Shown: positions 1 to 64,000 of the stretch, one piece after another
Position numbering within the stretch: the stretch's first letter is position 1
How the letters are laid out: each line of letters begins with the position of its first letter
Assembly (NCBI GenBank): GCA_022711395.1
Contig: JAKLFA010000002.1
Location: 323,864 to 387,863 of the forward strand
Direction: 5' to 3'
DNA from: Candidatus Omnitrophota bacterium
Lineage (GTDB): Bacteria > Omnitrophota > Gorgyraeia > Zapsychrales > JANLHA01
Length of the DNA: 64,000 nucleotides
The notes under the pieces: generated by a model
What the model saw: the letters and a program-made list of their open reading frames with translations, nothing else
The model's database searches: none
What the model was told of the DNA's origin: nothing
Made by a program: the position numbers and the translations under genes

Positions 1-526
1 TGTCACGGAATTCAGCGGCCTGGGCGAGCCGCCGGATGATCTCGATCTGGGAGGCCTTTAGCTCCTTGGTCCGTTCATCGACCTTTTCCTCAAGAAGCCT
101 GTTCTGGCTTTCGACGGTCATATGCATAAGGCGCATTTCAAGCATATTCCTGATGCGGAAAATGATCTCCGCGTTCTCATAGGGCTTATGCAAAAAATCC
201 GTCGCGCCCATGCGCAGCGCCTTGAGCCGGAAATCCGTGCTTTGCTCCGCGGAGACCGCCAGGATCGGCAGGTAATGTCGTTCACGGAACGAATGCAGCT
301 GCTCCATGATCTGAAATCCATCCAGCTGCGGCAAAAGAATATCCAGAACGATCAGGTCCGGGTTATATTCCAAGACCGTTGAATAGGCCTTTAAGGGATC
401 AGCAAGGCAGCGGATATTCTGGAATCCTCCGGCGTCCCGCAAGACCTTTTCCAAATAAAGATGGTGGAGTTTCTGGTCGTCGATGATGAGGATCTTCGCT
501 TTTGAGAATTCTTCCTTTGAAAACAC
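1..526 (-). CDS. Response regulator with a receiver domain fused to an HD-GYP phosphohydrolase domain (candidate c-di-GMP phosphodiesterase). The 3' end runs off the window start. Likely GTG start at 526 preceded by an AAGGAG RBS.
   Basis: Minus-strand translation reads ...KILIIDDQKLHHLYLEKVLRDAGGFQNIRCLADPLKAYSTVLEYNPDLIVLDILLPQLDGFQIME... (CheY-like D/D/K receiver pattern) and then ...EIIRRLAQAAEFRD (start of an HD-GYP domain). The ORF track only listed short out-of-frame ORFs here. Confidence 0.75.
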   Translation of the reverse strand, partial: MFSKEEFSKAKILIIDDQKLHHLYLEKVLRDAGGFQNIRCLADPLKAYSTVLEYNPDLIVLDILLPQLDGFQIMEQLHSFRERHYLPILAVSAEQSTDFRLKALRMGATDFLHKPYENAEIIFRIRNMLEMRLMHMTVESQNRLLEEKVDERTKELKASQIEIIRRLAQAAEFRD

Positions 527-591
527 CGGCAAGCTCCTTTGACCTTATTGTAAAAAAACTTCCCGCAAAGACCAAGGGAAATTCAAAAAAA

Positions 592-1347
592 TTACCATTT
601 CATCGCGCCCCAGCTCTTAACCGCTTCCAGGTCCGTGAGGTTCGATTGAAGCGGCGTCACCGTGACATAGCCGTTCTGCAAGGCGGCCGTATCGACGCGC
701 AGATCGCTTGATTTGGGCATGGCCTTGGTTGACAGCCAGAAATATTCACGCCCATAGGGTTTTTCACGTCGGATATAATCTTCCTGAAAGGCGTGTTCCC
801 CCTGATGGGTGACAAGGACCCCTTTGATCTGCCCCTTTGCGCGGTTGGGGATGTTGACGTTCAAAAAAGACCCCTTCGCAAGAGGGTTCTTGATCAACTG
901 GCGGATGACCTTGATCCCGATATCCGCCGCTGCATCAAAGTGCGTGCCTTTGAACGAGGCGACGGAAAGTGCCACAGCCTGCGTCCCCATGAGCGCTCCT
1001 TCCCGGGCAGCCCCCACTGTGCCGGAATAGAAAACGCTGTAGCCATCATTGGGCCCGGCGTTGATGCCCGAAACCACAAGGTCCGGCAGGCGTTTCAGGA
1101 TGCGGTTGGCGCCGAATTTCACGCAGTCCGTCGGCGTTCCGCTTAAGGCATGGCCGAAAAATTTTCCGGAGCGTTCGACCTCATGGACCTCGAGCGGCCG
1201 GGTCAGGCTGATGCCATGGCTCACCGAACTGCGCTCCCCATCAGGAGCCACGACCCAGACCTTGCCCAGTTTTAAAAGTTTTTTGTAAATCGCGAAGATC
1301 CCGGGTGAAAAGATCCCGTCGTCATTTGTCAAAAGGATGTCCATCAT
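592..1347 (-). CDS. surE: 5'/3'-nucleotidase SurE
   Basis: The N-terminus MMDILLTNDDGIFSPGI... is the SurE signature. The ATG ATG start is at 1347; the 280-aa track ORF is a 5' over-extension. Confidence 0.85.
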   Translation of the reverse strand: MMDILLTNDDGIFSPGIFAIYKKLLKLGKVWVVAPDGERSSVSHGISLTRPLEVHEVERSGKFFGHALSGTPTDCVKFGANRILKRLPDLVVSGINAGPNDGYSVFYSGTVGAAREGALMGTQAVALSVASFKGTHFDAAADIGIKVIRQLIKNPLAKGSFLNVNIPNRAKGQIKGVLVTHQGEHAFQEDYIRREKPYGREYFWLSTKAMPKSSDLRVDTAALQNGYVTVTPLQSNLTDLEAVKSWGAMKW

Positions 1348-1349
1348 GA

Positions 1350-2417
1350 TCAACTTTCCTTTAAGATGCGTTCTACGATCTTGGCGCTTCCGGAGGGCAT
1401 TGGAAACTTGACCAGGTCCCTGCGGGCCACCCATTTTTTACAATTGCCGGTTTTCGGCATTTCTTTAAGTGTACACCACCAGACGGATAAAGTCACATGA
1501 AACTCTGTATAAAAATGGTCCACCGTCATCATCCGCTCAGCACGGGCGATCTCAACGCCGAGTTCCTCACGCACTTCCCTTCTTAACGCGTCATGATCGG
1601 ACTCGCCGGCTTCGATCTTCCCTCCTGGAAACTCCCATAATCCTTTTAAAAGGCGTTCGTCTTTGCGCTGTTGGATGAAGAATTTCTTTTTCTGCTGATG
1701 AATGACAGCCACCGCCGCTGAGATCTTTTTGATCGAACGTTTTTTTGTTTCAGGGATCATGTCCTGGGTTCCGCAACGGAAGCTTTGGCAAAAATCCTTC
1801 AGCGGGCATTGAGGGCAAAGCGGATTTTTTGCCCGGCAGACCAAGGCCCCCAGTTCCATCAACGCCTGGTTAAAATCCCCTACCGAGCGCCGGGGTAAAT
1901 TTTTTTCTAGAAAGTCCAATACCACCCGGTCACGCGCGCGGCTGACAGCTCCGCTCAAATTCAAGATGCGCATCCCCACCCGGCGGACATTGGCATCCAG
2001 AAGCGGGACGCGCAAACCGAACGCGATGCTGCAAACGGCGGCGACCGTGTAATCCCCTAACCCCGGAAGGCTGCGTAACAGGACCTGGTCGGACGGAAGA
2101 CTTCCCTTCCAGCGCTGACAAATCAGACGGGCGCTTTTATGAAGGTTCCTGGCCCGGTTATAATATCCCAAGCCCTGCCATGCTTTCAAGACCTTCTGCT
2201 CATTGGCCGCGGCCAATGTCTGAACATCCGGGAATTGTTCAATCCACTGTTCATAGCGTGCAATGACCGCCGGGACAGTGGTCTGCTGAAGCATGATCTC
2301 AGAAACCCAAATTTTGTATGGATCGGAAGTCCTGCGCCAGGGCAGGTCGCGGGCGTTGCGGCGGTACCACTTTAGAATAGCGCTTGAAAGCGGCTGGGAT
2401 GATGATCGAACGGTCAT
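1350..2417 (-). CDS. mutY: A/G-specific adenine DNA glycosylase MutY with a C-terminal NUDIX (MutT-like) domain
   Basis: HhH-GPD motifs (LPGLGDYTVAAV) and a 4Fe-4S loop Cx6CxxCx5C (CRAKNPLCPQCPLKDFC). The C-terminal GGKIEAGE...REVREELG is a NUDIX box. Confidence 0.85.
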   Translation of the reverse strand: MTVRSSSQPLSSAILKWYRRNARDLPWRRTSDPYKIWVSEIMLQQTTVPAVIARYEQWIEQFPDVQTLAAANEQKVLKAWQGLGYYNRARNLHKSARLICQRWKGSLPSDQVLLRSLPGLGDYTVAAVCSIAFGLRVPLLDANVRRVGMRILNLSGAVSRARDRVVLDFLEKNLPRRSVGDFNQALMELGALVCRAKNPLCPQCPLKDFCQSFRCGTQDMIPETKKRSIKKISAAVAVIHQQKKKFFIQQRKDERLLKGLWEFPGGKIEAGESDHDALRREVREELGVEIARAERMMTVDHFYTEFHVTLSVWWCTLKEMPKTGNCKKWVARRDLVKFPMPSGSAKIVERILKES

Positions 2418-2418
2418 G

Positions 2419-3279
2419 CTATTGCCTTACAACATGCAATGGATAAGGGGAATGACGCACGCAGACGCTGGACTGCGCCGGGAAAAGGATCTTTTCGTGG
2501 GACCCCTCAACAAAGATCATGCCGGAATCCATCAAGGATGTGATCGTTATGACAGCGGATCGGGTAAGCACCCCGCCGGTAAGCTGATACTGCTGTCCTG
2601 ATCCCCACCCCCGGTAAAGTTCACGCGGCAAGTATTGAAAATCGCCGCTTTCAGGGTTCATGGCCTGACCACCGGCGGAAAAAATAGCGCCCGTTGACCC
2701 GGTCGCCGTTGACACCCACAGCCCGGAACCTCTCTGCTCTTCAGCTTGGCCGTCAATATTAACGACATAGCGGCTTAAACCGGCCGGGCTGGAATGCGCC
2801 ACCAGGATATCGTTGATAAAATGCATCTCATAATCATGCTGAGGCGCGCGGAGCATCAGCCGTTGCAGAAACTGGACACTGTGCGAATCGGAAAGGATAT
2901 GCTCGAGAAACGACGGGAACGTCTGAGCAGTCGCCGCGCAGAGTTTGCCCACGCTCCATTTTGGATCGGAATTCACACCGACAAGCAATTGCCCGCGCGC
3001 ATACCTGGCCCCTTCCAGAAAGGTTCCGTCCCCACCGACGGTGATGATCAGGTCGAAATCATGATAGTCTTTCAATCGGCCGCGTTCGGTTTTGGTCAAG
3101 CGGATCTTATGCCTCTGCAAGGCCGAAACAACGGTCTCGACACATTCATAATGGCGGTCATGGGTCTCTTTAAAACGTTCGATCTCGGTCTGCGCCGGAC
3201 GCTCCGCTTTTGCGACTTGCGTTGTGTAATGATGATAGGTGCTGCTTTTGTGAAGGACCAAAGCGTGCCTCAGTTTCAT
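2419..3279 (-). CDS. nadK: NAD+ kinase
   Basis: Contains the GGDGT motif (ITVGGDGTFL) and the conserved ...STATGSTGAIFSAGGQ... segment. Confidence 0.85.
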   Translation of the reverse strand: MKLRHALVLHKSSTYHHYTTQVAKAERPAQTEIERFKETHDRHYECVETVVSALQRHKIRLTKTERGRLKDYHDFDLIITVGGDGTFLEGARYARGQLLVGVNSDPKWSVGKLCAATAQTFPSFLEHILSDSHSVQFLQRLMLRAPQHDYEMHFINDILVAHSSPAGLSRYVVNIDGQAEEQRGSGLWVSTATGSTGAIFSAGGQAMNPESGDFQYLPRELYRGWGSGQQYQLTGGVLTRSAVITITSLMDSGMIFVEGSHEKILFPAQSSVCVRHSPYPLHVVRQ

Positions 3280-3971
3280 GGTCTTCCCTCCCCGGCCGTG
3301 AGCATAAAATCAACCTGTTCCCCAAGGTCCACAAAGGATTGAAAGATCCCGTCCGCATCCTTTAAATATTTTTCCGGTAACGATGTCGTCAGTGCCAGGC
3401 ACCGCAGGCCACAGGACTTCGCGGATCGGATGCCGTAGGGCGCGTTCTCAATTACGACCGCCTCTGCCGCGCCCAAATTTAATTTTTCAAGCGCGAGTTG
3501 GAACGGCTGCGGATGGGGCTTCCCATATTGGACCTCGCTCCCGGTGACGGTGACGTCAAAAAGCGACAAAATGTCAGCAGGCAGAAGTTTTAAAAGCTCA
3601 TCCCTGGATGTTCCGGTGACAAGCCCGAGCTTGAAACCACGCTCATGCATGGCCCGTAAAAATTCAAAGGCCCCATCAATAAATCTCAATTGGACGATCT
3701 GCTTGAAAATGATCTCTTTTTGGGCCAAAAGTTCGGCGGCGCGTTTTTCATCATAGGGGCGGCCGTAATCCTGATAGATCTCCTTAAGGCCGCAGGCCCC
3801 TTTCCCCCCTTCACGCTTATAAACATCTTCCCTGGTGATCTGGAACCCATCTGATGCCAGAGCCCTGCGCCAGGCCTCAAAATGATCGGGCATTGTGTTG
3901 GTGATCACGCCATCCATGTCAAAAAGAATGGCCCGTGTTTGTAATTGGATTTTCTTTTCCATAACAGGCAT
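3276..3971 (-). CDS. HAD-superfamily hydrolase (beta-phosphoglucomutase-like subfamily IA)
   Basis: FDMDGVI motif I; the ...GLVTGTSR... and ...VVIENAPYGIRSAKSCG... motifs. Confidence 0.7.
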   Translation of the reverse strand: MPVMEKKIQLQTRAILFDMDGVITNTMPDHFEAWRRALASDGFQITREDVYKREGGKGACGLKEIYQDYGRPYDEKRAAELLAQKEIIFKQIVQLRFIDGAFEFLRAMHERGFKLGLVTGTSRDELLKLLPADILSLFDVTVTGSEVQYGKPHPQPFQLALEKLNLGAAEAVVIENAPYGIRSAKSCGLRCLALTTSLPEKYLKDADGIFQSFVDLGEQVDFMLTAGEGRP

Positions 3972-4020
3972 ATTGCATCCGGTTCAAAAGTCCCTGATTA
4001 TAGCAAAACTTCAGCTTTGG

Positions 4021-5391
4021 TCAACCTGCGCATGGGGCCGCTCTGCCGCAGCCGAAACTCCGGATCCCGACCTCACGATTCAGCTCAGGGTCTTCCATGC
4101 ATAAATAAAGTTCTCCGGAATAGCCCGAAGCCTTGATCTTCTCGATCATCGTCCGGTAAATCTCGCGCCGGACACGGACCGGATAGCGGATCTTTCCGTC
4201 CGTTTCCATGATCTGTTCAGCATTCAGAAGCAATCCGTGCGGGAATCTCGCCTCGATCACCTGCCGCAGCGTCTTGGTCATGCGTAGACCGCCCAAGCTG
4301 ATCCAGCCGATGCCTTCAACAGAGATCGAATTAAAAACCTCTTTGATCAATTCCCCGTATTCCTTTTGCCAACCGTCATAAATAATGATCGGGTCAAAAT
4401 GAAAACCGACGCGGAACCCTGCCTTCGCGCATTGGACGGCCGCATCCAGCCGCTCTTGCAATGACGCGGTTTTGTGCTCAACGGAGGAGATGATCCGCTC
4501 GGGATTGAGAGTCCATGAAACCTGGATATTAGGGCTGGCCGGAGACCTCAAAAGATGCTCAATGTTGCAGCTTTTTGTTTTGAATTCGAACACGACATCC
4601 GGAAACTGCCTAAAAAATCCGACCAGTTCAGAGGAAAACCGAGTGATATGGTCAAACATCAATGAATCCGTGAACTGCCCCGTGCCCAGTCGCATCCCGG
4701 GCCTGTAATACTCACGGAACCGTGAAAAGAATTCATCCAGATTTCCTGGAAAAAGGATCCCCGGCGCGTTCGTGTAACCCTGCAAAAAACAGTATTCACA
4801 ATCATAGCCGCACCCGAAGCCCGCGTTCATGATGTGGTATCCGCAGGATGACGCCCCCGCTGAACAAGGGCACTCCTGAAAAAAATCGAATTGCTCACGG
4901 ATGATAAAAACGTTATCCAGGCGTTGGTTATACTCACGGAGGTCGAATTCTGGCTGACGGGACACAAAATCCTTGTAGCGGTCGATCTCAGAGACGCGCG
5001 CCTCGGGAAAAGCGCAAGAAAGCCTTTCGGCAAGCCCGCAGTCTGAAACGCTTTTTTCAACATAGATGTTCTTCGGCTGAAAAAGCGCGCCTTCACCCGG
5101 CGCCTCCGGGCCAGGCTGCTGCACTTTCAAGAAATCACACGGCAGATATGTGACAGAAGCCCGTTCGGTCGCCGTAAGAGTTGGGAAGCGCCTCTTAAGC
5201 AGAAACGATTTAATGGCCAAAAAATCTTTCTGCTCGTAATGACGCTCCAGGAGGATCGCGTCAAAACCGCAGTGATCACGCCGGTCGATCTCGGCAAGCA
5301 GGCGGACGATCTCTTTTTGCTTGTTAAGCCCGAATTGGGGGAACCGCTCTTGGACGAATTGCCGGATTTCAGCGGTGGTCGAAGACCGCAT
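4021..5391 (-). CDS. Spore-photoproduct-lyase-family radical SAM protein (DNA repair photolyase-like) with an N-terminal extension of about 150 aa
   Basis: CGYDCEYC (CxxxCxxC) radical-SAM cluster motif with the surrounding SPL-like context (…YHIMNAGFGCGYDCEYCFLQGY…). The protein is 456 aa, longer than the SplB typically described. Confidence 0.6.
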   Translation of the reverse strand: MRSSTTAEIRQFVQERFPQFGLNKQKEIVRLLAEIDRRDHCGFDAILLERHYEQKDFLAIKSFLLKRRFPTLTATERASVTYLPCDFLKVQQPGPEAPGEGALFQPKNIYVEKSVSDCGLAERLSCAFPEARVSEIDRYKDFVSRQPEFDLREYNQRLDNVFIIREQFDFFQECPCSAGASSCGYHIMNAGFGCGYDCEYCFLQGYTNAPGILFPGNLDEFFSRFREYYRPGMRLGTGQFTDSLMFDHITRFSSELVGFFRQFPDVVFEFKTKSCNIEHLLRSPASPNIQVSWTLNPERIISSVEHKTASLQERLDAAVQCAKAGFRVGFHFDPIIIYDGWQKEYGELIKEVFNSISVEGIGWISLGGLRMTKTLRQVIEARFPHGLLLNAEQIMETDGKIRYPVRVRREIYRTMIEKIKASGYSGELYLCMEDPELNREVGIRSFGCGRAAPCAG

Positions 5392-6329
5392 TATTCCATG
5401 TCCTCCAGGGAGGCAAGGGCGGCGCTGATCTTGCCGAGCTGCTCCGGCGTGAGGTTCCAGTCCGCAGCCCCCACGTTGTGCTCGACTTGTTCAGGGTTAC
5501 GGCAGCCGACCAGGATACTGGTGACGCCCTGTTGGCATTTGACCCAATTGAGGGCGACCTGGTTCAAAGGATGCCCCATTGTCTTAAGCTCTTTTAAAAG
5601 GTCCAAAACTCGCTCAAATTTTTTCCCCTGATAATATTGATAGAAAAAACTGCGCGCGTCGCTCTTTTTTAAATTCGGCGGAGATGTGTATTTCCCGGTG
5701 AGGATCCCGCCGGCCAAAGGACCGTAGGCCAGAAAACCGATGCCCTTTTCGCGGCAGACCGTAAGCGCACCTTCCTCGACGCTGCGGTCAAGCATGGAAT
5801 ACTGAGACTGCAGGCTGACCACGGAAGCCGCTTTGGACGCCTGTTCGATCAGGGCCGGCTCAAAATTCGAAACACCGATAAACCGGACTTTTCCTTCCGC
5901 CTGAAGTTGGGCCAGTTTTTTCATTGTCCGCTCGACCGGCGTATTGGCGTCCGGCCAGTGGCACTGATAAAGATCGATGTAATCCGTTTTCAAACGGAGC
6001 AGGGAATTGTCAATTTCTTCCTGAATGAATTCGGGGGTTAAGTCGGTCACGATCTTGCCATTCGCCATCCGCAGACCGCATTTGGTGGCGATCAGGACCT
6101 TTTTTCGCTGAGGTTGAATAGCTTTTCCAACGATCTCTTCGGAACGTCCGAAGCCATAGAACGGCGCGGTATCGATCACATTGATCCCGCGGTCAATGGC
6201 CTCATAGATCGTCTTTACGCATTGATCGACCGGGACATCTCCCCAGGTCCCTCCACCGCTGAAGACCCAGGTCCCCAGCGTCAGCACGGATATTTTTTCA
6301 CCGGTATTGGAAAGCGCTCGATATTCCAT
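5391..6329 (-). CDS. Aldo/keto reductase family oxidoreductase
   Basis: AKR fold motifs (…GTWVFSGGGTWG…, …IDTAPFYG…, …VSNF…). An AGGAGG RBS lies 5 nt upstream of ATG at 6329 (MEYRAL…); the track ORF was extended to 6359. Confidence 0.8.
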   Translation of the reverse strand: MEYRALSNTGEKISVLTLGTWVFSGGGTWGDVPVDQCVKTIYEAIDRGINVIDTAPFYGFGRSEEIVGKAIQPQRKKVLIATKCGLRMANGKIVTDLTPEFIQEEIDNSLLRLKTDYIDLYQCHWPDANTPVERTMKKLAQLQAEGKVRFIGVSNFEPALIEQASKAASVVSLQSQYSMLDRSVEEGALTVCREKGIGFLAYGPLAGGILTGKYTSPPNLKKSDARSFFYQYYQGKKFERVLDLLKELKTMGHPLNQVALNWVKCQQGVTSILVGCRNPEQVEHNVGAADWNLTPEQLGKISAALASLEDME

Positions 6330-6406
6330 AATCCCTCCTTGGAGATTCATCATCAACAATGTATAATTCTAACATAATTCCAGATTCTTAAAAGGATGGT
6401 TTCCGC

Positions 6407-7078
6407 ATGGATCGAATAGATCATATTTTCGGACAGCCTATTGAACGCTTCAAAGAGATATGCGTGATCACGCCGTTTTTGTTTAGCAACATGCTCAAGG
6501 ACCTGCGCGTGCACGATTTCAGGCGGGGATCGGCGTTCTCATCCGGATCATCGGAGAGGCTCACCCTGATCCAGGCCGGGATCGGCGCCACCCTCGCCGG
6601 GGAAGCCGCCTTATTGCTTAAAGGTTCTCCCTGCCGCAGGATCATTTTCACGGGAAGCTGTGGAGCGATCGAAGAAACCCGGCGCATCCAAATCGGTTCC
6701 GTGGCGCAGGTCCACTCCGTCTATCAGATGGAAAGTTTTTCGCAAATGCTCACAGGAGGACTAAAACCCCAGGCCGTGGCGCACAATTTGGCCGCCCTTT
6801 TTAAAGACATACCGCCTGTCGTGGCCTGCTCTGTGGGTTCCATATCCATGGAAAACGCTTATCTTCCGGAATTCAAGGCCTGCGGCATTCAGGTCGTGGA
6901 CCTTGAAGTATCATCGGTCATGAGCGCCGCCCAGAAAATCGGGATCGAGGCGCACGCCCTGCTTTACGTTTCCGATGCGATAGATCCAGCCTCCCATCCT
7001 TTTTTAACCGCAAAAGAACCCTCTCTGAAGCTCCTTGAAGCCCAGCAAAAGATCATCAGGTGTTTGAATCAACTATAG
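6407..7078 (+). CDS. PNP/UDP/MTAN-family nucleoside phosphorylase-like protein (possibly a futalosine-hydrolase or MTA-nucleosidase-like enzyme)
   Basis: Glycine-rich …GIGATLAGEAA… and …IIFTGSCGAIEE… segments typical of phosphorylase family 1, plus a C-terminal …YVSDAID… segment. Confidence 0.45.
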   Translation: MDRIDHIFGQPIERFKEICVITPFLFSNMLKDLRVHDFRRGSAFSSGSSERLTLIQAGIGATLAGEAALLLKGSPCRRIIFTGSCGAIEETRRIQIGSVAQVHSVYQMESFSQMLTGGLKPQAVAHNLAALFKDIPPVVACSVGSISMENAYLPEFKACGIQVVDLEVSSVMSAAQKIGIEAHALLYVSDAIDPASHPFLTAKEPSLKLLEAQQKIIRCLNQL

Positions 7079-7079
7079 G

Positions 7080-8021
7080 TCAGTGAGATGGTTTCGAAAG
7101 GGAATCTTTCTGGTCATCAAAACGGGCGATCATCAGGCTGATGAAAAATCCCGCGATGACCAACGCGATCGTGATCCAGAAACCGGCGTCAAAATGTTTG
7201 GGCAGGACATTCATCTGTTCAACCGGGATGATCTTCCCATGGCTTGTCATGATCGTCTCAACCGTTTCCTTCCAGGGCCAGATCTTTCGCAAAGAACCCA
7301 GGACAAGACCGGTCAAAACCGTTAAGGTCAGGTCATAATATTTTTTTAAAAGCCAGCTCAGGATATGGACAAAGCTTAACAGCCCGACCCCGCATCCGAC
7401 GGCAAAAATAAACAAGACCGGGATATCGCGTGCGCTGACCGCTTGAATGACATAGTCGTATTTACCCAACAAGAGCAAAATGAACGCGCCGGAGATCCCC
7501 GGCAGGATCATCGCGCAGATCGCGACCACTCCGGATATCATCAAGAACCACCAGGTCTCAGGGGTCTGGATCGGGATCATTCCCACTAAAACGAACATCA
7601 TCCAGGCCGAGGCAAGCCCCAGCCCGATCTTCGCGAAATCCTTGTGCTGGATCTTTTTGCCGATCGCCCAGACGGTCGCCACGATCAGTCCAAAAAAGAA
7701 ACCATGGACTTGCACAGGGTGTTCCTCCAGGAGCCATTTCATCGTGTGTGAAAGCGTGAAGATGGATGTCATGATCCCGCACAGTAAAGCCGCCAAAAAT
7801 TTCCAGCCGGTGTTCTCAAAAGCCTCCTTAAAACGCAAGCGCAGCAGACGGCTGAAGAACGCCAGGTCAAACGATTTTATTGAATCTAGCAATTCTCCGT
7901 AAATCCCGAACAGAAAGGCGATCGTCCCTCCCGAAACCCCAGGGATCAGGTCGGCGATCCCCATGCAGAAGCCTTTGATATATGTGTGAAGATATTTCAT
8001 GAGTGGGAAAGTCTGAAACAT
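7080..8021 (-). CDS. DUF368-family polytopic membrane protein
   Basis: Multiple TM helices and a …ADLIPGVSGGTIAFLFG… motif characteristic of DUF368. Confidence 0.65.
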   Translation of the reverse strand: MFQTFPLMKYLHTYIKGFCMGIADLIPGVSGGTIAFLFGIYGELLDSIKSFDLAFFSRLLRLRFKEAFENTGWKFLAALLCGIMTSIFTLSHTMKWLLEEHPVQVHGFFFGLIVATVWAIGKKIQHKDFAKIGLGLASAWMMFVLVGMIPIQTPETWWFLMISGVVAICAMILPGISGAFILLLLGKYDYVIQAVSARDIPVLFIFAVGCGVGLLSFVHILSWLLKKYYDLTLTVLTGLVLGSLRKIWPWKETVETIMTSHGKIIPVEQMNVLPKHFDAGFWITIALVIAGFFISLMIARFDDQKDSLSKPSH

Positions 8022-8163
8022 AACGGGTCCTTTTAACGTTGAAAATAGAAAGCGTTTTCTTCAATATGCCGTTTTTGTTTATAAGACATTTTATTTTAAT
8101 CAGTTATGCTTTTCAATAGAATCTTTTGTTTATTGATTTTTTTTAATTAAACCTTGCATGAGT

Positions 8164-8193
8164 TTGCAAAGCGGGAACAACGGGTGCTATACT
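8164..8193 (+). promoter_or_regulatory. Sigma70-like promoter (TTGCAA-N18-TATACT) driving the riboswitch leader
   Basis: -35 TTGCAA at 8164-8169 and -10 TATACT at 8188-8193, about 10 nt upstream of the conserved RNA core. Confidence 0.4.
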
Positions 8194-8204
8194 TTAGATG
8201 ACAA

Positions 8205-8358
8205 TTTGAATAGTAAACTACTCGAAAGAGTAGGGCACAAAGCCGTGAGCCTAAGTCCTTTGCCATGTGAGGATATGGCTGTCTGGTTACCGTAACTCGA
8301 AATTTAAGTGAGTTCCGTTAATCGAAAAAGCCCTTCTCCTCTTTCAGAAGGGTTTTTT
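8205..8358 (+). promoter_or_regulatory. c-di-GMP-I (GEMM) riboswitch, copy A. The aptamer is about 8205-8322 and is followed by an intrinsic-terminator expression platform (stem 8331-8352, U-run 8353-8358).
   Basis: AAACUACUCGAAAGAGUAGGGCACAAAGCCGUGAGCCUA…CUGGUUACCGUAAC matches the GEMM-I consensus (AAACC..UCGAAAGA..GGGACGCAAAGCC…GGGGUUACCGAUGG): a GAAA-tetraloop P1 hairpin, the CAAAGC core and the GUUACCG 3' element. A second copy lies at 25.9 kb with compensatory stem changes. Confidence 0.65.
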
Positions 8359-8386
8359 CAATTAGGGGGCTCGGAAAGGGGCCAAA

Positions 8387-8629
8387 ATGATTAGAAAACT
8401 CTTTTTTCTGATCGTCCTTTTCAGCCTGGTCAACACATCGGCAGCGTTCTGTGAAACCTCGTCTTTCAAGGTCTCGGTGACGATCCCGCGGATCGTGGGG
8501 GTCAATTATTTCCCCCAGGACAGTGAGATCGCCTCCAGCCAGGGCAAGAAAGGCCAAGCGGATTTCACGGAACAGGTGATCTTCAGGAATGGACAGGAAG
8601 TCCTTCTGAAGACACATGTAGAAAAATAG
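8387..8629 (+). CDS. Small secreted protein (80 aa with a signal peptide) directly downstream of riboswitch A
   Basis: GGAAAGGGG RBS then ATG at 8387. N-terminal signal peptide MIRKLFFLIVLFSLVNTSAA. No recognisable domain. Confidence 0.55.
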   Translation: MIRKLFFLIVLFSLVNTSAAFCETSSFKVSVTIPRIVGVNYFPQDSEIASSQGKKGQADFTEQVIFRNGQEVLLKTHVEK

Positions 8630-8646
8630 GATTGACTTAAAAAAAC

Positions 8647-8710
8647 AAACCCCGTTGCCGTTCAACTAGGAGGTTCCGAGTAACTCGTGGCGCGGGGTTT
8701 TCTATTTTTT
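8647..8710. terminator. Bidirectional intrinsic terminator between the convergent small ORF (+) and the large OMP gene (-)
   Basis: AAACCCCG…CGGGGTTT outer stem with an inner paired region. It is flanked by an A-run on one side and a T-run on the other, so it can terminate on both strands. Confidence 0.5.
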
Positions 8711-11700
8711 GATGGACACTGGGACGTGCAGCATATAGGTCGTCCCTTCGCTCACTTCAATCTTGTGTTCTAAAGCGATATTAGGCAAGTACTGCAAAGG
8801 GATCGAATTGATGTCGATCCTCAGGACATGTTTTCCATCCGCGATATTATTGAAAAAATACGCCCCTCTCATGTCGCTGGATGACGTCAACTCTCCATCG
8901 AGGACCACTCTAACGTTGGCAAGTTTTTCTTCATTGGCGTCCGGGACCTTGTTTCCATTGGTGTCCACAAAAACGATCCCGTAGATCCCGGAACGCGTTG
9001 CCAGCGCGATGTCATGGTCAATAACATCCTTATGCTTGATCTCGAACTCTTCCTGAGACTGGTCTTGAAAGACGTACCCATCCGGGACCGTGTCAAAATC
9101 CAGCCCGATAACGAGCGTGCGCGCCTTGATCTGTGTGTAATACCATCCCGCCTCATCTGTCACGGCGGAATCCTCTCCGATCAGGACCCGAACACCGGCA
9201 ACACCGGGTTCCCCATCATCCTTGCGGCCGTTGGAATTGACGTCCTTAAAGACATGTCCCTGCACCAGAGCGGACGGGTTCCAGGCAAAACCCAAATCCC
9301 AGGTTGAACGCATCCCGAAATTCAAGCTTGCTTCTGTGTATGACGTGTTATTCAGGTTCTCCGACCAAATGTCCCGCAACCGTCCATCCACATAAATATC
9401 AACATCCTGATTCGGCGAGAACGTCAACCCGCTGCTTGTGGTCAAACTGTCTTCCCCGGCCAAAAAGCTCTTTTCACTTTCAGTGCGCTGCTCATCCCGG
9501 TACGAAAGGCCGGCGTTCCAGCGCCACTGGTCATTGATGGCCCTGCGATAGCTTAACGCCGAATAGAACACCGACGGATAGACCGTATCTGAAGGATCGC
9601 CGCGGTCTTTGACATAATACTGTTCATAGCTGTTTGAAAAGCTCAAGTTGTTGGTCAGAGAATATTGCGACCCAACCGTAATGCTGTTGCGGTCATAATC
9701 CGACTGCATATTGGAATCCGAACGGCGCAACTGCGTTGTGCCGGTGACATACGTTGAAAGGCTTCGAGAGAAGACATTAAACAGCCTTGAATAAGTCGTG
9801 CTTAAACGGGTGTCTGTGTCATCCGACAGAAGCCCGGGGCTGTGGAAATAATAGAAGTCGCTTCTCCAGGATGAGCGGTCTTCAAAAGGAAGATAAACAT
9901 TGGCGTTAAAATCCGTGTTAACGGCATCGGGGTTTTCAGGGTTTTCGATCTGGTGGTCCCGGTAAAGGTCCAGGTAGGTGTTAAAATCAAAACGTTCAAA
10001 CGCCTTACGGTAAATAAATTCCGTTCCCACTTCGCCTTGCCCTGCGGGAGCCCCGCTCACGTTGGCGTAGCCAGAGGGAATATTACGGGCCCGGACCTCA
10101 AAGCTGGTCTCATCATCCATGATATAATTCATCCGGGCTTTTTGCGCCATCTCATCTTCATCATGAGCGAATTCCGTGAACAACGAAACGTTTTCGTTGA
10201 ACTTGTTCTCCGTTTCCACGGAAACCGTCCGGTCCTTGGCGAACCGGGATTTATCATCCCCCCAGGCCCTGGCGTAATTGATCCCCAGCCCGAAATCATC
10301 GCTGGGTTTATACTTCATCCGCAGGCCTTCGACGTAGGATTCGTTTTTAGATGATATCGTCGGTGAAGCCACTGTTCCGTAAGTCGATCGGGCCTGCCCG
10401 CGCAGGATGGTATAACTCACTTCATCATAATAGACTTTGTCCTGGAACAGAACACCGCGGATCTGGCGGCCCGGCAATGTCAGGTCGCTGAAATGGGTCG
10501 TCGAATCAAAAAGGCGCAGATGAAAATCATCGACCATGGCGATATTGCCATCTGAAAGCCCCATGGTATAGTAGGTCGCCTCCGTTGGATCAAGATCTGT
10601 TTTATGAAGTGTGACCGCCCCGTCCAGATTTCCGTAAGGAGTGGGCCCGTAAAGACCGAAATTGTTGACAAAATTCAAAGAATCCCGGTCAAGATTGTCC
10701 TTGCTGTCCCCGGAATAATTCGTGTACCAGCTGGTGTCATAGGTGAATTTGAAATGCTCCACGGAGCCTTGCCGCTTGGGAGCATACAGCTGTTCCTTTT
10801 CAATGGTCTTGACGGGAAGGACCATCTTCAGGGTGAACGTCCATCGTCGCCCGGAATCTTCCCAGATATGCAAAAAAGTCTGGCTGCGCATGACAGGCGA
10901 GATTTCAATTTCAGTGCGGCTTGACTGAGCGATATCGATCACTTCAGGCGCGGTGACCAGAAAACGGCTGATCCGGTCATAGGAGCGGATCACGAGTTTC
11001 GTGTCTAAAGGCAATTCGATCAATGTGTTGGGCTGTTGTCCCCAAAGATAATCGGTCAATTCGATCAGTTCAACAGGAAATGTCTTGTCCGCCATGGCTG
11101 GAGCACGCAAAGTCCCGTCATCATCCAAATCATCACTCCCGGAAATTTGTGCGCGAGTCCCCAATGATGTTTTTTCAACGGCCGATGGCCAATCCGGATC
11201 GCTCTCAGCAAGGGCCGCGGCAGGCGTTTTTTCAGGACGTTGCTTCACGGCATCACGGACGATCTCCTCAGATGGCGATGTTTGACCCGAGGTCTTCGAT
11301 AAATCCGGCGCTGTTAAAGACCTGACAGGCTTGCCGGCAACGGCAGGCTTTGATGTGACGCGTTCTGGCGAAATGTTTCTGTCAGGCAGAACCGGGGCCG
11401 TTTTCTCCTTGCGGTCGGAGATCGGTCCTTTTTCCTGAACCGGCAGATCCTCAATGCGGTTCTCGATCAAACGCTTTACAAGATTGATATAGTGGACGAG
11501 CTCCGGATCGCCGGGCTGCACACTTTGAGCGGTTTCAAAAAAAAGCAGGGCCCGCTGATAATCCCTTTTTTCAAGGGCCTCAAAAGCAAGCTCCCGATAA
11601 TTTTGATAGATCGTGGAGTATTGCGCAAAGGCAGGGCCCGGCATGGGTTCCGTAAAACTTAGCCCAAACCCTATCGTGGTCAAAACGAAAATATGGATGA

Positions 11701-11716
11701 GTTGTTGACGTCTCAT
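8702..11716 (-). CDS. 1004-aa outer-membrane protein: signal peptide, TPR-like N-domain, long Pro/Ser/Thr-rich linker, a small periplasmic domain, a large (about 550 aa) beta-barrel and two C-terminal SdrD-B/CarboxypepD_reg-like beta-sandwich domains. Candidate usher-like assembly platform.
   Basis: Signal peptide MRRQQLIHIFVLTTIGFGLSF…AFAQ; TPR-like …YQRALLFFETAQSVQPGDPELVHYINLVKRL…; alternating aromatic beta-strand pattern across about 550 aa; C-terminal repeats …VQGHVFKDVNSNGRKDDGEPGVAGVRV… and …IYGIVFVDTNGNKVPDANEEKLANVRVVL…. Confidence 0.45.
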   Translation of the reverse strand: MRRQQLIHIFVLTTIGFGLSFTEPMPGPAFAQYSTIYQNYRELAFEALEKRDYQRALLFFETAQSVQPGDPELVHYINLVKRLIENRIEDLPVQEKGPISDRKEKTAPVLPDRNISPERVTSKPAVAGKPVRSLTAPDLSKTSGQTSPSEEIVRDAVKQRPEKTPAAALAESDPDWPSAVEKTSLGTRAQISGSDDLDDDGTLRAPAMADKTFPVELIELTDYLWGQQPNTLIELPLDTKLVIRSYDRISRFLVTAPEVIDIAQSSRTEIEISPVMRSQTFLHIWEDSGRRWTFTLKMVLPVKTIEKEQLYAPKRQGSVEHFKFTYDTSWYTNYSGDSKDNLDRDSLNFVNNFGLYGPTPYGNLDGAVTLHKTDLDPTEATYYTMGLSDGNIAMVDDFHLRLFDSTTHFSDLTLPGRQIRGVLFQDKVYYDEVSYTILRGQARSTYGTVASPTISSKNESYVEGLRMKYKPSDDFGLGINYARAWGDDKSRFAKDRTVSVETENKFNENVSLFTEFAHDEDEMAQKARMNYIMDDETSFEVRARNIPSGYANVSGAPAGQGEVGTEFIYRKAFERFDFNTYLDLYRDHQIENPENPDAVNTDFNANVYLPFEDRSSWRSDFYYFHSPGLLSDDTDTRLSTTYSRLFNVFSRSLSTYVTGTTQLRRSDSNMQSDYDRNSITVGSQYSLTNNLSFSNSYEQYYVKDRGDPSDTVYPSVFYSALSYRRAINDQWRWNAGLSYRDEQRTESEKSFLAGEDSLTTSSGLTFSPNQDVDIYVDGRLRDIWSENLNNTSYTEASLNFGMRSTWDLGFAWNPSALVQGHVFKDVNSNGRKDDGEPGVAGVRVLIGEDSAVTDEAGWYYTQIKARTLVIGLDFDTVPDGYVFQDQSQEEFEIKHKDVIDHDIALATRSGIYGIVFVDTNGNKVPDANEEKLANVRVVLDGELTSSSDMRGAYFFNNIADGKHVLRIDINSIPLQYLPNIALEHKIEVSEGTTYMLHVPVSIKK

Positions 11717-11738
11717 GACATTCGTTTTTTAAGATCTG

Positions 11739-12578
11739 TTATTGCGTGGCGATCACCTTATAGCTCACGCCTGTTTTGCTGAATTCCACTTCCGTGACAG
11801 AAGACGCCCCATCCTCCAGGTCAAAGGTCAGGACCGTCAAATATCGCCCATCATCCGCGACCCCCGAAGAAAGCTTGATCTCAAATTGAGCATCACTGCC
11901 AGCAGGAAGATAGATCTTATCAGCCTCCCCTCGGTCAGCGGGCACCCCTGAGCCGGAATTCAAAATATAAAACAAGGGCGTGATCACGAGGGTGACGTTC
12001 CCCTGGTTCTTTACGGTCCCACGCATGGTCCCGCCTTCAATGTTGATATCCGAAACCGCGATCTTTTTGGTCCGGTCATTGGTCTCAACAAAGAACAGGG
12101 TCCCCACCCTCGACAGGACCGTAAGCCCCGCTTTACTGCCCTCCCCGACCGGCGTCAGACCGCCATCCAGGATCGTCTTCTCCATAAATAATACGCAATA
12201 GTATCCCCCGTCCGCGTCTGCCGGCATGTTGATCGTGTAATTGATCTTTTTCTGTGAAAATGGCGGAATATGCACGGTCTGCGGATAAAAATTGATCCAC
12301 TGGCTGCAGGAATCAGACACTGTCCCTGACGGAAAAAATTCTTTTTTACCTCTGAATGGCGGAATATAACGGAAGTCCTCAAAATAGACCGTCAGGTCGA
12401 TCGCTTCGTTGCCGGTATTGTGGACCGTCAAGGCATCGGCCGTTTTTTGGGCCGGCGCCAATGAGAGTTTGACCTTTCCCTGCTCAACCAGGACTTGGGC
12501 GTCCGCGAAAGGGATCATCACCCAGCAGTAAAACCACATGATAAGCAGGATTTTTTTAACGCTTTTCCGCATCGTCAT
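11739..12578 (-). CDS. Periplasmic protein, candidate PapD-like pilus chaperone (two Ig-like domains inferred)
   Basis: Signal peptide, and an N-terminal …QGKVKLSLAPAQKTADALTVHNTGNEAIDLTVYFEDF… that resembles the chaperone N-domain pattern. A …TPLFY… segment and operon context next to pilin-like and OMP genes also support it. The call is weak from sequence alone. Confidence 0.3.
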   Translation of the reverse strand: MTMRKSVKKILLIMWFYCWVMIPFADAQVLVEQGKVKLSLAPAQKTADALTVHNTGNEAIDLTVYFEDFRYIPPFRGKKEFFPSGTVSDSCSQWINFYPQTVHIPPFSQKKINYTINMPADADGGYYCVLFMEKTILDGGLTPVGEGSKAGLTVLSRVGTLFFVETNDRTKKIAVSDINIEGGTMRGTVKNQGNVTLVITPLFYILNSGSGVPADRGEADKIYLPAGSDAQFEIKLSSGVADDGRYLTVLTFDLEDGASSVTEVEFSKTGVSYKVIATQ

Positions 12579-12605
12579 CCCTCCCTCGATCCATTCTTAA
12601 AATAG

Positions 12606-12635
12606 CGGGCGCCCTTGAAGATCAAGAGCGCCCCC
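12606..12635 (-). terminator. GC-rich hairpin with a short T-tract between the pilin-like gene and the chaperone-like gene (candidate intra-operon attenuator)
   Basis: Minus-strand RNA GGGGGCGCUCUUGAUCUUCAAGGGCGCCCGCUAUUUU has a 6-bp GC stem followed by UAUUUU. Confidence 0.3.
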
Positions 12636-12658
12636 AAACGTTCTACAATCAACAGATG

Positions 12659-13273
12659 TTAATTGACAACAGCCGTGACCAACAGGATCCCGGAATAATC
12701 ACCAGGATTATCGGCCGGGCTGAACACTTCTTCGTCATCATCACCGGTGCTGTTATCCGGATCGCCGTTGAAAATGCCGACATAGAGTCTCGGCCATCCG
12801 CCCGTAAACTGGCTCTTATCCAAGGTGCCGATACCGGCGACTTTGCCCAAAAGGACTTTATTGATCACCGTATCGTTATCACCGTCGGTCTTAACAACCG
12901 TCAACGAACCCTTGACATCCAGGCCGCCTAAGGCTGTTCCCTGATTCGGGTTCGTGCCCGGCGTGTAGGAGAAGGAGATATCATCCGGTTGTCCGGCTCC
13001 GTCGCCTGTGGTGCCGATGTCGATAGCATAATAAAACGGTGAATAAAAGATCCCGTTGACGCTATCATAAAGCAGCTGCCCGAAGTTGAGGGCGTTGGTG
13101 GCCGGGGTCCAAGTGCTTCCCTGAACACGGCTGACAACGAACTGGATCGCGCTGGATTTCTGAATGTTGACATTGATCCCGAACGATCCCTGGTCTGCGA
13201 AACCCGCAGTTGCGCCCAGAAGCAGCACAGCCACTCCCAGAAGCATGATGAAACTGAACTTGATTGTTTTCAT
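12659..13273 (-). CDS. Small secreted protein (about 175 aa mature), candidate pilin-like subunit (SCPU / spore-coat-U-like)
   Basis: AGGAGG RBS before ATG at 13273 (MKTIKFSFIMLLGVAVLLLGATAGFA). Gly/Thr/Asp-rich, beta-type sequence with an …LNFGQL… motif. Sits immediately upstream of the chaperone-like gene. Confidence 0.35.
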   Translation of the reverse strand: MKTIKFSFIMLLGVAVLLLGATAGFADQGSFGINVNIQKSSAIQFVVSRVQGSTWTPATNALNFGQLLYDSVNGIFYSPFYYAIDIGTTGDGAGQPDDISFSYTPGTNPNQGTALGGLDVKGSLTVVKTDGDNDTVINKVLLGKVAGIGTLDKSQFTGGWPRLYVGIFNGDPDNSTGDDDEEVFSPADNPGDYSGILLVTAVVN

Positions 13274-13314
13274 ATGTTCCTCCTTTATTTTTTTATTTAT
13301 AAAAACGAGCTGGT

Positions 13315-14700
13315 TCACATTTCTCCAAGTGAATAGCGGACCTCGGTATAGTAATCCCCGGGTGCCATTTCCGCGTAAGGTCTCACTTGGTAGAAAACAC
13401 GAAACTTCGCCGGCGAACCTGTTTTGTCAGAAGTAAAAAGCACCTCGCCACGCTCTTTGACAGGTTCAAATTCCGGCGCCAAGACCCTCCCGGTTGATTC
13501 CTCCAACAGCTCGGTACTGACTAAAAAATACTGCGGATCCAGTCGCTGCCCGCGTTCATTGGCCAAAGGCGTCGTCAGCTCCTGGGTCACGGAATACGGC
13601 CTTCCAATGTTGGAATTGACCTTCACCACGACAGAAAAAGTCTGCGGCGGGCCGCCCGCGAACAGATTCTTGAACCGCATAGGCCCTTCAGGAAATCCCA
13701 GTTCGATCTCAAATTCCGGCTTGATGTAGACCGCCAGATCAAACAAGTATTCCTTTTCTCCCTGCGGGCCTGAAACAGCATACCTCAATTGTCCCAAATA
13801 TTCCCCCGCCTCCAATGAGGAAAAAAAGGACGGGTCCACGCCGTAGCGGAGCACGCATTGATCATCAGCCGTGTTTGCTGAGTAGATCAGCATGCGCCTG
13901 CGCTCCATCGCGGCCTTATTACTGTAAGGCAGCTCGGAACTCACGTTGCATTGAGAATCAAATGTCAAAGACTGCAATGGGATCTCTTTTCCATTGCTGT
14001 TATTAGTCGGAACACGCAAAAGTTCCTGATAAACTTTCAGTTCGCCCACATTCCCGTCATACGAAAGATCCACGCGATAAGCCGGCTCTGAACCGCGCTC
14101 ATTGGACAGCTCGATCTGATCACGCCCCCGCTCTCCTCTTATTTCCAAATTAAAATCCAGTTCCGCGTCCAGGATCACATCCAGATAAATATTCTGCTCA
14201 TTTCCACCGCCCGATACCGGCCGCACCGAAAACATAATTCGGCCATAATACTGCCCGGATTTCGTGATCCGGTCCCGGTCCACGATGTAGGCCAGGACAA
14301 ACCGGTCGCTCGATCCGTTTTCAGGGGACGTGTAGATCAATTGTTCCGAACGGCCTAGATATTCAGGCATTTGCGCGTAGAGCGCCCCGGATGAATTGGA
14401 CCCAGAGACAGAATAAAATTGGAGCACGTCACGGTTCTGCATTCCGCCCTGAGGTGATGTCAACGGATCGATCATCCGCTGAAAGACCTGGTATTGACTT
14501 CCCTCGCTTGAAGTCAGACGGATGCGCACTTCCTTCTGCCTGCCATCCAAAACGTCCTGCCGGCCGAACTGAAGTGAGGAACTTCCCTGGATCGTGGTGG
14601 CAGAGATCGACACCTCAGCGAGGGCCGCGGAAACATTCCCCAGGACCATCACGCCCAGCAAAAGCCCCAAATATGTCCCTGTCTTCTTAATCATGGTCAA
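13315..14700 (-). CDS. 461-aa secreted protein of unknown function, first gene of the fibre-like operon (candidate large subunit/adhesin)
   Basis: Signal peptide MTMIKKTGTYLGLLLGVMVLGNVSAALA. Beta-rich, with an …SLQFGRQD… motif resembling that of the 219-aa protein. No known domain recognised. Confidence 0.4.
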   Translation of the reverse strand: MTMIKKTGTYLGLLLGVMVLGNVSAALAEVSISATTIQGSSSLQFGRQDVLDGRQKEVRIRLTSSEGSQYQVFQRMIDPLTSPQGGMQNRDVLQFYSVSGSNSSGALYAQMPEYLGRSEQLIYTSPENGSSDRFVLAYIVDRDRITKSGQYYGRIMFSVRPVSGGGNEQNIYLDVILDAELDFNLEIRGERGRDQIELSNERGSEPAYRVDLSYDGNVGELKVYQELLRVPTNNSNGKEIPLQSLTFDSQCNVSSELPYSNKAAMERRRMLIYSANTADDQCVLRYGVDPSFFSSLEAGEYLGQLRYAVSGPQGEKEYLFDLAVYIKPEFEIELGFPEGPMRFKNLFAGGPPQTFSVVVKVNSNIGRPYSVTQELTTPLANERGQRLDPQYFLVSTELLEESTGRVLAPEFEPVKERGEVLFTSDKTGSPAKFRVFYQVRPYAEMAPGDYYTEVRYSLGEM

Positions 14701-14841
14701 AATCCTTTAAAGAATAAGGAGCAAAAAATATACCATATAATATATATTATATTGCCTAAAAATTGATGAAAAACAAGAAAAAATCAAAAAAAATGATTGG
14801 TTTTGGAAGCTGTTTAGAAAATTAAACAGCATCACAACACT
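14701..14841 (-). promoter_or_regulatory. AT-rich intergenic region: candidate promoter/regulatory region for the 14700->8702 operon
   Basis: An AT-rich stretch of about 140 nt (…atatatattatattgcctaaaaattgatgaaaaacaagaaaaaatcaaaaaaaatgattgg…) between two same-strand genes in an otherwise GC-rich window. Confidence 0.3.
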
Positions 14842-16314
14842 TTAATTCAATGACCCTGAACCGCTTTGAGCAGGAATGTTATTACGCATCAAAATTTCTT
14901 TGGTAATATCTTGTATTTTATCCGTGGCGATAATGATCTTTTGGCCAAAATCCGTCTCAAAACGGATAAACTCACCGGTCTCATTTTCAAGCAAGGACAC
15001 AAAATCCGAAAATGATACAAACTCGTTCCCGTTTACGTTCTTAATGACTTCATGGTTCACATCAAAATATCCGACGCTCAGATCATCCGGCAAAATGTTC
15101 AATAAGACCACGATCTCTTTTTTGCGCGGATAATTCAGCCGCGCTTTTCCAAAGGCATAATCAAGATATCCCAAAGGGGCGGTCTCCCACCAATTTTTCC
15201 CCCAGGTCTGCAAAAGATCCATGCTTAAAACAGTAAAAACCAACCCGCCATAGATATAATACGGCGGCTTTGAATAACTGTTGGGCGGCGGGACCAGACC
15301 TTTAAAATCCGTGAACGTCACCGGCACTTTCAGGATATTCCCCTCCCGTAAGACCAAAAGCTCGGCGATCTCACCGATCTGTTTTTCAGTGACCAGATAG
15401 GAAAAGTCCAACCGTTCATTGCTCCGGAACTGGATCGTCGCGTCCGCTTCGATCTTGACGCCGTCGATCTCCATCAGGACGTCGCCTTCTTTCAAAACCT
15501 GATCCACCGGCGAGAACGGCAAGGCCCTGGAGATCACCACCCCTTCGTTCTTTTTGGGGATCCGGTAGAATTTCTGCAGGGCCGGGTTTTCGCTATTATC
15601 ATATTCGATCCCAAGAAAGGGAAAGCCGTCATACTCCCCGTCATCGACATCCTTTAAAAAATGGGTGATGACGTTGGTCGGGATCATAAAACCGATATTT
15701 TGACTGTTGGCGATCGCCTGCATGGCCACACCGACCAGCTTTCCATCCTGCACCACAGGCCCACCGCTGTTGCCCGGATTGATGGCCGCGTCGATCTGCA
15801 CGCCTAAAAGGCGCTTTCCGCTTTGAGCGTAGGGGATGATCTCAATGCGGGACACCACTCCTTTGGTAATGGAAAGCTTGTCCCCTCCCAAGGGAAATCC
15901 AATGACAAGGACCGAATCCTGAAGCTGAGGCAGACCTCCCAGGGATAACGGCTGCAAATCCGAAAAGAACTCCGGGTCATCCACGGTCAAAAGGGCAAGG
16001 TCGCAATCATGGCCGATCGCCAGAAGCCGTGCCGTGTATTTTTTGGGAGAAGACTGTTTGCGGACCTGAATAAAGGTATGATCAGCCACCACATGCGCGT
16101 TGGTCACAATACGGTTTCCCGCGATCACTCCCCCCGACCCTGTCGAAGCCTGGCTTCCCAGCGTTTGCCAGGGTTTTGAAAAATCCACCGGGTTTGCCGT
16201 GACAAAGACCTTGACCACCGCGTCCGAAATGTCCGCGGAAAAAGCCGTTTGATGCGGAGCAATAAAAAAACAGAGCGACCCGCACAGAATGACCAGCCGT
16301 AGTATTTTGCTCAT
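14842..16314 (-). CDS. Periplasmic serine endoprotease of the DegP/HtrA family (trypsin-like domain plus PDZ)
   Basis: Catalytic His context …GNRIVTNAHVV… and GNSGGPVV serine motif, followed by a PDZ-like C-terminus. Start is at MSKILRLVILC… (16314); the track ORF was over-extended. Confidence 0.8.
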   Translation of the reverse strand: MSKILRLVILCGSLCFFIAPHQTAFSADISDAVVKVFVTANPVDFSKPWQTLGSQASTGSGGVIAGNRIVTNAHVVADHTFIQVRKQSSPKKYTARLLAIGHDCDLALLTVDDPEFFSDLQPLSLGGLPQLQDSVLVIGFPLGGDKLSITKGVVSRIEIIPYAQSGKRLLGVQIDAAINPGNSGGPVVQDGKLVGVAMQAIANSQNIGFMIPTNVITHFLKDVDDGEYDGFPFLGIEYDNSENPALQKFYRIPKKNEGVVISRALPFSPVDQVLKEGDVLMEIDGVKIEADATIQFRSNERLDFSYLVTEKQIGEIAELLVLREGNILKVPVTFTDFKGLVPPPNSYSKPPYYIYGGLVFTVLSMDLLQTWGKNWWETAPLGYLDYAFGKARLNYPRKKEIVVLLNILPDDLSVGYFDVNHEVIKNVNGNEFVSFSDFVSLLENETGEFIRFETDFGQKIIIATDKIQDITKEILMRNNIPAQSGSGSLN

Positions 16315-16336
16315 GGTGTATCCTTTTGATTGTGTG

Positions 16337-17926
16337 TTAAAAAGAACCTCGGCCAGAAGAAAAACTTTCGGAAAGGTCATCTTTGATCTGCTGATAAACG
16401 GCTTCATCGGACAACCCATACATCCATTCCTGAGGGATCAATTCCGAGGTGCGGGCCATACCAGAAGGCTCGGATAAGGCCTCTCGCCCATCTCCCTGCC
16501 AGGTCACGGCCTTGCCATCCGGAACAGACGCGGATCCCATGATCTTACGAAGTTCCATTTCCCTCCGTTCCAAAAGAATGGTCAGGTCTTTGATTTTGAC
16601 CCTGTAATTATCGATCCGGTCATTCAGCTCGAGGATCGTGCGGTCCTTGAGCATAAAAACATCATTGATCCTCGCCAGGTCCAGGTCTCTCCCCTGAAGG
16701 GAACGACGTAACCGGGATATCTGAACCTCTTTCTTAAGATTATCAACCCGCAGCCAGATATTGGCCTTTGATAAACGGTCAAGCTGTTGCCCGATCTTGG
16801 CCATCTCCACCTGATTACCCAGGGCCACGTCCTGAATGCGGGCACGAAGACCCGAAACCTCATTTCTCAATTCTTCAAGCCCCCCGTTGGCCAGTCTGCC
16901 GCCATTGCTGCCTAAATCATGGACCTGTTTCTCAAGATCCAAGATCTGCGTATCTTTATCCGTAACGATCTTCTGCACCAGAAGCAGCCGCTCCTTGGTC
17001 TCGGCCAATTCCTGCTGTAAAGTCTGGATCTGGGACGTGCGGTCCGCCAGACGGCTTTCTCCTTCATAAAGGTTCAGTGACATATCCGCCAGTTCCTGGG
17101 TCAGACGCGTCACCTCACCGGAGGTCTGGGAAAGTTTCTGCTGCAGAACGTCCATTTCAAGCGCAACGGAATCAAATCGTCCGGAAAAAGCGTCCAGCTG
17201 TTTCTGCTGCTGGTCAATGACCGTGTTCTTGAGCGCCAACTCTCCTCGGATCTCGGTGATATCAAGGTCGACCGCCGCTTCTTTCCGCTGGGCTTCCAAG
17301 ACACGGACCCTGGCCTCAAGCTCGGATTTTTGCCGTCGAAGTTTTATGTCCCGCTCGCCATAAACATCCACATAGGCCAGGTAGGCCTTTTTGAGGTTCG
17401 AAAGGATCTCATAAACGGACATCTTTTTAGATGAGCTGTCCTGCATCCCCCCAAAGACCGTTGGAAGAACGATCGATTTAAGCTCGATCAAGCGTTCCGA
17501 CCCCTCGTTCAGCAATTCAACATCGGGTTCCGCGCTCACCTGAAGATAGCGTTCCCGGGCCTGGGATGCCTGTTCTTCGATCATGCGCGCGCTGGATTCA
17601 TAAAATTCAAGCCTCGTCCTTAAAAATTCCAGATATCCCAAAATGTCCATGCAGCGCCTGCCTTCATCGGCCGCCTGCTCAGCGATCTTTTCGATGCTGG
17701 CGCTAAGCTGATCAAACGCCGCGCGGTCAAGAGGATCGCGCGACAGAACTCCAGCGTATGACATCGCCGCATCCGCATAATTTTTTTCAGCAAAGAGCTT
17801 CTCAGCGTATTCACGCTGCCAGGTCATCGTCCTTTCGCCGGCTTGAGCACAGGCCGGCGAACCCCCAGCGAAGACCGCTATGGTGAAAAAAACAAGAAGA
17901 ACCATCCGTTGAATAGACATGATCAT
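16337..17926 (-). CDS. Secreted/periplasmic coiled-coil protein with an N-terminal TPR-like segment (529 aa)
   Basis: Signal peptide (…VFAGGSPACAQA) and a long heptad-rich region rich in Q/E/L/R. No enzymatic motif. Confidence 0.55.
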   Translation of the reverse strand: MIMSIQRMVLLVFFTIAVFAGGSPACAQAGERTMTWQREYAEKLFAEKNYADAAMSYAGVLSRDPLDRAAFDQLSASIEKIAEQAADEGRRCMDILGYLEFLRTRLEFYESSARMIEEQASQARERYLQVSAEPDVELLNEGSERLIELKSIVLPTVFGGMQDSSSKKMSVYEILSNLKKAYLAYVDVYGERDIKLRRQKSELEARVRVLEAQRKEAAVDLDITEIRGELALKNTVIDQQQKQLDAFSGRFDSVALEMDVLQQKLSQTSGEVTRLTQELADMSLNLYEGESRLADRTSQIQTLQQELAETKERLLLVQKIVTDKDTQILDLEKQVHDLGSNGGRLANGGLEELRNEVSGLRARIQDVALGNQVEMAKIGQQLDRLSKANIWLRVDNLKKEVQISRLRRSLQGRDLDLARINDVFMLKDRTILELNDRIDNYRVKIKDLTILLERREMELRKIMGSASVPDGKAVTWQGDGREALSEPSGMARTSELIPQEWMYGLSDEAVYQQIKDDLSESFSSGRGSF

Positions 17927-18753
17927 GAATTATTCGGAGTTATCGAAATCGAAACAGTTTTTGAAATAACGTCGGGCTCAGCGCTCCCCGAGTCCCACTC
18001 CACCATCACCACAACCGGAACATCGGACTGATATTCCGCTTTTTCCGGCACCCGGATCTCATAACGGCCCACGATCTGGTCATCCGTAAAAAGATGATCG
18101 AACGCCAGGACGTGGATCTTGACCGGAAGTTTCGTGATATTTTTCAGGTCCACCCGGACAAAGACCTTTTCCCCAGGATGAAATGCCTGATGCTGCAGCG
18201 GATACTGGATATTAAAATCCCCCACACCAGAACCGCCCGCGGCGGCATCCGCTGCCGGATCCGCTATGGCAGTCAACGCGCGGTCCTTGATCAGATCACG
18301 CCCAAAATTGACCGAGAACGCTTCTGATGAGCCGCCAAAAGGGGCCTCAAAAGAAAGCTCAAATTTCTCCGCGGCATTGACCGGAAGCTCAAAAACCAGC
18401 GAAATTTTTTTCCCCTCCCCAGGATACAGGGTGAAGGCTGAAAGCTCCTCTTTGCTCAGGAGCCGATAGATGTTCTGGTATTCATCCTTGATCTTAGCGG
18501 CTGGGACGCTCAAAACATCGATCTTCCGGTATTCTGAAGAATTCAAAAGCTGCAGTTCCACGCGGAGCGCCCGGCTGATCTCAGGCGCCTGAGGGACAGA
18601 GACCTCTTCGATCGCCGCCTTTTGAAAGGAAACATGGACGGCATCCGAAGATGCTTGCAAACGGCTGTTTAGCCTGACCTCTGCCATCGCGGTAGCGGCC
18701 AACCCCAAACAGGCCGAACAGAATATGATCAAATAAAAGAAAAAGGCTTTCAT
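17923..18753 (-). CDS. Secreted protein of unknown function (about 275 aa)
   Basis: Signal peptide MKAFFFYLIIFCSACLGLAATAMA. Start overlaps the downstream gene by 4 nt. Confidence 0.45.
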   Translation of the reverse strand: MKAFFFYLIIFCSACLGLAATAMAEVRLNSRLQASSDAVHVSFQKAAIEEVSVPQAPEISRALRVELQLLNSSEYRKIDVLSVPAAKIKDEYQNIYRLLSKEELSAFTLYPGEGKKISLVFELPVNAAEKFELSFEAPFGGSSEAFSVNFGRDLIKDRALTAIADPAADAAAGGSGVGDFNIQYPLQHQAFHPGEKVFVRVDLKNITKLPVKIHVLAFDHLFTDDQIVGRYEIRVPEKAEYQSDVPVVVMVEWDSGSAEPDVISKTVSISITPNNS

Positions 18754-18825
18754 GTTGGGGCTATTATAGCATAAATGCCCAGGCAAAAAATCGGAAAATC
18801 GCATAAAATTAGTTCGTCGAGGAAA

Positions 18826-19200
18826 TCAGATGTTTTGGTCGATCGCTTGAATAAGCTCTTCGACCGTGCAGGGCTTGGCAAGGAAAGGATAACCTGAAAT
18901 GAACCCGTCTTCCTGATTGACTTCGGATTTCCGCACCGTCGCGGTCAAAAAAATGATCGGGATCTGAGCTGTTTGTTCGTTTTCCCGAAGCTGACAAAGC
19001 ACGTCCGGACCTTCCATCTCCGGCATGATAATATCCAACAGGATCAGTTCCGGCCGGTATCCCAAAGCCGTCTCAAACGCCCGGGTCGAATCATTTTCGA
19101 TCCGCACAAGAAAACGGCCGGTATCCTCAAGGTTCAGCTTCACCATTTCGGTGAAACCAACCTCATCATCCACGATCAATATGCGTTTTGGTTCTGTCAT
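18826..19200 (-). CDS. Single-domain response regulator (CheY-like receiver)
   Basis: …ILIVDDE…LILLDIIMPEMEG…FLAKP… is the canonical D-D-T/K receiver pattern. It overlaps the upstream kinase gene by 4 nt (ATGA). Confidence 0.85.
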   Translation of the reverse strand: MTEPKRILIVDDEVGFTEMVKLNLEDTGRFLVRIENDSTRAFETALGYRPELILLDIIMPEMEGPDVLCQLRENEQTAQIPIIFLTATVRKSEVNQEDGFISGYPFLAKPCTVEELIQAIDQNI

Positions 19201-20393
19201 TTCCCGTTGACCTTAAAGACCAGCCTGGCGCGAGCGCCCTGCTTGTCTTCCTTATTGGCCAGATCGATCATCCCGCCATGCGAATCCATGATCGTCCGGG
19301 CGATCGACAATCCCAGCCCGACGCCTCCCGCGGCCCGGTGTGTGGTAAAGAAGGGATCGAATATTTTTTCAAGATATTCATCCGGGATGCCTTTTCCTGT
19401 GTCCTCAAAATCCACGATCAGGACATCTTCCCCGACCGCGATCGAATCCGTCAGATTGGATGCCACCGAAATGTCGGACCGGTCAAAGATCTTGCGCGTG
19501 GTGCGGATCGTGAGCGTGCCTCCGTTTTTCATCACCGCGATCGCGTTGAGGATCAGATCAACGACAACTTGCTCGATACGGTTCTTGTCGATCAAGACAT
19601 TCGGAAGGTTGGTGGCAAAATGTTTGACGATCTTGATCTGGAATTTTTCGCACTGATGATGCGTGAGGACCAGCCCCTGCTCGATCGTTCGCTCGATCGG
19701 GCAGAGGTCTCTCTTGATATCTGAAAGGCTGGCAAAATCCAAAAGGTCTTTGATAATGCTGTTGGCCTTATACGCCGCGTCCTTGATGGAACGCAGGGTC
19801 AGCTCGATCTTGTCATCCCCGTCTTTAAGGACCGTGTTGAGATATTCCACCCCGTAAAGGATCGTTGCCAGGGGATTTTTGACCTCATGAGCGATCCCGC
19901 TCGCGACGCCACCGACCACGTTCATTTTTTCCGCGCGGATCAGCTGGGCCTGCATTTCTTTCAGCTCATCCATGGCCTTGTGCAGTTCAGTCTCCGCCTT
20001 CTTTCGTTCGATCGCGTAATAAAGCGCCTTGACCAGCCCATAGGACTTATACATCCCCTTGATCAAATAATCCTGGGCGCCCATCGTCACCGCCCTCAGG
20101 CCAAGATCGTCCTGGTACTCACCCGTATTGACGACAACCGCCAGTTGCGGATAGCGGCCATGAAGGCGCTTTAACGTATCAATCCCGTTACTGTCCTTGA
20201 TATTCAGGTCAAGAAGAACAACATCCACCAGGCTTTGCTTTAGAAGTTCGAATGTTTCCTGCAGGGAATCCGTGGCGCTGATCTGAAACGAACCATATGG
20301 AGCTTTGGAGAGCATGTTGATAAGGACCGCCCGATCGACATCATTGTTCTCGACGATCAAGACTTGAAGGGTCCGCTTCAGCTCAGTATCCAT
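19197..20393 (-). CDS. Hybrid sensor histidine kinase with an N-terminal receiver domain followed by HisKA and HATPase_c domains
   Basis: Receiver (…VLIVENNDVDR…VVLLDLNIKDSNG…); H-box …GIAHEVKNPL…; N/G boxes (…DTGKGIPDEYLEKIFDPFFTT…GGVGLGLSIAR…). Confidence 0.85.
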   Translation of the reverse strand: MDTELKRTLQVLIVENNDVDRAVLINMLSKAPYGSFQISATDSLQETFELLKQSLVDVVLLDLNIKDSNGIDTLKRLHGRYPQLAVVVNTGEYQDDLGLRAVTMGAQDYLIKGMYKSYGLVKALYYAIERKKAETELHKAMDELKEMQAQLIRAEKMNVVGGVASGIAHEVKNPLATILYGVEYLNTVLKDGDDKIELTLRSIKDAAYKANSIIKDLLDFASLSDIKRDLCPIERTIEQGLVLTHHQCEKFQIKIVKHFATNLPNVLIDKNRIEQVVVDLILNAIAVMKNGGTLTIRTTRKIFDRSDISVASNLTDSIAVGEDVLIVDFEDTGKGIPDEYLEKIFDPFFTTHRAAGGVGLGLSIARTIMDSHGGMIDLANKEDKQGARARLVFKVNGK

Positions 20394-20457
20394 ACACTCT
20401 CCTCTTTTGCTTGATTATATCAATTGCGGATGGGAAATCAAAAGCAAAAACATTTTT

Positions 20458-20862
20458 TTAGAAATTCTCCCCTTCCCCGATGAAAAACAATTCTTGAAAG
20501 AACGCGTAATTTTCATGGACAGCCCTGATGCTGGGGCCCAGACGCAGCGCTTTCAGGGCCAGCGGATAAGCATTATTTTTAAGAAATTCAATGTCATATC
20601 TCTGCGCCCCCACATACGCGTCATGGCGGTAGCAATAGCTCATGCCCAGGTATCCCAGGGGCGAATAAGGAAATTTCTTGATCAAGGAAAGAAAGACCTC
20701 CTGAGTTGCCGTGCTGGCCCTGACATTGCGCGCTGTTGAGTTGAGCTGTTCGATCCCCCTCTCATAGAGTTCGATCGGATGCGGAGACATCAGGCAGGAT
20801 CCTGAAGGGATCAAAATGAGAGAAAATACGCAAAATAATATGAAAGAAAGAGTGTATTTGTT
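20458..20862 (-). CDS. Small secreted protein, unknown function
   Basis: Signal peptide MNKYTLSFILFCVFSLILIPSGSC. Confidence 0.4.
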   Translation of the reverse strand, partial: NKYTLSFILFCVFSLILIPSGSCLMSPHPIELYERGIEQLNSTARNVRASTATQEVFLSLIKKFPYSPLGYLGMSYCYRHDAYVGAQRYDIEFLKNNAYPLALKALRLGPSIRAVHENYAFFQELFFIGEGENF

Positions 20863-20929
20863 CATTTTTCGCACTATTCCTACGAAAAAGTATATCACAT
20901 GATAAGAGAAATTAACCACTTACGGAAGG

Positions 20930-21415
20930 TTATACTTTCGAACTGCTCACAAGGCGGAAATAGTCTTTGATGCGCTGGTCTCTTAAATACCGCACGGATG
21001 GGACCGTTAAGGTCAAATAGAGAAGGATCATTCTTAGAAATGGGCCCGGATGGAACAGCATGATCTCAATGGCAGGGCTTTGATACATAAAATACCGCGC
21101 TCGAACGACCTTGTAGACCGTGTTCAAGATCAAAAAAAACGCGGTAGGAAAGATCAGATAAACCGTTGCCAATCGCGCCCACTCTCTGGAAAGGTATAAG
21201 GACACCCCCGCGAAATACAGCAAGACCGGAATAAAACCATACAGAAAAAATCCGATGAACCCCCGCCAGGAATTGATCGAAAGAAGCCCCAGCCCACCGA
21301 CATTAATGGCATCCAGGACCTCGAACAGGATCAAAAGTGAACCAAAACCGCCCAAGCAGATCATTAAGGACGAGATGATGGTAACCCCCAGGGGCCGCTG
21401 CAGTTTAATCACCAT
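20930..21415 (-). CDS. Integral membrane protein (4-5 TM helices), unknown function
   Basis: Hydrophobic helices throughout. Confidence 0.45.
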   Translation of the reverse strand: MVIKLQRPLGVTIISSLMICLGGFGSLLILFEVLDAINVGGLGLLSINSWRGFIGFFLYGFIPVLLYFAGVSLYLSREWARLATVYLIFPTAFFLILNTVYKVVRARYFMYQSPAIEIMLFHPGPFLRMILLYLTLTVPSVRYLRDQRIKDYFRLVSSSKV

Positions 21416-21420
21416 AGTCG

Positions 21421-21969
21421 TTACTTTGCGAGGGTCGCTTTCCCTTTTTCATCGATCAGGATCTCCGTGATGATACGGCCTTCACGATCGAACTTCCGTT
21501 TGCGCCTTAAAAGGCCGTCTTTATACTCCAGTTGATAAAGCAGATGTCCATCGTCGTCAAACTGATCATAAACACCCTCCATCTCCGTAAAACGCACCGC
21601 CCGTTTGGAAGAACCTTCCGTGATGGTCTCTCCCTGCCCGTCCTGGCCCGTAAACGCTTTCTGATCATATTCTTTTTGCGCGATATCAAGTTCCCGCTGC
21701 CGAAAGATCATCTGTCGGGCCTGGAACAAGATCAATAAACCTGCCAGGCATCCGCCGCAAATGATCAGCGAGAAGCGCAGCGCGCGGCTGGCCCGCTGTT
21801 CCCTCGCCTTCAAGGCGTCATAGATGTGGATGACCAGGGCCTCTTCACTGATCCTTCCCGCGGAATAGATCTTGTCCAGGCGCATCCCAAGCGAGCTTGC
21901 CAGAAGTTCCAATTCCCGCAACCGGACCTTTTTATCAGGAAGATTCAGGATAAGGTCTAATTTTCTCAC
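21421..21969 (-). CDS. Membrane-anchored protein, unknown function
   Basis: Single central TM helix (…FSLIICGGCLAGLLILF…). Overlaps the start of the next gene. Confidence 0.4.
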   Translation of the reverse strand: MRKLDLILNLPDKKVRLRELELLASSLGMRLDKIYSAGRISEEALVIHIYDALKAREQRASRALRFSLIICGGCLAGLLILFQARQMIFRQRELDIAQKEYDQKAFTGQDGQGETITEGSSKRAVRFTEMEGVYDQFDDDGHLLYQLEYKDGLLRRKRKFDREGRIITEILIDEKGKATLAK

Positions 21970-22784
21970 ACGCGCTCCTGGGCCTTAAAATGATTTTTGC
22001 ACAGATCGATAAAGGCCTGGTCGACCCAGCGGCCCATGTAGGATGTTCCGCCCGCCTTTAAAAAGGCCGCCGCGTCCTCCTCGATCTTCAGGACCTGCCT
22101 GCGGCTCAGCGGATCATCCAACTGCCCGGTCTGATAATAGGAAAAACCGATCACCGGCTTCGACGAGAACCCATGGACATGCCGGAGGACCTCCATGAAC
22201 TCGGAAACCGGTTTGTCCAGCTGCACATCCGTGAACACAATATCAGGCGCTTCTTCGATGACCGAGGCCACGGCCTGAGAAACAGAGGTGGACAGGCGCG
22301 TCTTAAAGCCCTGCTCCTGCGCCAGAGCCGCCATCTGATGGAGCTGGACATGATAATCGGACCGTCCGACCAGAAGGACCTTGGAAACAGAACGGACAAA
22401 AACGGGCCGGTCAACCGTTTTGGCGCCGGCGAGAGCGCCTTCAATAGCGTCTAAAAGTTCTTGGGGAGTGAACGGTTTTGTGATAAATCGATCGACCCCG
22501 ACCGCGCCGAACGAATCTTTCATCTGGCCGCGCCCGGAGATGACGATCACCGGGATCGGACTGGTCTCATAGGCGCGCCTGATCTCCTTAAAGAGGGAAA
22601 ACCCGTCCATCTGCGGCATCAGCACATCGGTCAGGATAAGGTCTGGCGAATGTTCAGAAAGGATGTCCAGCGCGGCTTTTCCGTTCTCCGCGCAGGAAAC
22701 GCGGTATCCCCGCTTCTCCAGGATCGAACGGGTCGAACTCAGGATATCCGGATCATCGTCAACGATCAAAATATGTTTGCTCAT
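21966..22784 (-). CDS. Response regulator with an N-terminal receiver plus a second, receiver-like (likely degenerate) domain and no DNA-binding domain
   Basis: …ILIVDDDPDIL…PDLILTDVLMPQMDGF…IPVIVIS…FITKPF… is a receiver. It is a paralogue of the 24683-25486 gene. Confidence 0.75.
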   Translation of the reverse strand: MSKHILIVDDDPDILSSTRSILEKRGYRVSCAENGKAALDILSEHSPDLILTDVLMPQMDGFSLFKEIRRAYETSPIPVIVISGRGQMKDSFGAVGVDRFITKPFTPQELLDAIEGALAGAKTVDRPVFVRSVSKVLLVGRSDYHVQLHQMAALAQEQGFKTRLSTSVSQAVASVIEEAPDIVFTDVQLDKPVSEFMEVLRHVHGFSSKPVIGFSYYQTGQLDDPLSRRQVLKIEEDAAAFLKAGGTSYMGRWVDQAFIDLCKNHFKAQERV

Positions 22785-22797
22785 GACAGAGTCTCAC

Positions 22798-24552
22798 CTA
22801 TGAGGCGTTCACGTCACGAAAAACAGCCCCGGTATCAGCGCTGGTCACCAGGGAAGCATAACGGGCAAGCCAGCCGCCTTTGACCTTGATCTTAAACGGC
22901 TCTAATTTTTTAAGGCGCTTGGCGATCTCTTTATCCGCCAGTTCCACATCCATCGTGCGCTTCTTGACATCGATGGCGATCATATCGCCGTTCTGAATGA
23001 TGGCCATCTCGCCGCCAGCCGCGGCTTCCGGAGCCACATGGCCGATGCACAGCCCCCTCGTCCCGCCGGAAAACCGCCCGTCCGTAATAAGGGCGGCCTT
23101 GATCCCGGCGCCCTTGAGCGCGGATGTGGGAGAAAGCATCTCCTGCATGCCGGGACCTCCTTTGGGACCTTCATAACGGATCACGACCACATCGCCATCC
23201 TTGACTTTTTTGTTCAGGATCGCGGCGAGGGCCTCTTCCTGCGATTCATAAACTTTGGCCGGCCCGCGGAACTTGAGCATGTCCTCATCCACACCGCTGG
23301 TCTTAAGGACCGCGCCGTTCCTGGCAAAATTACCGGTCAGGATCGTCAATCCACCTTCCTGAGAGAACGCCTTCTCCACGGTCCGGATCACGTCCCCGTC
23401 CGGGCCCGGGGACCTGTTGACATAATCCCCCAGCGTTCCGTAAACGGTCGGAGCATCCAGCTTCAAATACTTGTGCCCGTGGTCGGCGATCGGCTTCAAG
23501 ATCGCCCCCATTCCTCCCAACCGATGGACATCTTCGATGTGCACATCCGGGCGCGACGGCGCGATCTTGACGACGTTTGCCGTGGCGCGCGAGATCTTAT
23601 CGATACGGTTGATGTCATACTTCAGGCCCGCTTCACTGGCGAGCGCCAAAACGTGCAGGACGGTATTCGATGAGCCGCCCATGGCCATATCCAGCGTAAA
23701 AGCATTGTCGACCGCGTCCCGCGTGATGATATCCAAGGGCCGGACCTTCTCATTCATGAGCCTGATCAAAGTTCTCGCCGAATTGCGGACCAGCTCGATC
23801 CTGTCGGGATTCAGCGTATGCTGACGCTTCGCCCCTTCCACGCGGACCGTGGCCGGGGTTGAACCGTTGCCGGGAAGCGCCACTCCTAAAATTTCTGAAA
23901 GACAGTTCATGGAATTGGCCGTGAACATTCCCGAACAGCTGCCATACCCGGGACAGGCGACTTCCGTCAACTTCCTTAAATCTTCTTCGGACATTTTACC
24001 GACGGATTCTTTGCCTACGCCCTCAAAAACCGTGATCAGGTCCGTATTGTTCAACCCCGAAAGCATGGGTCCGCCGCTCACATAGATCGCCGGAATGTTG
24101 ATGCGGACCATGGCATTGAGCATCGCCGGCACGATCTTATCGCAGTTGCCGATGCCGATCCATGCGTCACAGGGATGCGCGCCGATGATCGTTTCGATCT
24201 GGTCCGCGATCAGCTCGCGCGACGCCAGCGAATATTTCATCCCGAAATGCCCCATCGCGATCCCGTCGCAGACAGCCCCGCCGATATTGGCATACCAGAC
24301 ATTGACGCCCAGCTTTTCGAGCTCCGCCTTGGCGATCGCCCCCAGCTGGTCCAGATGGGCGTGGCCGGGGATCTGGTTCGTGTAAGAATTGATGATCGTC
24401 ACGAACGGACGCTTTAAGTCGACCGCGTCCTTCAAAACGCCCTCCGCCATCATGAGCGAAACACATGGCAGCATATGGTTGCCGGAGCGGAACACCCCGC
24501 TTCCGTTTTTACGGACACTTTCGATCCCCTGATTAATAACTCGTTTTGACAT
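22798..24552 (-). CDS. ilvD: Dihydroxy-acid dehydratase
   Basis: MSKRVINQG… N-terminus, the …CDGIAMGH… cluster ligand region and the …[17 protein letters not shown]… C-terminal motif. ATG at 24552. Confidence 0.9.
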
Positions 24553-24682
24553 TTGATTCCTCTCTTCTCGTTTACAAATCTCAATACACAAATCACACCA
24601 ATAAACCTTGCCTTATCTTACACGAACCAAAAGAATCGTCAAAGTCCTAGTTGAAATTTCTGACGTCCTATGAAGGGTATTG

Positions 24683-25486
24683 CTAAAGATATTTGGAGAT
24701 CTGTTCCAAAAAGGATTGTTCATTGAACCGGTCAACATATTCGGTCGCGCCGGCCATCATCGCCTCCTGTGCGCAGCGCTCGATCACGGCCGCCCGTTTG
24801 CGGAATTCCGCAGACGCCAGATCGCTGACGCGGTAATAACTGTAGATCAGGATCGGTGTTTCTTCATGATGCGGGAACAGCCGGATCGCCTTGACCACGT
24901 CCTGCACTGAACGGCCATCCTCCAGCTGCGCTTCCAAAATGATCACATCGGGCTGAAAATTGACCACATGGACCAGGATATCCGCCGCGGTCTTGGCGTT
25001 CTGAACGTGGTATCCTTGCGAATTGAGCCCCTTGATGATGCTTTCACAGACCTCAGGATACGTCCCGAAAACCAGGAATTTCTGGGCCGCCTTCTTGAAA
25101 TGCCCGTGGCTGCCGTAATGGGCGAGCGTTTTATCGATCGTCGACAGCAGAACGTTCGGGGCGCTGGGCTTTTCTAAGAATCCGGCGACCCCTAAAGCGG
25201 CGAAAGCGTCCTCCATTTTTCCTCTGGCGGTCAGAACGATCACAGGGATCTCTTTTGTTTGAGGGTGCTCCCGAAGGGCCTTACAAAAGACGAATCCGTC
25301 CATTTCAGGCATGAGGACATCGGTCAAAATCAGATCAGGGTGGGCTTTTTTCAATAGATCAAGGGCTTCGGTCCCGTTGCCGGCCTGTAACACGATGTGC
25401 CCGGCGGTCTCAAGGTTCAAGGCAAGCATCTGCCGTTCGGCAGCTTCATCTTCAACAACCAGGATAATGGCCATTGTTCCCTCCAT
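24683..25486 (-). CDS. Response regulator with a receiver plus a second receiver-like domain (paralogue of the 21966-22784 gene)
   Basis: …ILVVEDEAAER…PDLILTDVLMPEMDGF…IPVIVLT…FLEKP…. Shares PDLILTDVLMPxMDGF and IPVIV segments with its paralogue. Confidence 0.75.
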   Translation of the reverse strand: MEGTMAIILVVEDEAAERQMLALNLETAGHIVLQAGNGTEALDLLKKAHPDLILTDVLMPEMDGFVFCKALREHPQTKEIPVIVLTARGKMEDAFAALGVAGFLEKPSAPNVLLSTIDKTLAHYGSHGHFKKAAQKFLVFGTYPEVCESIIKGLNSQGYHVQNAKTAADILVHVVNFQPDVIILEAQLEDGRSVQDVVKAIRLFPHHEETPILIYSYYRVSDLASAEFRKRAAVIERCAQEAMMAGATEYVDRFNEQSFLEQISKYL

Positions 25487-25534
25487 TCATAGTATACAAT
25501 CAAAATATTGAGAATGAAGGGCTTTTCAAAAAAC

Positions 25535-25792
25535 TTAACGCCGTACCAATTTCTGGTACGTGATGACCTCATAACGTGTTTCAATGACCGGCCGGTAGAT
25601 GACCTTGGTCGTAACACGCTCTCCGCCTGAAACGCTCATGGAGACCTTAAGAGGCCTGTGAAAACTTTTTCCCGAGTAGGATCCGGAAGCGGCCTGGGCC
25701 TCTGAAACAGGCTTGACCGAACCGGAAATAAAAATGAACAGCAAAACTGCGGCCGCGATCAGCCACGCTCCCATGGAACGTTCGTCACGCAT
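25535..25792 (-). CDS. Small secreted protein (85 aa) directly downstream of riboswitch B
   Basis: GGAAAAGGGGG RBS then ATG (MRDERSMGAWLIAAAVLLFIFISGS…) after the terminator hairpin. Has a signal peptide. The track ORF start at 25846 would overlap the terminator. Confidence 0.5.
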   Translation of the reverse strand: MRDERSMGAWLIAAAVLLFIFISGSVKPVSEAQAASGSYSGKSFHRPLKVSMSVSGGERVTTKVIYRPVIETRYEVITYQKLVRR

Positions 25793-25814
25793 AGGTGCCC
25801 CCTTTTCCGGCAAT

Positions 25815-25975
25815 AAAAAAGCCCTCCGAAAGATCAGAGGGCACAATATTGCCTTAACGGAACTGGTTAGCGTTAGTTACGGCAGCCAGACAGCCATACC
25901 CAGCGGCCACGGAGGGCGCTGGGGGTAGGCTCACGGCTTTGTGTCCTACTCTTTCGAGTAGTTTACCTTTGAAAC
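25815..25975 (-). promoter_or_regulatory. c-di-GMP-I (GEMM) riboswitch, copy B. The aptamer is about 25975-25854, with an intrinsic terminator (stem 25842-25821, U-run 25820-25815 on the minus strand).
   Basis: Minus-strand RNA …GGUAAACUACUCGAAAGAGUAGGACACAAAGCCGUGAGCCUACCCCCAGCG…CGCUGGGUAUGGCUGUCUGGCUGCCGUAACU…AGUUCCGUUAA. It is near-identical to copy A in the conserved core; the variable hairpin differs but keeps its pairing (CCCAGCG/CGCUGGG here versus UCCU/AGGA in copy A). Confidence 0.65.
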
Positions 25976-26014
25976 GGACTATAAAAGAACAAGTGAGAGA
26001 GCTGCTTCACTTTA

Positions 26015-26044
26015 AGTATGCCATATTCAAGGAAGCGCTTTCAA
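26015..26044 (-). promoter_or_regulatory. Sigma70-like promoter (TTGAAA-N18-CATACT) for riboswitch B
   Basis: Hexamers on the minus strand with the same spacing and arrangement as the copy-A promoter. Confidence 0.35.
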
Positions 26045-26141
26045 GGGGTGAAATGGAGCGGATAAAAAATCGAATTAAATCCGCAAAGACAAAAAAGAGC
26101 CTATATAATGAATAAGTTAAACTTGAACCGGGAGGCCAAAC

Positions 26142-26884
26142 ATGGGGATATTCCAAAAATTTCAAAAAATGGTTTGGCGCCTTAAGAACCGCAAAATACG
26201 CAAGACCCGCCATATTTTCAAGGACTACGGCTACATCGTCAAAAAGCTCACCCTTCCCAAAGACGGTGTTTTTAAATACGCCCGCTGGCTTCATCCGGCC
26301 TGCGGGAACCTTCATTTTTCGCAACAAGCTATGGACTCGCTCAGATCCATGATCAAACCCGGCGATACCGTGATCGATATCGGCGCGCAGACCGGTGACA
26401 CCACCCTTCCTTGAACATCCTCCCCTTCTGTTTCGCGGCCACGGATGAGGATGGGGAATACGAGTTCCATTATTCGGACGCGTCTTTTTGCAACGGCGGA
26501 AATCTCAACGGGCTTGAAAACGACATCGACCATCGCTACCCTTTAAAAGTCGCGGGAAAAAATCTGAACCGCTTCTTATCAGCCCAATATCCCCATCTGT
26601 TAAAAAACCTGTCTTTTATCAAGATCGACACCGAGGGCCACGACCGGGACGTCCTTCTTTCGATCAAAGAGATCATCCGTCAGCACCGGCCGGTCATCCG
26701 GACAGAGGTCATGAACCGCCTCTCGGCGGATGAGGCCATGGCGCTCTATGATACGTTAACGGAAATGCAGTATCGAAAGATCTTTGAATACCAGGAAAAT
26801 GGGGAAAGTATTTGCGGGCCCGCCATCACGCGGGAAACAGTTAAAAAAGACCGGACCTATGACCTCATCGCCTTACCGTCTTAA
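26142..26884 (+). pseudogene. FkbM-family SAM-dependent methyltransferase gene split by a frameshift near 26396-26420 (two ORFs of 90 and 157 aa)
   Basis: N-terminal ORF carries …VIDIGAQTGDTTLP* and the downstream ORF (other frame) continues …FCFAATDEDGEYEFH…IKIDTEGHD… (FkbM hallmark). Combined length is about 247 aa, the full-length family size. Confidence 0.55.
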
Positions 26885-26895
26885 ACGCATCACCA

Positions 26896-27609
26896 TCACG
26901 CGATCTTGATAGCTCGAACACAGCAGACGCAGTCTGTCCCCCGCGGGGTCTTGACCTTCTGCGCGTCATCTAAGGCTGTTTCCTGCCAGCAATTGTTCTC
27001 CTGCCCGGAAGGCAGAACATTTTTGAAAAAGCGCATGTCCTCGACCTTGAATTTCCGAAGGAGCCTGTCCAGCCTGGGCTTGTCATAGGTCCTTTGCTGA
27101 TCGTTGACATACGGCTGCCCGAACGGAACGGTGAGGACAAAGCGCCCCTTCGGTTTGAGGATCCGGTGGATCTCCAGCACTCCCTTTTCATCCGCTTCCA
27201 TCTCGCTTTGCGGGTCATGATAAAATCCCAGCCCCACATGTTCGATCATGGAGACGCACAATGCCGCGTCAAAAGAATGGTCGGAGAACGGAAGTTTCAA
27301 AATATCACCTTGTTGAAATTTGAAATTCGGAACGCGGTAGGGATATTCCCTGAAATCCAGCCCCGTGACCTGAAAGCCCAAACTCGCCATGAACAACGAC
27401 AGCATGCTTTCCATGCAGCCCAGATCAAGGATCGTCGAACCCTTCGCAAGATCACTGACCGCCTGGATCGCGTATGGGATCTCGATGATCCGCTCATTGA
27501 TCATGACCTTCTTCAATCTTGAGACTTTCCGGAAGCGCCTCCAGTCAAAGACCCGTTTATATTTTAAAAAAACAGGATTGTTCAAAAAATATGTTTCCGG
27601 CAGGTCCAT
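26896..27609 (-). CDS. Class I SAM-dependent methyltransferase (type 11-like)
   Basis: …ILDLGCMESMLSLFMASLGFQVTGLDF… (motif I) and …DAALCVSMIEHV… (motif II/post I). Start at MDLPETYF… avoids overlap with the upstream GT2 gene. Confidence 0.75.
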   Translation of the reverse strand: MDLPETYFLNNPVFLKYKRVFDWRRFRKVSRLKKVMINERIIEIPYAIQAVSDLAKGSTILDLGCMESMLSLFMASLGFQVTGLDFREYPYRVPNFKFQQGDILKLPFSDHSFDAALCVSMIEHVGLGFYHDPQSEMEADEKGVLEIHRILKPKGRFVLTVPFGQPYVNDQQRTYDKPRLDRLLRKFKVEDMRFFKNVLPSGQENNCWQETALDDAQKVKTPRGTDCVCCVRAIKIA

Positions 27610-27623
27610 TGAAATCCCTTTCT

Positions 27624-28448
27624 TTATCTTTTCCGGCATTCCCACGGGTCCGGCAATTTGTCCGCCGGGAGAATGTCCGGATTTTTCACGATATAACGTT
27701 CCGCGTATTTGCAAATGCGGATCACATCAAAGGCCCAGATCATCGCGGCATAGATCAGGCCGTGGATCCCGTCCTTATACCCCTGCTTTTTGATATACGA
27801 CTTCCAGAAATTCTTGAACGGTTTGGTGAACAAAAGCCAACGCAGTTTTTTTTCTGAAAGTTCACCATACTGATCAAAATAATCCTTTTGGTCAAACTCA
27901 CTGATAAAATTAAATTTTTGAGTGATCCAGTGGATGTTGGGATTGGGATAATGGAGCACTTCGCCTTTTAACTGGCCGATCTTGCCGTCAATGATCGGTC
28001 TTTCATGATAGGAGTCGCCTTCGAAGCGGACCTTGTCCCGACGGAACATTTTGAGCCCGTTCCCGCTCCATCCTCCGTGGCGAAGCGGTTTGTTCATAAA
28101 AAAATTTACCCGGGGAAGCTCAAAGGCGACGTATTCACTGCCATGTTCTAAAATGCTTAGAATTTCTTTCTTTAGCTCCGCAGAAATAAACTCATCAGGG
28201 TCAATGAAAAGCACCCAGTCGGCGATTGTCTGTTGAATAGCCCAGGCAGATCGTTTATTGTGGTTAGCTTCAAGCGGTTTGTGCAACAAAGTCCGCTTGT
28301 ATTTCCTCGTGACTTCCGCAGAATTATCCGTGCTCCCGGAATCCAGCATAATAATATCATCAGCCCAGGCATGGGCCTCCAAAAAAGCAGGCAGAGCCGC
28401 CTCTTCATTCAAAACGCTTCCGATCAACGCAAATATTTTTCTACTCAT
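27624..28448 (-). CDS. Family 2 glycosyltransferase
   Basis: …IFALIGSVLNEEAALPAFLEA…IIMLDSGSTDNS… and …FIDPDE… (DxD) are GT2 motifs. Confidence 0.75.
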   Translation of the reverse strand: MSRKIFALIGSVLNEEAALPAFLEAHAWADDIIMLDSGSTDNSAEVTRKYKRTLLHKPLEANHNKRSAWAIQQTIADWVLFIDPDEFISAELKKEILSILEHGSEYVAFELPRVNFFMNKPLRHGGWSGNGLKMFRRDKVRFEGDSYHERPIIDGKIGQLKGEVLHYPNPNIHWITQKFNFISEFDQKDYFDQYGELSEKKLRWLLFTKPFKNFWKSYIKKQGYKDGIHGLIYAAMIWAFDVIRICKYAERYIVKNPDILPADKLPDPWECRKR

Positions 28449-29466
28449 GCATCCTCGCATATTTTGCCCCTTCAATCATCTTACGAATGGCATCTTCTAA
28501 ACCGATGCCAACCTTCAAGTTCAGCTCTTTTTTTGCGCGTTCAATACAAGGCACATACTGTGCCACGCCCTGTTCTTTATATTCATTCGTGATCCTCACC
28601 GGCACATTAGATCCAGACAAACTTACCATAAGTTTTGCCAAATCAGCGATCTCTATCCGTTGGTCAGACCCGACATTATACGGCCTTAGAGAAATGCCGC
28701 TCTGCAAGATCTTAAAAAGCCATATGACCAGATCAGACATGTACAAATAGGACCGCGTCGTACGCCCATTCCCCTTAATGAGCACTTCCTTGCCGTCAAG
28801 AATATTCTGCAGAAAGTTTCCAGCCGCGTAATAACGTCCCAACGGCAAAAAAGGCCCGATAAACGCAAAACATCGTGCAATAGCAATCTCGAAACCGTGA
28901 GCCGACGCATATTCGCAACATAACCGCTCAGCGGACAGCTTCGCCCTTCCATACTCTGTATCCGGCTTCCCGTGATAACTCTCATCCACATGAAGAATAT
29001 TCTGCGGCTGTGTTCCATAAACAGCACCGGAACTTAAAAAAAGAACACGGGAAGGTTTTTTCGCGGCCGCGAATTTCAAAACACGCTCTGTTCCCTTTTC
29101 GATCACATCAGCCACTTCATGAACCTGCTCCGGGGTCCTCCCAGCGCCTGCATCCGCAGCGCCATGAATCATATAATCACAATGTTCTTCTGGCCATTCA
29201 AAGGACCGGATGTCACCCTTCAAAAACGACAACCATGATTCCCGGGCGAATGAAGGATTTGTCTTTAAAAAACGCTCTGGATCTCGCGATAAAACAATAA
29301 CCGATATTTTTACCCCTTCCTGGTTAATGATCCATCGAAAGGATTCCAGCATCCATTTCCCAAAGAATCCCGTACCTCCGGTCACAAAAATACGTTTCTT
29401 ATGAAAAAATGTACAGTCAACAGACTTTTGAATGTACTCAAGATCCTGCTGAATCAAATCAGGCAT
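28441..29466 (-). CDS. NAD-dependent sugar epimerase/dehydratase (extended SDR)
   Basis: …IFVTGGTGFFGKWM… Rossmann motif and the YxxxK catalytic dyad (…YGRAK…). Confidence 0.8.
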   Translation of the reverse strand: MPDLIQQDLEYIQKSVDCTFFHKKRIFVTGGTGFFGKWMLESFRWIINQEGVKISVIVLSRDPERFLKTNPSFARESWLSFLKGDIRSFEWPEEHCDYMIHGAADAGAGRTPEQVHEVADVIEKGTERVLKFAAAKKPSRVLFLSSGAVYGTQPQNILHVDESYHGKPDTEYGRAKLSAERLCCEYASAHGFEIAIARCFAFIGPFLPLGRYYAAGNFLQNILDGKEVLIKGNGRTTRSYLYMSDLVIWLFKILQSGISLRPYNVGSDQRIEIADLAKLMVSLSGSNVPVRITNEYKEQGVAQYVPCIERAKKELNLKVGIGLEDAIRKMIEGAKYARMHE

Positions 29467-31279
29467 CCTTACCTTCTTTTAAGGGCTCGACGATCATATT
29501 TTTAAAAAACTCTTCTCTTGATAAAAAAGGATACATGTCCTCAAGCGGTTTGGAAACCAAGGTTCCGTCATTCCTGCGGAATGATGCGACCGTAGGGATG
29601 ATCTCTTGATCTTCCAAACACATGAGCTCACAAATGACAGGACACTTTTCACTCAAGACCTGCAGCATGACAGATTCCAAATTCTTTGGGCTTTTCGCAG
29701 AATAATATTTTATGCCGTACGCCCTTGCGATCTTCTTAAGATCAGGAAATGAAATACCAGAGCTCTTATCGGTTCCCAACAATCGCCCATTGAAAAACTT
29801 CTTTTGAGTTGACCGGATCGAAAGATATCCGTTATTATTAAAAACAAATAATTTGATCGGAAGATCATACTGCACGATCGTCTGGAGCTCCTGCAAGTTC
29901 ATCTGAAAAGATCCATCGCCAGTAATACCGATGGTTTCTTTATTCTTATTCGCAAAACACACACCAATCGTCCCGGGAAGTGTATAGCCCATCTCACCCT
30001 GTGCCCCGGGCGCAATAAATCTTTGCCCTGACCTAAGCTTCAGGCCTTGGGCCGCAACATACGCCGCAGATCCTGCATCAGTCACGACCGTGGCGTTCCG
30101 CTTTAATTTCTTAGAAAGCAAATCAATAAAATAATACAGATTAATTCCCCCACTGGTTTTTGAATACTCCGGAAGGCACACCGGCCATTTAGACGCCCAT
30201 TCACGGCATTGTTGAATCCATGTCCCTGCATTTGGCCTTTGAATCTTTTGCTTGAGCATCTCAGCTAGAAAATTTAAAAGATGAGCATAAATAAAACGGT
30301 CTATCTTGACAGTCTTCTTTTTATGCTCTTCTCTGTCAATATCGACCACATAAACCTTGGCGCCACGAGCAAAATTCTGATATTCATGCCCCGTTGAACT
30401 GACGCTCAAACGACTGCCAAGCACAAGGACAAGATCAGCGTTCTGAAGAGCAAAATTTCCTGCCCGATCTCCTTTATTGCCGATACGTCCGATAAACAGA
30501 GGATGCCGGGCAGGAAGAAGATCGATCCCCAAATGTGTTACAACCACCGGCAATTGATTCAAATCGATAAATTGCCCAAATTCTCTGAGCGATCCGGAAA
30601 GACGAACGCCCTGGCCCGCGACTACGATTGGTCGAACGGAACGAGCCAAATCTTTGCAAAGACCACTGATATCATTTGGATCAACAACCGGATTTTCACA
30701 CAACTCCATCCGTTCCTCCTTACTAAAATGTCGTAAGGAATTTTCGGACAAATTGGCGCCTTGAACATCCAAAGGAATATCCAGCCAGACAGGACCTGGA
30801 CGTCCGGTCTTTGCGAGAAAAACAGCCTTTTCTAAATGATAGGCGATATCAGACGTATCATTAACCATGACCGCATATTTTGTAATTGGTGCTACCAACG
30901 ATAGAATATCAACCTCCTGAACACCGAATTGCCGAAGTTTCAACTCGGAATTGCGGATTGTCTCTTTTCGTTTAACCTGTCCGGAAATAAAAATACATGG
31001 CGTATTGTCCTGCCAGGCATCTAAAAGTCCAGTAATTGCGTTTGTGCCCCCGCATCCTGTGGTAACAATGACCGCCCCGAGGTTATTGGTATATTTGGCA
31101 TACGAAACAGCGGCCATCGCGCACGCTTGTTCATGATGATTGAAAACGGCCCTTAACTTTCGATGACAAGCCACCCCATCAGCCAAGAACATCATGCCTC
31201 CACCGGTCACCATAAACACATCACTTATCCCCTGGCGGTAAATAAAATCCGCAACATAATCAGCAACCCGTAACTTCAT
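29459..31279 (-). CDS. Thiamine-diphosphate-dependent enzyme of the acetolactate-synthase/YerE-like family (candidate two-carbon branch-forming enzyme acting on a sugar)
   Basis: N-terminal PYR domain (…VFMVTGGGMMFLADG…), central domain, and a C-terminal PP domain with the GDGSFQMN TPP-binding motif. Confidence 0.75.
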   Translation of the reverse strand: MKLRVADYVADFIYRQGISDVFMVTGGGMMFLADGVACHRKLRAVFNHHEQACAMAAVSYAKYTNNLGAVIVTTGCGGTNAITGLLDAWQDNTPCIFISGQVKRKETIRNSELKLRQFGVQEVDILSLVAPITKYAVMVNDTSDIAYHLEKAVFLAKTGRPGPVWLDIPLDVQGANLSENSLRHFSKEERMELCENPVVDPNDISGLCKDLARSVRPIVVAGQGVRLSGSLREFGQFIDLNQLPVVVTHLGIDLLPARHPLFIGRIGNKGDRAGNFALQNADLVLVLGSRLSVSSTGHEYQNFARGAKVYVVDIDREEHKKKTVKIDRFIYAHLLNFLAEMLKQKIQRPNAGTWIQQCREWASKWPVCLPEYSKTSGGINLYYFIDLLSKKLKRNATVVTDAGSAAYVAAQGLKLRSGQRFIAPGAQGEMGYTLPGTIGVCFANKNKETIGITGDGSFQMNLQELQTIVQYDLPIKLFVFNNNGYLSIRSTQKKFFNGRLLGTDKSSGISFPDLKKIARAYGIKYYSAKSPKNLESVMLQVLSEKCPVICELMCLEDQEIIPTVASFRRNDGTLVSKPLEDMYPFLSREEFFKNMIVEPLKEGKDA

Positions 31280-31294
31280 TTTTAAAATCCTTTA

Positions 31295-33025
31295 CTAGAC
31301 CAAAATGCTGTTATTGAAATATTTTTTATGCGAGGTCGGAGTAATGATCGAGAACGGAATCCCGAGGTCATTCAAAAAATCTGACACCCTCTTAAGCTCA
31401 ATATCCATATTCTCATAACGCAGAGAGGCAGCCGCTTTATCGTCCGGCACGTCTTTTTCATTATAAAAGTAAACTACCTTTCCCTGTTCCTCGCTTTCAT
31501 ACCCATCCATACCGACGGCCATAATCTCCTGCGCCCCCATCTGTAGAGCGGTCAGGATCGCGTTCACCCCGACATTCAAATATTTCACTTGCTGACGGAT
31601 GCCATCGATTGGAGAAGAATTCAGATCATCAATAGAATCGATCTGAACATACTCAACAGGCCCGCTATAGTTTTCCTGGACCAGACGTTTTCCAAAAAAG
31701 CTTGGAACAAGAAGAATGCTTTTTTTAGATACAGTCGCGGCATATTTTAAAAATCGTTTTTTGCTGACAAAAATATGGTAATCCGGCGCATAAACAGAAT
31801 TTAAAAAGTTACATCCAATCGTCACAAGCCCCAACCTCTTGATAAGCCCCTTAATTTTATCTTCATGTTTAACAATGGAAGGCCCATTGCCAATGATCAA
31901 AAATTTTTTTCCCTTGTGCCTGTCTTTCATTCCGAGCGAATCCAAGGAAAATGCATCTTTCGACGGAATAGCTTTCAATTCCTTTTCAATCGAGCGGATC
32001 GCTTCTTTGGCTTGAGAAGTGGTCGGGACATAGAACCTCTCTTCCAAAGCATTTTTAAGTTTCTCTCCGGAAAAGGAAATCGGACATTTTTCCTTCACGG
32101 TTTCAGCGATATTGCAAATCTCTTCAATTGTGTAATTATGGGAATTAAAAAGTTCATCAATGTAATAGGGATGAATATTACGGATCCCCCCCAAAAGCGA
32201 TCGTAGCGAGTAACCCCAAGGATCCTTTTCAAACAAGGGGAGAAAAAACCGCTCAATGACATCAAGATATGGAACGACGTTGTACTCTTTATCTCCGATT
32301 TTGCTTAAATAGCTTAGAAGTATCTCAATCGGAAGATTTCCAGCCCCCCGGCCCATGCCGTAAATTGACGCATCAACATAACTGGCCCCTTCAGTGATCG
32401 CGTGCAGAGTATTTGCGAATGCCATCTGAAGATTGTTGTGTGCATGAAATCCGATACGCTCGAAACCCAGCGCTTTTAACTGGCCAATCAATTCTGAAAT
32501 TTCAGCTGGAGCATAAGCGCCAAAACTGTCCGCAAAATAGACCGCCTTGAGTGCATTCTTTTGCTTCCAATTCTTTAATACCGCAAATTCCTGTTGCGAC
32601 CATTCCGAACTTGCCATAAGGTTCATAAACACTTCATAACCCGCTTCATGGAACTGCTCAGCCAGATCAACGGCGATCTTCACCTCAAATGGATACGCAG
32701 CCACTCGTACACCGGTAAATGGTGTCGGCTCTTTTGTTCGATCAGGAATCTTATAGCCGGAATATTTTCCTGCATCCAGCATAAAAAGCAATTTGCAATC
32801 GCTTGAAGACTTAAAAAGTCCATTAATATATTTCTCATCACAATATCCGAAAGGACCAAGCCCCTTTTTGCCTGGATCATTCTTGTAACCAATCTCGAAA
32901 TAATCAACCTGCCCTTTTTGAGCGGCAAAGTAGGAAGCCTTCACAAGATTATCCTCAAACTGCCACTTGTTCAGATGGCCACCGTCACGAATGGTACAAT
33001 CAATAATCTGTATTTTTGTCGTCAT
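31295..33025 (-). CDS. Fusion protein: N-terminal HMGL-like/DRE-TIM metallolyase (pyruvate-carboxyltransferase-type aldolase) domain plus a C-terminal Maf/DUF115 (MptE-like, motility-accessory-factor glycosyltransferase family) domain
   Basis: …IIDCTIRDGGH… and …GFHAHNNLQMAFANTL… (DRE-TIM). The C-terminal …KKFLIIGNGPSI…LVTIGCNF… resembles the DUF115/Maf Rossmann-like core. Confidence 0.55.
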   Translation of the reverse strand: MTTKIQIIDCTIRDGGHLNKWQFEDNLVKASYFAAQKGQVDYFEIGYKNDPGKKGLGPFGYCDEKYINGLFKSSSDCKLLFMLDAGKYSGYKIPDRTKEPTPFTGVRVAAYPFEVKIAVDLAEQFHEAGYEVFMNLMASSEWSQQEFAVLKNWKQKNALKAVYFADSFGAYAPAEISELIGQLKALGFERIGFHAHNNLQMAFANTLHAITEGASYVDASIYGMGRGAGNLPIEILLSYLSKIGDKEYNVVPYLDVIERFFLPLFEKDPWGYSLRSLLGGIRNIHPYYIDELFNSHNYTIEEICNIAETVKEKCPISFSGEKLKNALEERFYVPTTSQAKEAIRSIEKELKAIPSKDAFSLDSLGMKDRHKGKKFLIIGNGPSIVKHEDKIKGLIKRLGLVTIGCNFLNSVYAPDYHIFVSKKRFLKYAATVSKKSILLVPSFFGKRLVQENYSGPVEYVQIDSIDDLNSSPIDGIRQQVKYLNVGVNAILTALQMGAQEIMAVGMDGYESEEQGKVVYFYNEKDVPDDKAAASLRYENMDIELKRVSDFLNDLGIPFSIITPTSHKKYFNNSILV

Positions 33026-33027
33026 AT

Positions 33028-33783
33028 CTAAAGGATCCGTAATTCATGATAGCCATGAACTGTGTGTGGCGTTTCAGATTGCAAACTCTCAAAAGGAACC
33101 TGCCCCAACGCCACCGCGACACCAGCCTTAAGCTGAGCATTTTCCGCCATCTGGATATCCATGGAGGTATCACCAATCACAATGGTGGAACTTCTTTCAG
33201 CTTTCATCTGCTCCAAAGCAACAAGTGCAGGCTCTCCGCTTTCCTTAGGCAACGCTGTCGCCTCTTTTCCAAGAAGAAGATCAAAATATTTTGCAATCCC
33301 TAAAAAACTCATAATCTCTTCAGTATTTTTTATGCTGTCAGACGTAATAACCGCCATTTTGACACCCTTGCCACGGAGTTCTTTGAGAAACGCCTCAACA
33401 CCCGGAAGAATCGCGGTGTATTCATAGATCTCTCTGAGAAAGCCCGAGTGGACATCAACAAAAAGCTTCTCAATCTGTCCCTGTGAAACGGAAAAACCAT
33501 GCTCTGACAAAAAATCAATCAGAATCCCGATCACTTTTTCACGGCTGACTAAAGCGATGGGACCTTCCGGCAAAAGCCGTTTCGTCTCTAACGAGAACCC
33601 CATCACCCGGCAAAGTTTTTCATGGAAATCATGCTTCAGGTTGAACATGGAGATCAGCGCGTGGCTTCGCATTTCAATGATCCGGCCCCAATACAAATGG
33701 CTATCGATCAGCGTCCCGTCTTTATCAAAAAATACGGTCTCGATACCATCAATATCCCAATCAGAAGATGAAAGAGTGATCAT
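33028..33783 (-). CDS. HAD-superfamily phosphatase (subfamily IA)
   Basis: …VFFDKDGTLIDS… motif I, …ITSDS… and …VIGDTSMD… motifs. Confidence 0.75.
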   Translation of the reverse strand: MITLSSSDWDIDGIETVFFDKDGTLIDSHLYWGRIIEMRSHALISMFNLKHDFHEKLCRVMGFSLETKRLLPEGPIALVSREKVIGILIDFLSEHGFSVSQGQIEKLFVDVHSGFLREIYEYTAILPGVEAFLKELRGKGVKMAVITSDSIKNTEEIMSFLGIAKYFDLLLGKEATALPKESGEPALVALEQMKAERSSTIVIGDTSMDIQMAENAQLKAGVAVALGQVPFESLQSETPHTVHGYHELRIL

Positions 33784-34760
33784 AAATATTTTAGCGTTTT
33801 ATCGACCAATTGTTTAGCAATCCGAAGGGCGCCGTTAAAGGCCCTGTCGTTTTTTAAAAAATCATCCCGGCCAATATATGTTTTAATGATTTTCCGGGCA
33901 AACGATCCGATCGCAACCCCATGCGCCGTGATCTCAAACATTTTCGCCATTCGAGCCGTTTTGCTGTTGGTCCCTCCGGATGTCAGGACCCAAACAGGAA
34001 GCCTCGCTTTTTGCACAATATCTGCGGTTGCCAAAGCCTGTAATGTCGTATTGTAGCGGTCATCTCCACCGCTCATCGGAGCGCCATCGGCCTGAATAAT
34101 TGTTGAAAATTCCGGCCGGTCTGCAATAAAACGCTTGATGCGTGCAATGAGCTGTTTGTCCCCTAAATGTGACCGGTCAAGACAAAGGCTTAGGACGCCA
34201 TCAAAAACATCATTCATGATATTCCACTGGGCATAAGCGCCCTCTTCATCATCAGTGACAGCATGCAATTCAAGGGAACTTAATCCAAACTTGATCAATG
34301 GCGGAAGCAAAACCTTCAAGTCAACATTTTCTGTGACAAAAGTAACTGCTTTGGCTGCAGTACAAATTTTTTCACATGCCCCGCAACCAATACAGCGTTT
34401 CTTTACTACAACGTATTCGCCCGTCGTTTGGGCTATGGCCGTCTGCAAACACGCCTTGGCGCACAATCCGCATGCTTTACATTTTTCAGTAATGATCAAC
34501 GCTTTACGAACATGCGGATCGCCGGAAATCCCGACGCTCACATTCAAAAAATAATTCTTTCGCTTGTTCTTTGGAATGACCCTATCCAGACCCCGTTGAG
34601 CGGCCAATACCACATCCTCACGCGCTGAAAGATCAAAATAATTTGCCCCTGCCTTGGCATAAACGGCAACCAATTTTTCGACTTCCTGCGCGTCCTCATT
34701 ACCCGCGCCGCAAACCAGCTTAAAACACTGTTTCTTTTTTAGAATATCCGAAAGGCCCAT
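33780..34760 (-). CDS. Protein with an embedded 2x[4Fe-4S] ferredoxin-type motif inside a TIM-barrel-like scaffold; unknown function
   Basis: CKACGLCAKAC and CIGCGACEKIC (two CxxCxxCxxxC motifs). Flanking …LVCGAGNEDA… and …PVWVLTSGGT… segments. Confidence 0.45.
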   Translation of the reverse strand: MGLSDILKKKQCFKLVCGAGNEDAQEVEKLVAVYAKAGANYFDLSAREDVVLAAQRGLDRVIPKNKRKNYFLNVSVGISGDPHVRKALIITEKCKACGLCAKACLQTAIAQTTGEYVVVKKRCIGCGACEKICTAAKAVTFVTENVDLKVLLPPLIKFGLSSLELHAVTDDEEGAYAQWNIMNDVFDGVLSLCLDRSHLGDKQLIARIKRFIADRPEFSTIIQADGAPMSGGDDRYNTTLQALATADIVQKARLPVWVLTSGGTNSKTARMAKMFEITAHGVAIGSFARKIIKTYIGRDDFLKNDRAFNGALRIAKQLVDKTLKYL

Positions 34761-34913
34761 GCTTAAATAAGCTCCTCTTCACCCGTTCTTTTTCAAAATA
34801 AGACAAGCTATTATATCCAATCAAGATAAACGAGCAAACAAAAATACAATATAAAAAGGGCAACACCCTTTTGGGCATTGCCCTTTTCAGCTTAAAACAC
34901 ACTCAAGTTATAT

Positions 34914-35594
34914 TTACCACGCCGCGTTCACGATCGGAAGGACCGGAAGCATGTCTTTAGCTGTCGCGACATTGACCAGACCGATCTGGATGCCGTTGAG
35001 CTGTTCCGTCCAGTTCACCAGCCCAAAGGCGAATCCTTCGAACTTGGTGCTGTAATTGACCGCCCCAAGCTGAACACCTTTGGCTTCGGTGGCGATGTTG
35101 ATCCCGCCGAACTGAGCGCCTGCCGAGTTGCCGTTGATGTAATTGACAAAGCCGAAACTTCCGCCCATCACATCACCTTGAACGACCGAAACGAGCCCGA
35201 CCTGGGAGCCCTGCACATTACCCTCAGTATAAGCCACAAACCCCGCGCTGCCGCCCATCACGTTGCCTTGAACGACCGAAACAAGGCCTTCCTGCATTCC
35301 CTGGACGTTGCCTTCGGTATATCCAACAAAACCAAAATTCGCGCCCAGCACATCACCGGAAACCACATTGACAAGACCTAAGTCCATACCTGTGACGCCG
35401 GCATTTTTCCCATAAATAAAATTAAACCCAAACCCTTTAATGCCTTCCTCTTCCGGAACAAGCTGGATCGGATTGAACAACGCGATCTGAAGCGGTTTTG
35501 CCCCTTCAGCGGCGCTGGCCAATTGCCCGAAACCGGCTAATGACACCGCGATCACCGCTACCGCAACCAGACTTTTTAAGATCACACCCTTCAT
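34914..35594 (-). CDS. Secreted protein built of about 30-aa tandem repeats (GLV[NS]VV.G[DN]V.G..[FA]GFV.YTEGNVQG.Q), probably beta-helical
   Basis: Signal peptide MKGVILKSLVAVAVIAVSLAGFGQLASA and at least four degenerate repeats, visible at both protein and nucleotide level (35100-35380). Confidence 0.5.
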   Translation of the reverse strand: MKGVILKSLVAVAVIAVSLAGFGQLASAAEGAKPLQIALFNPIQLVPEEEGIKGFGFNFIYGKNAGVTGMDLGLVNVVSGDVLGANFGFVGYTEGNVQGMQEGLVSVVQGNVMGGSAGFVAYTEGNVQGSQVGLVSVVQGDVMGGSFGFVNYINGNSAGAQFGGINIATEAKGVQLGAVNYSTKFEGFAFGLVNWTEQLNGIQIGLVNVATAKDMLPVLPIVNAAW

Positions 35595-35679
35595 GTCTCT
35601 CCCCCTTTTTAATAAGGTTTCTTCAACTCCTTTAGTGTAGCGTGAAGACTGATTTTTTCAATCAGAATCTTATTCTTCC

Positions 35680-35838
35680 TTAAAAGAGAGTATAAATAAA
35701 CGGCGCGACCGCGGAGCTTTCGGTCAGGACGATAATGACACCCAAAAGCATCAAAATGACCACGATCGGCAAAAGCCAGTAGCGTTTGCGGACCTTCAAA
35801 AATTCCCAGAACTCTTTCAAAAGACCCATTTTTCCCAT
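35680..35838 (-). CDS. DUF5989-like small membrane protein (52 aa), the usual partner of SxtJ/carbamoyltransferase genes. Below the 60-aa threshold of the ORF track.
   Basis: MGKMGLLKEFWEFLKVRKRYWLLPIVVILMLLGVIIVLTESSAVAPFIYTLF: basic N-terminus plus one TM helix. ATG lies 15 nt after the SxtJ-like stop. Confidence 0.5.
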   Translation of the reverse strand: MGKMGLLKEFWEFLKVRKRYWLLPIVVILMLLGVIIVLTESSAVAPFIYTLF

Positions 35839-35852
35839 AACGTCAGCCTTTG

Positions 35853-36284
35853 TTAAAATTGTTTAGTGTAATGCTGCGGATCGAACGCGCGTTTTTCCCG
35901 TTCGATCCAATACGTCGCAGCGCCGGGATCGATCTTTTGCGAAAGCAGGTCTTTCCCAAACAGCCGCATGATAAGCCCGATCGGCGCAAAGACCAGATAA
36001 AAACACAAGGCCAGCGTCAAGGTTGTCACGACCCACATCAGGGCCTTGAACGCCGTCTCCATCACCCAGCGCAGCGGGTAGACCCAGCGCGGTCGGATCA
36101 GGGCCATCACAAGGGCGTAGCATCCCGCCGGAGCAAAAAAATACACATGCCCCCAATGGCCGCGTGTGGCCTGCCAGATCGAGATCGCGATCGCCAGCGG
36201 CCCGAAGATCAGGCCGAATTTCTTAAGTTCAGTGTCAGTGACAGTGTTAGTGATAGTGTGAGTGTCAGTCTTAGAAAAAAACAT
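35853..36284 (-). CDS. SxtJ-like small membrane protein (carbamoyltransferase-associated). Its N-terminus is encoded by a hexamer repeat array.
   Basis: …KKFGLIFGPLAIAISIW… plus two further TM helices and conserved synteny with the carbamoyltransferase. The N-terminus MFFSKTDTHTITNTVTDTE derives from the (AGTGNN)n array. Confidence 0.5.
   Translation of the reverse strand: MFFSKTDTHTITNTVTDTELKKFGLIFGPLAIAISIWQATRGHWGHVYFFAPAGCYALVMALIRPRWVYPLRWVMETAFKALMWVVTTLTLALCFYLVFAPIGLIMRLFGKDLLSQKIDPGAATYWIEREKRAFDPQHYTKQF
36231..36269. repeat. Hexanucleotide tandem array (AGTGNN)x6.5; inverted partner of the 36678-36717 array
   Basis: agtgtc agtgac agtgtt agtgat agtgtg agtgtc agtc. Confidence 0.7.
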
Positions 36285-45361: not shown

Positions 45362-47182
45362 TTAACGGCGGTCCGCCTTTTTTAACCGGGCCGGCAAAAG
45401 CCCCCTCACGGAATTTCCGACATAGAACCGTTGCGCCCCCAAAAATTCCTCCCGGCTGATCAAACGCTCCCGGCAGCGGCCTTCCTTCAAAAGTTGCTGC
45501 CGCAGGATCCCGGGCAACAGCCCGCACTCAACGGGCGGCGTGTATAAACAACCGTTGATCTCAACGAACACATTGGTGATCGCCCCCTCGCAGAGCTGGC
45601 CCTTTGAGTTAAAAAAGACATCATCAAACACATCCTTCCCGGCGATCCGTTCCATCGTCATCTGATACCAGGGCCGGCAGGTCGTTTTGTGCCGTAAAAA
45701 AATATTTTCAGGGTCCAGCCGGACCTCGGAAACGCCGACGAGAACCTCCCTCTCTCGGGCCCAGGCCGCAAGCAGAGAGGCCTGCAGCTCGATTGTTCCG
45801 TCACGGGAACACAGCAGCCGCACCCGTTGGGACGCTCCGGGAAGCTGCCGCAAAAATTCTTCGAGCTTCTCTAAAATACCGCCGTCCATGGAAAACCCGA
45901 AACACCGGGCGCTCGCCTCTAAACGCTTCAAATGCTCATCCCGCCAAAGAAGCCGGCCGTTTTCCCAAAGCATGGTCTCGATCAGCTGAAAATCCTTCGG
46001 GGCCCCTTGTGTTAGAAATTTTGTCTTTAAATGAGCCTCTTCCCATTCCGACCGCGGATCCGAATCCCACACAATACCGCTCCCCACACGGTATTGCCAA
46101 TCCGTCTCACCAGCGGCACGCTGCAGGATGCGGATCGGAACGCTGAAGACCGCCTTTTTTTGAGGGGAAATATAGCCGATCGCTCCGCAATAGACACCAC
46201 GGCCGCCCCTTTCCAGTCCGTCAATGATCTGCATGGTCCTCACCTTGGGGGCGCCGGTGACGGAACCGCTGGGAAAGATCGCCTCAAAGATCTTTTGGTA
46301 TGTGACCTCCGGCCCCAGCTCCGCCCGAATACGTGAGGTCATCTGATGCAAGGTGGGATGGGTTTCCACGTCGAACAAGGACTCCACGCGCACACTGCCG
46401 GTCTTCGCGATCCGGCCCAGGTCATTGCGCAGAAGGTCAACGATCATCACGTTCTCGGCGCGGTTCTTTTCATCCGCTGCCAGCTGAGAGCGCTCCTCAT
46501 CCAGGCCGGCTAAGGCGCCCCTGGCGGCGGTCCCTTTCATGGGCTGGACACAAATGTGATCCCCGTCACGTTCAAAAAACAGCTCCGGCGAAAAAGACAG
46601 GACCTCACGGCCCCCTCCTCTTAAAAAAGCGCAATACGGGGTTTTTTGAAACTCCCGCAAGAACCCGTAAAGATGCTCCGCCCCCGCCTGAGCGCAGACC
46701 TGAAAATCAAAGGTGTAATTGACCTGGTATGTTTCGCCTTCTTTGATAAACTGCTTGATCGCTAAAATAGCGCGTTCATATTCCGCAAAATCCATCCGCG
46801 TCTGAATATTCATTTGGGCCGGAAAACAATCCCTTCGATCGACCTTCCTTACCATGAGCGGTTTTTCATAAACCCCGAACCACAAAAGCGGGAGATCATT
46901 TTTTGTTCTAGAACGGCCGCTGCCGACCCCGGAACCGGCCTTCAGCGCGGAATAATCCATATATCCGGCCAGCCAGAACTCGCTTGAGAGGCGATCGATC
47001 CTCGCCAGCGCCGCTGGAACGTCCGTGTCTCTGACGGCAATGACCTGATCGACGGGATCCGTAAATAAAAGCGGGGCCTCGTTCCCGTTCTTCCCCGCGG
47101 AAACGCTGTCGAAAAACACGGCCGGATCACGGCCGCGCAAGTCTGGGATCCTGAAGTTTTCCAACTGTGGAATACCGTTCAT
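45362..47182 (-). CDS. pabBC: Bifunctional aminodeoxychorismate synthase component I (PabB) fused to aminodeoxychorismate lyase (PabC, fold-type IV)
   Basis: Chorismate-binding domain (…SPELFF…GSVTGAPK…) followed by a PabC/IlvE-like C-terminal domain. Confidence 0.7.
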   Translation of the reverse strand: MNGIPQLENFRIPDLRGRDPAVFFDSVSAGKNGNEAPLLFTDPVDQVIAVRDTDVPAALARIDRLSSEFWLAGYMDYSALKAGSGVGSGRSRTKNDLPLLWFGVYEKPLMVRKVDRRDCFPAQMNIQTRMDFAEYERAILAIKQFIKEGETYQVNYTFDFQVCAQAGAEHLYGFLREFQKTPYCAFLRGGGREVLSFSPELFFERDGDHICVQPMKGTAARGALAGLDEERSQLAADEKNRAENVMIVDLLRNDLGRIAKTGSVRVESLFDVETHPTLHQMTSRIRAELGPEVTYQKIFEAIFPSGSVTGAPKVRTMQIIDGLERGGRGVYCGAIGYISPQKKAVFSVPIRILQRAAGETDWQYRVGSGIVWDSDPRSEWEEAHLKTKFLTQGAPKDFQLIETMLWENGRLLWRDEHLKRLEASARCFGFSMDGGILEKLEEFLRQLPGASQRVRLLCSRDGTIELQASLLAAWAREREVLVGVSEVRLDPENIFLRHKTTCRPWYQMTMERIAGKDVFDDVFFNSKGQLCEGAITNVFVEINGCLYTPPVECGLLPGILRQQLLKEGRCRERLISREEFLGAQRFYVGNSVRGLLPARLKKADRR

Positions 47183-47209
47183 GAACGTCTGCAGGTGAGA
47201 GTTAAAGTT

Positions 47210-48268
47210 TTAAAACCAGCGTTTAGCCCTAAAAAACGCGAGCATGCCCGCCACGACCATGGCCATAAATCCCAAAACCAAAAAATATCCCCAGCGCCAG
47301 TGCAGCTCCGGCATGTGCTCAAAGTTCATGCCGTAGACCCCGGCAATAAAGGTTAAGGGAATAAAGATCGTGGAAAACACCGTCAAGACCTTCATGATCT
47401 CGTTCATTTTATTGCTCGCCGATGACAGATAGATATCCATCAGCCCGGAGATCGTGTCACGCAGGCCTTCGACCATGTCCACGACCTGGATCGTGTGGTC
47501 ATAGACGTCACGCAAATACGGATCGACCGCCTCGCTGAAGATCACCGTTTCATATTTCTGCAGCTGGCTGAGGACCTCCCGCAAAGGCCAGATCGATTTT
47601 CTCAGAAAGATCATCTGCCTCTTCATGTCCTGGATCTCGGCCAAAAGGTTCGTGTGCGCCTGCTCTAAAAGATCTTCTTCCAGGGATTCCGTTTCATCGG
47701 AAAAATTCTCCAGGATCACGAAATAATGGTCCACGATCGCGTCGATCAATGCGTAAGCCAGAAAATCCGAACCCATGGTGCGGATCCGCCCTTTGGCCTC
47801 CATGATCCTTTGACGGACGTAATCAAAGACATCCCCTTGCTGCTCCTGGAACGATATGACGCAGCCTTTCATGATCACGAAGCTGACCTGCTCGACCTGG
47901 AGATTGTCCTCCTCATCGATGCGCATCATCTTGAGGACCACGTAGGCGTAATTCGGGAACATCTCGACCTTCGGCCGTTGTTCCGTGTGCAGGATATCTT
48001 CCAAGGTCAGCGGGTGGATATCAAAACGTTTTCCGATCGCCTCGATCACGCCCACGTCATGCAACCCATCCACGTTGATCCAGGTCACGGTCTTGGTGTC
48101 ACGGAAGGCGAAACACTCTTCAACGGTCTTCGGATCAAGCTGAAGGGCGTCCTTCTCGTCATAATCCATGATCTGGATCCTGACCTGGTCCGCCCTTTTT
48201 TCACCGATGTGGACAAGCGTCCCGGGGACCGCCCCCACCCGGCGGGAAAATTTGTGGATGGATTTCAT
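47210..48268 (-). CDS. corA: Magnesium/cobalt transporter CorA
   Basis: …YGMNFEHMPE… (GMN motif) plus two C-terminal TM helices. Confidence 0.85.
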   Translation of the reverse strand: MKSIHKFSRRVGAVPGTLVHIGEKRADQVRIQIMDYDEKDALQLDPKTVEECFAFRDTKTVTWINVDGLHDVGVIEAIGKRFDIHPLTLEDILHTEQRPKVEMFPNYAYVVLKMMRIDEEDNLQVEQVSFVIMKGCVISFQEQQGDVFDYVRQRIMEAKGRIRTMGSDFLAYALIDAIVDHYFVILENFSDETESLEEDLLEQAHTNLLAEIQDMKRQMIFLRKSIWPLREVLSQLQKYETVIFSEAVDPYLRDVYDHTIQVVDMVEGLRDTISGLMDIYLSSASNKMNEIMKVLTVFSTIFIPLTFIAGVYGMNFEHMPELHWRWGYFLVLGFMAMVVAGMLAFFRAKRWF

Positions 48269-48308
48269 AAAGAGTCCTTTGGAAAATGTTTTGAGGTTTC
48301 TAATTTTA

Positions 48309-49088
48309 TCAGATCACGCCGGCGCCCAAAAGAACAGCGATCACAAAAAGCATGACGGCGATCACGCGCTCCACAACAGCCAGCGTCATTTTTTTCAAAA
48401 GCCTTTTGCCGATCAAAATTCCAGCGAAGGCGCTTGCGACCGCCGCTGCCATGACCGCAGCGTAGTCCTGATAATTCGAGCCGGCCAGCCGGCCCCAATA
48501 AACGCTCAGACGCGAGACATCGACAAAAAACGCGATCACCACGCCTGTGGCGATGAACGCCTCTTTGGACAGTCCGCATTTTAAAAGGAACATGGTCCGC
48601 AGCGCCCCCTGATGCCCAGAGAGCCCGCCGAAAAATCCGCTCACGACGCCTCCGGCCGGCAGAACTTTCGGAGAAAAGCTCACCTTTTTAAACAGCGGAA
48701 GCGTCTCAAGGACCAAGAACAGGACCATGACCGCAGCGATCACAAGCTTGACCGGAAGGACCTGGAATTCCTTTCCCATCAGGGTGTAAACAAAGACCGG
48801 ATCGAACTCCTCCAGCTTGAACAAAGCCCGAGCGCCCGCAAACGCGGCCAGAAAAGCCGGAAGGCCGAAGCTCAACGCGACCCTCCAGTGAATCTCTTTA
48901 GCCATGAGGAAAAATTTCAAAACATTATTTAAAAAATGGACCACCGCGGTCAAGGCTATCGCCGTCTCAAGCGGAAAGAACAAAAGGAAAACCGGCATCA
49001 AAAGCGTTCCCAGGCCGAATCCTGAAAAAAACGTCAGACAGGATGTCGCGGCCGCTGCCGCGCAAATGATCAAGATATCCACGTTCAC
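48309..49088 (-). CDS. TauE/SafE (DUF81) family membrane transporter
   Basis: Eight predicted TM helices with the …GFFGGLSGHQGALR… motif. Confidence 0.7.
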   Translation of the reverse strand: MNVDILIICAAAAATSCLTFFSGFGLGTLLMPVFLLFFPLETAIALTAVVHFLNNVLKFFLMAKEIHWRVALSFGLPAFLAAFAGARALFKLEEFDPVFVYTLMGKEFQVLPVKLVIAAVMVLFLVLETLPLFKKVSFSPKVLPAGGVVSGFFGGLSGHQGALRTMFLLKCGLSKEAFIATGVVIAFFVDVSRLSVYWGRLAGSNYQDYAAVMAAAVASAFAGILIGKRLLKKMTLAVVERVIAVMLFVIAVLLGAGVI

Positions 49089-49100
49089 CTCCTGCTTCGA

Positions 49101-50111
49101 TCAGTATTTGATAATTTCCGCTAAAGCGCGGGCCAAAGCCTCTCCCGCGATCCTGTGCCCTGCCGGGCTCCAATGCGCCTTATCCGAAACCCGGACCACC
49201 ACTCCCTCCCTGGCCGCCGCCTCAACGGCAAGCGCGGGCTCAGGAAGAACGATAAATCCTGCTGATGTGATCAACTTGGCCCACCATTCCTGCCGGTAAG
49301 GAGAATCCATGAAGGCGATCTTTTGAACATTTTCCGGCAACGATCGTGCCATCTCAGCCAGAAGCCCTTTCGTAATGTGCTCCGCCTGCCGCCAAAGCTC
49401 ATCCGTTCTCGCTTTTTCTTCCATGGTCTTGTCAGGAGGATAACAACCGTTATACATCCTAAACCTCACCACTTGGGTCACGTGATCGAACCAGCGGAAG
49501 ATCCGGGAATACTTAAACAGAAATTTATAAATATGAAATCCCGGATAACGAAAAACGATCTCTTCCTTATGCCAATACGGCCGGAAATTTTTCTGGTCCG
49601 TGGTGATGCTTCCAGCCTCCAGAAGATAGCTGTTGTTATCGAGGTCATTATGGCACATCTGCAAAACGACCACATCGGGCCTGATGATCCCGGCGTATTT
49701 CCGAAGGGCCAAAAGCTCCTGAAGGGTCCCGTATCCGCCCGCCCCGAAGGCAAAAACTTCCGCCCCCAGCAGCTGACCGGCCCGCTCAAAATAGGCGTCC
49801 TCATCCGACACGAACGGATCCCCGGTATACGAATCCCCGATAAAAAAGATCTTGATCTTCTTGGAATTCACATCACCCCACGACCGGAACCCATGTTCAT
49901 TGGTCGTGATCCTGACCGTGTAAGGCCGCCCCTCAGAGTCCCTTTGGCGATTCACGTAAGAAAAATTCCGTTTGGGTCGCCAGCCAAGTTCAGGATCCCG
50001 TTCATAAAGACGCCGGGAAAAAAACATGAAATAAAAAACACGATCACATGCCGCGACCGCGGCGATCACGATCAGGGCCGTTAAAAATATTTTATTGGCT
50101 TTTCTTTTCAC
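49101..50111 (-). CDS. SGNH/GDSL-family hydrolase, membrane-anchored (second copy in the window)
   Basis: …IFFIGDSYTGD… block I, with an N-terminal TM helix. Confidence 0.6.
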   Translation of the reverse strand: MKRKANKIFLTALIVIAAVAACDRVFYFMFFSRRLYERDPELGWRPKRNFSYVNRQRDSEGRPYTVRITTNEHGFRSWGDVNSKKIKIFFIGDSYTGDPFVSDEDAYFERAGQLLGAEVFAFGAGGYGTLQELLALRKYAGIIRPDVVVLQMCHNDLDNNSYLLEAGSITTDQKNFRPYWHKEEIVFRYPGFHIYKFLFKYSRIFRWFDHVTQVVRFRMYNGCYPPDKTMEEKARTDELWRQAEHITKGLLAEMARSLPENVQKIAFMDSPYRQEWWAKLITSAGFIVLPEPALAVEAAAREGVVVRVSDKAHWSPAGHRIAGEALARALAEIIKY

Positions 50112-50132
50112 ATCCCTTCACCGCGTGCAAAA

Positions 50133-51029
50133 TTAATCAAATTCCACGATCACGTGCCCGATCCCAAAACGGCTGGACACAAGTTCCCTGATCCGCTCCC
50201 GCAGCCGCCTCATTTCTTCCATGGAGGATTCCCGCTTCAAAGCGATCCTGGCTGTAAGATAGAACATCTCCGAGGTGATCGTCCAAAGATGGATGTCCTC
50301 GATCGCCCTGATCCCGGGCTCCGCCTCAAGAAGGAGTTTCTCCACCATGTCGCTCGTTAAGCCCTTCGGCGCCCCTTCAAGAAGGATATGCGTTGAATCG
50401 CTCAGCAGGTCCCACCCCCAGCGCAGGATCACCAGGGCGATCCCCGCGCTTAAGACCGGATCGATCCAGGACCATTTCGTGACATGGATCACCAGCGCGC
50501 CGATGATCACCGCGACCGACGATAACGTGTCCGCCAGCATGTGTAAAAAAGCGCTCCGGACATTCATGTCCGTTCTGCTCGTCCCGTGCAAAAGGACCGC
50601 GCTGACCAAGTTCGCGATCAGCCCCAGCACAGCCACGACGAGCATTTGCATTTCCTGGACTTCAACGGGATGGAGCATGCGCATGATGCTCTCATAGAGG
50701 ATCCACCCGGTCACGGCCAAAAGGAACAATCCGTTCAAAAAAGCGGCCAGGATCTCAGCCCGGTAAAAACCGAATGTCCGGTGATGGCAGGCCGGACGCC
50801 CCGCGATGAGGATCGCGGCCAGGCTCAAGGAAAGCGCGAACAGATGCGTGAACATGTGCCCGGCGTCACTGACCAGGGCCAGGCTCCCGGTGATGATCCC
50901 GCCCGCCACTTCCAGCACCATGACAAGGCCGGTCACGAGGATCGAAAGCCAAAGCCGGTACCGCTCCACATAACGGTACTCCAGCAACTCTTCAGAGGCG
51001 CGCGATGCCGCCGCATGGTGTTTTGACAT
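50133..51029 (-). CDS. Cation diffusion facilitator (CzcD/ZitB-like) divalent-metal efflux transporter
   Basis: …LALVSDAGHMFTH… (HxxxD metal site A) and …HVIVEFD… C-terminal domain. Start is either ATG 51029 or GTG 51038. Confidence 0.8.
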   Translation of the reverse strand: MSKHHAAASRASEELLEYRYVERYRLWLSILVTGLVMVLEVAGGIITGSLALVSDAGHMFTHLFALSLSLAAILIAGRPACHHRTFGFYRAEILAAFLNGLFLLAVTGWILYESIMRMLHPVEVQEMQMLVVAVLGLIANLVSAVLLHGTSRTDMNVRSAFLHMLADTLSSVAVIIGALVIHVTKWSWIDPVLSAGIALVILRWGWDLLSDSTHILLEGAPKGLTSDMVEKLLLEAEPGIRAIEDIHLWTITSEMFYLTARIALKRESSMEEMRRLRERIRELVSSRFGIGHVIVEFD

Positions 51030-51037
51030 AAGGCCCA

Positions 51038-53449
51038 CTATCCCTTCTTTAAAAAATCCTGCGCGAAGCGCGCGACCCTCGCCAGCGTCTTTAAGTGCAA
51101 CGCCGGCTGGTCTTCCGGGCTGATCAGAACAAAAAAAGCGCGGGACGGCCGTTTGATATCCGGGAATACCGCCCCTCCCTGATTGGTCCCCACCAGGACC
51201 ACCGGCTTTTGGATATCTTTGGTGTGGGTGTGGAACAGAACGATCTCCTCGGAAAGTTCGACCGGGTCAAGCGGCAGAAAATTCTTCATCAATCGTTTCA
51301 GGATCCGTTCATCAGGAAACTGGGAACGCAGCAGCGTTTCCAGCGCAGCCTCCGGCGCGCTGTCCTGGACCTTGATGGGGGCATTGATCAAAAACGGCAT
51401 CTCCCGGTCCGCTCTGGGCGCGCCATCAAAATCGAACTGTTCAAACTTTCCCTCGGACCGCTCCGCTTCCGGCGGATGGACCAGGATGATATTGTTTTTC
51501 AAAAACTGCCGGCCGACTGTTTGATACAAACGCGCCAGCGAAGGCCTCCATGCCAGGCGGCCCTTGCGAGAGCTCATGAGAATGATCGCGTCATTTTCCT
51601 TGAGCCCGATCTTGTTCAAATGCCCCGCCAGGCTGTTCCATTGAGAAAGCACCGTAAAAGAGACCTCCACCCCGGCGGTCTCCGTGCTGATCATCCGCTG
51701 GACAGACCGGACCGTGTCCGAAACCCCGATCACGTTGAATTTCAATTTATTGGCCACCGCCAGCTGCTTGATCGACGAAAACGCGGCCTCAAACCCGGGC
51801 TGCCGTTCCAAAAGAGGCGGGACCATCACATACGCGCTTCTGTCCATGCTCAATGGATGTTCCATCTGGCACAAAAAAAGCATCGCCCGGCTTTCATCGC
51901 AGATCTTATGATGCACGCCGAAGAGCATGGTCCCCAGATCAGACCCGTAGCGGCTGGAACCCATGATAAAGGTGTCGACGCGCCATTCCTTGAGCGCGCG
52001 AAGGATCCCTCCGTGCACATTGATGTCGATCCGGCTGACCGGAGAGACCGGCACCTCCGCCGAGACCGCCCGGGCGACCATTTGACTGAGGATCTTTTCG
52101 CCCGCGATGATCCTCCGGTCCACGTCCTCCCCGTCCTGGACCACATGAAGCGGAAAGACCGGTTCTTTGCTGCCTTTCGGATGCAGCATCAGCGCCAAAT
52201 CGGTCAAGAATGGAACGGATTCACTGCGCCCCACGGCGACCATAACGCGAGCCGAGTCATTTAAAGGCCGCTCCAGCGACTCCTCTGAAGCAAGAGCGAT
52301 CCTGCGGCCGTATTTTTCCGTGAAGAACGGCCCGATGATGCACGTGACAAAGATCATGATGATCGTGCCGTTTAAGACCGTCACATCAAAGATCCCCAGG
52401 CGATAGCCTACAATGACCGCCGCCAGGGTCGCGGCAGCCTGGTTAATGCTCAATCCAAAGATCAAATTGGCCTCATCCATGGAAAACTTCATGGCCTTTG
52501 AAAAGATCACCGCGGACACATATTTTCCGGCGATCACGCACGCCACCATAAAGACCGCCATGGGCCAGACCTTGCCCGTCGAAAAGATCACGTTCATGTT
52601 CACCAGCATGCCGACCGAAATGAGAAAGAACGGGATGAACAAAGCGTTCCCGACGAACTCAAGCCGGTTCTTCAAAGAGCTTTGGTCCGCGATCATCTGG
52701 CTGAGCGCCAGCCCAGCGAAAAAGGCCCCGATGATCGGCTCCACGCCGGCCAACTGGGCGAAATAGGACGTCAAGAAAACAAGAGCGAGGATCAGAACGA
52801 ATTCCGTCACCCCGTCCGGTGAAAGGACCCTGAAAAAAAGTGAGGTCAGGCGCGGCAGTCCCCACATAGCAAAAATGATGAGCAGCAGCAAAAACGCGAG
52901 TTGGCGGACAATAAAGACCGGCGTGAGGTTGGTGGAAACCATTTCCACAATGAACGCCAGAACAAGCAGGGCCGCTGTATCCGTGATGATCGTCCCTCCG
53001 ACACTCGCCACCACAGAACGGTGGCGGCTGATCCCCAGCCGGACCGTCGCCGGAAACGGGATCAAGGTGTGCGAAGCGAACATACTCGCCAGCAGGACCG
53101 CCGCCGGCCATGAAAAAGAAAAAAGCGCCCTGGCGCCCAGCGTTCCCAGGACCATCGGCAAAAGAAAGGTCAGGGTCCCGAACACGATACTGTATTTTTT
53201 CTGCCTTGAAAACTCATGCAGGTTGATCTCAAGGCCGGCCAGGAACATGATATAGATCAGACCTACGGATGAGAACAGCTCGATCGAACCCTCCGGCCGC
53301 AAGATCCCGGCGGCGTGCGGGCCGACCAGGATCCCCGCCATGATCAAACCGACGATCCCTGGCATTTTCATCCGTTCAAAAACAGCCGGGGCCGCCAAAA
53401 GCAGGAACATGATGAAGGCGAACATCAGGATAGGATTTGTGATCAGCAT
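51038..53449 (-). CDS. CPA2-type cation/proton antiporter fused to two universal-stress-protein-like domains and a C-terminal PTS-EIIA(type 2, Ntr)-like domain
   Basis: 12-13 TM helices (…GIVGLIMAGILVGPH…) then cytoplasmic Usp-like blocks and a C-terminal …LFHTHTKDIQKPVVLVGTNQ… region. Confidence 0.6.
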   Translation of the reverse strand: MLITNPILMFAFIMFLLLAAPAVFERMKMPGIVGLIMAGILVGPHAAGILRPEGSIELFSSVGLIYIMFLAGLEINLHEFSRQKKYSIVFGTLTFLLPMVLGTLGARALFSFSWPAAVLLASMFASHTLIPFPATVRLGISRHRSVVASVGGTIITDTAALLVLAFIVEMVSTNLTPVFIVRQLAFLLLLIIFAMWGLPRLTSLFFRVLSPDGVTEFVLILALVFLTSYFAQLAGVEPIIGAFFAGLALSQMIADQSSLKNRLEFVGNALFIPFFLISVGMLVNMNVIFSTGKVWPMAVFMVACVIAGKYVSAVIFSKAMKFSMDEANLIFGLSINQAAATLAAVIVGYRLGIFDVTVLNGTIIMIFVTCIIGPFFTEKYGRRIALASEESLERPLNDSARVMVAVGRSESVPFLTDLALMLHPKGSKEPVFPLHVVQDGEDVDRRIIAGEKILSQMVARAVSAEVPVSPVSRIDINVHGGILRALKEWRVDTFIMGSSRYGSDLGTMLFGVHHKICDESRAMLFLCQMEHPLSMDRSAYVMVPPLLERQPGFEAAFSSIKQLAVANKLKFNVIGVSDTVRSVQRMISTETAGVEVSFTVLSQWNSLAGHLNKIGLKENDAIILMSSRKGRLAWRPSLARLYQTVGRQFLKNNIILVHPPEAERSEGKFEQFDFDGAPRADREMPFLINAPIKVQDSAPEAALETLLRSQFPDERILKRLMKNFLPLDPVELSEEIVLFHTHTKDIQKPVVLVGTNQGGAVFPDIKRPSRAFFVLISPEDQPALHLKTLARVARFAQDFLKKG

Positions 53450-53483
53450 CAGATCGAACCTTTCAATGGTATCAGGGCCGCGC

Positions 53484-54062
53484 CTACGAACCCGCCGCCC
53501 GTTTCCCCAGCATAAAGACCTTTTCGGGAAGGCCGGCAATACGCCGGATCTCACCGGAAACACCGGCGCCGGGGACGATCAAGGACTCAAAATCCATGCC
53601 GCTGTATTCAGCGGTCAGCTTAAACGGCGCTTCCAGGGCGTCGAGGCCGGCATCTTCATAAGCGCTGGCGAGCAAAATAAGCTTTTTGCCCGTCAGGACC
53701 GTCCGCATCGTCCCGGCGGCATTGTCCCATTTATACAAAGAGAACATCCGGTCCAAAACCGCCTTGATCTGCGCGCTCATTGAAAAAAAATATAACGGCG
53801 TTGCCATCACAATGACATCGGCCTGCGCGATTTTTTGAAGGACCGGCTTCATGCCGTCATCGATCACGCATTCATACTCGCTAAGCTTCTGGCAGGACCG
53901 GCATGATGTGCATCCGCTCGCCTTCAACTCGAGGAACGCCGCGGAAATGACCTCAGCGTCGCATTGTTCTGAACGGACCCCGTCCAGGAACCACCCCAGC
54001 AGCGTCATCGTGTTGCCATTCCGCCGGGGGCTTCCTGAAATTGCCACGATCGATTTCGCCAT
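53484..54062 (-). CDS. Iron-sulfur flavoprotein / NADPH-dependent FMN reductase-like
   Basis: …IVAISGSPRRNGNT… flavodoxin-like motif plus a Cys cluster CTSCRSC. Confidence 0.6.
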   Translation of the reverse strand: MAKSIVAISGSPRRNGNTMTLLGWFLDGVRSEQCDAEVISAAFLELKASGCTSCRSCQKLSEYECVIDDGMKPVLQKIAQADVIVMATPLYFFSMSAQIKAVLDRMFSLYKWDNAAGTMRTVLTGKKLILLASAYEDAGLDALEAPFKLTAEYSGMDFESLIVPGAGVSGEIRRIAGLPEKVFMLGKRAAGS

Positions 54063-54171
54063 CCCAACCTCGCTTTGCTCATCCATGGAACGAACGTGAA
54101 CACATTATAACGAATCTCCAAAGGTTAGACAACCGGCAATTTAAATCAAATCACGCCCGTCTTGCCAGGGC

Positions 54172-54201
54172 GTAAAAAAAAGGCGCCGACATCGGCGCCT
54201 T
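54172..54201 (-). terminator. Intrinsic terminator downstream of the 54231-54626 gene
   Basis: Minus-strand AAGGCGCCGAUGUCGGCGCCUUUUUUUUU has a 9-bp stem followed by a U-run. Confidence 0.55.
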
Positions 54202-54230
54202 ATCCAGACCTCTTTAAATTTTTTCTAACG

Positions 54231-54626
54231 CTAATTCGCGGGGTCCCCTTCCTGCCCGCCGGCCAGAAGCCATTTTTTCGCTTCATCCGGATCCGCGAAC
54301 AGCCTTCCATTGAGCATTCCCCGGTTCTTTAACACCGTCTCGGCGAACTTCAGGACCTCGCGGGCCTCGGGATTGAGCTGGGCCCAGGCAAAACGGTGTT
54401 TGAAGGTCACCCCGGCCTCCTTGAAGATCGTTTGGAACTCATAGGCGTCCATCGTATCCAGCGGATTTTTCATATCGGAAACACCAAGGACATTGTAGCA
54501 GTGGTATTGCTCGCAGGCGGCGACGATCCGTTTCACGATGTCCAGTGTGGTCTCATAACTGTCCTCGCCGCTGACTTGAACAAACAAGTGGTCAGCCTTG
54601 AACGTGATATCGATCTTATAATTCAT
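54231..54626 (-). CDS. Hypothetical protein (131 aa)
   Basis: ORF with typical codon usage and its own terminator. No recognised motif. Confidence 0.4.
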   Translation of the reverse strand: MNYKIDITFKADHLFVQVSGEDSYETTLDIVKRIVAACEQYHCYNVLGVSDMKNPLDTMDAYEFQTIFKEAGVTFKHRFAWAQLNPEAREVLKFAETVLKNRGMLNGRLFADPDEAKKWLLAGGQEGDPAN

Positions 54627-54713
54627 CGCCCGTCCCGTGTTGAAGATCCTATGAAGTGTTTTTATTATCGCTTTTCAGGCAAAAAAATTCAATCTTTTTA
54701 TCACGTTCCTGTT

Positions 54714-56174
54714 TCAGACCTTTTTCAGCCGGGAGACCTTTTGCTGAAGCGCTGGAAAATTCTGCTCGCTTGCCAAAACCAGGAAGACATCGCCCCCTTC
54801 GATGACCGTTGATCCTGACGGAACGATAAACTTTCCTTCCCGGGAGATCAGAACGATCAGGCATTTGTCCGCGAAGCCCAGATCGCTGATCTTCTTTCCC
54901 ACCGCATCCGAATCATAAGGAATGATCATGTCCTTCAGGTCCGCGTCAATGGCAGCGGTCTTTTCAAATTCGATCGGATATTTGATCCGGCTGGCAAGCG
55001 GAACATCCAGTTTCAAAAATTTCGAAAGCACGGGGATCGACGTCCCCTGGATGAAGACCGATGAGATGACGACGAAAAACACAATATTGAATATCGTTTC
55101 AGCCTGCGGAATGTCCGCGATAAACGGAAATGTTGCCAGGATGATCGGCACCGCCCCGCGCAGCCCGACCCAGGCGACCATGGCCTTTTTGCGGATGTCC
55201 AGCTTAAACGGAAGCAGGCAAACCAGCACGCTCAACGGCCGGGCGATCACCATGAGAAAAAAGGTCAAAAGCAGCCCCGCCCCCATCAACGAAATGATGC
55301 GTGACGGAAAGACCAGAAGGCCCAGCATGACGAACATCGTGATCTGCATCAGCCAGGCCAGGCCGTCATGAAAGCGCATGATCACCTTTTTATTCGGAAA
55401 ATCCGCCTGCCCCAGCATCAGGCCGACGATATAGACCGCCAAAAATCCGTTGCCGTTCAAAAAGATCGCGGCCGAATAGGTCATCAGGACAAATGAGATC
55501 ATCAGGACAGAATACAGCCCCTCATAATCCAGACGGAAACGGTTGATAAAAAAGGTGATGAATGTCGCCATCAGATACCCTGTCACGGCCCCCATTCCCA
55601 TGTCCATCAAAAAGCGCGGCAGCAAAAGCGCGAAGCTCATGCCTTTGACGGTCAAAAGGCTGATGAATCCCATCGTCAAAAAGACCGCCATCGGGTCATT
55701 GCTGCCGGACTCCAGTTCAAGCAGCGGCTTTAAAGGTTTTTTCAGGCTGATGCGCTTTGAGCGCAGCGTGGTGAATACCGCGGCGGCGTCGGTGGAAGAA
55801 ACGATCGAGCCCAACAGCATCCCTTCCAGAAAAGAAAATTTGAGGATAAAGACCGCGAAACATCCGGTAATGATCGCGGTCAAAAAGACACCCGCGGTCG
55901 AAAGCAGGATGCCCATCCAGACCACCGGCCGGACATCCTTCCAATGCGTGTCAAGCCCGCCGGAAAAAATGATGAAAATAAGCGCCAGGATGCCAAAGGA
56001 CTTCGCCAGCGGCATATTGTCGAAATAGATCAATCCGATCCCTTCGGAACCGGCGATCATCCCCACCGCCAAAAATAACAGCAGGACCGGCACGGCGAAG
56101 CGGTCTGACAATTTGCTGGAAACGATGCTGACGAAGATCAAAAGCGCGGCGCAGAGTAAAATACCTTCAAGCAT
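54714..56174 (-). CDS. CPA1 (NhaP-type) monovalent cation/proton antiporter with a C-terminal TrkA-C/RCK_C domain
   Basis: Polytopic N-terminal (…ESGSNDPMAVFLT…) and C-terminal …VIEGGDVFLVLAS… RCK_C. Confidence 0.8.
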   Translation of the reverse strand: MLEGILLCAALLIFVSIVSSKLSDRFAVPVLLLFLAVGMIAGSEGIGLIYFDNMPLAKSFGILALIFIIFSGGLDTHWKDVRPVVWMGILLSTAGVFLTAIITGCFAVFILKFSFLEGMLLGSIVSSTDAAAVFTTLRSKRISLKKPLKPLLELESGSNDPMAVFLTMGFISLLTVKGMSFALLLPRFLMDMGMGAVTGYLMATFITFFINRFRLDYEGLYSVLMISFVLMTYSAAIFLNGNGFLAVYIVGLMLGQADFPNKKVIMRFHDGLAWLMQITMFVMLGLLVFPSRIISLMGAGLLLTFFLMVIARPLSVLVCLLPFKLDIRKKAMVAWVGLRGAVPIILATFPFIADIPQAETIFNIVFFVVISSVFIQGTSIPVLSKFLKLDVPLASRIKYPIEFEKTAAIDADLKDMIIPYDSDAVGKKISDLGFADKCLIVLISREGKFIVPSGSTVIEGGDVFLVLASEQNFPALQQKVSRLKKV

Positions 56175-56287
56175 AACGTGTCATCTTTCCAATGGATTAT
56201 TGGGGGGCCGACAAGGCCATTCCCTCAGGTAAAATTGTTCTTTATGATACCACAGGCTTCCGGCAGTCTCACGCGGAAAATCAACTT

Positions 56288-56830
56288 TCAGGCCGCCTTT
56301 TTTCCCGCGATCCACAACGCCCCCTCATGGAGGTCGCCGGCGATAAAATCCGGCTCAACGGCCAGCTCATCCCGATGCTTACTGCCGTGGCCGGTCAGGA
56401 CATAGACCGAACGCGCGCCGACATTGTGCGCGAGTTCAATATCATGCGGATGGTCGCCGATCACAGCAGAACGCGAAAGATCGATATCGTAATCCTTGGC
56501 CGCCCTATGAAGAAAAAACGGGCTCGGCTTATGGCATCCGCAGCCGTCTTCCTTTAAATGCGGACAGTAATAGGTCTTCTGAATGTGAACGCCGTGGCCC
56601 AAAAGAAGGCGTTCAACCTCCTGATTGAAACTGATCAACTGCTGTTCCGAAAAAAAATTCCTCCCCACGCCCGACTGGTTCGTGACAATAAAAAGCGCGT
56701 GGTCGGCCTGCAGCATCTTGAGCGCCTCGATCGCGCCCGGCAGGATCTGGAACTGTTCCATGGAGCAAATATATCCGGCGTCCTCGTTGATCGTCCCGTC
56801 CCTGTCTAAAAAGACCGCCTTTCCCATCAT
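56288..56830 (-). CDS. gmhB: D,D-heptose 1,7-bisphosphate phosphatase (HAD-IIIA)
   Basis: …VFLDRDGTIN… and …CGCHKPSP… (CxCRKP-type) motifs. Confidence 0.75.
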   Translation of the reverse strand: MMGKAVFLDRDGTINEDAGYICSMEQFQILPGAIEALKMLQADHALFIVTNQSGVGRNFFSEQQLISFNQEVERLLLGHGVHIQKTYYCPHLKEDGCGCHKPSPFFLHRAAKDYDIDLSRSAVIGDHPHDIELAHNVGARSVYVLTGHGSKHRDELAVEPDFIAGDLHEGALWIAGKKAA

Positions 56831-56834
56831 CCGC

Positions 56835-57161
56835 TCACGCCCTGATCATGATCAGCATCATCTTGAATTTTCCCACGGCTTTTAAAGAGTGCGGCTTATT
56901 GGCCGGCATGATGACCAGATCGCCTTTTTTGACCATCAAAGGCTTACCGGCGATCGTGATCCGGGCCTTGCCGTCAACGATATAGACCGTGGCATCGAAC
57001 GGAGCGGTGTGTTCGCTCAATCCCTGCCCCTTGTCGAACGCGAAAAGCGTGATCGTGCCGGTGCTCTTTTTCAGGACCTCCTGGCTTACCACCGCGTCAT
57101 CCTGATAAGACAAAAGATCCGCCAGAGCGATCGCTTTGGCAAACAGCTTGTTCGTTTTCAT
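56835..57161 (-). CDS. Cupin-domain protein
   Basis: …HTAPFDATVYIVDGKARI…GDLVIMPANKPH… is a cupin two-motif pattern. Confidence 0.7.
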   Translation of the reverse strand: MKTNKLFAKAIALADLLSYQDDAVVSQEVLKKSTGTITLFAFDKGQGLSEHTAPFDATVYIVDGKARITIAGKPLMVKKGDLVIMPANKPHSLKAVGKFKMMLIMIRA

Positions 57162-58552
57162 CAGGCCCTCCTCTTTTCATAAAAATGATACGCGTAAAAA
57201 AACACCAGATTGCCGACCACCCCGAACACGATATTGTCGAGGCCGACGGCTTTCGATAAATAAAGCGCGGAGATGCTGTAAAGCATGACCCCTCCCAGGA
57301 TCCCGGCGAAGAAATGCTTCGCGCCGACCTTAAGGCCCAGGATCGCGGAGACCAGCGGCACCAGGATCAGCGGGGCCCAGAAGTTGTAAGAGTAGACCAG
57401 GATCTCCAGGACGCTTTCGATCTTAAGCGCGAATACCACGGACAAGACCCCCACCAGCAGATTGGTGGCCTTGGCCAGGTTCAGCTGAAGCCGGTCGTTC
57501 AAGGCCGTTTTTCTAAAAACCAGGACGATGTCATTGATGATCGACACCGCGGCGGAATTCAGGAATGAATCCGCGGAAGACATGATGATCGAGATCATCG
57601 CCACGATCACAAGCCCGCTTACGCCCACGGGCAGGGCGGTCATGATGATGTAGGGCATCGCGTGGTTCGGGTTTAAGTCCGGCTTGAGCGCAAGGGCCAC
57701 CAGGCCGATCAGCCCCGCGATGATAAAAAACGGGATCGAGAACAGGCCGCTGTAAAAGGTCCCCTTGGCCGTGATCCGGACGTCCTTGCTGATCAGAAGC
57801 CGTTGCACATACGGCGGGACCAGGGTCTCTCCGACAAAGAACGTCAAGAACAACGACAGAAATGACACGGCCGTGAAGCGGTCAGCCAGGAGCGTAAAGT
57901 GGGACGCGGGAACTTTTGAAAGGACCTCCCCAGCTCCCCCCGCGTGGAAAATACTGAACAACAGCGTCATCGGGATCCCCACCGCCAGGATCAAAAACTG
58001 CAGCACATCGGTCGCCACCACCGCGCGCATCCCGCCCATGGTCGAATAAAGGATCACGATCGAACAGCCGATCAGGATCCCCCAGATCCGTGGCAGGCCC
58101 AGAAACACATTGAAAACATGGCCCATCGCCCCGACCTGGGCCCCCAGGATGCCGGCGCAGACGATCACGGATAAGAACCCGGTGATGACCTTGGCCGCTT
58201 TTCCATAATGCTCTCCGATGATGTCCCCGGTCGTGATCGCGTTCTTATAGCGGCCCATTTTCGGAGCGACAAAAAGCGCCACCAGAATGACCTGAAGGCT
58301 GAAACCGAAAAGAAAAAAGATGTTCGCGATCCCGTAGGTGAAGACCTTCTCCGCGTTGCCGGTCGAGAACCCTCCCCCGATAAATGACGCCGAAAGCGTG
58401 GCGAAGATCACGAAGGCGCTGTAATCGCGCCCGGCCACGGCGAAATCGACGATGTTGTTGACTTTTTTACCGGTGACGATCCCGATCACGATGATCGCCG
58501 CGAGGTAGACCGTTAATATGATGATGTTGACCATGCGATATGTTCCTATCAT
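57161..58552 (-). CDS. Sodium:solute symporter (SSS family)
   Basis: 13 TM helices and …DFAVAGR… family signature. Confidence 0.8.
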   Translation of the reverse strand: MIGTYRMVNIIILTVYLAAIIVIGIVTGKKVNNIVDFAVAGRDYSAFVIFATLSASFIGGGFSTGNAEKVFTYGIANIFFLFGFSLQVILVALFVAPKMGRYKNAITTGDIIGEHYGKAAKVITGFLSVIVCAGILGAQVGAMGHVFNVFLGLPRIWGILIGCSIVILYSTMGGMRAVVATDVLQFLILAVGIPMTLLFSIFHAGGAGEVLSKVPASHFTLLADRFTAVSFLSLFLTFFVGETLVPPYVQRLLISKDVRITAKGTFYSGLFSIPFFIIAGLIGLVALALKPDLNPNHAMPYIIMTALPVGVSGLVIVAMISIIMSSADSFLNSAAVSIINDIVLVFRKTALNDRLQLNLAKATNLLVGVLSVVFALKIESVLEILVYSYNFWAPLILVPLVSAILGLKVGAKHFFAGILGGVMLYSISALYLSKAVGLDNIVFGVVGNLVFFYAYHFYEKRRA

Positions 58553-58644
58553 TAATCGTGCCAGGCACGGTTTCTAGAGACATGGTCATTATAGCGGAAA
58601 GACTGGGCCGGGCAAAGCGCTATAGGAAAAAATAAGGAACAACC

Positions 58645-59478
58645 TTATTCCGCGGACCGGATCCCGTCATCCTCGATCAGGATCCGTCTCGCTTTGTAGA
58701 GCGCGCCCAGGGCCATTTTATACTTTTTCTTGCTGACGCCAAACAATTCATGAATGACTTCCGGCGCGCTTTTATCGGTCAGCGCAAGCGTTCCGCCATT
58801 GAGACGGACCTCATCCAGGATCTTCTGCTGCAGATCGTCCAGCTTATGATACCCCTGAATATGCAGGCTCAGGTCGATCTTGCCGCCGGGACGGATCTTT
58901 TTAATGAACCCGTCGATCCGCTGGCCGTATTGCAGCTCCTGAAAGACTTCATCTTTGTAGAGCAGGCCCCAAAATTGATTGTTGATGATGGCCTTAAAGC
59001 CCAGGTCGGTTTCATTGCAGATCAGAAGGTCAACCTTGTCATTCTCTTTGAAATCCGCCGGCTCTTTATCCAGAAAAGCGTCCAGCCGCGCGGATGCGGC
59101 CAGGTTGTCGCGCTTCTCATCCTTGTAGACATAGACAATGTGAAACTGCCCCTTTTCCATGGCTTCTTTCTGTTCATGCAAAGGCACGAACAGGTCCTTG
59201 GGCAGCCCCCAATCCAGAAAAGCGCCGATCTCAAGGACGTCCACGACCTCAAGGCAGGCGAACTCACCCACGGCCGCATACGGACGCTGGGTGGTGGCCA
59301 CGATTTTTTTATCGGCGTTGTAATAAAGAAAGACCTCCACGCTGTCGCCGACATCGCAATCCTCCGGCGCCTGATCGGTTGGAAGCAACAACTCGCCCGC
59401 CTCGGCGCCGTCCAAATACAGCCCTGAGCCCATGCAGCGCACGACTTTTAATCTATTATATTTTCCGATCTCGATCAT
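58645..59478 (-). CDS. cvfB: CvfB/YitL-family S1-like RNA-binding protein
   Basis: Three S1-like repeats and a C-terminal winged-helix region; …GLYLDGAE… / …GAFLDWGLPKDLFVP… blocks. Confidence 0.7.
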   Translation of the reverse strand: MIEIGKYNRLKVVRCMGSGLYLDGAEAGELLLPTDQAPEDCDVGDSVEVFLYYNADKKIVATTQRPYAAVGEFACLEVVDVLEIGAFLDWGLPKDLFVPLHEQKEAMEKGQFHIVYVYKDEKRDNLAASARLDAFLDKEPADFKENDKVDLLICNETDLGFKAIINNQFWGLLYKDEVFQELQYGQRIDGFIKKIRPGGKIDLSLHIQGYHKLDDLQQKILDEVRLNGGTLALTDKSAPEVIHELFGVSKKKYKMALGALYKARRILIEDDGIRSAE

Positions 59479-59505
59479 GACTGATAGCCACAGCCTTTCG
59501 GTCTT

Positions 59506-59748
59506 TTAAAACCCGCTGTTCACATACAGCGTTTCCACTTTTTTTCTCGCCCAGGGTGTCCGCCTCAAAAATGTCAGGCTGGATTTGATGCTGGGATCTT
59601 TGGCGAAACAATTGATCCGGATCCGGCGCGACATTTCTTCCCAGCCGTATTTTTCGACCAGGCGCGTCAGCATCATTTCGAGGGTCACGCCGTGAAGAGG
59701 GTCTTTTTTCCGGATCTCCGTCATTTCCGCTCCTTCGCTCATCATCAA
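59506..59748 (-). CDS. VF530/DUF2132-family small protein
   Basis: …[25 protein letters not shown]… signature. Overlaps the start of the giant gene by 4 nt. Confidence 0.55.
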
Positions 59749-62700
59749 TGGAATGTCCGCGTCCCGTTCTTCTGATAACGGTAGCGGAACTGCGCGCTGA
59801 TCGGGCGGCCTTCGTAAAGATCGACCGACTCTCCGCTGGCGGACTGAAACTCCACGATCGCGTAGGTCCCGTCTGCGCGCTGGACCGCATAGACCGCGCC
59901 CTCTCTCGCGCCGGCCTGCGGGGCGTATCCTCCAGCCGGGACTTCAGTGATGTCCTCAAAACTCCCGCTCAATTCCAAAACGCCCGCGCCGGAGCCTGCC
60001 TCGATCCATCCTTCACGCCGGCGGAAATCCCCATTGACATTGATATCGTAATCCTTGACGGTCTGCTTGCGGCCGAAATCAAACGACTCCGCAAATACCG
60101 TTCCAGGCGCCATCGGATGGGCGCTGTATTGGGTCAGTTTAAATTTTCCGGATTCGACCGACACCTCCTCAACCGGCGGAGAACCCGGATCCGGATCCGC
60201 TGAACCCGGCCCCGGCGCACCCTCCGAAACCGCCGACGGAACAGACCCGCCCGAAAGCACGGACTCCCGTTCACGGACGATCCGTTCGACCTCGCGCTGC
60301 CCCAGGCCGCTGGCTTGCGCGATCTCGGTCGAAAGCGACGCGTAGAGAAGGTCCCCGCGCAAATTTTGGATCTTCATCTGGCCGTCCTCGTAGACAAACA
60401 TGAGGGTTGTCCGCCCTTTCGTATCGGCCCGCGCCCCGGAAGCGCGCGCCGTCTGCATTTTCTGCCACTGGGTCTCAGCGACGTAAAGATTTTTCCGGCG
60501 CTCGATCCGGTTGATCGAGATCTTCATTTGAATATCACTGAACGCCGAAAAATCCAGCCGCGCCCCTTCTTCCAGAACGCTGCGCGAACCCAGATAATCC
60601 CGTGAGATCAGCTCCGCGAACGCTGAGGCGTCCTGCTGCTCATAGCTCGTTGAGATCGCCTGGATGCTCTCCACGACCTTCTGTTCAAAATTGATCTCTT
60701 CGTAGCGGATCGCCGAGGTTTGCGGAAAGAGCGGCAACACAACGGTTTTTCCGAAGGCGGTCGTGATCCGGATTTCCGGCTGATAATCCGTGTCCGGCTT
60801 CGGCGTAAATTCGTAAACAACGTTCTCTTTGACCGCCAGCGCCTTCTCATCCCCGGCGCCGTTACCGATCGTCAGGCCTTTAATATCCTTAACGGAAGAA
60901 AGGCCGGCCTGAATGCGGATTTTTCCGTTTGTCAGCTCAGCCGATGTCAGGACGTGCGTGGAAAGAAGCGTCGCCGCCGGCATGCCGTTGAGCTGCGCGT
61001 CCGTGACCGCGTAGGCCTCCAGGCCCTGATCAGGCACCGCATCCGCCGCAGGGCGGTAGATCCCGCTGTCAATGTCTTTTTGAAGGCGCGTGACGTAGGA
61101 ATCCAGGGACGACAAAAACGCGTCCAATGTTTCCACCGCCTCCTTCGGGCCCTTGGGCAGGCCTTCAGTGGACGGGAACTTTTGCCTAGCGGCGCGCGCG
61201 TCCGCCTGCAGCGCGCCCATCTGTTTCAAACGCTCCCGGTAATCCACAATATTTTTGGAATACTCATCAAAACGCCCCTGAAAACCCTCGACCCTTTTTT
61301 TGAGGCCGTCGATCACCTCAGCCCTCCGCTGCCTGGCCTCAGCGAGCATCTGTTCATATTCCGCGATCAGATCCGGGATCTTTAAATACTGGTCCAGGAG
61401 ACCGTCCGCGCGCGGGTCCCCGTAGGTGAACTGGACCGGCGTGATCTTGATAAAATCATCCCGGACTTTTTTCATGGTCAGAACATCTTTTCCATGCTCC
61501 TCCCACGCGTTTTTCATATTTTCTATGAACACCGCCGCGTCGGACTGGTCCGGGTCCACGGCCAGGCCGTGAAGCTCTCCCTGCTTTTCAAACAGGGCCT
61601 TGATGTTGACGCGTGAAAGGGCCGCTGTTTCGTAGGCCCGCAGGTCCACGCGCTCAAGCAGGCGCCAGAAATACGCTGCCAAATTCGCTGCCGGCTCCAG
61701 CTCCTGCAATTCACCGAGACGCTGCTCCAGCGCGCGCACTTTTCTTCCATAGGCTCCGGCGACATCCGGCCTTTTGTAATCTTTAAACGTGGACCACGGG
61801 ATCCGCACCACAAACTCACCGCTGGGGACGGTCACGCCCCCCACAAAATTATACACCTTCGCGGTCCACGACTGATCCGTCATGTCACGGCCCTTCGCGT
61901 TGACCAGGGCCTCGAAACGGCTCTTACACGCGTTAACGGCTGATTCATAATTTTTCAGCGCGTTTTCATACATCTGCTCGATCCCCGGCGCGCGCGATTT
62001 GTCTTCCTTAAAAAACTCAAGCTCACGCCGTGCTGAAACCGCCGCTCCCGAAATATCTTCCGGCGAGCGCGCCACGACCGGCGGATACCCGCTCACATTA
62101 AACCATTCGCTGTCATAATTTCCGAAATACTCGGGATAATGGAGCGTGGACTTTTTTTCGTCCACCGCGGCGAAGGCTTTGCTGAGCTCCTCATTGGCGC
62201 GGTCAATATCCTGCTGGATCTTGGCGATCTCCGGGCTGAGGGCCTTCATCATGGCGGTGAAACGCTCGGCAGCTTCAGCTCCCAGCAGGTTCTCTTCCGC
62301 TTTGAGAAGGGCCTCGTCCTGGGCCGCCAGCGTGCGGACACTGGAAAACCTTTTGGAGGCCGCGGCGCTTTCCTCGTTGCTCAACAGGCCCAATGTCGCC
62401 TTTTTCGCGTCCTCGATCTGAGCGCGCATCTTTTGAATCTCCTGCTTACGCAATTCACGGGCAATCGTGCTGAACTTGATCATCTCATCCAGATCATACC
62501 CGGTCGCGAAACTTTCGGTCACCTGGTCGTAAGAGCTTTTCAACGCGTCCATGATCGCAGCGCGGTCCATCGGGCTGTAGGCGCTAGCATCCGGCACCGA
62601 ATTCTCTGTCTCAGAGTAAGCCGCTGTCTGGGCCTCGACCGCCACCTGGGCGTCTTTTTTCTGAAGGCCGTAGATCTGTTCTTCGTATTTTTTTAAAGGA

Positions 62701-63707
62701 AGCAGGGCGGCCTCGAGCTGTTTCATCGACGCCTGGGTCGCGGCCTGCACAGCGCGCGCGGCATCAGCGACGGCACGGTCCTGCTCTTCATATTTCGCCC
62801 TGAGTTCTTCTTCAAACCCTTTTCGCTTGAGGACTTCCTGCTTTAAGTCCTGCAGCGTTGAAATGATCTTCTTTTTCATGGCCTCGCCGGCCTCATCCTC
62901 TGTCGCCGCGTTACCGTCATACTTGGCGTACCATCCGCCGTAGGCAAGCTGCTCGTCCCACTCGCGGGAAACAAAGCCGGGAATATCGTTGATGGACAGG
63001 ATCCATTTGGCGAATCCTTCGGGGTTTGTCCGCGGGCTCATCGGAAGGATCTGGTTCATTTTTCCTTCCAGCGCGGTATCGAATGCGTATTTCATGATCC
63101 AGTTTCCCAATGCCTCGACCAGGCTTTGGGCCAGCCGGTAATACCCCCACCCCGGGACCATGAACTCCAGGAATTTGTCCGCGACCGCCTTGCCCATATC
63201 GGTCAGCGCCTCTTCGGGCTTGCCTTCATTCCATTTTTTATACGCAGAATATGAGATCTCGGCGGCATCCAGCGCGTGACCGAACGCTTTCATGCCTGTA
63301 TCCACTTTGCTGGTGATATCGGCATCCACAGCGCCCCAGACCGCGGCCACGCTTTTGCCCTCGACAACACATTGATGCATCATGCTCGCGGTCGCCTGCT
63401 GAAAAAGCCCCTGGCGCATCTTTTCTTTCGCGTAGGCCGAGATCGCGTTCTTGGTGACGCCCCACTGCTGGTCTTTCATCTTGTCCCAAATGCGCTTCTG
63501 GGCATTTTCGCGCACGATCTTGATCTTCTGTTCCAAAGGCAGATTGCTGATCTCCGTCCAGTCATTGAGCAGGTTCGCCATGGCCTCCAGCGTCTCTTTG
63601 GCGGCCTTGCCGGCGTTGGTATCCTCAAACTTTTCCTGGGCATGGGAACACGGAATGCTCTGCAGCAAAAACGCCAGCGCCATCAGAACGCTTACGATCT
63701 TTTTCAT
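59745..63707 (-). CDS. 1320-aa secreted protein with long coiled-coil tracts and a C-terminal globular region; unknown function
   Basis: Signal peptide [23 protein letters not shown]. Extensive heptad-like E/K/Q/A/L-rich segments. No known catalytic motif recognised. Confidence 0.6.
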
Positions 63708-63766
63708 GCGTCGTCCTTTCTCGGAACTTTCGTCCGGATCTCCGTTATTTCTGCTCTGTCTGAACT

Positions 63767-64000
63767 TCAGACGTCCCGCCGGGACCTGCCCGCGTGGAAC
63801 TTGCCGCCCTTTTTCGCGGGAAAGGGCTTACCCGACGATTTACCGAATGGCTTTCCGTAAGGTTTACCCGAAGGCTTGCCAAACGGCTTGCCGAACGGTT
63901 TTCCATGCGACTTGATAAAGGGTTTTCCGAACGGCTTATCCGTCGAAAAATCGCTCTCTTTATGATGACCCCCGCCGCGCTCGTCATCATCCCGGGAATG
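63767..64000 (-). CDS. 3' end of a gene encoding a low-complexity (GKPF/GKPx)n repeat tail (5' end beyond the window)
   Basis: Minus-strand frame …KPFGKPFIKSHGKPFGKPFGKPSGKPYGKPFGKSSGKPFPAKKGGKFHAGRSRRDV* ending at 63767. Preferred over the out-of-frame track ORF 63745-63990. Confidence 0.35.
   Translation of the reverse strand, partial: HSRDDDERGGGHHKESDFSTDKPFGKPFIKSHGKPFGKPFGKPSGKPYGKPFGKSSGKPFPAKKGGKFHAGRSRRDV

Follow-up and report, generated by a model that had tools for sequence, protein, structure and literature searches.

A GEMM-I riboswitch with an intrinsic terminator precedes the gene for a member of an undescribed family of small secreted proteins in Omnitrophota

The window, as we call the whole 64-kb stretch of DNA analysed here, belongs to a metagenome-assembled genome of Candidatus Omnitrophota, a phylum without a cultured model. 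On its plus strand, a promoter and a structured leader precede a gene for an 80-residue secreted protein, which converges on a minus-strand cluster headed by a large outer-membrane-like protein; a second riboswitch lies further along. The features are listed with their basis in brackets.

8164-8193, plus strand: promoter with -35 box TTGCAA (8164-8169), 18-nt spacer and extended -10 box TGCTATACT (8185-8193) (promoter scan)
8202-8294, plus strand: GEMM-I (c-di-GMP-I) aptamer (Rfam match and covariation among 13 related aptamers)
8212, plus strand: specificity nucleotide, an A, equivalent to G20 of Vc2 and to RF01051 model position 11 (covariance-model alignment)
8218-8233, plus strand: P1b hairpin CUACUC-GAAA-GAGUAG with a GNRA tetraloop (alignment and fold; relatives carry compensatory AU/GC and CG/UA changes)
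8223-8237, plus strand: candidate antiterminator strand made up of the loop and 3' arm of P1b plus the GGGC junction (complementarity to 8330-8345, the 5' arm and loop of the terminator)
8233-8244, plus strand: core GGGCACAAAGCC (sequence)
8239, plus strand: equivalent of the intercalating adenine A47 (RF01051 alignment; first A past the P1a pair at C8238)
8250-8278, plus strand: upper part of P2, with receptor halves CCUAAG (8250-8255) and UAUGG (8274-8278) around the variable hairpin P2b (sequence)
8283-8292, plus strand: aptamer 3' strand CUGGUUACCG (sequence)
8285-8323, plus strand: hairpin H1, in which GGUUACCGUAACUCG (8285-8299), the 3' strand of the aptamer with its tail, pairs with element E, UGAGUUCCGUUAAUC (8309-8323) (free minimum-energy folds)
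8290, plus strand: ligand-pairing C, equivalent to C92 (RF01051 model position 83; C in 13 of 13 aptamers)
8331-8358, plus strand: intrinsic terminator CCCUUCU/AGAAGGG with an 8-nt loop and U6 (sequence and folding)
8361-8383, plus strand: post-terminator segment, of which AUUAGGGGGCUC (8361-8372) can pair with E (direct reading)
8368-8383, plus strand: small hairpin GGCUC/GGGCC around the Shine-Dalgarno sequence GGAAAGGGG, with a putative regulatory function (direct reading)
8387, plus strand: ATG, preceded by the ribosome-binding site GGAAAGGGG (sequence)
8387-8629, plus strand: gene for the 80-residue secreted protein (open reading frame, dN/dS of 0.25, family alignment)
8647-8700, both strands: two-way terminator hairpin CCCCG...CGGGG with A and T runs at its flanks, between the convergent genes (-22.4 kcal/mol)
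8702-14700, minus strand: partner cluster encoding a 1004-residue outer-membrane-like protein with SdrD_B repeats, then proteins of 279, 219 and 461 residues (open reading frames and domain searches)
25878-25977, minus strand: second RF01051 copy, with G at the specificity position

An Rfam scan of the whole window matched RF01051 (c-di-GMP-I) to 8202-8294(+) with 67.6 bits (E 4.5e-11), nearly twice the gathering score of 35 bits, and the alignment is full length, spanning model positions 1-87 of 87. The first-pass annotation had proposed a c-di-GMP-I (GEMM) aptamer here; this covariance-model check bears the proposal out, as do compensatory changes in the helices and a leader more conserved than its gene. 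Orthologous and paralogous aptamers from related loci score 56-72 bits, and among 13 related aptamers seven of the 20 predicted pairs stay paired despite changes on both sides. The position is that of a 5' UTR element: aptamer and gene share a strand, and the promoter, the terminator and the ATG accompany the aptamer. Judged by its sequence, 8202-8294 is a genuine riboswitch of the cyclic-dinucleotide-sensing class GEMM-I / c-di-GMP-I. The RNA class is already well known, and another copy of it is ordinary.

The aptamer shares with Vc2 of Vibrio cholerae, the type member of RF01051, a three-helix junction, a GAAA tetraloop on P1b whose 11-nt receptor lies in P2, a GCACAAAGCC-type core with an intercalating A, and a GGUUACCG 3' strand with a ligand-pairing C. 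In the established Vc2 structures the intercalating adenine is A47. This residue contacts the ligand (PMC5888326). The contacts equivalent to A47 (8239) and C92 (8290) are present in the window copy, while G20 is replaced by A (8212). Aptamers with A20 still count as GEMM-I in fold and bind cyclic dinucleotides (PMC6140456). The GAAA-tetraloop hairpin (8218-8233) and the core (8233-8244) are present as the first-pass annotation described them, but its assignment of GGUUACCG as a tetraloop receptor was mistaken: this is the 3' strand of the helix at the base of P2, together with the ligand-pairing C. The true receptor is CCUAAG/UAUGG, which we take to be the canonical 11-nt GAAA-tetraloop receptor, and the window copy therefore has both the GNRA-capped P1b and the receptor that matches it. 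Besides the base at position 20 and the phylum, two differences separate the window copy from Vc2: it has no convincing P1 helix between its 5' and 3' tails, and its platform contains an intrinsic terminator, while a translational mechanism is described for Vc2 (PMC9262584).

In comparison with the closest orthologue, L003, the aptamer is 96.8% identical and the platform 93.5%, against 75% for the coding sequence (dS of 0.89) and 73% for the upstream region. The leader is thus far more conserved than the gene, and strong purifying selection acts on aptamer and platform. Such selection across the whole of both weighs against an aptamer that stopped sensing when G20 was lost, leaving a terminator that is a fixed attenuator or mainly halts antisense transcripts from the convergent cluster. 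The ligand-contacting position is indeed mutated, to A in one and to C in the other of two close relatives, the hairpin is terminator-like on the minus strand too, and a strong antiterminator was not found for the window copy. However, the remaining binding-site and tertiary-contact nucleotides are all intact, and ligand binding persists in Vc2 and Cd1 when the G20 position is mutated; we regard loss of sensing as highly improbable.

The first-pass annotation held that the choice of ligand between c-di-GMP and 3'3'-cGAMP could not be decided from sequence. The specificity position can in fact be read, and the relatives lean towards c-di-GMP, with binding of cGAMP possible. Across 13 leaders of the same gene family the Vc2-G20 position is G in ten, A in two (the window copy and L010) and C in one (L003). 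The A and the C separate two aptamers that are otherwise 97% identical, a difference that could mean that constraint has relaxed or that the ligand has really changed. In studied aptamers, A20 permits 3'3'-cGAMP binding, a G20A aptamer still binds c-di-GMP, and dual binding is seen in Vc2 G20A as well as in some natural A20 aptamers (PMC6140456); in Cd1 of Clostridioides difficile, the equivalent G11 tolerates A or C without a large effect on binding (PMC9262584). Because ten of the 13 related leaders keep the canonical G, the ligand of the window aptamer is probably c-di-GMP; given A8212, the aptamer may be bispecific and bind 3'3'-cGAMP as well.

A stronger claim would make the window aptamer a GEMM-Ib riboswitch selective for 3'3'-cGAMP, the small-protein gene having moved from the c-di-GMP to the cGAMP regulon. 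A8212 corresponds to the G20-to-A change that defines cGAMP riboswitches, the more distant leader L010 likewise has A, and the copy at 25878-25977 keeps G, so that one cell could tell two ligands apart. Among known systems, Geobacter GEMM-Ib riboswitches such as Gs1761 (pgcA) and pilM resemble the window copy in having A at G20, a terminator platform and a position upstream of extracellular or surface genes (PMC6140456, PMC6456294, PMC9262584). However, A20 by itself confers bispecificity, not selectivity (PMC6140456), and the A is not conserved among orthologous leaders, for L003 has C in a nearly identical aptamer and G prevails in the family. In the literature examined, accounts of GEMM-Ib concern mainly Geobacter, plus one bispecific aptamer of Clostridium beijerinckii. 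A cGAMP synthase is not known for the organism, and none was seen by regular-expression search of the 64-kb window. Selectivity for cGAMP is therefore unlikely. A crude regular-expression search of the same window found no credible GGDEF, EAL, HD-GYP or PilZ motif, which says little of the whole genome.

For some distant leaders of the family (L019, L022/L023 and L024) the best scores come from RF03167 (c-di-GMP-I-GGC) and RF03168 (c-di-GMP-I-UAU), whereas the window copy matches RF01051 itself. We considered whether these matches signify altered binding sites and rejected the idea, the aligned nucleotides being the canonical G, A and C. By alignment, the sites of these leaders are of the ordinary c-di-GMP type, set in a shorter scaffold.

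The sigma-70-like promoter (TTGCAA-18-TGcTATACT) has nine of 12 matches, with the TG, and is the reason why the first-pass annotation began its feature at 8164. A TGnTATACT box lies 6-7 nt before GACAAUUUG in L003, L013, L015, L017 and L006 as well, and transcription would start near 8200. H1 and the base of P2 are competing structures. Terminator-type leaders repeat the GUUCCGU core of E with slight variation, and direct reading finds two changes that support the hairpin: L006 has U-A for C-G, and in L018 U-A replaces a U x C mismatch; covariation support is limited, as both strands are nearly invariant. The terminator CCCUUCU/AGAAGGG with U6, correctly recognized in the first-pass annotation, has a 7-bp stem with four G-C pairs, and an equivalent exists in eight other related leaders. 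The A-tract 8324-8330 can extend the stem, and with the A/U extension the tail alone folds at -15.3 kcal/mol. The terminator scan listed this hairpin only as a minus-strand reading, 8352-8331. We also considered whether a 'CUUUC' motif in the terminator loop is a conserved partner for the region of the GAAA loop and rejected this, since seven of nine leaders have the motif but L013 and L015 lack it; a better explanation is that the 3' arm of the terminator mimics the 5' tail of the aptamer. An 8-mer common to the leader and the 3' UTR, GUAACUCG, is not kept in L003 and is a coincidence.

Taken as a whole, the region is very probably the 5' leader of a monocistronic mRNA, in which a GEMM-I riboswitch and a ligand-gated terminator control a surface-linked gene. 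In this scheme, transcription would begin near 8200 at the conserved extended -10 promoter, so that the aptamer is the first RNA made. It would fold as a three-helix junction, with the GAAA tetraloop docked in CCUAAG/UAUGG, A8239 intercalating and C8290 pairing with the ligand, and would bind a 3'3' cyclic dinucleotide. Occupancy would then set whether RNA polymerase halts at 8331-8358, ahead of the 80-residue gene.

The direction of control, which the first-pass annotation left aside along with the second riboswitch copy, was approached by folding. The terminator forms both in free minimum-energy folds and with the aptamer pairs enforced in all nine leaders studied (the window copy and eight others). 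An ON design of the Geobacter pilM type, in which the terminator uses the aptamer 3' strand and the two folds are mutually exclusive, is rejected by this coexistence. Coexisting aptamer and terminator are instead the situation of Cd1, a transcriptional OFF switch ahead of a flagellar operon (PMC9262584). The common features extend to the terminator platform and the lack of a stable P1; in Cd1 a third, aptamer-disrupting fold competes with both aptamer and terminator (PMC9262584), as a proposed antiterminator fold may do in the window copy. The Cd1 antiterminator, however, pairs the aptamer 3' strand (C87/G86) with downstream sequence, whereas in the window copy the 3' strand pairs with the separate element E, outside the terminator, and the proposed antiterminator consists of 5'-side aptamer segments. 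The regulated genes are unrelated.

When transcripts are cut before the terminator 3' arm, the terminator 5' arm pairs with aptamer segments. Two leaders show this strongly, L013 with -11.4 kcal/mol (p = 0.005) and L011 with -10.4 kcal/mol (p = 0.01). In the window copy the best upstream partner of the 5' arm is 8223-8237 (-16.3 kcal/mol, matched by 1% of shuffles), and the net thermodynamic gain is -0.5 kcal/mol (p = 0.47 against shuffles), so that here the segment is a weak and weakly supported candidate antiterminator. Fisher's combined p over the nine leaders is 0.006, an optimistic value since the leaders are related by descent. In the OFF model, E would draw the aptamer 3' strand into H1 when ligand is absent. 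This would free purine-rich segments of the aptamer, either its 5' tail or the 3' arm of P1b with the GGGC junction, to pair with the pyrimidine-rich terminator 5' arm, giving read-through; with ligand, these segments would be locked in the aptamer and the terminator would form. OFF is the polarity that these folds favour, with about even confidence, and for the window copy it rests largely on L013 and L011 and on the exclusion of one ON design. E, although strongly conserved, has only a helper role in the OFF model, and OFF fits poorly if the protein is a structural subunit.

A second design, which we consider possible but doubtful, is an ON switch in which ligand holds the aptamer 3' strand and thereby frees E (8309-8323) to pair with AUUAGGGGGCUC (8361-8372). 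The terminator hairpin would grow to a stem of about 26 bp, the Shine-Dalgarno sequence would be released from the GGCUC/GGGCC hairpin, and translation (or read-through) would rise with c-di-GMP, as expected of an adhesion factor. c-di-GMP usually turns adhesin and pilus genes ON, and the known riboswitches ahead of pilin and adhesin genes are mostly ON. The ON design gives a direct relay role to E, the most conserved element of the platform. The complementarity of E to 8361-8372 (7 bp, 5 bp and an A/U tract) is found in both the window and L003, the U.G pair of the Shine-Dalgarno hairpin becomes U-A in L003 (GGCUC/GAGCC), and in the second copy an analogous GGCAAUA/UAUUGCC helix around the terminator forms in the minimum-energy fold. 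However, 8361-8372 is transcribed after the U-tract and thus too late to affect termination; neither terminator arm is notably complementary to E in any of the nine leaders; the partner of E in L009 would be the Shine-Dalgarno sequence itself, which is the opposite logic; the Shine-Dalgarno hairpin is only 5 bp long; and a seemingly constitutive terminator would be left unexplained. The role of the conserved relay element GUUCCGUUAA is not fully explained by the current ON and OFF models.

The first-pass annotation described the product of 8387-8629, behind its ribosome-binding site, as an 80-residue signal-peptide protein with no known domain, and sequence searches of Pfam, NCBIfam and PDB found no match above threshold, the sole Pfam line being a sub-threshold G5 match (13.8 bits, cut-off 23). 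A dN/dS of 0.25 against L003 marks a real coding gene. The putative signal peptide ends at about SAA|F, and the mature protein has an N-terminal motif, SFKVSVTIPRIVGVN, and a C-terminal beta-hairpin, RNGQEVLLKTHVEK. The label of orphan, on the other hand, has to be withdrawn: a word search gave 18 clusters and an exhaustive HMM search a family of 407 cluster representatives, none of which is in Pfam, NCBIfam or PDB. At 13 of 13 distinct loci with upstream DNA, an aptamer of the GEMM-I clan lies upstream of the gene. The protein belongs, then, to an undescribed small-protein family that in the examined loci is always found behind a GEMM-I-clan switch. AlphaFold2 applied to the family alignment modelled only the C-terminal hairpin (pLDDT 70, pTM 0.23), a model too weak for a fold search. 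The small protein encoded near the second riboswitch (25535-25792) was considered as a homologue of this family and rejected (hhalign probability 3%).

Downstream, the two-way terminator has an equivalent in L003 (-23.1 kcal/mol). Beyond it, the 1004-residue protein has no match above threshold in Pfam, NCBIfam or PDB except its SdrD_B repeats, and sequence searches of the same databases found nothing above threshold for its neighbours of 279, 219 and 461 residues. In L003, L009 (38% identity), L010 (35%), L016, L018, L021, L024, L025 and the P0008 contigs, the small gene faces a convergent orthologue of the 1004-residue protein; in L017 and L022/L023 a large convergent gene is present without a domain call. 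Judging from these gene orders, the small gene converges on a large outer-membrane-like gene wherever downstream DNA is present.

In a surface structure, the 80-residue protein probably serves as a subunit or as a modulator. As a tentative extension, the peptides and the convergent cluster might form an as yet unrecognised cyclic-dinucleotide-controlled surface apparatus of Omnitrophota, in which dosage sets assembly. The mature peptides, of about 55 residues, have an N-terminal SFxVSVTIPxIxGVN strand and a C-terminal beta-hairpin, and the cluster would contribute the outer-membrane SdrD_B protein and the three proteins that match no family. The role of the peptide would be that of a strand-donating subunit, a cap or an inhibitor. 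Peptide dosage, set by the riboswitch, would decide whether the structure is built, possibly for attachment to surfaces or host cells. With the change from G to A or C in the sensor of the window lineage, this operon may answer a different cyclic dinucleotide from that of the second riboswitch.

What is new at this locus is the undescribed family of the controlled protein, tied to the switch and to an uncharacterised outer-membrane gene cluster. In the literature searched, riboswitches and Omnitrophota are linked in passing mentions only. The riboswitch provides a functional lead on an unannotated small secreted family of 407 representatives and on a conserved cluster without family assignments, since genes that lie behind a c-di-GMP-type sensor wherever tested are thereby placed in a lifestyle, adhesion or envelope regulon. 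Near-identical aptamers with G, A or C at the specificity nucleotide also constitute a natural series for the recognition of c-di-GMP versus cGAMP.

When the full 64 kb of the window were searched with every one of the 4227 Rfam families, two matches exceeded the curated thresholds, both to RF01051 (c-di-GMP-I). The one at 8202-8294 on the forward strand spans model positions 1-87 of 87 with 67.6 bits (gathering score 35, E 4.5e-11); this covariance-model check, set beforehand as decisive, was thus passed at nearly twice the gathering score. The elements that the first-pass annotation had described at 8164-8629 are present on direct reading of the sequence, but its label of "tetraloop-receptor-like" for GGUUACCG was misplaced, as that segment is the P2 3' strand with the ligand-pairing cytosine. 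Aptamer elements are listed below, numbered where needed after the ligand-contacting nucleotides G20, A47, and C92 of the Vibrio cholerae riboswitch Vc2.

Features of the leader and neighboring genes (aptamer elements read from sequence and alignment; the tetraloop receptor from sequence)
8164-8193, forward: sigma-70-like promoter, TTGCAA-18-TGcTATACT (promoter scan)
8213-8238, forward: P1a pairs G8213-C8238 and U8214-A8237
8218-8233, forward: P1b, CUACUC-GAAA-GAGUAG
8239, forward: equivalent of A47
Forward: P2 base, AGCC / GGUU
8250-8255 with 8274-8278, forward: canonical GAAA-tetraloop receptor, CCUAAG with UAUGG
8290, forward: equivalent of C92
8331-8358, forward: intrinsic terminator, CCCUUCU/AGAAGGG plus U6 (sequence and folding)
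8387-8629, forward: 80-aa open reading frame (ORF call)
8702-14700, reverse: conserved cluster of four genes, for 1004-, 279-, 219-, and 461-aa proteins (ORFs and domain searches)
14842-20393, reverse: HtrA/DegP-like serine protease (525 aa), long coiled-coil protein (529 aa), 293-aa secreted protein, single-domain response regulator, hybrid histidine kinase

Among 13 related aptamers, 7 of the 20 predicted pairs show compensatory changes, both partners having changed with pairing kept. Judged by sequence and structure, the RNA belongs to the c-di-GMP-I class on all counts that could be examined here but one, the G20 nucleotide. The class is already known, and this RNA is a further member of it; a literature search found no paper describing riboswitches in Omnitrophota. 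In related leaders an extended -10 box likewise stands 6-7 nt before the conserved GACAAUUUG start, and transcription therefore probably begins at about 8200. The terminator hairpin at 8331-8358 is also reported by the scan tool as a minus-strand reading. A two-way terminator hairpin lies 3' of the 80-aa ORF, on which the 1004-aa gene converges as the last gene of the minus-strand cluster that also encodes the 279-, 219-, and 461-aa proteins.

An identical small protein is encoded on DAOTBU010000094.1 (assembly GCA_035452745.1). Scanned for the exact pattern, a set with one genome per species yielded this aptamer type on four Omnitrophota contigs (three MAGs) and in one MAG labeled Planctomycetales, and a metagenome scan added five further contigs. 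The closest orthologous locus, L003, has the same synteny and a protein 66% identical to ours. Identity between the two is 96.8% in the aptamer, 93.5% in the platform (the expression platform downstream of it), 75% in the coding sequence, and 73% in the upstream DNA, with dS 0.89 and dN/dS 0.25 for the coding sequence. By these sequence comparisons the small-protein gene is real and under purifying selection, and the whole leader, platform included, is constrained much more strongly than the protein.

The small protein had been taken for an orphan, a description that no longer holds. Word-seeded searching from this one sequence yielded no more than two relatives. ORFs behind related leaders share a signal peptide followed by S[FY]x[VI]S[VA]T[IL]Px[IV]xG[VL]N, a variable linker of about 25 residues, and RxGxxxxLxTxVxK at the very C-terminus. 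A word search with the family profile found 18 clusters, and the HMM, run exhaustively over 1.84 billion representatives, matched 407 at E <=1e-3 (79 at E <=1e-10), nearly all 71-106 aa long and matched over their full length. The family has no relatives in Pfam, NCBIfam, or PDB. AlphaFold2, run on the family alignment, gave a low-confidence model (pLDDT 70, pTM 0.23) with a C-terminal beta-hairpin only.

Upstream DNA is available for 13 distinct loci, and in each a GEMM-I-clan aptamer precedes the family gene, 12 of them detected at the Rfam threshold and one, L018, by eye, the last having escaped Rfam because about 70 nt are inserted after P1b. In three distant loci the top-scoring models are the clan variants RF03167 and RF03168; an altered binding site in these was rejected, since the aligned binding-site nucleotides are the canonical G, A, and C. 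Wherever the downstream DNA reaches far enough, the small gene faces a convergent gene for a 740-1004-aa protein, with SdrD_B / T2SS-T3SS_pil_N matches in most loci and, where compared, 35-38% identity to the 1004-aa protein of the window; where the contig continues, proteins of about 265 and 205 aa follow. What makes the RNA more interesting is its regulon, in which a small-protein family without annotation is joined by an uncharacterised cluster of outer-membrane-like character. In the L018 leader (3770-3930), upstream of family member P0020, the insertion separates the P1b 3' arm (GGGUAGGGC) from the AACAAAGCC core, and the aptamer stays below Rfam gathering-threshold reporting; outside the insertion the sequence is the same as in other leaders, and the terminator is present. 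Three more distant loci (L019, 462-737; L022, 3271-3504; L024, 3278-3496) carry an extra small gene (72-91 aa) between riboswitch and family gene, which places a two-gene operon under the leader's control.

Of the two c-di-GMP guanines, Vc2 recognizes one at its Hoogsteen edge through G20 and pairs the other with C92. In cGAMP riboswitches A takes the place of G20, but both ligands are bound by Vc2 G20A and by several natural aptamers with A20 (PMC6140456, PMC5888326). In Cd1, the Clostridioides difficile OFF switch, binding is not greatly affected when the equivalent G11 is replaced by A or C (PMC9262584). Position 20 is A in the window copy (8212) and in L010, C in L003, and G in the other ten leaders, among them that of the second aptamer of the window, a natural series at the specificity position that is of interest in itself. 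The A/C difference is one of only three substitutions between the window and L003 aptamers (97% identical), and suggests either relaxed constraint at this position or an ongoing change of specificity. The window RNA shares A20 with the 3'3'-cGAMP subclass GEMM-Ib, but the nucleotide is not conserved as it should be in a stable cGAMP class. Ancestrally the signal of the regulon was probably c-di-GMP, and it probably still is. We regard c-di-GMP as the likely ligand of the window copy, which might respond to 3'3'-cGAMP too; cGAMP or dual specificity is a rather doubtful assignment, and any other ligand a very improbable one. A crude regular expression found no diguanylate-cyclase motif in the 64-kb window, which has little bearing on the whole genome.

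Platforms were compared in nine distinct terminator-type leaders. All nine form the terminator whether the minimum-energy fold is left unconstrained or the aptamer pairs are enforced, so the aptamer and terminator folds do not exclude each other. Their coexistence rules out an ON design of the type of pilM from Geobacter and matches the situation in Cd1 (PMC9262584), the likeness being one of platform logic. Left unconstrained, the RNA folds with the aptamer 3' strand and tail (8285-8299) paired to the conserved element E (GAGUUCCGUUAAUC, 8309-8323), and the resulting hairpin, H1, opens the base of P2. The few changes in two related leaders (L006 and L018) fit this pairing; covariation is thin because the two strands hardly vary. 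In transcripts truncated immediately ahead of the terminator 3' arm, folding pairs the pyrimidine-rich 5' arm with purine-rich aptamer segments, namely the 5' tail including position 20 plus P1a in L013 (-11.4 kcal/mol), L011 (-10.4), L009, L006, L007, and copy 2, the second aptamer of the window, and the P1b 3' arm plus GGGC junction in the window copy and L015. Against shuffled arms this candidate antiterminator is significant in L013 (p 0.005), L011 (p 0.01), and L003 (p 0.04), and does not reach significance in the window copy (-0.5 kcal/mol, p 0.47); Fisher's combined p of 0.006 (0.017 without L003) is optimistic because the leaders are related. For the window copy, a simple duplex of 8223-8237 with 8330-8345 reaches -16.3 kcal/mol, matched by 1% of shuffles.

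The folding results favor, with moderate confidence, an OFF switch. Without ligand, H1 would strip the aptamer 3' strand, and the freed aptamer segments would hold the terminator 5' arm and permit read-through; with ligand, the aptamer would be locked and the terminator would form. An ON switch seems less probable. In its main version E would relay to a post-terminator segment, 8361-8372, that otherwise seals the Shine-Dalgarno sequence inside a small hairpin; this relay would explain the conservation of E, an element of added interest whose role is not fully explained by current models; however, that segment is made after the U-tract, leaving the relay unable to act on termination, and the relay is not consistent in L009. 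That ligand causes no switching, or acts in another mode, we consider unlikely. One leader (L016, 3917-4002) has no U-tract terminator; there the Shine-Dalgarno GGAGGGG, immediately ahead of the ATG, has a potential pairing partner in a segment containing CCCUC. Its sequence suggests that terminator and Shine-Dalgarno sequestering hairpin may be interchangeable platforms in this leader family.

Copy 2, at 25878-25977 on the reverse strand (67.0 bits), has the canonical G at position 20, and its leader follows the same plan, with a GUUCCGUUAA element and a terminator GCCCUCUGA/UCGGAGGGC plus U6. Behind it lie a gene for a different, 85-aa secreted protein (25535-25792, reverse), whose source NCBI names as a Candidatus Omnitrophota MAG, and a receiver-domain gene (24683-25486, reverse). 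Kinship of the 85-aa protein with the first small-protein family was rejected (hhalign probability 3%); it has one relative, 56% identical, and a similar ORF stands behind a similar leader in L011. On a metagenome contig with copy 2 (L012, 1876-2090), about 55 nt of the aptamer are directly duplicated (CACAAAGCCGTGAGCCTACCCCCAGCG... twice); misassembly probably accounts for this, or else a genuine tandem duplication in one strain.

Copy 2 begins one long co-directional array, running through 20458-25792 and the genes at 14842-20393, which lie upstream of the four-gene cluster on its strand. The 1004-aa protein is weakly TPR-like at the N-terminus and beta-rich over a large middle part, and carries at its C-terminal end SdrD_B / CarboxypepD_reg-like repeats (SdrD_B 43.3 bits, cut-off 29.7), beyond which the cluster proteins have no Pfam, NCBIfam, or PDB match above threshold. 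The other three are secreted, the 279-aa protein being weakly fn3_5 / WxLIP-like. The layout resembles a pilus or fibre assembly cluster, although chaperone, usher, and secretin families are undetectable. On another Omnitrophota-like contig, L021, a fluoride riboswitch (RF01734, 51.2 bits, 2181-2244, reverse) upstream of crcB adjoins the small-protein locus, and L017 likewise has crcB nearby.

Follow-up and report, generated by a model that had tools for sequence, protein, structure and literature searches.

Is the large outer-membrane protein encoded in this 64,000-nucleotide stretch of Omnitrophota DNA (the window) an usher, and if not, what does it do? The original prediction had pointed to an usher on account of an unusual order of domains. 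The open reading frame of this protein, referred to below as the pore, lies exactly where it had been placed (8702–11716, minus strand), begins with an ATG and translates into 1004 amino acids. It is the last gene of a cassette with the order p461-p219-p279-pore. From its N-terminus, the protein carries all of the anticipated modules in the anticipated sequence: signal peptide, short TPR module, disordered linker of variable length, PF13629-type beta domain, barrel and two SdrD_B domains. The structural description uses an AF2 model built on 108 sequences (pLDDT 85.8), which superseded an earlier model based on a shallow alignment (pLDDT 62).

The predicted signal peptide (aa 1–31; 11624–11716, minus strand, as for all pore modules) features RR, a hydrophobic core and AFA|QY, with cleavage predicted after AFA, and aa 2–22 are helical in the model. 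The TPR module (aa 32–86; 11459–11623) is modelled as three helices at aa 30–84, about 1.5 repeats. The pore family profile matches consensus TPR proteins in the PDB (E 1e-28 to 7e-47), TPR_2 is matched in 22 of 50 family members, and the region is covered in 106 of 107 aligned members. The linker (aa 87–213; 11078–11458) is 127 aa long, shorter than the ~150 aa first estimated. Its disorder (pLDDT <50) and its P/S/T content (29%) agree with the earlier description, yet charged residues are also abundant (32%); across the family its length ranges from 0 to 163 aa. The 8-strand beta domain that follows, predicted to be periplasmic (aa 214–300; 10817–11077), is of the PF13629 type (T2SS-T3SS_pil_N, ‘Pilus formation protein N-terminal region’). 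This family is matched in 39 of 50 members (best E 7e-10) and weakly in the window’s own pore (E 0.028), and the invariant residues W285 and R291 lie within the domain. The barrel (aa 323–807; 9296–10750) spans 485 aa rather than the expected ~550. Beyond it, as foreseen, are two SdrD_B / CarboxypepD_reg-like beta-sandwiches (aa 808–908 and 909–1004; 8705–9295), matched by Pfam SdrD_B at E 4.8e-11 in the window’s pore and in 50 of 50 family members.

An exhaustive HMMER search recovered the same architecture in >100 representatives clustered at 50% identity, and because it recurs so widely the combination of modules is not due to chance. The idea that the pore is a rare orphan was an artefact of a word-indexed search, which returned 4 relatives where HMMER returned >100 full-length representatives. 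Pfam and NCBIfam have no model for the barrel and cover only the terminal domains (SdrD_B, PF13629 and TPR).

In fold, the pore is closest to ushers. In a Foldseek comparison with the PDB, FimD and PapC ushers occupy ranks 1–10 (E 6e-19 to 1e-10), with alignments to full-length FimD of about 810–860 columns, and the next barrel family appears at about 1e-9. The TM score is 0.51–0.53 to the FimD translocation domain (3ohn) and 0.22–0.24 to the 26-strand LptD. The lead of the ushers is owed largely to the collinear flanking domains, as the usher barrel alone (3ohn, 2vqi) scores about 1e-9 to 1e-10, similar to other barrels. Readings of the pore as a TonB-dependent receptor or FadL were rejected, given unfavorable fold scores and no family matches. 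A secretin reading, prompted by PF13629, was also rejected, since the pore lacks a secretin domain and forms a monomeric barrel.

The barrel itself (pLDDT >95) has 26 DSSP strands in the model, where 24 are expected for an usher; a count of 24 is obtained only if the conserved hairpin at 417–442 sits off the barrel wall. The 16–22-strand barrel of a known transporter family, considered in the original prediction as the contrary outcome, was not what the model returned. Connections alternate between turns of 2–4 residues and loops of 4–18 residues, and no plug-sized insertion occurs, the longest inter-strand connection being 18 aa (443–460). Conserved parts of the barrel are the 415–442 hairpin (R420, G421 and G440) and loops 544–564, 588–603 and 739–758. 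The even strand count and the short even-to-odd turns imply that both sets of terminal domains are periplasmic, as in ushers, and the model thus places the two C-terminal sandwiches on the periplasmic side. The barrel-only homologue in locus L031 aligns along the entire aa 323–807 segment. A Saganbacteria homologue is barrel-only and still paired with a p279-like gene, so the terminal domains are not essential to the core function.

Sequence comparisons do not extend the usher resemblance. PF00577 is matched neither in the window’s pore (E ≤ 1) nor in 50 family members (E ≤ 0.01), PapC_N and PapC_C are likewise unmatched, as are all NCBIfam usher models, and hhalign against FimD and EcpC gives probabilities of <1%. 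Matches of the pore profile to PDB sequences are confined to the TPR and SdrD parts. A CooC_C match in 1 of 50 family members (E 0.007) is within chance. Our literature search found no TPR-bearing usher, in line with the statement that none has been described. Thus, the proposed usher likeness is upheld by fold, domain layout and gene context, and not by strand number, plug, sequence family or the identity of the terminal domains. The claim is partly supported: the pore is usher-like in fold and context, yet it is no canonical usher, and the comparisons do not place it within the usher family.

The order p461-p219-p279-pore is kept in related Omnitrophota loci down to 23% pore identity. In 23 of 26 distinct related loci, tblastn places a p279 match upstream of the pore gene; of the other three, the upstream sequence is too short in L012 and L020, and a single gene intervenes in L004. 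The pairing of pore and p279 is tight across 23–65% pore identity and reaches another phylum. Such synteny is hard to reconcile with a large general porin, or an LptD-like barrel for handling LPS or lipids, that bears generic Ig-like domains and whose cassette is conserved by co-inheritance alone. LptD does have 26 strands and is among the fold matches (about 1e-7), but its TM score is low, and neither the OstA/LptD N-terminal jelly-roll nor any LptD family match was found in the pore. We consider this explanation very improbable.

The first gene of the cassette encodes p461 (13315–14700, minus strand), a secreted protein of 461 aa. It is made up of three tandem, homologous beta domains of ~140 aa, each terminating in a GxYxGxIxY-type strand. 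Its profile weakly matches a CfaE-CfaB pilin fusion (E 0.016) and shows no similarity to EcpD; p461 is a candidate second subunit or adhesin. The next gene encodes p219 (12659–13273, minus strand), a small, fast-evolving secreted protein of 219 aa that probably starts at the ATG of Met16. It has no match in PDB or Pfam, none to EcpA and no detectable similarity to any pilin, and is a candidate major fibre subunit. As motifs, p219 and p461 share alternating-hydrophobic strands at their mature N-termini and GxYxG-type strands at their C-termini. Between the p219 and p279 genes, folding predicts a strong, GC-rich terminator- or attenuator-like hairpin (12607–12633, minus strand; z-score −4.5). 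Hairpins of different sequence occur at the same site in 4 of 4 further loci tested (5 of 5 with the window). Attenuation after papA and fimA provides a parallel. None of the partner proteins of the pore reaches curated thresholds.

The neighbour immediately upstream of the pore gene, p279 (11739–12578, minus strand; 279 aa), has a signal peptide and two Ig-like domains, and is a candidate periplasmic chaperone or adaptor. Profile comparisons relate it to two kinds of protein. Among PDB entries, its profile picks up the E. coli pilus chaperone EcpB (E 0.0026); hhalign aligns the two with 86% probability (E 5e-6) along 160 collinear columns, among them the strand RVGTLFFVE / RIGTILVVAP. EcpE aligns collinearly and weakly, the comparison with FimC is not significant, and there is no PapD_N or PapD_C Pfam match. 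When 5.8 billion database sequences were searched, p279 proved significantly related to WxLIP/DUF916 proteins (E 3.6e-9 to 3.9e-15), and its matches to PF06030-bearing or WxL-named proteins ranged from 3.9e-15 to 1.1e-6. EfmWxLIP1 in the PDB aligns over its full length (36–266 with 24–264, E 1.3e-3), and PF06030 is matched in 9 of 25 family members, all under the gathering score. Beside a distant WxLIP-like match in Nonomuraea, no WxL partner was found. As judged from these comparisons, p279 is more closely akin to WxLIP than to PapD-type chaperones.

Could the cassette, then, encode a diderm WxL/WxLIP surface-display complex? Here p279 would be a structural adaptor, exported together with p219 and p461 and holding both non-covalently on the surface, and the barrel would serve as export pore and anchor in a plug-and-barrel arrangement resembling LptD-LptE. 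That p279 has its strongest, full-length sequence relationship with WxLIP (DUF916-DUF3324) fits such a complex, as does a plug-less 26-strand barrel with short loops that requires filling, as does the p279-like partner of the barrel-only Saganbacteria homologue. However, p279 ends without a hydrophobic helix that could be a C-terminal transmembrane anchor, and nothing points to its export. No Pfam match to a WxL domain was found in p219 or p461 at E ≤ 5. From the hairpin that follows its gene, p219 seems to be produced in far greater amounts than p279, which suits a polymer better than a 1:1 complex, and LptD is a poor fold match. On balance, a surface-display complex seems unlikely, although it deserves more weight than the other alternatives that we considered.

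Downstream of the pore gene and convergent with it is a c-di-GMP-I riboswitch aptamer (8202–8294, plus strand; Rfam score 67.6 bits, gathering score 35). The convergent arrangement recurs in 16 of 20 related loci. The aptamer is predicted to control an 80-aa secreted protein (8387–8629, plus strand) in which strand motifs are conserved at both ends, SFxVSVTIPxIxGVN at the N-terminus and another at the C-terminus. The N-terminal motif weakly resembles the mature N-terminus of p219. hhalign between the two proteins gives 94% with signal peptides included and 20% without them (P 1e-3, 18 columns), a lead that the 80-aa protein may be related to p219.

c-di-GMP control is usual for adhesion and biofilm functions. 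Exopolysaccharide systems are also typically controlled by c-di-GMP, and the pore shares with the TPR-porins an N-terminal TPR followed by a barrel. It might thus export polysaccharide or another non-protein polymer (as in PgaA, BcsC, PelB, AlgK-AlgE and PEP-CTERM-associated outer-membrane proteins), with secreted neighbours that are unrelated or accessory. AlgE is among the fold matches (about 4e-8), though ~10 orders of magnitude worse than the usher matches, and TIGR03016 (PEP-CTERM-associated outer-membrane protein) is weakly matched in 3 of 50 family members (best E 3.9e-4). But three TPR helices (~1.5 repeats) do not make a long superhelix, and the pore has 26 strands as opposed to 16–18. 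No synthase or glycosyltransferase is annotated beside the window’s cassette, and none was detected by Pfam in loci with gene calls; the conserved partners are instead three secreted beta-sandwich proteins. Polymer export of this kind is improbable.

In the reading that we favor, with a probability of roughly 0.55, the pore is the platform on which surface fibres are secreted and assembled by a new chaperone-usher-like system that is linked to c-di-GMP and mainly restricted to Omnitrophota. This reading draws on fold, topology, gene context, the likenesses of p279, p461, the hairpin and the riboswitch linkage. Against it weigh the lack of sequence homology to usher families, the 26 strands and missing plug, the other Pfam families of the terminal domains, the share of the flanking domains in the Foldseek lead, the negative comparisons of p219 with pilins, p461 with EcpD and p279 with FimC, and the barrel-only Saganbacteria homologue. 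The mechanism that we infer from sequence, model and gene context would begin with Sec-dependent export of p219, p461, p279 and the pore. In the periplasm, p279 would cap beta-sandwich subunits through strand insertion, as WxLIP proteins and the PapD/EcpB chaperones do; for DUF916, insertion of a hairpin into its WxL partner has been predicted (PMC10599100). Recruitment and handover of p279-subunit complexes would fall to the periplasmic domains of the pore, namely the PF13629 N-domain and both C-terminal sandwiches, and the subunits would polymerise and pass through the wide barrel. The gate may be formed by the conserved in-folding loops or the 415–442 hairpin, in place of a plug domain, and the TPR module on its flexible tether may act as an additional periplasmic docking arm. 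Because the hairpin follows its gene, p219 would be the abundant, major subunit. The small secreted protein under the riboswitch may start, cap or anchor the fibre.

A more far-reaching proposal, which we put forward tentatively and consider rather doubtful as a whole, is that p461, p219, p279, the pore and the 80-aa protein constitute a distinct, phylum-wide, c-di-GMP-controlled pathway for secretion of fibres or surface proteins. Under this proposal p279 would link Gram-positive WxL/WxLIP complexes evolutionarily to the chaperones of Gram-negative chaperone-usher systems, the 26-strand, plug-less, TPR-tethered pore would be an independent or very early-diverged solution to the usher problem, and the pathway may build the organelle by which host-dependent Omnitrophota nanobacteria attach.

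Omnitrophota are uncultured, mostly ultra-small and thought to be host-dependent. To our knowledge, their attachment machinery so far comprises type IV pili, Tad pili and giant ORFs alone. A survey of the phylum mentions no usher or fimbria (PMC10066038). If the favored reading is correct, the cassette is a third, unannotated surface-fibre system of Omnitrophota and a concrete candidate for host attachment. With no barrel model and with partners below curated thresholds, genome annotation currently overlooks the whole system. As an usher-type platform that lacks a plug and bears a tethered TPR arm, the pore would also test which usher features are truly required. That p279 is akin to WxLIP and EcpB alike suggests a common origin of strand-inserting Ig chaperones in monoderms and diderms.

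How, then, does the cassette compare with known systems? The TPR module cross-matches PilW/Tgl-type models and PilF structures of the TPR pilotins (PilF/PilW/Tgl), although TPR matches are generic. With the secretins of Tad/Flp systems (CpaC/RcpA) the pore has the PF13629 N-terminal domain in common, but it is a monomeric 26-strand barrel with no secretin domain, whereas secretins are multimeric. Gram-positive WxLIP proteins (DUF916 + DUF3324) are full-length homologues of p279, with two Ig-like domains; unlike them, p279 lacks a C-terminal transmembrane helix, is encoded in a diderm beside an outer-membrane barrel and has partners with no detected WxL domain. The ‘alternate’ chaperone-usher systems, E. 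coli common pilus (ECP) and class 5, have with the cassette a common operon logic of pilin, chaperone, usher and large multi-domain subunit, and there are weak signals to each: EcpB of ECP/Mat is matched by the p279 profile, and CfaE-CfaB of class 5 (CFA/I, CS1) by p461, the CooC_C match being within chance. EcpA, EcpC and EcpD are not similar to the cassette proteins, and the gene for the large subunit stands first in the cassette, unlike in ECP and class 5. The closest parallels are with FimD/PapC (PF00577, PapC_N, PapC_C), the best PDB fold match. Like an usher, the pore consists of one large monomeric barrel, preceded by a periplasmic N-domain and followed by two beta-sandwiches past the last strand (NTD-barrel-CTD1-CTD2, collinear), and is encoded after genes for a two-Ig-domain periplasmic protein and small secreted beta-proteins. 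Unlike ushers, which have 24 strands, it has 26 by DSSP, a PF13629-type N-domain, SdrD_B-type C-domains and an extra TPR module on a ~127-aa tether, and has neither sequence similarity to them nor the plug (~85 aa, between beta6 and beta7 in ushers). Overall, the pore cassette resembles the chaperone-usher pilus machine most, yet is made of different domains.

The pore gene (8702-11716, minus strand) is a real open reading frame that starts at ATG and encodes a 1004-aa outer-membrane protein. For the identical protein P0001, public annotation starts the gene at Met25 and gives 980 aa, so most of the signal peptide is lost; a 100%-identical product is present on a JGI contig recovered by word-indexed search. 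Pfam identifies a C-terminal pair of SdrD_B domains (E 4.8e-11) together with a weak match to PF13629, 'Pilus formation protein N-terminal region', at aa 233-294, and neither NCBIfam nor a PDB sequence search gave a match for the window pore. An AlphaFold2 model built from an alignment of 108 family members (mean pLDDT 85.8, pTM 0.67, barrel pLDDT >95) resolves a signal-peptide helix, three TPR helices (aa 30-84), a disordered segment (aa 91-211), an eight-strand PF13629-type beta domain (aa 215-299), a short helix (aa 302-310), a barrel of 26 beta-strands (aa 323-807) and two beta-sandwiches (aa 815-1001). Pfam and the model establish the module order given in the original prediction, and its small beta domain turns out to belong to a named family, PF13629. 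The predicted P/S/T-rich disordered linker and beta-barrel are both present, but are shorter than proposed, at ~127 aa instead of ~150 aa and ~485 aa instead of ~550 aa, respectively. The linker (127 aa, 29% P/S/T, 32% charged) varies from 0 to 163 aa across the family. SdrD_B occurs in all 50 family members searched with Pfam, PF13629 in 39 (best E 7e-10) and TPR_2 in 22. Given this last count, and because the family profile matches consensus TPR proteins (E 1e-28 to 7e-47), the helices are a genuine TPR.

The best-supported reading, to which we assign a probability of roughly 0.55, is that the pore is the usher-like assembly and secretion platform of a chaperone-usher-like fibre. When the model was compared with the PDB using Foldseek, FimD and PapC ushers filled ranks 1-10 (E 5.7e-19 to 1.0e-10), with alignments of ~810-860 columns that span full-length FimD chains. 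FadL, TonB-dependent receptors, MOMP, AlgE and LptD are the next families, from ~1e-9. Target-normalised TM to the pore is 0.51-0.53 for the FimD translocation domain and 0.22-0.24 for LptD. Where 24 strands would be expected of an usher, DSSP counts 26 in the barrel segment of the model, and the number would be 24 only if a highly conserved hairpin at 417-442 (R420, G421, G440) lay off the barrel wall. LptD is a known 26-strand barrel. Either an LptD-like role or a polysaccharide porin is nevertheless unlikely, given the poor fold scores, the lack of any family-profile match and the absence of a synthase among the genes annotated beside the cassette. In the model, the strands are joined alternately by turns of 2-4 residues and loops of 4-18 residues (DSSP), a pattern that fits a barrel with both ends facing the periplasm. 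The conserved loops at 544-564, 588-603 and 739-758 are candidates for gating the lumen.

A word-indexed homologue search found only four relatives of the pore, whereas an exhaustive profile search recovered >100 full-length representatives, clustered at 50%. A scan of species-representative genomes yielded 24 pore loci. Of these, 21 are titled Candidatus Omnitrophota, Omnitrophica or the Omnitrophota genus Candidatus Aceula, and three 'uncultured Planctomycetales' or 'Planctomycetia'. The window is accordingly assigned to an Omnitrophota genome.

Window genes from ~22.8 kb to 8.7 kb are all on the minus strand, and the trio directly upstream of the pore gene, p461 (13315-14700), p219 (12659-13318) and p279 (11739-12578), encodes proteins with signal peptides. 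The cassette is conserved. Window proteins were compared by tblastn with 26 distinct related loci, 23 of which have a p279 homologue upstream of the pore gene; upstream sequence is too short to judge in L012 and L020, and one extra gene intervenes in L004. p461 was found in most of these loci. p219 was detected in closer loci only, with a gene-sized gap retained at its position elsewhere, indicating that it evolves fast. Co-directional genes upstream of the cassette (14842-20393, minus strand) encode a DegP/HtrA-like protease containing PDZ domains, two further proteins of 529 aa (coiled-coil) and 293 aa, a response regulator, and a hybrid histidine kinase. Synteny of this block is confined to the closer relatives L003, L005 and L007, and the block may serve the fibre system as a module for envelope stress or quality control. 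Two related MAGs contain group I intron matches (L008 19363-19607 and L009 19437-19647, plus strand) ~6 kb downstream of the cassette.

Outside the main family, there are minimal versions of the cassette. In a Candidatus Saganbacteria locus (L031, 8001-10359), a p279-like gene is accompanied by one for a 490-aa homologue that consists of the barrel only and aligns with the entire pore barrel (98.7%); in another locus (L032, 8001-10735), a p279-like gene accompanies one for a 652-aa protein that has the two SdrD_B domains and neither TPR nor linker. These distant cassettes show the terminal domains of the pore to be accessory.

p461 is built from three copies of a ~140-aa beta domain, an internal triplication (hhalign 99.1-99.8% between thirds). 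Every domain ends with a GxYxGxIxY-type strand, and the profile weakly matches a CfaE-CfaB pilin fusion (E 0.016). Pfam, PDB and EcpA comparisons detected no relative of p219. The mature protein starts with an alternating-hydrophobic strand and ends in a GxYxG strand. Directly 3' of the p219 gene, before p279, is a strong, GC-rich, terminator- or attenuator-like hairpin with a U-rich tail (12607-12633, minus strand). The equivalent site has a hairpin in 4/4 other loci tested (L003, L005, L006 and L007; z-scores -3.8 to -6.6), conserved in position and strength and not in sequence. In pap and fim operons, subunit excess is set by a terminator behind the major pilin gene.

In the PDB, the p279 family profile (25 sequences) matches the fimbrial chaperone EcpB (E 2.6e-3) and, throughout its length, the Enterococcus faecium WxL-interacting protein EfmWxLIP1 (E 1.3e-3); in a database of 5.8 billion sequences, it matches WxLIP/DUF916-bearing proteins at E 3.9e-15 to 1.1e-6. 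Alignment with EcpB by hhalign (86% probability, E 5e-6) covers both domains in 160 collinear columns and sets the strand RVGTLFFVE opposite RIGTILVVAP; EcpE gave a collinear but weak alignment and FimC none. At the sequence level, p279 is thus kin to WxLIP and resembles EcpB. WxLIPs are reported to have two IgG-like domains and a DUF916 hairpin that, by prediction, inserts into the WxL domain of the partner (PMC10599100); strand insertion of this kind resembles the action of a chaperone. The main rival reading, a WxL-like surface-display complex in which p279 would sit in or on the barrel as a structural adaptor, seems to us considerably less probable than the usher-like one. In a chaperone-usher-like fibre system, p279 would perform strand complementation, p219 and p461 would polymerise, the PF13629 and SdrD_B domains would recruit, the pore loops would gate, and the TPR tether and a small riboswitch-linked protein may also have roles.

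That protein (80 aa, with a signal peptide) is encoded at 8387-8629 on the plus strand, downstream of a c-di-GMP-I riboswitch (8202-8294, plus strand; Rfam, 67.6 bits), and its gene is convergent with that of the pore. This arrangement recurs in 16 of the 20 related loci whose sequence continues past the 3' end of the pore gene (L003, L004, L005, L007-L012, L015-L019, L021 and L026), with a class I or GGC-variant riboswitch on the opposite strand, 300-800 nt past the pore stop codon. We count regulation by the c-di-GMP riboswitch as part of the pore system. The small proteins share an N-terminal motif, SFxVSVTIPxIxGVN, and a C-terminal one (hydrophobics, Thr, hydrophobics again, x, R/K), separated by a variable linker; with signal peptides excluded, the former aligns only weakly to the mature p219 N-terminus (P 1e-3). 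A second c-di-GMP-I riboswitch (25878-25977, minus strand, 67 bits) precedes a small ORF (25535-25846, minus strand) whose product has a signal peptide and a C-terminal motif like theirs (…ITYQKLVRR), and then a 267-aa response-regulator gene (24683-25486, minus strand). Some loci have an extra ~90-116-aa ORF between riboswitch and small-protein gene (L011 5368-5670, L012 2687-3037, L015 13110-13379 and L017 12594-12869, all minus strand in the coordinates of the locus). Its product lacks a signal peptide and carries the conserved motif RVVTFLNR.EVDFLDKLGKDALFS, and so may be a small regulator.

A survey of the phylum Omnitrophota treats type IV pili, Tad pili and giant ORFs, with no mention of an usher or fimbria (PMC10066038). 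Literature searches returned nothing relevant on ushers in Omnitrophota or on chaperone-usher systems with tetratricopeptide. Curated protein models leave the pore barrel uncovered, and none reaches threshold on p461, p219 or p279. The Usher, PapC_N and PapC_C profiles matched neither the window pore nor the 50 family members searched, and hhalign of the pore with FimD and with EcpC gave no signal. Ushers have a plug domain, whereas the pore has no plug-sized insertion. The pore thus departs from ushers in several of their defining features, yet is usher-like in both fold and gene context.

Follow-up and report, generated by a model that had tools for sequence, protein, structure and literature searches.

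In a 64,000-nucleotide stretch of DNA from a Candidatus Omnitrophota metagenome-assembled genome, hereafter called the window, an ORF encoding an 85-aa protein on the minus strand is preceded by a leader that an initial annotation described as the second copy of a GEMM-like riboswitch, lying on the strand opposite to the first. This raises the questions of what kind of element the leader (copy B) is, which ligand it would sense, and by what means it might control the downstream genes. The features of the locus are collected in Table 1.

Table 1. Features of the copy B locus, in transcript order (window coordinates)
Feature	Position	Strand	Description
Sigma-70-like promoter	26015..26044	-	TTGAAA-N18-CATACT with extended -10 TG; 9/12 matches; putative function
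Leader segment AGUCCG	25975..25980	-	near copy of X-box strand AGUUCCG; candidate 5' strand of P1, with CGUAACU (25881-25875) as possible partner
c-di-GMP-I (GEMM-I) aptamer	25878..25977	-	full-model cmscan match; identical in four independent assemblies
Equivalent of G20, specificity nucleotide	25967	-	model position 11, aligned just 5' of the P1b closing pair
P1b hairpin	25941..25966	-	GUAAACUACUC-GAAA-GAGUAGGACAC; GAAA tetraloop 25955-25952; stem-loop 100% identical in copy A
Equivalent of A47	25940	-	placed by covariance-model alignment
P2 helix	25884..25938	-	tetraloop-receptor-like internal loop CCUAC...GUAUGG; distal stem CCCAGCG/CGCUGGG
Equivalent of C92	25882	-	placed by alignment
P4 hairpin	25858..25881	-	directly after C92; C93-G, G94-C, U95xC mismatch, AACU/AGUU, loop AACGCUAACC
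X box	25854..25864	-	AGUUCCGUUAA; 3' strand of P4 plus invariant CGUUAA
Terminator-like hairpin	25815..25842	-	GCCCUCUGA-UCUU-UCGGAGGGC + U6; 9 bp, 6 G-C, loop UCUU
Shine-Dalgarno (SD) region	25798..25808	-	GGAAAAGGGGG; 5 nt upstream of ATG at 25792; invariant in relatives L003 and L091
85-aa ORF	25535..25792	-	predicted Sec-type signal peptide ending ...SEAQA before AS; 51-aa basic mature part, pI 10.4
Extended -10-like element	25491..25498	-	TGTATACT; in the 48-nt spacer before the REC gene; conserved in L003 and L091; possible separate promoter
Stand-alone response regulator	24683..25474	-	canonical N-terminal REC; degenerate C-terminal REC-like stretch; without output domain

Identity of the aptamer

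The cmscan search assigned the copy B aptamer to the c-di-GMP-I/GEMM-I family RF01051 at 67.0 bits (E 6e-11; gathering score, 35 bits) over model positions 1-87 of 87, which bears out a second GEMM-like riboswitch on this strand. Copy A, located at 8202-8294 on the plus strand, matched the same family at 67.6 bits, and the leaders of the two copies share 77% identity over ~300 nt. As initially described, the conserved core is shared nearly base for base, the copies being identical through GUAAACUACUCGAAAGAGUAGG.CACAAAGCCGUGAGCCUA and UAUGGCUGUCUGG.U.CCGUAACU, and the variable hairpin differs in sequence yet keeps its pairing, with UCCU/AGGA in copy A in place of the distal P2 stem of copy B. 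The accompanying claim that this is a structured RNA and not a repeat stands by virtue of the family covariance model and the relatives, whereas two covarying copies alone would be weak evidence.

In the Vc2 structures, the adenine of A47 intercalates between the two ligand bases. Furthermore, G20 recognizes the G-alpha base of the ligand and sets specificity (PMC6140456), A47 contacts the ligand (PMC5888326), and C92 forms a Watson-Crick pair with G-beta (PMC6140456, PMC5888326). With the Vc2 pairs G21-C46, C22-G45, and G14-C93 (PMC11705072) used for numbering, copy B was found to have the G20, A47, and C92, the GNRA-capped P1b, and the receptor-like P2 loop expected of RF01051, the docking being a prediction. 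In copy A, this loop is the exact 11-nt motif CCUAAG...UAUGG, of which copy B has a variant, and a compensatory change from G-C to A-U was observed in the distal P2 stem of relative L091. The variant class c-di-GMP-I-GGC (RF03167) did not outscore RF01051 on copy B in clan competition, and position 47 is A. Another variant class with altered contact nucleotides is c-di-GMP-I-UAU. Copy B is an intact member of a well-known riboswitch class and not a new kind of element, and its clade-specific features leave this textbook identity unchanged. Very probably, it is a c-di-GMP-I riboswitch serving the 85-aa ORF, with ligand binding predicted.

Expression platform and direction of switching

Transcription from the promoter-like site is predicted to start near 26008. 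Relatives have TATACT at the position of CATACT, and copy A has TTGCAA-N18-TATACT at 8164-8193, so the two copies share their promoter geometry, with an N18 spacer in each, as had been claimed. The order of terminator, RBS, and small ORF was recovered as well. The sequence at 25842-25815 has the G+C-rich hairpin and subsequent U tract of an intrinsic terminator, with predicted activity; its flanks, GGCAAUA and UAUUGCC, are able to lengthen the stem, which is preserved by U.G/U-A swaps in L003 and L091. No antiterminator was found on folding the transcript to the terminator with either strand blocked or with the aptamer enforced, and the hairpin formed in every state modeled; therefore, it looks like a constitutive attenuator or scaffold and not like a regulated step. 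Were termination efficient, few transcripts initiated at the riboswitch promoter would extend to the ORF.

Three further candidate arrangements were rejected. An 8-bp complementarity of the copy B P2 loop (GCCCUCCG) with the terminator 3' strand is a coincidence, because a change in the terminator strand of L003 keeps the stem pairing while the P2-loop pairing is lost. In copy A, the P1b 3' strand shows complementarity to the terminator 5' strand of the same leader, but relative L034 alters P1b without a matching terminator change. Relative L085 was considered as an ON switch in which P4 is the terminator; its hairpin, with only 2 G-C pairs, was not among the called terminators. Separately, the leader segment AGCUCUCU resembles the terminator 5' strand.

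The P4 architecture was present in 14 of 14 distinct clade members compared, each having C93-G, G94-C, a mismatch at 95, two A-U pairs, and covarying pairs, followed by CG-UUAA; the compensatory changes included C-G to A-U and U-A to C-G. The CCGUUAA box after P4 was likewise invariant (14/14 distinct clade relatives). Within the window, the exact X-box 10-mer occurs at the two riboswitches only, and a metagenome scan by the X-box pattern returned 62 loci, mostly chance matches, which were filtered by blastn and cmscan. GUUCC in the X box complements the SD segment GGGGC, as UUCCG does the neighboring CGGAA; this X:SD pairing is present in the minimum-free-energy fold. C93 and G94, which provide the first P1 pairs in the Vc2 structure, are here paired within P4. 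A role of P4 as a P1-equivalent helix fits the A-type relatives, because their transcription starts ~12 nt before position 20, leaving no space for a 5' P1 strand. It is conceivable, albeit doubtful, that the GEMM-I junction has been rearranged throughout an Omnitrophota/Planctomycetota clade, such that P4 under C92 replaces P1, its 3' strand serves as the anti-SD, and the RNA 5' end enters at J1/2; P2, P4, X, terminator, and SD would then make up a functional module of their own, and paralogues within one genome, differing at position 20 (G, A, or C), would provide different cyclic-dinucleotide inputs to separate modules of small secreted proteins.

When the free B tail was folded, the minimum free energy was -41.4 kcal/mol, with X (GUUCC) paired to the SD (GGGGC) and a mean unpaired probability of 0.33 for the SD, whereas enforcing P4 gave -33.9 kcal/mol and an SD that was 0.61 unpaired. 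By our conversion of the reported nM-pM Kd range (PMC6140456, PMC5888326), this gap of 7.5 kcal/mol would be smaller than the binding energy of the ligand. The B fold was unaffected when the P1 3' strand was blocked to imitate a P1 formed with the leader, and locking of P4 by the ligand was the sole model that gave a working switch in silico. In the A-type models, SD accessibility was nearly unchanged.

We propose that the ligand, bound at the junction, would decide the pairing partner of the P4 3' strand (AGUUCCG, in which UUCC is anti-SD-like). Without ligand, P4 would be weak, and the strand would instead join the SD region to form a long helix, tipped by the terminator hairpin, that masks the SD. 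Binding of c-di-GMP would lock the junction together with the helix stacked under C92; the anti-SD strand would then be held in P4, the SD free, and translation on. Transcription may extend into the REC/pseudo-REC gene. Overall, a class-I c-di-GMP riboswitch in the 5' leader of the mRNA for the 85-aa protein, working as proposed, is the best explanation of the locus, with a probability of roughly 0.8. The direction itself, c-di-GMP turning translation ON, is a tentative suggestion of the folding models, to which we give somewhat less than even odds.

Alternatively, the same riboswitch might act as a Cd1-like OFF switch, which we regard as unlikely. c-di-GMP would then stabilize P1 (AGUCCG at 25980-25975 with CGUAACU), dissolve P4, and free X to clamp the SD; without ligand, P4 and an extension of its UUAA onto U90/R91 would hold X, keeping the aptamer unfolded and the SD open. 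The leader sequence AGUCCGUU closely resembles the X box AGUUCCGUU, and AGUCCG and CGUAACU could form 5 bp that include a 1x2 loop, leaving a J1/2 of 7 nt, the alternative being the conserved P4 pairing of C93/G94 in cis. As read from the sequences, the conserved UUAA that follows the base of P4 is able to pair with aptamer nucleotides U90 and R91, suggesting that an extended P4 is an anti-aptamer structure in the free state. Relatives of the L052 type have a canonical P1 geometry, with G/C at the Vc2 G14/C13 positions and a 5-nt J1/2, and their strand lies in a covarying 5' hairpin, a possible second competitor. Precedents exist as well, since the aptamer and terminator of Cd1 coexist while its 3' P1 strand swaps partners (PMC9262584), and class-I riboswitches that precede small proteins in Clostridioides difficile switch OFF (bioRxiv 10.64898/2026.06.10.731418). 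However, P4 of copy B consists of just 4+2 bp around a 10-nt loop, 7.5 kcal/mol less favorable than X:SD, and at equilibrium X:SD forms with or without the leader P1, so no switch would result unless control is kinetic. Moreover, the L028 orthologue has AGUCAG at the site of AGUCCG, a C-to-A change in the proposed strand by which the pairing is not clearly constrained, and the A-type relatives have no such strand at all.

The pattern of conservation bears on whether the leader needs its ligand. The 3' 150 nt of the B-type leader are 92-97% identical across three lineages, compared with ~66-70% in the flanking genes, indicating that the leader is under strong selection. In L003 and L091, by contrast, the 5' third of the aptamer (J1/2, G20, P1b) has decayed and is unrelated, and their Rfam scores of 24.7 and 29.2 bits lie below threshold. 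These divergent 5' ends were also considered as assembly chimeras; this was rejected, as a repeat-broken contig would still show a canonical P1b and L091 keeps recognizable remnants. Because L003 and L091 keep the 3' part of the leader while scoring below threshold, this conserved part may work without c-di-GMP. A ligand-independent function of the whole leader, either as a constitutive attenuator or as a ~190-nt terminated small RNA or protein-binding platform (P2, P4, X box, and terminator) with the c-di-GMP aptamer as an accessory intact in this lineage only, would agree with the terminator forming in all modeled states and with the conservation of loops and linkers, which is unusual in a plain expression platform. 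Nevertheless, the window aptamer is complete, high scoring, and identical in all four assemblies, its P2 helix keeps pairing through a compensatory change, every A-type relative combines the P4/X architecture with an intact aptamer, and neither a trans target nor a binding protein could be proposed, all of which make this reading improbable.

The two copies and the downstream genes

The two riboswitches differ at the specificity position, copy B having G20 (c-di-GMP type) and copy A having A20 at 8212. An A at position 20 defines the cGAMP-sensing or bispecific GEMM-Ib class (PMC6140456), and the two copies may thus sense different ligands; because of this difference, the single c-di-GMP regulon initially suggested for both is not established. 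That copy B itself senses 3',3'-cGAMP or another dinucleotide is very improbable. GEMM-Ib aptamers were first annotated as c-di-GMP-I (PMC9262584) and the paralogous copy A has A20, but copy B combines G20 with A47 and C92 and lacks the GEMM-Ib adenine (A14 of Gs1761), wild-type G20 Vc2 binds cGAMP at ~10 μM versus pM for c-di-GMP (PMC6140456), and c-di-GMP-I is the best-scoring family of the clan for copy B. Least probable of all, with a negligible chance, is a dead duplicate or dispersed repeat without a regulatory role, for although the two copies in the window are 77% identical, the full-model match, the compensatory changes in P2 and P4, the extreme conservation relative to adjoining genes, and the conserved placement before an ORF with promoter and SD all speak against it.

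The 85-aa signal-peptide ORF was confirmed, as it is called in public assemblies and, in three further variants, including the L028 variant obtained by DNA search, the reading frame and signal peptide are preserved along with the C-terminal VITYQK(L/I)VRR. The protein matched no Pfam or NCBIfam family, and its AlphaFold2 model (pLDDT 55) was uninformative, showing just the signal helix. Beyond the protein itself, one homologue (P0002) was detected by a word-indexed search of 5.8 billion proteins and one representative (P0045) by an HMMER profile search of 1.84 billion representatives; the 85-aa secreted protein is almost an orphan. The small protein of copy A, in contrast, belongs to a secreted family of 42 members with the pattern F-Q/K-V/L-S-x-T-I/V-P ... 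R-N/D-x-Q-x-V-x-L-x-T-x-V-V-K/R/L, outside which the 85-aa protein falls, and was modeled, again at low confidence, with a C-terminal beta hairpin (pLDDT 70, pTM 0.25). Comparing the two proteins gave no BLASTP match and hhalign probabilities of 4.4% (profile-sequence) and 0.3% (profile-profile). What they have in common is the layout alone, that is, a signal peptide, a short mature part, and a C-terminal strand ending in a basic residue. The notion of two paralogous riboswitch and small-protein modules therefore holds for the riboswitches, whereas the small proteins have no detectable homology. In Pfam and NCBIfam searches with both small proteins and the 1004-aa and 279-aa proteins, nothing specific was found besides SdrD_B and weak Ig/Fn3-like matches.

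Riboswitch-led modules of small secreted proteins nonetheless proved to be a conserved theme in the clade. All 10 newly fetched loci of the copy A protein family had an upstream match to the c-di-GMP-I clan, 9 of them to RF01051 above threshold; in the tenth, L081, the GGC variant scored best, with 51.3 against its own threshold of 59. The copy A family adjoins a large outer-membrane-type protein, and the 85-aa ORF adjoins a receiver-domain protein.

This downstream gene had been described as a double-receiver regulator. Its first receiver domain matched PF00072 strongly (E 1.5e-32, residues 8-117), whereas the second stretch matched weakly and appeared degenerate, with a Glu at the expected phospho-Asp by eye (ILEAQLEDG). 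The ATG at 25474 is a likelier start than the upstream ORF boundary at 25486, being preceded by the SD GGAGGG and agreeing with the 263-aa NCBI gene call. Since the gene has its own conserved promoter-like TGTATACT, its coregulation with the small ORF is uncertain; a promoter scan of the same region gave a different weak site at 25529-25502. The HD-GYP regulator reported nearby was not recovered: Pfam detected no HD, GGDEF, or EAL domain in 45 window ORFs (all those of at least 180 aa barring shadow frames, together with a few shorter ORFs), and neither an HD-GYP nor a GGDEF signature emerged from a motif scan of window ORFs exceeding 120 aa.

Significance and comparison with known systems

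Our analysis extends predicted c-di-GMP riboswitch control to Omnitrophota, an uncultured phylum; a nonexhaustive literature search found no study linking riboswitches to it. The predicted targets of the signal there are very small, lineage-restricted secreted proteins. The P4/X-box platform, together with the mosaic way in which the leader is conserved, provides an opening onto the coupling of class-I aptamers to translation, and closely related paralogues and orthologues, which have G, A, or C (the last in the L076 type) at position 20, form a natural series for ligand specificity.

Among known systems, GEMM-Ib (Gs1761 and pilM of Geobacter; PMC6140456, PMC9262584) shares the fold and the Rfam clan, and copy A has its defining A20; copy B, however, has G20, and the pilM terminator overlaps the aptamer to make an ON switch, whereas that of copy B does not overlap. 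Bc1 of Bacillus thuringiensis likewise joins a class-I aptamer to a long multihairpin platform, but this contains two rho-independent terminators 28 bp apart (PMC11218506), whereas copy B has one nonterminator hairpin (P4) and one terminator-like hairpin. The C. difficile riboswitches Cdi1_6 and Cdi1_8 to Cdi1_11 with the 58-aa CD1980.2 family (bioRxiv 10.64898/2026.06.10.731418) are similar in being paralogous class-I riboswitches in one genome, each before a lineage-restricted small protein with a hydrophobic N terminus and of unknown fold. They belong to another phylum and precede unrelated proteins, which are near-identical paralogues, whereas the two in the window are without homology; they have also been shown experimentally to switch OFF by termination, whereas the switching of copy B is a prediction.

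Cd1 of C. difficile, a transcriptional OFF switch (PMC9262584), resembles copy B in that the aptamer can coexist with a separate downstream terminator and a segment farther downstream can pair with the 3' P1 strand instead. In Cd1, this partner is the terminator 5' strand, and the pairing acts as an antiterminator (PMC9262584), whereas in copy B partner X precedes a terminator hairpin that folds autonomously, and the sequence it complements is that of the SD and not of the terminator. With Vc2 and RF01051, copy B shares the full model, the GAAA-capped P1b, the receptor-like P2 loop, G20, A47, and C92, and the location in a 5' leader. Copy B differs from them in that a conventional 5'-3' P1 is weak or absent and in its invariant CGUUAA after P4, its conserved U.U in P2, and its Omnitrophota host; P4, starting at C93-G94, repeats the pattern of Vc2 P1a, two G-C pairs followed by an irregularity.

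Two c-di-GMP-I aptamers and their ligand contacts

When the 64-kb window was examined with cmscan, exactly two Rfam 15 matches were returned, both to RF01051 (c-di-GMP-I): copy B, the element under study, and copy A, a second riboswitch on the opposite strand. The initial annotation had taken copy B for a second GEMM-like riboswitch, which was borne out by its match over the whole model. Copy B tested as a c-di-GMP-I member and not as GEMM-Ib, and the c-di-GMP-I-GGC model (RF03167) gave it no better score than RF01051. Its 231-nt leader was identical in four independent assemblies. Pairwise alignment of the two leaders determined 77% identity over about 300 nt, with the P1b hairpin (CUACUC-GAAA-GAGUAG), J2/3, lower P2 and the 3' junction strand identical in every base. 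The distal P2 hairpin differed wholly in sequence but kept its pairing (CCCAGCG/CGCUGGG in B versus UCCU/AGGA in A), so that the variable yet paired hairpin proposed earlier was upheld by both alignment and folds. Copy B is a correctly recognised c-di-GMP-I riboswitch, a further member of an established class.

Coordinates of the two riboswitches, their signals and neighbouring genes
Feature	Position	Strand	Basis or description
Copy A aptamer	8202-8294	+	RF01051, 67.6 bits
Copy A G20 equivalent	8212	+	A
Copy A terminator stem	8331-8365		A5 and U6 flanks
Copy A small protein	8387-8629	+	
Large SdrD_B-domain protein	8702-11716	-	1004 aa
Ig/Fn3-like protein	11739-12578	-	279 aa
REC-HisKA-HATPase protein	19197-20393	-	
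Paralogous double-REC gene	21966-22784	-	
ilvD stretch	22798-24591 (-)		
REC gene	24683-25474	-	downstream of 85-aa ORF
85-aa ORF	ATG 25792, end 25535	-	sequence
SD GGAAAAGGGGG	five bases 5' of ATG at 25792	-	sequence
Leader 3' 150 nt	25793-25942	-	J2/3 ACAAAGCC to base before ATG
Terminator-like hairpin	25842-25815	-	9 bp, G+C-rich, with U6; sequence scan
Terminator 5'-strand segment GUGCCCUCUGAUC	25834-25846	-	
P2-loop segment GCGCCCUCCGUGG	25908-25920	-	
Copy B C92, A47 and G20 equivalents	25882, 25940, 25967	-	C, A, G
Copy B aptamer	25977-25878	-	RF01051, 67.0 bits (gathering score 35), E 6e-11, whole model
Leader AGUCCG	25980-25975	-	near copy of P4 3' strand AGUUCCG
Leader segment AGCUCUCUCAC	25991-26001	-	
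Promoter-like TTGAAA-N18-CATACT with TG	26044-26015	-	sequence scan
FkbM-type ORFs	26142-26414, 26411-26884	+	90 and 157 aa, 4-nt overlap

Class-I specificity is set by G20, which pairs with the Hoogsteen face of G-alpha, and by C92, which forms a Watson-Crick pair with G-beta; A47 likewise touches the ligand, and A replaces G20 in cGAMP-sensing GEMM-Ib RNAs (PMC6140456, PMC5888326). By NMR of Vc2, the reference class-I aptamer, the basal pairs of P1b are G21-C46 and C22-G45 (PMC11705072), so G20 is the nucleotide just 5' of the P1b closing pair, at Rfam model position 11. Judged by its contact nucleotides, copy B is of the canonical c-di-GMP type. The A47 base is reportedly intercalated between the two ligand bases in Vc2. 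Copy A, in contrast, carries A at position 20, which is characteristic of GEMM-Ib RNAs that sense cGAMP or are bispecific, and one shared ligand for both copies, as the earlier view of a c-di-GMP-responsive regulon supposed, is therefore an unsafe assumption. Among close copy A orthologues the position is C in L076 and L020 and G in L034 and L088; to our knowledge, C is not among the variants described.

The P4 hairpin and the predicted direction of switching

About 20 related riboswitch loci were gathered, by two pattern scans whose matches were screened with blastn and cmscan and by look-ups of homologous small proteins; Omnitrophota MAGs supplied most of them and a Planctomycetales MAG supplied one. 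Common to 14 distinct sequences was P4, a hairpin outside the Rfam model that starts directly after C92. Its base is C93-G and G94-C in all 14, followed by a mismatch at 95 and then A96-U and A97-U; the 4 to 11 further pairs vary in a compensatory manner (C-G to A-U, U-A to C-G), and an invariant CG-UUAA lies 3'. The same geometry is found in Vc2 P1a, in which two junction G-C pairs are followed by a bulge at 95 (G14-C93, C13-G94, A12-U96 and G11-C97; NMR, PMC11705072). P4 itself could possibly be the P1-equivalent helix, or possibly an anti-P1 that competes with a leader-formed P1. In A-type relatives a conserved TATACT -10 sets the transcription start about 12 nt before position 20, leaving no space for a conventional 5' P1 strand. 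L052-type relatives have G/C at the G14/C13 positions, within a covarying 5' hairpin, and the longer copy B leader contains AGUCCG, where the L028 orthologue has AGUCAG.

Two further variations of aptamer architecture were observed. The B-type orthologue L028 (1863-2014) carries a 52-nt tandem duplication within the aptamer, CACAAAGCC...GGGUAUGGCU twice, which is either a real P2 duplication or an assembly artefact. The aptamers of L077 (4949-5073), L074 (7104-7226) and L082 (2322-2447), still scoring 39-46 bits, have about 35 extra nt that form two added hairpins; this insert sits in the internal loop of P1b, with the GAC bulge on one side and the closing GC on the other.

The P4 3' strand contains UUCC and could pair with the SD region at two neighbouring places, through GUUCC with the SD segment GGGGC and through UUCCG with the adjoining CGGAA. 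When copy B was folded to minimum free energy, this strand paired with the SD region, forming a long helix with the terminator hairpin at its tip. The free tail folded at -41.4 kcal/mol, the unpaired probability of the SD being 0.33, and enforcing P4 cost 7.5 kcal/mol and raised SD accessibility to 0.61, whereas blocking the P1 3' strand, as a mimic of leader-formed P1, left the fold unchanged. In silico, these energetics give a working switch only if the ligand locks P4. By this model c-di-GMP would lock P4 and free the SD, making copy B a translational ON switch, to which we assign a probability of about 45%. The terminator hairpin formed under all folding constraints tried, and no antiterminator was found for copy B across the constrained folds. 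In L003 and L091, U.G/U-A swaps keep the stem paired, indicating that the terminator is under selection; in these models it looks constitutive.

Several points speak against the ON direction: a near copy of the X strand (the P4 3' strand, which makes up the X box together with the invariant CGUUAA) occurs in the copy B leader, UUAA could pair with U90 and R91 and so lengthen P4 into an anti-aptamer helix, and there is a precedent for OFF switches in Cd1 and in the riboswitches before small proteins in C. difficile (PMC9262584; bioRxiv 10.64898/2026.06.10.731418). That the ligand turns copy B expression OFF seems less likely to us. The remaining probability falls to ligand-independent or other schemes.

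Mosaic conservation of the B-type leader and the genes it precedes

The ligand-independent alternative is kept chiefly because of the conservation pattern among the three B-type lineages: the window, L003 (1-175) and L091 (1-199). Between lineages, identity was 56-58% (aa) and 66-67% (nt) for the small protein, about 69% (aa) and 69-70% (nt) for the REC gene, and 92-97% (nt) for the leader 3' block, and the aptamer 5' third (J1/2, G20, P1b) was 47% identical between B and L091, near chance level. Most 3'-block substitutions were compensatory (P2 distal G-C to A-U; terminator swaps), lay in the tetraloop-receptor loop, or were indels or changes of one base within loops or next to them; one substitution in L091 weakens the stem-flank pairing GGCAAUA/UAUUGCC. 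Neither L091 (29.2 bits) nor L003 (24.7 bits) reaches the Rfam threshold of 35; L091 keeps canonical remnants (G-GC-GAA ... GAC-AAAGCC) but has a broken P1b stem. Two histories could account for this: c-di-GMP sensing may have been lost in L003 and L091, with very strong selection continuing on the remainder of their leaders, or gene conversion from an A-type copy may have restored a canonical P1b in the window lineage, where copies A and B have an identical P1b.

The promoter-like site, the terminator-like hairpin followed by a ribosome-binding site, the 85-aa ORF and the receiver-domain gene named in the initial annotation were all found. The leader, P2-loop and terminator 5'-strand segments of copy B are alike, and each is complementary to the one terminator 3' strand; in L003 the P2 loop does not keep this pairing. 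The copy A terminator is terminator-like on both strands and might also halt antisense transcripts that enter from the 1004-aa gene, which is convergent.

The 85-aa product has a Sec-type signal peptide, with cleavage placed by eye after SEAQA, and a basic mature part of 51 aa (pI 10.4). No Pfam or NCBIfam family was found for it, its AlphaFold2 model was uninformative, and its known relatives are only P0002, P0045 and the L028 variant. Of the two modules proposed as paralogous, the riboswitches are paralogues, and between the small proteins of copies A and B homology was not detected. The REC gene product, described earlier as a double receiver, has a canonical N-terminal receiver and a weak second receiver-like domain with Glu at the acceptor position; no output domain or specific family was found in this product. 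Before the REC gene, the 48-nt spacer contains a conserved TGTATACT together with an SD, which suggests that this gene may also be transcribed by itself.

The proposed neighbouring HD-GYP regulator was not found in the 64-kb window, and neither was any GGDEF or EAL protein; the nearest signalling genes encode the REC-HisKA-HATPase protein and the paralogous double-REC protein. The two paralogous REC/pseudo-REC genes flank ilvD, and further downstream on the same strand lie the REC-HisKA-HATPase gene and several ORFs without a family, an odd mix of housekeeping and signalling genes. An FkbM-type methyltransferase appears split into two ORFs, of which only the second matches PF05050; public assemblies also call two genes, and either a frameshift or a true pair of genes could explain the split.

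The copy A family and known systems

The copy A small protein belongs to a family of 42 unannotated secreted proteins of 71-132 aa, which share the motifs FxVSxTIP, near the N-terminus, and RNxQxVxLxTxVV[KRL], near the C-terminus. Each of the 10 family loci that were newly fetched had a c-di-GMP-I-clan match upstream of the gene, nine above the RF01051 threshold; the tenth, L081 (80-173), best matched the GGC variant (RF03167) at 51.3 bits, under that model's threshold of 59. Wherever the contig was long enough, the family gene was convergent with that of an SdrD_B-domain protein of about 930-1060 aa, which also has a weak T2SS-T3SS_pil_N match; in the window the Ig/Fn3-like protein follows it. 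This locus may represent an unrecognised surface-fibre or secretion system.

Our search, which was not exhaustive, found no paper linking Omnitrophota with riboswitches. Three features set the finding slightly above the routine: a P4/X-box platform specific to this clade, mosaic conservation along the B-type leader, and a specificity position that is G, A or C even among close paralogues and orthologues. The arrangement itself has an experimental precedent in C. difficile, where one genome has several class-I riboswitches, each before a lineage-restricted small protein (bioRxiv 10.64898/2026.06.10.731418).

What the first reader, a model, noticed from the sequence alone, without database searches (positions are those of the whole stretch)
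27620..34760. Apparently low-GC island encoding an unusual glycan-modification pathway
From the GT2 gene through the Fe-S protein the sequence looks conspicuously AT-richer than its flanks (by eye, mid-40s % GC or lower versus about 57%). That composition suggests horizontal acquisition. The gene content is a SAM methyltransferase, a GT2, an SDR epimerase/dehydratase, an acetolactate-synthase/YerE-like TPP enzyme, an aldolase-Maf fusion, a HAD phosphatase and a ferredoxin-motif protein. YerE-type TPP enzymes attach two-carbon branches to keto-sugars (yersiniose pathway). This gene content points to synthesis and transfer of a branched or otherwise rare sugar rather than a standard O-antigen.
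Basis: partly seen in the sequence, partly recalled or inferred. Interest (0 to 1): 0.6.

Follow-up and report, generated by a model that had tools for sequence, protein, structure and literature searches.

The report
AT-rich operon for acyl-branched sugar
An AT-rich, tightly packed operon in an uncultured Omnitrophota bacterium most likely builds a rare sugar with a carbon side-branch, combining a known thiamine-enzyme/reductase pair with three conserved, widespread enzymes that nobody has characterised.

Summary
Bases 27620-34760 are 44.6% GC against 52.8% for the rest of the window (not 57%). The five genes from the SDR to the Fe-S protein are the only ORFs of 200 aa or more with GC3 below 0.5. 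The gene calls are also right.

The TPP enzyme is YerE-like, not an acetolactate synthase. Its best solved relative is JanthE (426 bits; AHAS 190-230), and it fails every curated AHAS cut-off. Its closest homologues (60-66%) lie in CDP-3,6-dideoxyhexose (RfbF/G/H) clusters. Relatives of the adjacent SDR sit beside such TPP enzymes in 9 of 12 loci, which suggests a YerE/YerF-like pair.

A DmpG-type pyruvate aldolase next to it matches the published erwiniose/caryophyllose scheme, so a branch longer than C2 is expected.

Two things are new. First, a conserved triad: an LdpA-like Fe-S TIM-barrel protein, a HAD phosphatase and an aldolase-MptE fusion. Homologues number in the thousands across many phyla, including a Clostridium botulinum flagellin glycosylation island. 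Second, this triad couples either to YerE-like enzymes or to KdsB-like CMP-transferases.

Caveats: the window has no RfbF/G/H, so the acceptor sugar is unknown. There are no mobility genes, so horizontal origin rests on composition and patchy distribution. I rate it a new variant of a known kind, of moderate interest.

The parts
34852..34889 (-). Terminator-like hairpin (17-bp stem plus T-run). It ends the preceding surface-repeat gene and marks the upstream edge of the island operon.
   Evidence: inverted repeat I20
33780..34760 (-). LdpA-like Fe-S enzyme (326 aa): a TIM barrel with an inserted 2x[4Fe-4S] ferredoxin domain (CxxCxxCxxxC at C94-C104 and C123-C133). Two further invariant Cys (C17, C193) and a phosphate-binding-like SGGTNS loop. 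First gene of the operon. Function unknown.
   Evidence: Pfam LdpA_C 49 bits, above the cut-off of 22. NCBIfam LdpA 125 bits, below the cut-off of 450. Model pLDDT 88.8. No close solved fold, TM about 0.45. Only the ferredoxin part matches PDB sequences. Invariant residues across 45 homologues. GC3 0.46.
33028..33783 (-). HAD-IA phosphatase (251 aa), with the DxDxT motif in FFDKDGT and GDxxxD in GDTSMD. Overlaps the Fe-S gene by 4 nt.
   Evidence: Pfam Hydrolase/HAD_2. Only sub-threshold hits to named phosphatases. Co-located with the fusion in 43 of 80 loci. GC3 0.48.
31295..33025 (-). Fusion protein (576 aa): an N-terminal DmpG/BphI-type class II pyruvate aldolase, a linker, and a C-terminal MptE-like (DUF115) nucleotide-binding domain.
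32225..33025 (-). Aldolase (DRE-TIM/HMGL-like) domain, residues 1-267. The RDGGH (R13 D14 H17) and HAH (H194 H196) motifs are invariant or nearly invariant in the family.
   Evidence: NCBIfam 4-hydroxy-2-oxovalerate aldolase models match 2-267. PDB 3dxi 170 bits, DmpG 1nvm 84 bits. Foldseek top hits are 3dxi, 4jn6 and 1nvm. Invariant columns.
31505..31924 (-). MptE-like/DUF115 domain core, residues 368-507 (GNGPS and GMDG motifs).
   Evidence: Pfam PF01973 E=6.8e-6, 26 bits, below the gathering score of 34.6. All 12 family members tested hit PF01973, best E 7.7e-10. Weak PDB match to archaeal MptE 8sd5 on the same motifs. pLDDT about 90.
29459..31279 (-). YerE-like thiamine-diphosphate carboligase (606 aa). 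Canonical GDG...NN ThDP motif and a JanthE-type C-terminal extension.
28441..29466 (-). Extended SDR of nucleotide-sugar type (341 aa): GxxGxxG, SSGAVYG and YGRAK. It lacks the Asp/Glu pair of 4,6-dehydratases and the Glu of UXS decarboxylases. Proposed YerF/ErwF-like ketoreductase.
   Evidence: Pfam Epimerase. Only weak PDB hits. Relatives at 38-46% identity lie next to a YerE-like TPP gene in 9 of 12 loci and near RfbF/G/H in 5.
27624..28475 (-). Small GT2 glycosyltransferase (274-283 aa, DPD motif; the public gene call starts at 28448). GC3 0.55, intermediate.
   Evidence: Pfam Glycos_transf_2; gene call
26896..27714 (-). Class I SAM methyltransferase (247-272 aa; the public gene call starts at 27639 and overlaps GT2 by 16 nt). 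Host-like GC3 of 0.63. Last gene of the operon.
   Evidence: Pfam Methyltransf_11. 55% identical homologue at the end of the related Omnitrophota cluster L050.

Best explanation
The region is a seven-gene minus-strand operon (Fe-S, HAD, aldolase-MptE, ThDP enzyme, SDR, GT2, methyltransferase) for making and transferring a C-acyl-branched sugar. It follows the published 'unifying scheme' for erwiniose- and caryophyllose-type sugars.

Proposed steps:
1. The Fe-S TIM-barrel enzyme and the HAD phosphatase turn a phosphorylated metabolite into an aldehyde. This is inferred only from conserved linkage, a phosphate-binding-type loop and the phosphatase.
2. The DmpG-type aldolase domain condenses that aldehyde with pyruvate to give a 4-hydroxy-2-oxo acid (a 3-deoxy-2-ulosonic acid). 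This is inferred from homology and intact catalytic motifs.
3. The YerE-like ThDP enzyme decarboxylates this 2-oxo acid and adds the acyl-anion equivalent to the keto group of an NDP-4-keto-(deoxy)hexose, creating a tertiary-alcohol branch. This is inferred from family membership and from the context of its closest homologues.
4. The SDR reduces the side-chain carbonyl, the role played by YerF/ErwF.
5. The GT2 transfers the sugar, and the methyltransferase methylates the sugar or glycan.

The role of the MptE-like domain is unknown. It may bind a nucleotide, act as a kinase or diphosphokinase, or act as a transferase.

The acceptor pathway (RfbF/RfbG/RfbH in relatives) is not in the window and must be supplied from elsewhere in the genome.

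The AT-rich five-gene core probably entered, or was replaced in, this 52-53% GC genome by recombination with a lower-GC relative. The closest cassettes lie in loci of 39-44% GC.
For: Operon structure: overlaps or gaps of at most 15 nt, and a terminator hairpin immediately upstream.

ThDP enzyme: JanthE 425.6 bits aligned end-to-end, including the C-terminal extension, against AHAS at 190-228 bits. It is below every AHAS cut-off. Three of three sampled closest homologues (62-64% identity) sit with a glucose-1-P cytidylyltransferase-type gene, a 4,6-dehydratase-type SDR and an RfbH-sized DegT gene. In L088 and in C. botulinum L086, RfbF and RfbH pass NCBIfam cut-offs (RfbF 317 and 409 against 300; RfbH 717 against 423), and RfbG passes in L086 (498 against 278).

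SDR: its family neighbours a YerE-like TPP gene in 9 of 12 metagenomic loci and RfbF/G/H in 5.

Aldolase plus ThDP enzyme plus reductase plus GT (plus SAM methyltransferase) is the published architecture. ErwE uses 4-hydroxy-2-oxopentanoate made by a BphI-like aldolase and rejects pyruvate (PMC9306805; PMC12247030).

The aldolase catalytic motifs are invariant.

The order Fe-S, HAD, fusion, [HpcH], TPP, SDR, preceded by NTP-transferase, SDR and DegT genes, recurs in Omnitrophota, CPR, Melainabacteria, Elusimicrobia and Clostridium.

In a second clade the same triad is followed by a KdsB-like CMP-transferase (225 bits against a cut-off of 193). This fits a 3-deoxy-2-ulosonic acid product.

Composition. 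Relatives' loci are 39-44% GC, and the best relative L088 is about 68% identical at the nucleotide level.
Against: No RfbF/G/H, other nucleotidyltransferase or 4,6-dehydratase was found in the 64-kb window, nor in 10 kb beyond one edge. The acceptor is therefore unknown and the pathway may be incomplete.

No enzyme of the triad has a characterised homologue. The Fe-S protein has no close solved fold.

The SDR is only 27-28% identical to the SDRs that follow TPP in triad-containing cassettes. No YerF or ErwF sequence was available for comparison.

The window's GT2 and SDR have no close homologue in the best related cassette, L088.

There are no mobility genes, tRNA or flanking repeats. In relatives the cassette GC is on average equal to its flanks.

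JanthE's physiological substrate is itself unknown (PMC12188165).
Confidence: 0.55

Rival explanations
1. The operon makes a free or differently activated 3-deoxy-2-ulosonic (Kdo-like) acid or another small acyloin or polyol, not a branch on a nucleotide sugar. The ThDP enzyme and SDR process the keto acid itself, for example by decarboxylation or ligation to a small carbonyl followed by reduction.
For: There are no nucleotide-sugar genes in the window. The triad occurs without any TPP enzyme in most loci: TPP is present in 18 of 80. In clade B the triad is followed by a KdsB-like CMP-transferase. YerE-like enzymes are promiscuous toward non-sugar ketones in vitro (PMC12247030).
Against: No CMP-transferase is present here. 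The TPP and SDR families are each repeatedly embedded in RfbF/G/H clusters. A GT2 follows directly in the same operon.
Confidence: 0.15
2. The island is a decaying or orphan fragment of a larger branched-sugar cluster that lost its rfbF/G/H, MBL and HpcH genes. It no longer makes a product.
For: Compared with its best relatives (L088, L050) the window lacks RfbF, RfbG, the MBL-fold gene, RfbH and further GTs. The island sits among unrelated genes rather than in a polysaccharide locus.
Against: All seven ORFs are intact and translationally coupled, with catalytic motifs preserved. An identical fusion protein and the same gene order occur on contigs from four other metagenome samples. That argues for maintenance in a population.
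Confidence: 0.12
3. The low GC does not reflect horizontal transfer. It is a native glycan locus whose AT-richness reflects function or selection, such as low expression or diversifying recombination, as is common for surface-polysaccharide genes.
For: There is no integrase, tRNA or direct repeats. The closest relatives are also Omnitrophota or PVC-type MAGs. In L088 the same core genes also dip below their flanks, with GC3 0.32-0.47 against 0.5-0.57.
Against: There is a GC3 gap of about 20 points confined to five contiguous genes with sharp edges. The distribution across phyla is very patchy, including Clostridium and archaea. The content is mosaic: TPP, SDR and GT2 are not orthologous to those of the otherwise closest cassette L050.
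Confidence: 0.2
4. The TPP protein is a genuine acetohydroxy-acid synthase working with the nearby IlvD in branched-chain amino-acid synthesis.
For: There are strong but sub-threshold matches to AHAS models (E 1e-109). An ILVD_EDD-family dehydratase lies 4.3 kb away at 22798-24591.
Against: It is below every curated AHAS cut-off and closer to JanthE by about 200 bits. No small regulatory subunit or ilvC is adjacent: its neighbours are the aldolase fusion and a sugar-type SDR. IlvD has host GC3 (0.71) and is separated from the operon by methyltransferase and response-regulator genes.
Confidence: 0.02

Closest known systems
Erwiniose gene cluster of Pectobacterium atrosepticum (ErwE/ErwF/ErwI/ErwJ; Steitz et al. 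2022, PMC9306805)
   Same: A BphI/DmpG-type pyruvate aldolase sits next to a YerE-like ThDP carboligase, an NAD(P)H reductase and a glycosyltransferase. The donor is an aldolase-made 4-hydroxy-2-oxo acid rather than pyruvate.
   Different: No ErwJ-type acylating acetaldehyde dehydrogenase is present. Here the aldolase is fused to an MptE-like domain and preceded by an Fe-S TIM-barrel enzyme and a HAD phosphatase. The ddh/rfb genes for CDP-4-keto-3,6-dideoxyglucose are absent locally. No sequence comparison with the Erw proteins was possible.
Yersiniose A pathway (YerE/YerF, Yersinia pseudotuberculosis)
   Same: A ThDP-dependent C-4 branching of a nucleotide keto-sugar, followed by reduction of the branch carbonyl.
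   Different: YerE uses pyruvate and gives a C2 branch, and no aldolase is involved. The aldolase linkage here predicts a longer, hydroxylated branch.
Caryophyllose (MMAR_2331-2333) and R. palustris 'ropiose' clusters
   Same: The set is aldolase, ThDP enzyme, reductase and GT, plus a SAM methyltransferase in R. palustris. Many relatives of this island additionally carry an HpcH/citrate-lyase-type aldolase like MMAR_2331.
   Different: The window itself has no HpcH-type aldolase. The Fe-S, HAD and MptE parts are not described for those clusters.
JanthE (PDB 8rph/8rpi/8rpj), YerE-like ThDP enzyme of Janthinobacterium
   Same: It is the closest solved relative: 425.6 bits, aligned over residues 2-596 including the C-terminal tail.
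   Different: JanthE has a CDG ThDP motif whereas the window protein has canonical GDG. JanthE's natural substrates and pathway are unknown.
LdpA (cyanobacterial circadian redox-sensing Fe-S protein) / Pfam LdpA_C, DUF561
   Same: Same domain family: a barrel with two [4Fe-4S] motifs.
   Different: It scores far below the LdpA equivalog cut-off (125 against 450). Here it is the first gene of a sugar operon and is linked to an aldolase in 49 of 80 loci. No enzymatic activity is known for any member.
MptE (archaeal 6-hydroxymethyl-dihydropterin diphosphokinase) and Maf flagellin nonulosonic-acid transferases (Pfam PF01973/DUF115)
   Same: It shares the PF01973 fold signature (GxGPS and GMD motifs).
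   Different: It is fused to an aldolase. There is no pterin, flagellin or CMP-nonulosonate context in the window. Which of the family's activities applies, if any, is unknown.
Acetohydroxy-acid synthase large subunit (IlvB/IlvG/IlvI)
   Same: Same ThDP superfamily and three-domain architecture.
   Different: It fails all curated cut-offs, has no regulatory subunit and sits in a sugar-cluster context.

Membership tests
YerE-like ThDP carboligases (sugar C-branching lyases) | Three-domain ThDP enzyme with a ThDP-binding GDG...NN motif and catalytic Glu | tested here: met
   Pfam TPP_enzyme_N/M/C. HHEQ and GDGSFQMNLQELQ...NNNGY are visible in the translation.
YerE-like ThDP carboligases (sugar C-branching lyases) | Closer to characterised YerE-like enzymes than to AHAS | tested here: met
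   JanthE 425.6 bits; 5ahk 281.5 bits; A. thaliana AHAS 228; E. coli AHAS I 220; yeast 193. 5ahk is deposited as 'acetolactate synthase II'. I recall it as PpYerE, but this is unverified.
YerE-like ThDP carboligases (sugar C-branching lyases) | Encoded with genes for an NDP-4-keto-deoxyhexose acceptor | tested here: inconclusive
   Met for its closest homologues (L088-L090) and for triad-containing cassettes. Not met in the window itself.
YerE-like ThDP carboligases (sugar C-branching lyases) | Catalyses aldehyde/keto-acid to ketone carboligation on a keto-sugar | not testable with these tools
   Needs an enzyme assay.
Acetohydroxy-acid synthase (biosynthetic) | Scores above curated family cut-offs | tested here: not met
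   TIGR00118 364.6 against 538.35. All PRK AHAS models score 255-335 against cut-offs of 738-1084.
Acetohydroxy-acid synthase (biosynthetic) | Adjacent small regulatory subunit and ilv operon context | tested here: not met
   The neighbours are the aldolase-MptE fusion and an SDR. IlvD is 4.3 kb away in a different transcription context.
Acyl-branched-sugar gene clusters ('unifying scheme', PMC9306805) | Co-located pyruvate aldolase, YerE-like ThDP enzyme, NAD(P)H reductase and glycosyltransferase | tested here: met
   Genes at 31295-33025, 29459-31279, 28441-29466 and 27624-28475 form one operon.
Acyl-branched-sugar gene clusters ('unifying scheme', PMC9306805) | Genes for CDP-4-keto-3,6-dideoxy-D-glucose in the cluster | tested here: not met
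   No RfbF/G/H homologue in 64 kb. They are present in relatives.
DmpG/BphI-type class II pyruvate aldolase (DRE-TIM, Pfam HMGL-like) | TIM barrel with RDGxH and HxH metal/pyruvate-binding motifs | tested here: met
   R13, D14, H194 and H196 are invariant and H17 is at least 90% conserved in 19 sequences. Fold matches 3dxi, 1nvm and 4jn6.
DmpG/BphI-type class II pyruvate aldolase (DRE-TIM, Pfam HMGL-like) | Equivalog-level score and a partner acylating aldehyde dehydrogenase (DmpF/BphJ) | tested here: not met
   NF006049 122.5 against 229; TIGR03217 108 against 286. No DmpF-like gene is present; an MptE-like domain is fused instead.
MptE-like / DUF115 (PF01973) | Match to the family profile over most of its length | tested here: inconclusive
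   The window copy scores 26-29 bits, below the gathering score of 34.6. However, 12 of 12 family members match positions about 20-165 of 171, best E 7.7e-10. There is a weak motif-level match to MptE 8sd5.
Maf-type flagellin glycosyltransferase system | Flagellin target and CMP-nonulosonate synthesis genes nearby | tested here: not met
   Neither is in the window. A homologous cassette does lie between two flagellin genes in C. botulinum.
LdpA family | LdpA_C domain plus two 4Fe-4S motifs | tested here: met
   PF12617 49.4 bits against 22.2. Eight ferredoxin Cys are invariant.
LdpA family | Equivalog of the circadian clock protein LdpA | tested here: not met
   NF045992 125.5 against a cut-off of 450.
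Horizontally acquired genomic island | Compositional deviation with sharp boundaries | tested here: met
Horizontally acquired genomic island | Mobility hallmarks (tRNA, integrase, flanking direct repeats) | tested here: not met
   No tRNA. No convincing flanking repeats. No integrase among the ORFs.
Horizontally acquired genomic island | Phylogenetically patchy distribution and mosaic content | tested here: met
   Cassettes occur in Omnitrophota, Planctomycetota, CPR, Melainabacteria, Elusimicrobia, Clostridium and archaea. TPP, SDR and GT2 are swapped relative to the closest cassettes. No gene trees were built.

The most novel reading that the evidence does not exclude
The conserved triad (LdpA-like Fe-S TIM-barrel enzyme, HAD phosphatase, DmpG-type aldolase fused to an MptE-like domain) is a previously unrecognised, very widespread module. 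Each of the two proteins searched has more than 3,400 homologues, mostly in uncultured phyla, plus a Clostridium botulinum flagellin glycosylation island. The N-terminal domain of a Bacteroides vulgatus homologue has been solved (3dxi). On this reading the triad makes a hydroxylated 3-deoxy-2-oxo (ulosonic) acid by a pyruvate-aldolase route rather than the PEP-dependent KdsA/NeuB route. The product is then either CMP-activated by KdsB-like enzymes or grafted as a long side chain onto CDP-keto-sugars by YerE-like enzymes. This would give the first enzymatic function for the LdpA protein family.
Probability: 0.3. Interest if true: 0.7.

Novelty: new variant of a known kind. Interest (0 to 1): 0.5.

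Why it matters
C-branched sugars with long side chains (erwiniose, caryophyllose, aurantose) are rare, immunologically important envelope components. Their biosynthetic logic was proposed only in 2022. This island extends that logic to the candidate phylum Omnitrophota and many other uncultured lineages.

It also shows that the ThDP/reductase pair is often served by a conserved, uncharacterised donor-supply module that includes a redox-active Fe-S barrel enzyme. The same module feeds KdsB-like CMP-transferases elsewhere and sits in a C. botulinum flagellin glycosylation island. That makes it experimentally tractable in cultured organisms.

Working out the triad would assign functions to thousands of 'hypothetical' or mis-named proteins ('4-hydroxy-2-oxovalerate aldolase', 'ferredoxin', 'acetolactate synthase'). 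It might also shed light on the LdpA family. For the scan itself, this is a correctly read low-GC glycan island rather than a new kind of system.

Tried and rejected
1. AHAS/branched-chain amino-acid reading: rejected on curated cut-offs, PDB ranking and context.
2. SDR as a 4,6-dehydratase or UXS-type decarboxylase that would make the keto-sugar acceptor locally: rejected from the sequence. It has SSGAVYG instead of TDE or TSE. The comparison motifs are from my own knowledge. PDB hits are weak.
3. Maf-type flagellin sialylation-like system: no flagellin or CMP-sugar genes in the window.
4. Fe-S protein as a mere electron carrier, or as the missing E3 (RfbI) partner of RfbH: unlikely. It has about 40 invariant non-ferredoxin residues, and it tracks the aldolase, not RfbH, across loci.
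6. A profile search of the MptE-like domain against PDB sequences gave only E=0.62 to MptE.
7. Mobility signatures were looked for and not found: no tRNA, no flanking repeats.
8. Rfb genes beyond the window. 10 kb past the right edge has none. The look-up for the left edge failed because the ORF start did not match a recorded gene.
9. Literature. There are no papers on the aldolase-MptE fusion or on LdpA-like proteins in glycan clusters. The in-silico survey of more than 200 YerE-like clusters (Krug et al. 2024) is not held, so I cannot exclude that it already lists such cassettes.
10. No phylogenetic trees were built.

Full report
OBSERVATION. The window is 51.9% GC overall. Bases 27620-34760 are 44.6% GC, the remainder is 52.8%, and the 10-kb flanks are 52.0% and 52.2%. 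In 1-kb sliding windows GC stays at or below 0.477 from 27001 to 35000, with a minimum of 0.423 at 31501-32500. The lowest of all 7141-bp windows starts at 27801.

Third-position GC is clearer still. The SDR, TPP, aldolase-fusion, HAD and Fe-S genes have GC3 of 0.44-0.48. They are the only ORFs of 200 aa or more in the whole window below 0.55; all the others are 0.55-0.79. GT2 is intermediate at 0.55. The methyltransferase is host-like at 0.63. So the AT-rich island is real, covers five or six genes, and has sharp edges.

ANATOMY. All the genes lie on the minus strand in this order: Fe-S (33780-34760), HAD (33028-33783), aldolase-MptE fusion (31295-33025), TPP enzyme (29459-31279), SDR (28441-29466), GT2 (27624-28475) and methyltransferase (26896-27714). 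Junctions are 4-16-nt overlaps or gaps of at most 15 nt. A 17-bp-stem terminator-like hairpin at 34889-34852 ends the preceding gene just upstream of the Fe-S start.

The source is a 516-kb contig of a Candidatus Omnitrophota MAG from JGI metagenome 3300010429. An identical fusion protein with the same gene order occurs on contigs from four other metagenome samples.

The rest of the window is unrelated housekeeping and signalling genes. Immediately upstream is a small set of glycan-related genes: GDSL/AlgX-like, carbamoyltransferase, SxtJ-like and DUF5989 genes, then a LA_2272-type surface-repeat protein. No tRNA, integrase or flanking direct repeats mark the island.

THE TPP ENZYME IS YerE-LIKE. 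It matches AHAS models strongly but stays below every curated cut-off, for example TIGR00118 at 364.6 against 538. Against all PDB sequences the best hit is 8rph at 425.6 bits, aligned over residues 2-596 including a C-terminal tail that AHAS lacks. 8rph is JanthE, a YerE-like ketone-accepting ThDP lyase (PMC12188165, PMC12247030). Next is 5ahk at 281.5 bits, then plant, E. coli and yeast AHAS at 190-228 bits.

Its closest database homologues (60-66% identity; Omnitrophota, Brocadiia, Armatimonadota, Euryarchaeota) are far closer than any AHAS. In three of three sampled contexts they sit with an NTP-transferase gene, a 4,6-dehydratase-type SDR and a DegT gene of about 440 aa. In L088 and in a Clostridium botulinum locus these pass NCBIfam cut-offs. 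Glucose-1-phosphate cytidylyltransferase scores 317 and 409 against 300. RfbH scores 717 against 423. In C. botulinum, CDP-glucose 4,6-dehydratase scores 498 against 278. These genes make CDP-4-keto-3,6-dideoxyglucose, the acceptor of YerE.

An ILVD_EDD-family dehydratase lies 4.3 kb away, but it has host GC3 (0.71) and is not in the operon. No AHAS small subunit is present.

THE SDR IS THE TPP ENZYME'S PARTNER. The 341-aa SDR has the GxxGxxG, SSGAVYG and YGRAK motifs. By comparison with motifs I know from the families, it lacks the Asp/Glu of 4,6-dehydratases and the Glu of UXS-type decarboxylases (read from the sequence). It is therefore a reductase or epimerase type. PDB hits are all weak.

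A metagenome scan found 12 loci with 38-46% identical relatives. Nine of them have a YerE-like TPP gene beside the SDR, and five also have RfbF/RfbG/RfbH. This co-occurrence supports a YerE/YerF-like pair of branching enzyme and branch ketoreductase. No YerF or ErwF sequence was available for a direct test.

THE ALDOLASE LINK MATCHES A PUBLISHED SCHEME. Steitz et al. 2022 (PMC9306805) showed that longer-branched sugars (erwiniose, caryophyllose, 'gastriose') are made in three steps. A pyruvate aldolase first builds a 4-hydroxy-2-oxo acid. A YerE-like enzyme then decarboxylates it and ligates it to CDP-4-keto-3,6-dideoxyglucose. Finally an NAD(P)H reductase reduces the product. ErwE refuses pyruvate itself. 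The aldolase is BphI-like (ErwI) in one cluster and HpcH/citrate-lyase-like (MMAR_2331) in another. The R. palustris cluster also has a SAM methyltransferase.

The N-terminal 267 residues of the fusion protein are a DmpG/BphI-type class II aldolase. They give 170 bits to 3dxi and 84 bits to DmpG 1nvm, with matching folds. The RDGGH and HxH motifs are conserved across the family. The island thus has the published set of aldolase, ThDP enzyme, reductase, GT and methyltransferase. This predicts a hydroxylated branch longer than the C2 of yersiniose.

WHAT IS NOT IN THE PUBLISHED SCHEME. The fusion protein has more than 3,400 homologues of the same length of about 575 aa, named only 'hypothetical' or '4-hydroxy-2-oxovalerate aldolase'. 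A scan of one genome per species found at least 580 loci, and I analysed 80 of them. The Fe-S protein accompanies the fusion in 49 of the 80, the HAD in 43, and a TPP enzyme in 18.

Two architectures recur:
- Clade A is 44-73% identical to the window fusion and occurs in Omnitrophota, CPR, Melainabacteria, Elusimicrobia and Planctomycetota-labelled MAGs. Its order is NTP-transferase, SDR, DegT, Fe-S, HAD, fusion, [HpcH aldolase], TPP, SDR.
- Clade B is 30-37% identical. Its order is [B12-radical SAM], [HpcH], fusion, Fe-S, HAD, [HpcH], cytidylyltransferase, DUF354-like, GT2, with no TPP enzyme. The cytidylyltransferase is KdsB-like (225 bits against a cut-off of 193). Neighbours belong to Leptospira O-antigen families TIGR04326 and TIGR04331.

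Some Melainabacteria and a Brachyspira carry just the Fe-S protein plus a stand-alone aldolase. In C. botulinum the clade-A cassette, without the HAD, lies between two flagellin genes together with GT2 genes. That is a flagellin glycosylation island. A 2026 survey of Clostridium flagellin islands does not mention aldolase, thiamine or acetolactate. It notes CDP-paratose genes in a C. butyricum island. Whether that island carries this cassette was not checked.

A simple unifying inference is that the triad makes a 3-deoxy-2-oxo (ulosonic-type) acid, which is either CMP-activated (clade B) or used as a ThDP donor (clade A and this window).

THE UNCHARACTERISED PARTS. The Fe-S protein models confidently (pLDDT 88.8, pTM 0.85) as a TIM barrel with a 2x[4Fe-4S] ferredoxin domain inserted after the third strand. 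Only the ferredoxin part matches PDB sequences. The barrel has no close solved relative: TM is about 0.45, and class II ketose-phosphate aldolases head a generic TIM-barrel list.

Across 45 homologues from both clades about 40 non-ferredoxin residues are invariant. They include K14, C17, N21, E22, D43, D81, H83, E164, H166, C193, QADGxPM and an SGGTNS loop that resembles a phosphate-binding loop; D195 and R196 are conserved in 44 of the 45. It therefore looks like an enzyme acting on a phosphorylated substrate, not a simple electron carrier. It is an LdpA_C-domain protein, but far below the LdpA equivalog cut-off.

The C-terminal domain of the fusion (pLDDT about 90) hits Pfam MptE-like/DUF115 in 12 of 12 family members, with best E of 7.7e-10. 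The window copy scores 26-29 bits, below the gathering score of 34.6. A profile search finds only a weak motif-level match to archaeal MptE. Its role could be as a kinase or diphosphokinase, a Maf-like transferase, or a nucleotide-binding partner replacing DmpF. This is open.

WHAT IS MISSING HERE. tBLASTn with every ORF of three complete relatives found only the five core genes and the methyltransferase in the 64-kb window. There is no RfbF/G/H, no HpcH and no MBL-fold gene. The 10 kb beyond the right edge has no sugar genes.

The best overall relative is L088, with amino-acid identities of 73% (Fe-S), 66% (HAD), 70% (fusion) and 64% (TPP), and about 68% nucleotide identity. It carries the full RfbF, RfbG, MBL, Fe-S, HAD, fusion, TPP, SDR, RfbH, GT set. 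The window's SDR and GT2 have no close counterpart there. Against the other close Omnitrophota cassette (L050), TPP is only 48% and SDR 28% identical, although Fe-S, HAD and fusion are 65-74% identical. L050 does share a 55% identical methyltransferase at the end of its cluster.

The locus is therefore a mosaic, reduced version of a larger cluster. The acceptor sugar must come from elsewhere in the genome or differ from the canonical one.

ORIGIN. Three things favour acquisition or replacement by recombination with a lower-GC relative. First, there is a GC3 gap of about 20 points confined to five contiguous genes. Second, the closest cassettes lie in loci of 39-44% GC. Third, the distribution is extremely patchy and the content is modular.

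Several points count against a classical island. There are no mobility genes or att-like repeats. The closest relatives belong to the same broad lineage. Across 24 relatives the cassette GC equals its flanks on average. In L088 the same genes are also AT-richer than their neighbours, as is common for surface-glycan genes. I regard horizontal origin as likely but not shown.

VERDICT. It is best filed as a new variant of the known acyl-branched-sugar pathway: a YerE/YerF-type pair fed by an aldolase. Three things distinguish it: an uncharacterised, very widespread Fe-S/HAD/aldolase-MptE donor module; its occurrence in Omnitrophota; and the local absence of acceptor-sugar genes.

Confidence in the overall mechanism is about 0.55. 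The steps assigned to the Fe-S, HAD and MptE parts are inference only. Interest is moderate (0.5). The more novel reading is that the triad is a general aldolase route to ulosonic-type acids and gives the first enzymatic role for LdpA-like proteins. I put that at about 0.3.

Noticed in passing
window 36231-36717: A low-GC3 (0.42) gene for a 23S-rRNA-intervening-sequence/bAvd-like four-helix-bundle protein (36285-36716, minus strand) is bracketed by 39-nt inverted repeats at 36231-36269 and 36679-36717. The repeats are built of 6-nt units (AGTGTC AGTGAC AGTGTT ...), are 87% complementary and lie 409 nt apart. The gene splits a carbamoyltransferase / SxtJ-like / DUF5989 gene trio and looks like an inserted cassette.
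   Followed up: no
window 34914-35594 (minus strand): Directly upstream of the island is a secreted protein with a signal peptide and Gly/Val-rich repeats. It matches Leptospira LA_2272/VC2662 surface-repeat families (NCBIfam) and has no Pfam hit. It is a conceivable glycosylation target, but there is no evidence for that.
   Followed up: no
window 35853-39780 (minus strand): A host-GC module lies next to the island: a GDSL/AlgX-like SGNH protein, a NodU/CmcH-type carbamoyltransferase, a SxtJ-like membrane protein and DUF5989. It suggests O-carbamoylation or acylation of a glycan. A GH18 gene and a DJ-1/PfpI gene follow on the other strand.
   Followed up: partly
loci L026, L027, L029, L030, L034, L045, L047, L055 (fusion gene at about 10001 in most): A second, TPP-less cassette: aldolase-MptE, Fe-S, HAD, HpcH aldolase, KdsB-like CMP-transferase, a DUF354/TIGR04326-like protein and GT2. 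It often also has B12-radical-SAM genes, a second PseF-like cytidylyltransferase and a LIC12162-family transferase. It looks like an undescribed CMP-ulosonic-acid pathway, present in Omnitrophota, Planctomycetota (Scalindua), Deltaproteobacteria-labelled MAGs and archaea.
   Followed up: partly
L086 1-20978 and L087 (Clostridium botulinum read assemblies): The clade-A cassette lies between two flagellin genes with GT2, TPR and methyltransferase genes. Its order is RfbF, SDR, Fe-S, aldolase-MptE, HpcH, YerE-like TPP, RfbG, RfbH. This predicts a C-branched 3,6-dideoxyhexose on flagellin in a culturable organism. I found no paper describing it.
   Followed up: partly
L088 5751-6491; L089 7086-7826; L090 8224-8973; cluster c23 in L050, L006, L010: An MBL-fold (RNase Z / PhnP-like) hydrolase gene is conserved between the RfbG-type dehydratase and the Fe-S or TPP genes in many relatives. 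It is absent from the window. Its role in the sugar pathway is unknown.
   Followed up: no
window 21966-25486 (minus strand): An ILVD_EDD-family dehydratase (22798-24591) is flanked by two paralogous 267-272-aa proteins that each carry a receiver (Response_reg) domain (24683-25486 and 21966-22784). This is an odd arrangement for ilvD, and the dehydratase could be a sugar-acid dehydratase instead.
   Followed up: no
window 7500-9000, 14000-15500, 20000-21500: Three further short GC dips (0.44-0.47 in 1-kb windows). The first lies near a 1004-aa SdrD_B-domain protein gene, the second at the 5' end of a trypsin/PDZ (HtrA-like) protease gene, and the third over small membrane-protein ORFs.
   Followed up: no
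window 59745-63707 (minus strand): A 1320-aa ORF with host-like GC3 (0.71) has no Pfam match at E<=1e-5. ORFs of 529, 461 and 293 aa at 13315-18804 are also without hits.
   Followed up: no
PDB 3dxi (Bacteroides vulgatus BVU_2661): The only solved relative of the fusion protein is a structural-genomics entry titled 'N-terminal domain of a putative aldolase'. This implies that a cultured gut Bacteroides carries a full-length homologue that could be studied genetically.
   Followed up: no
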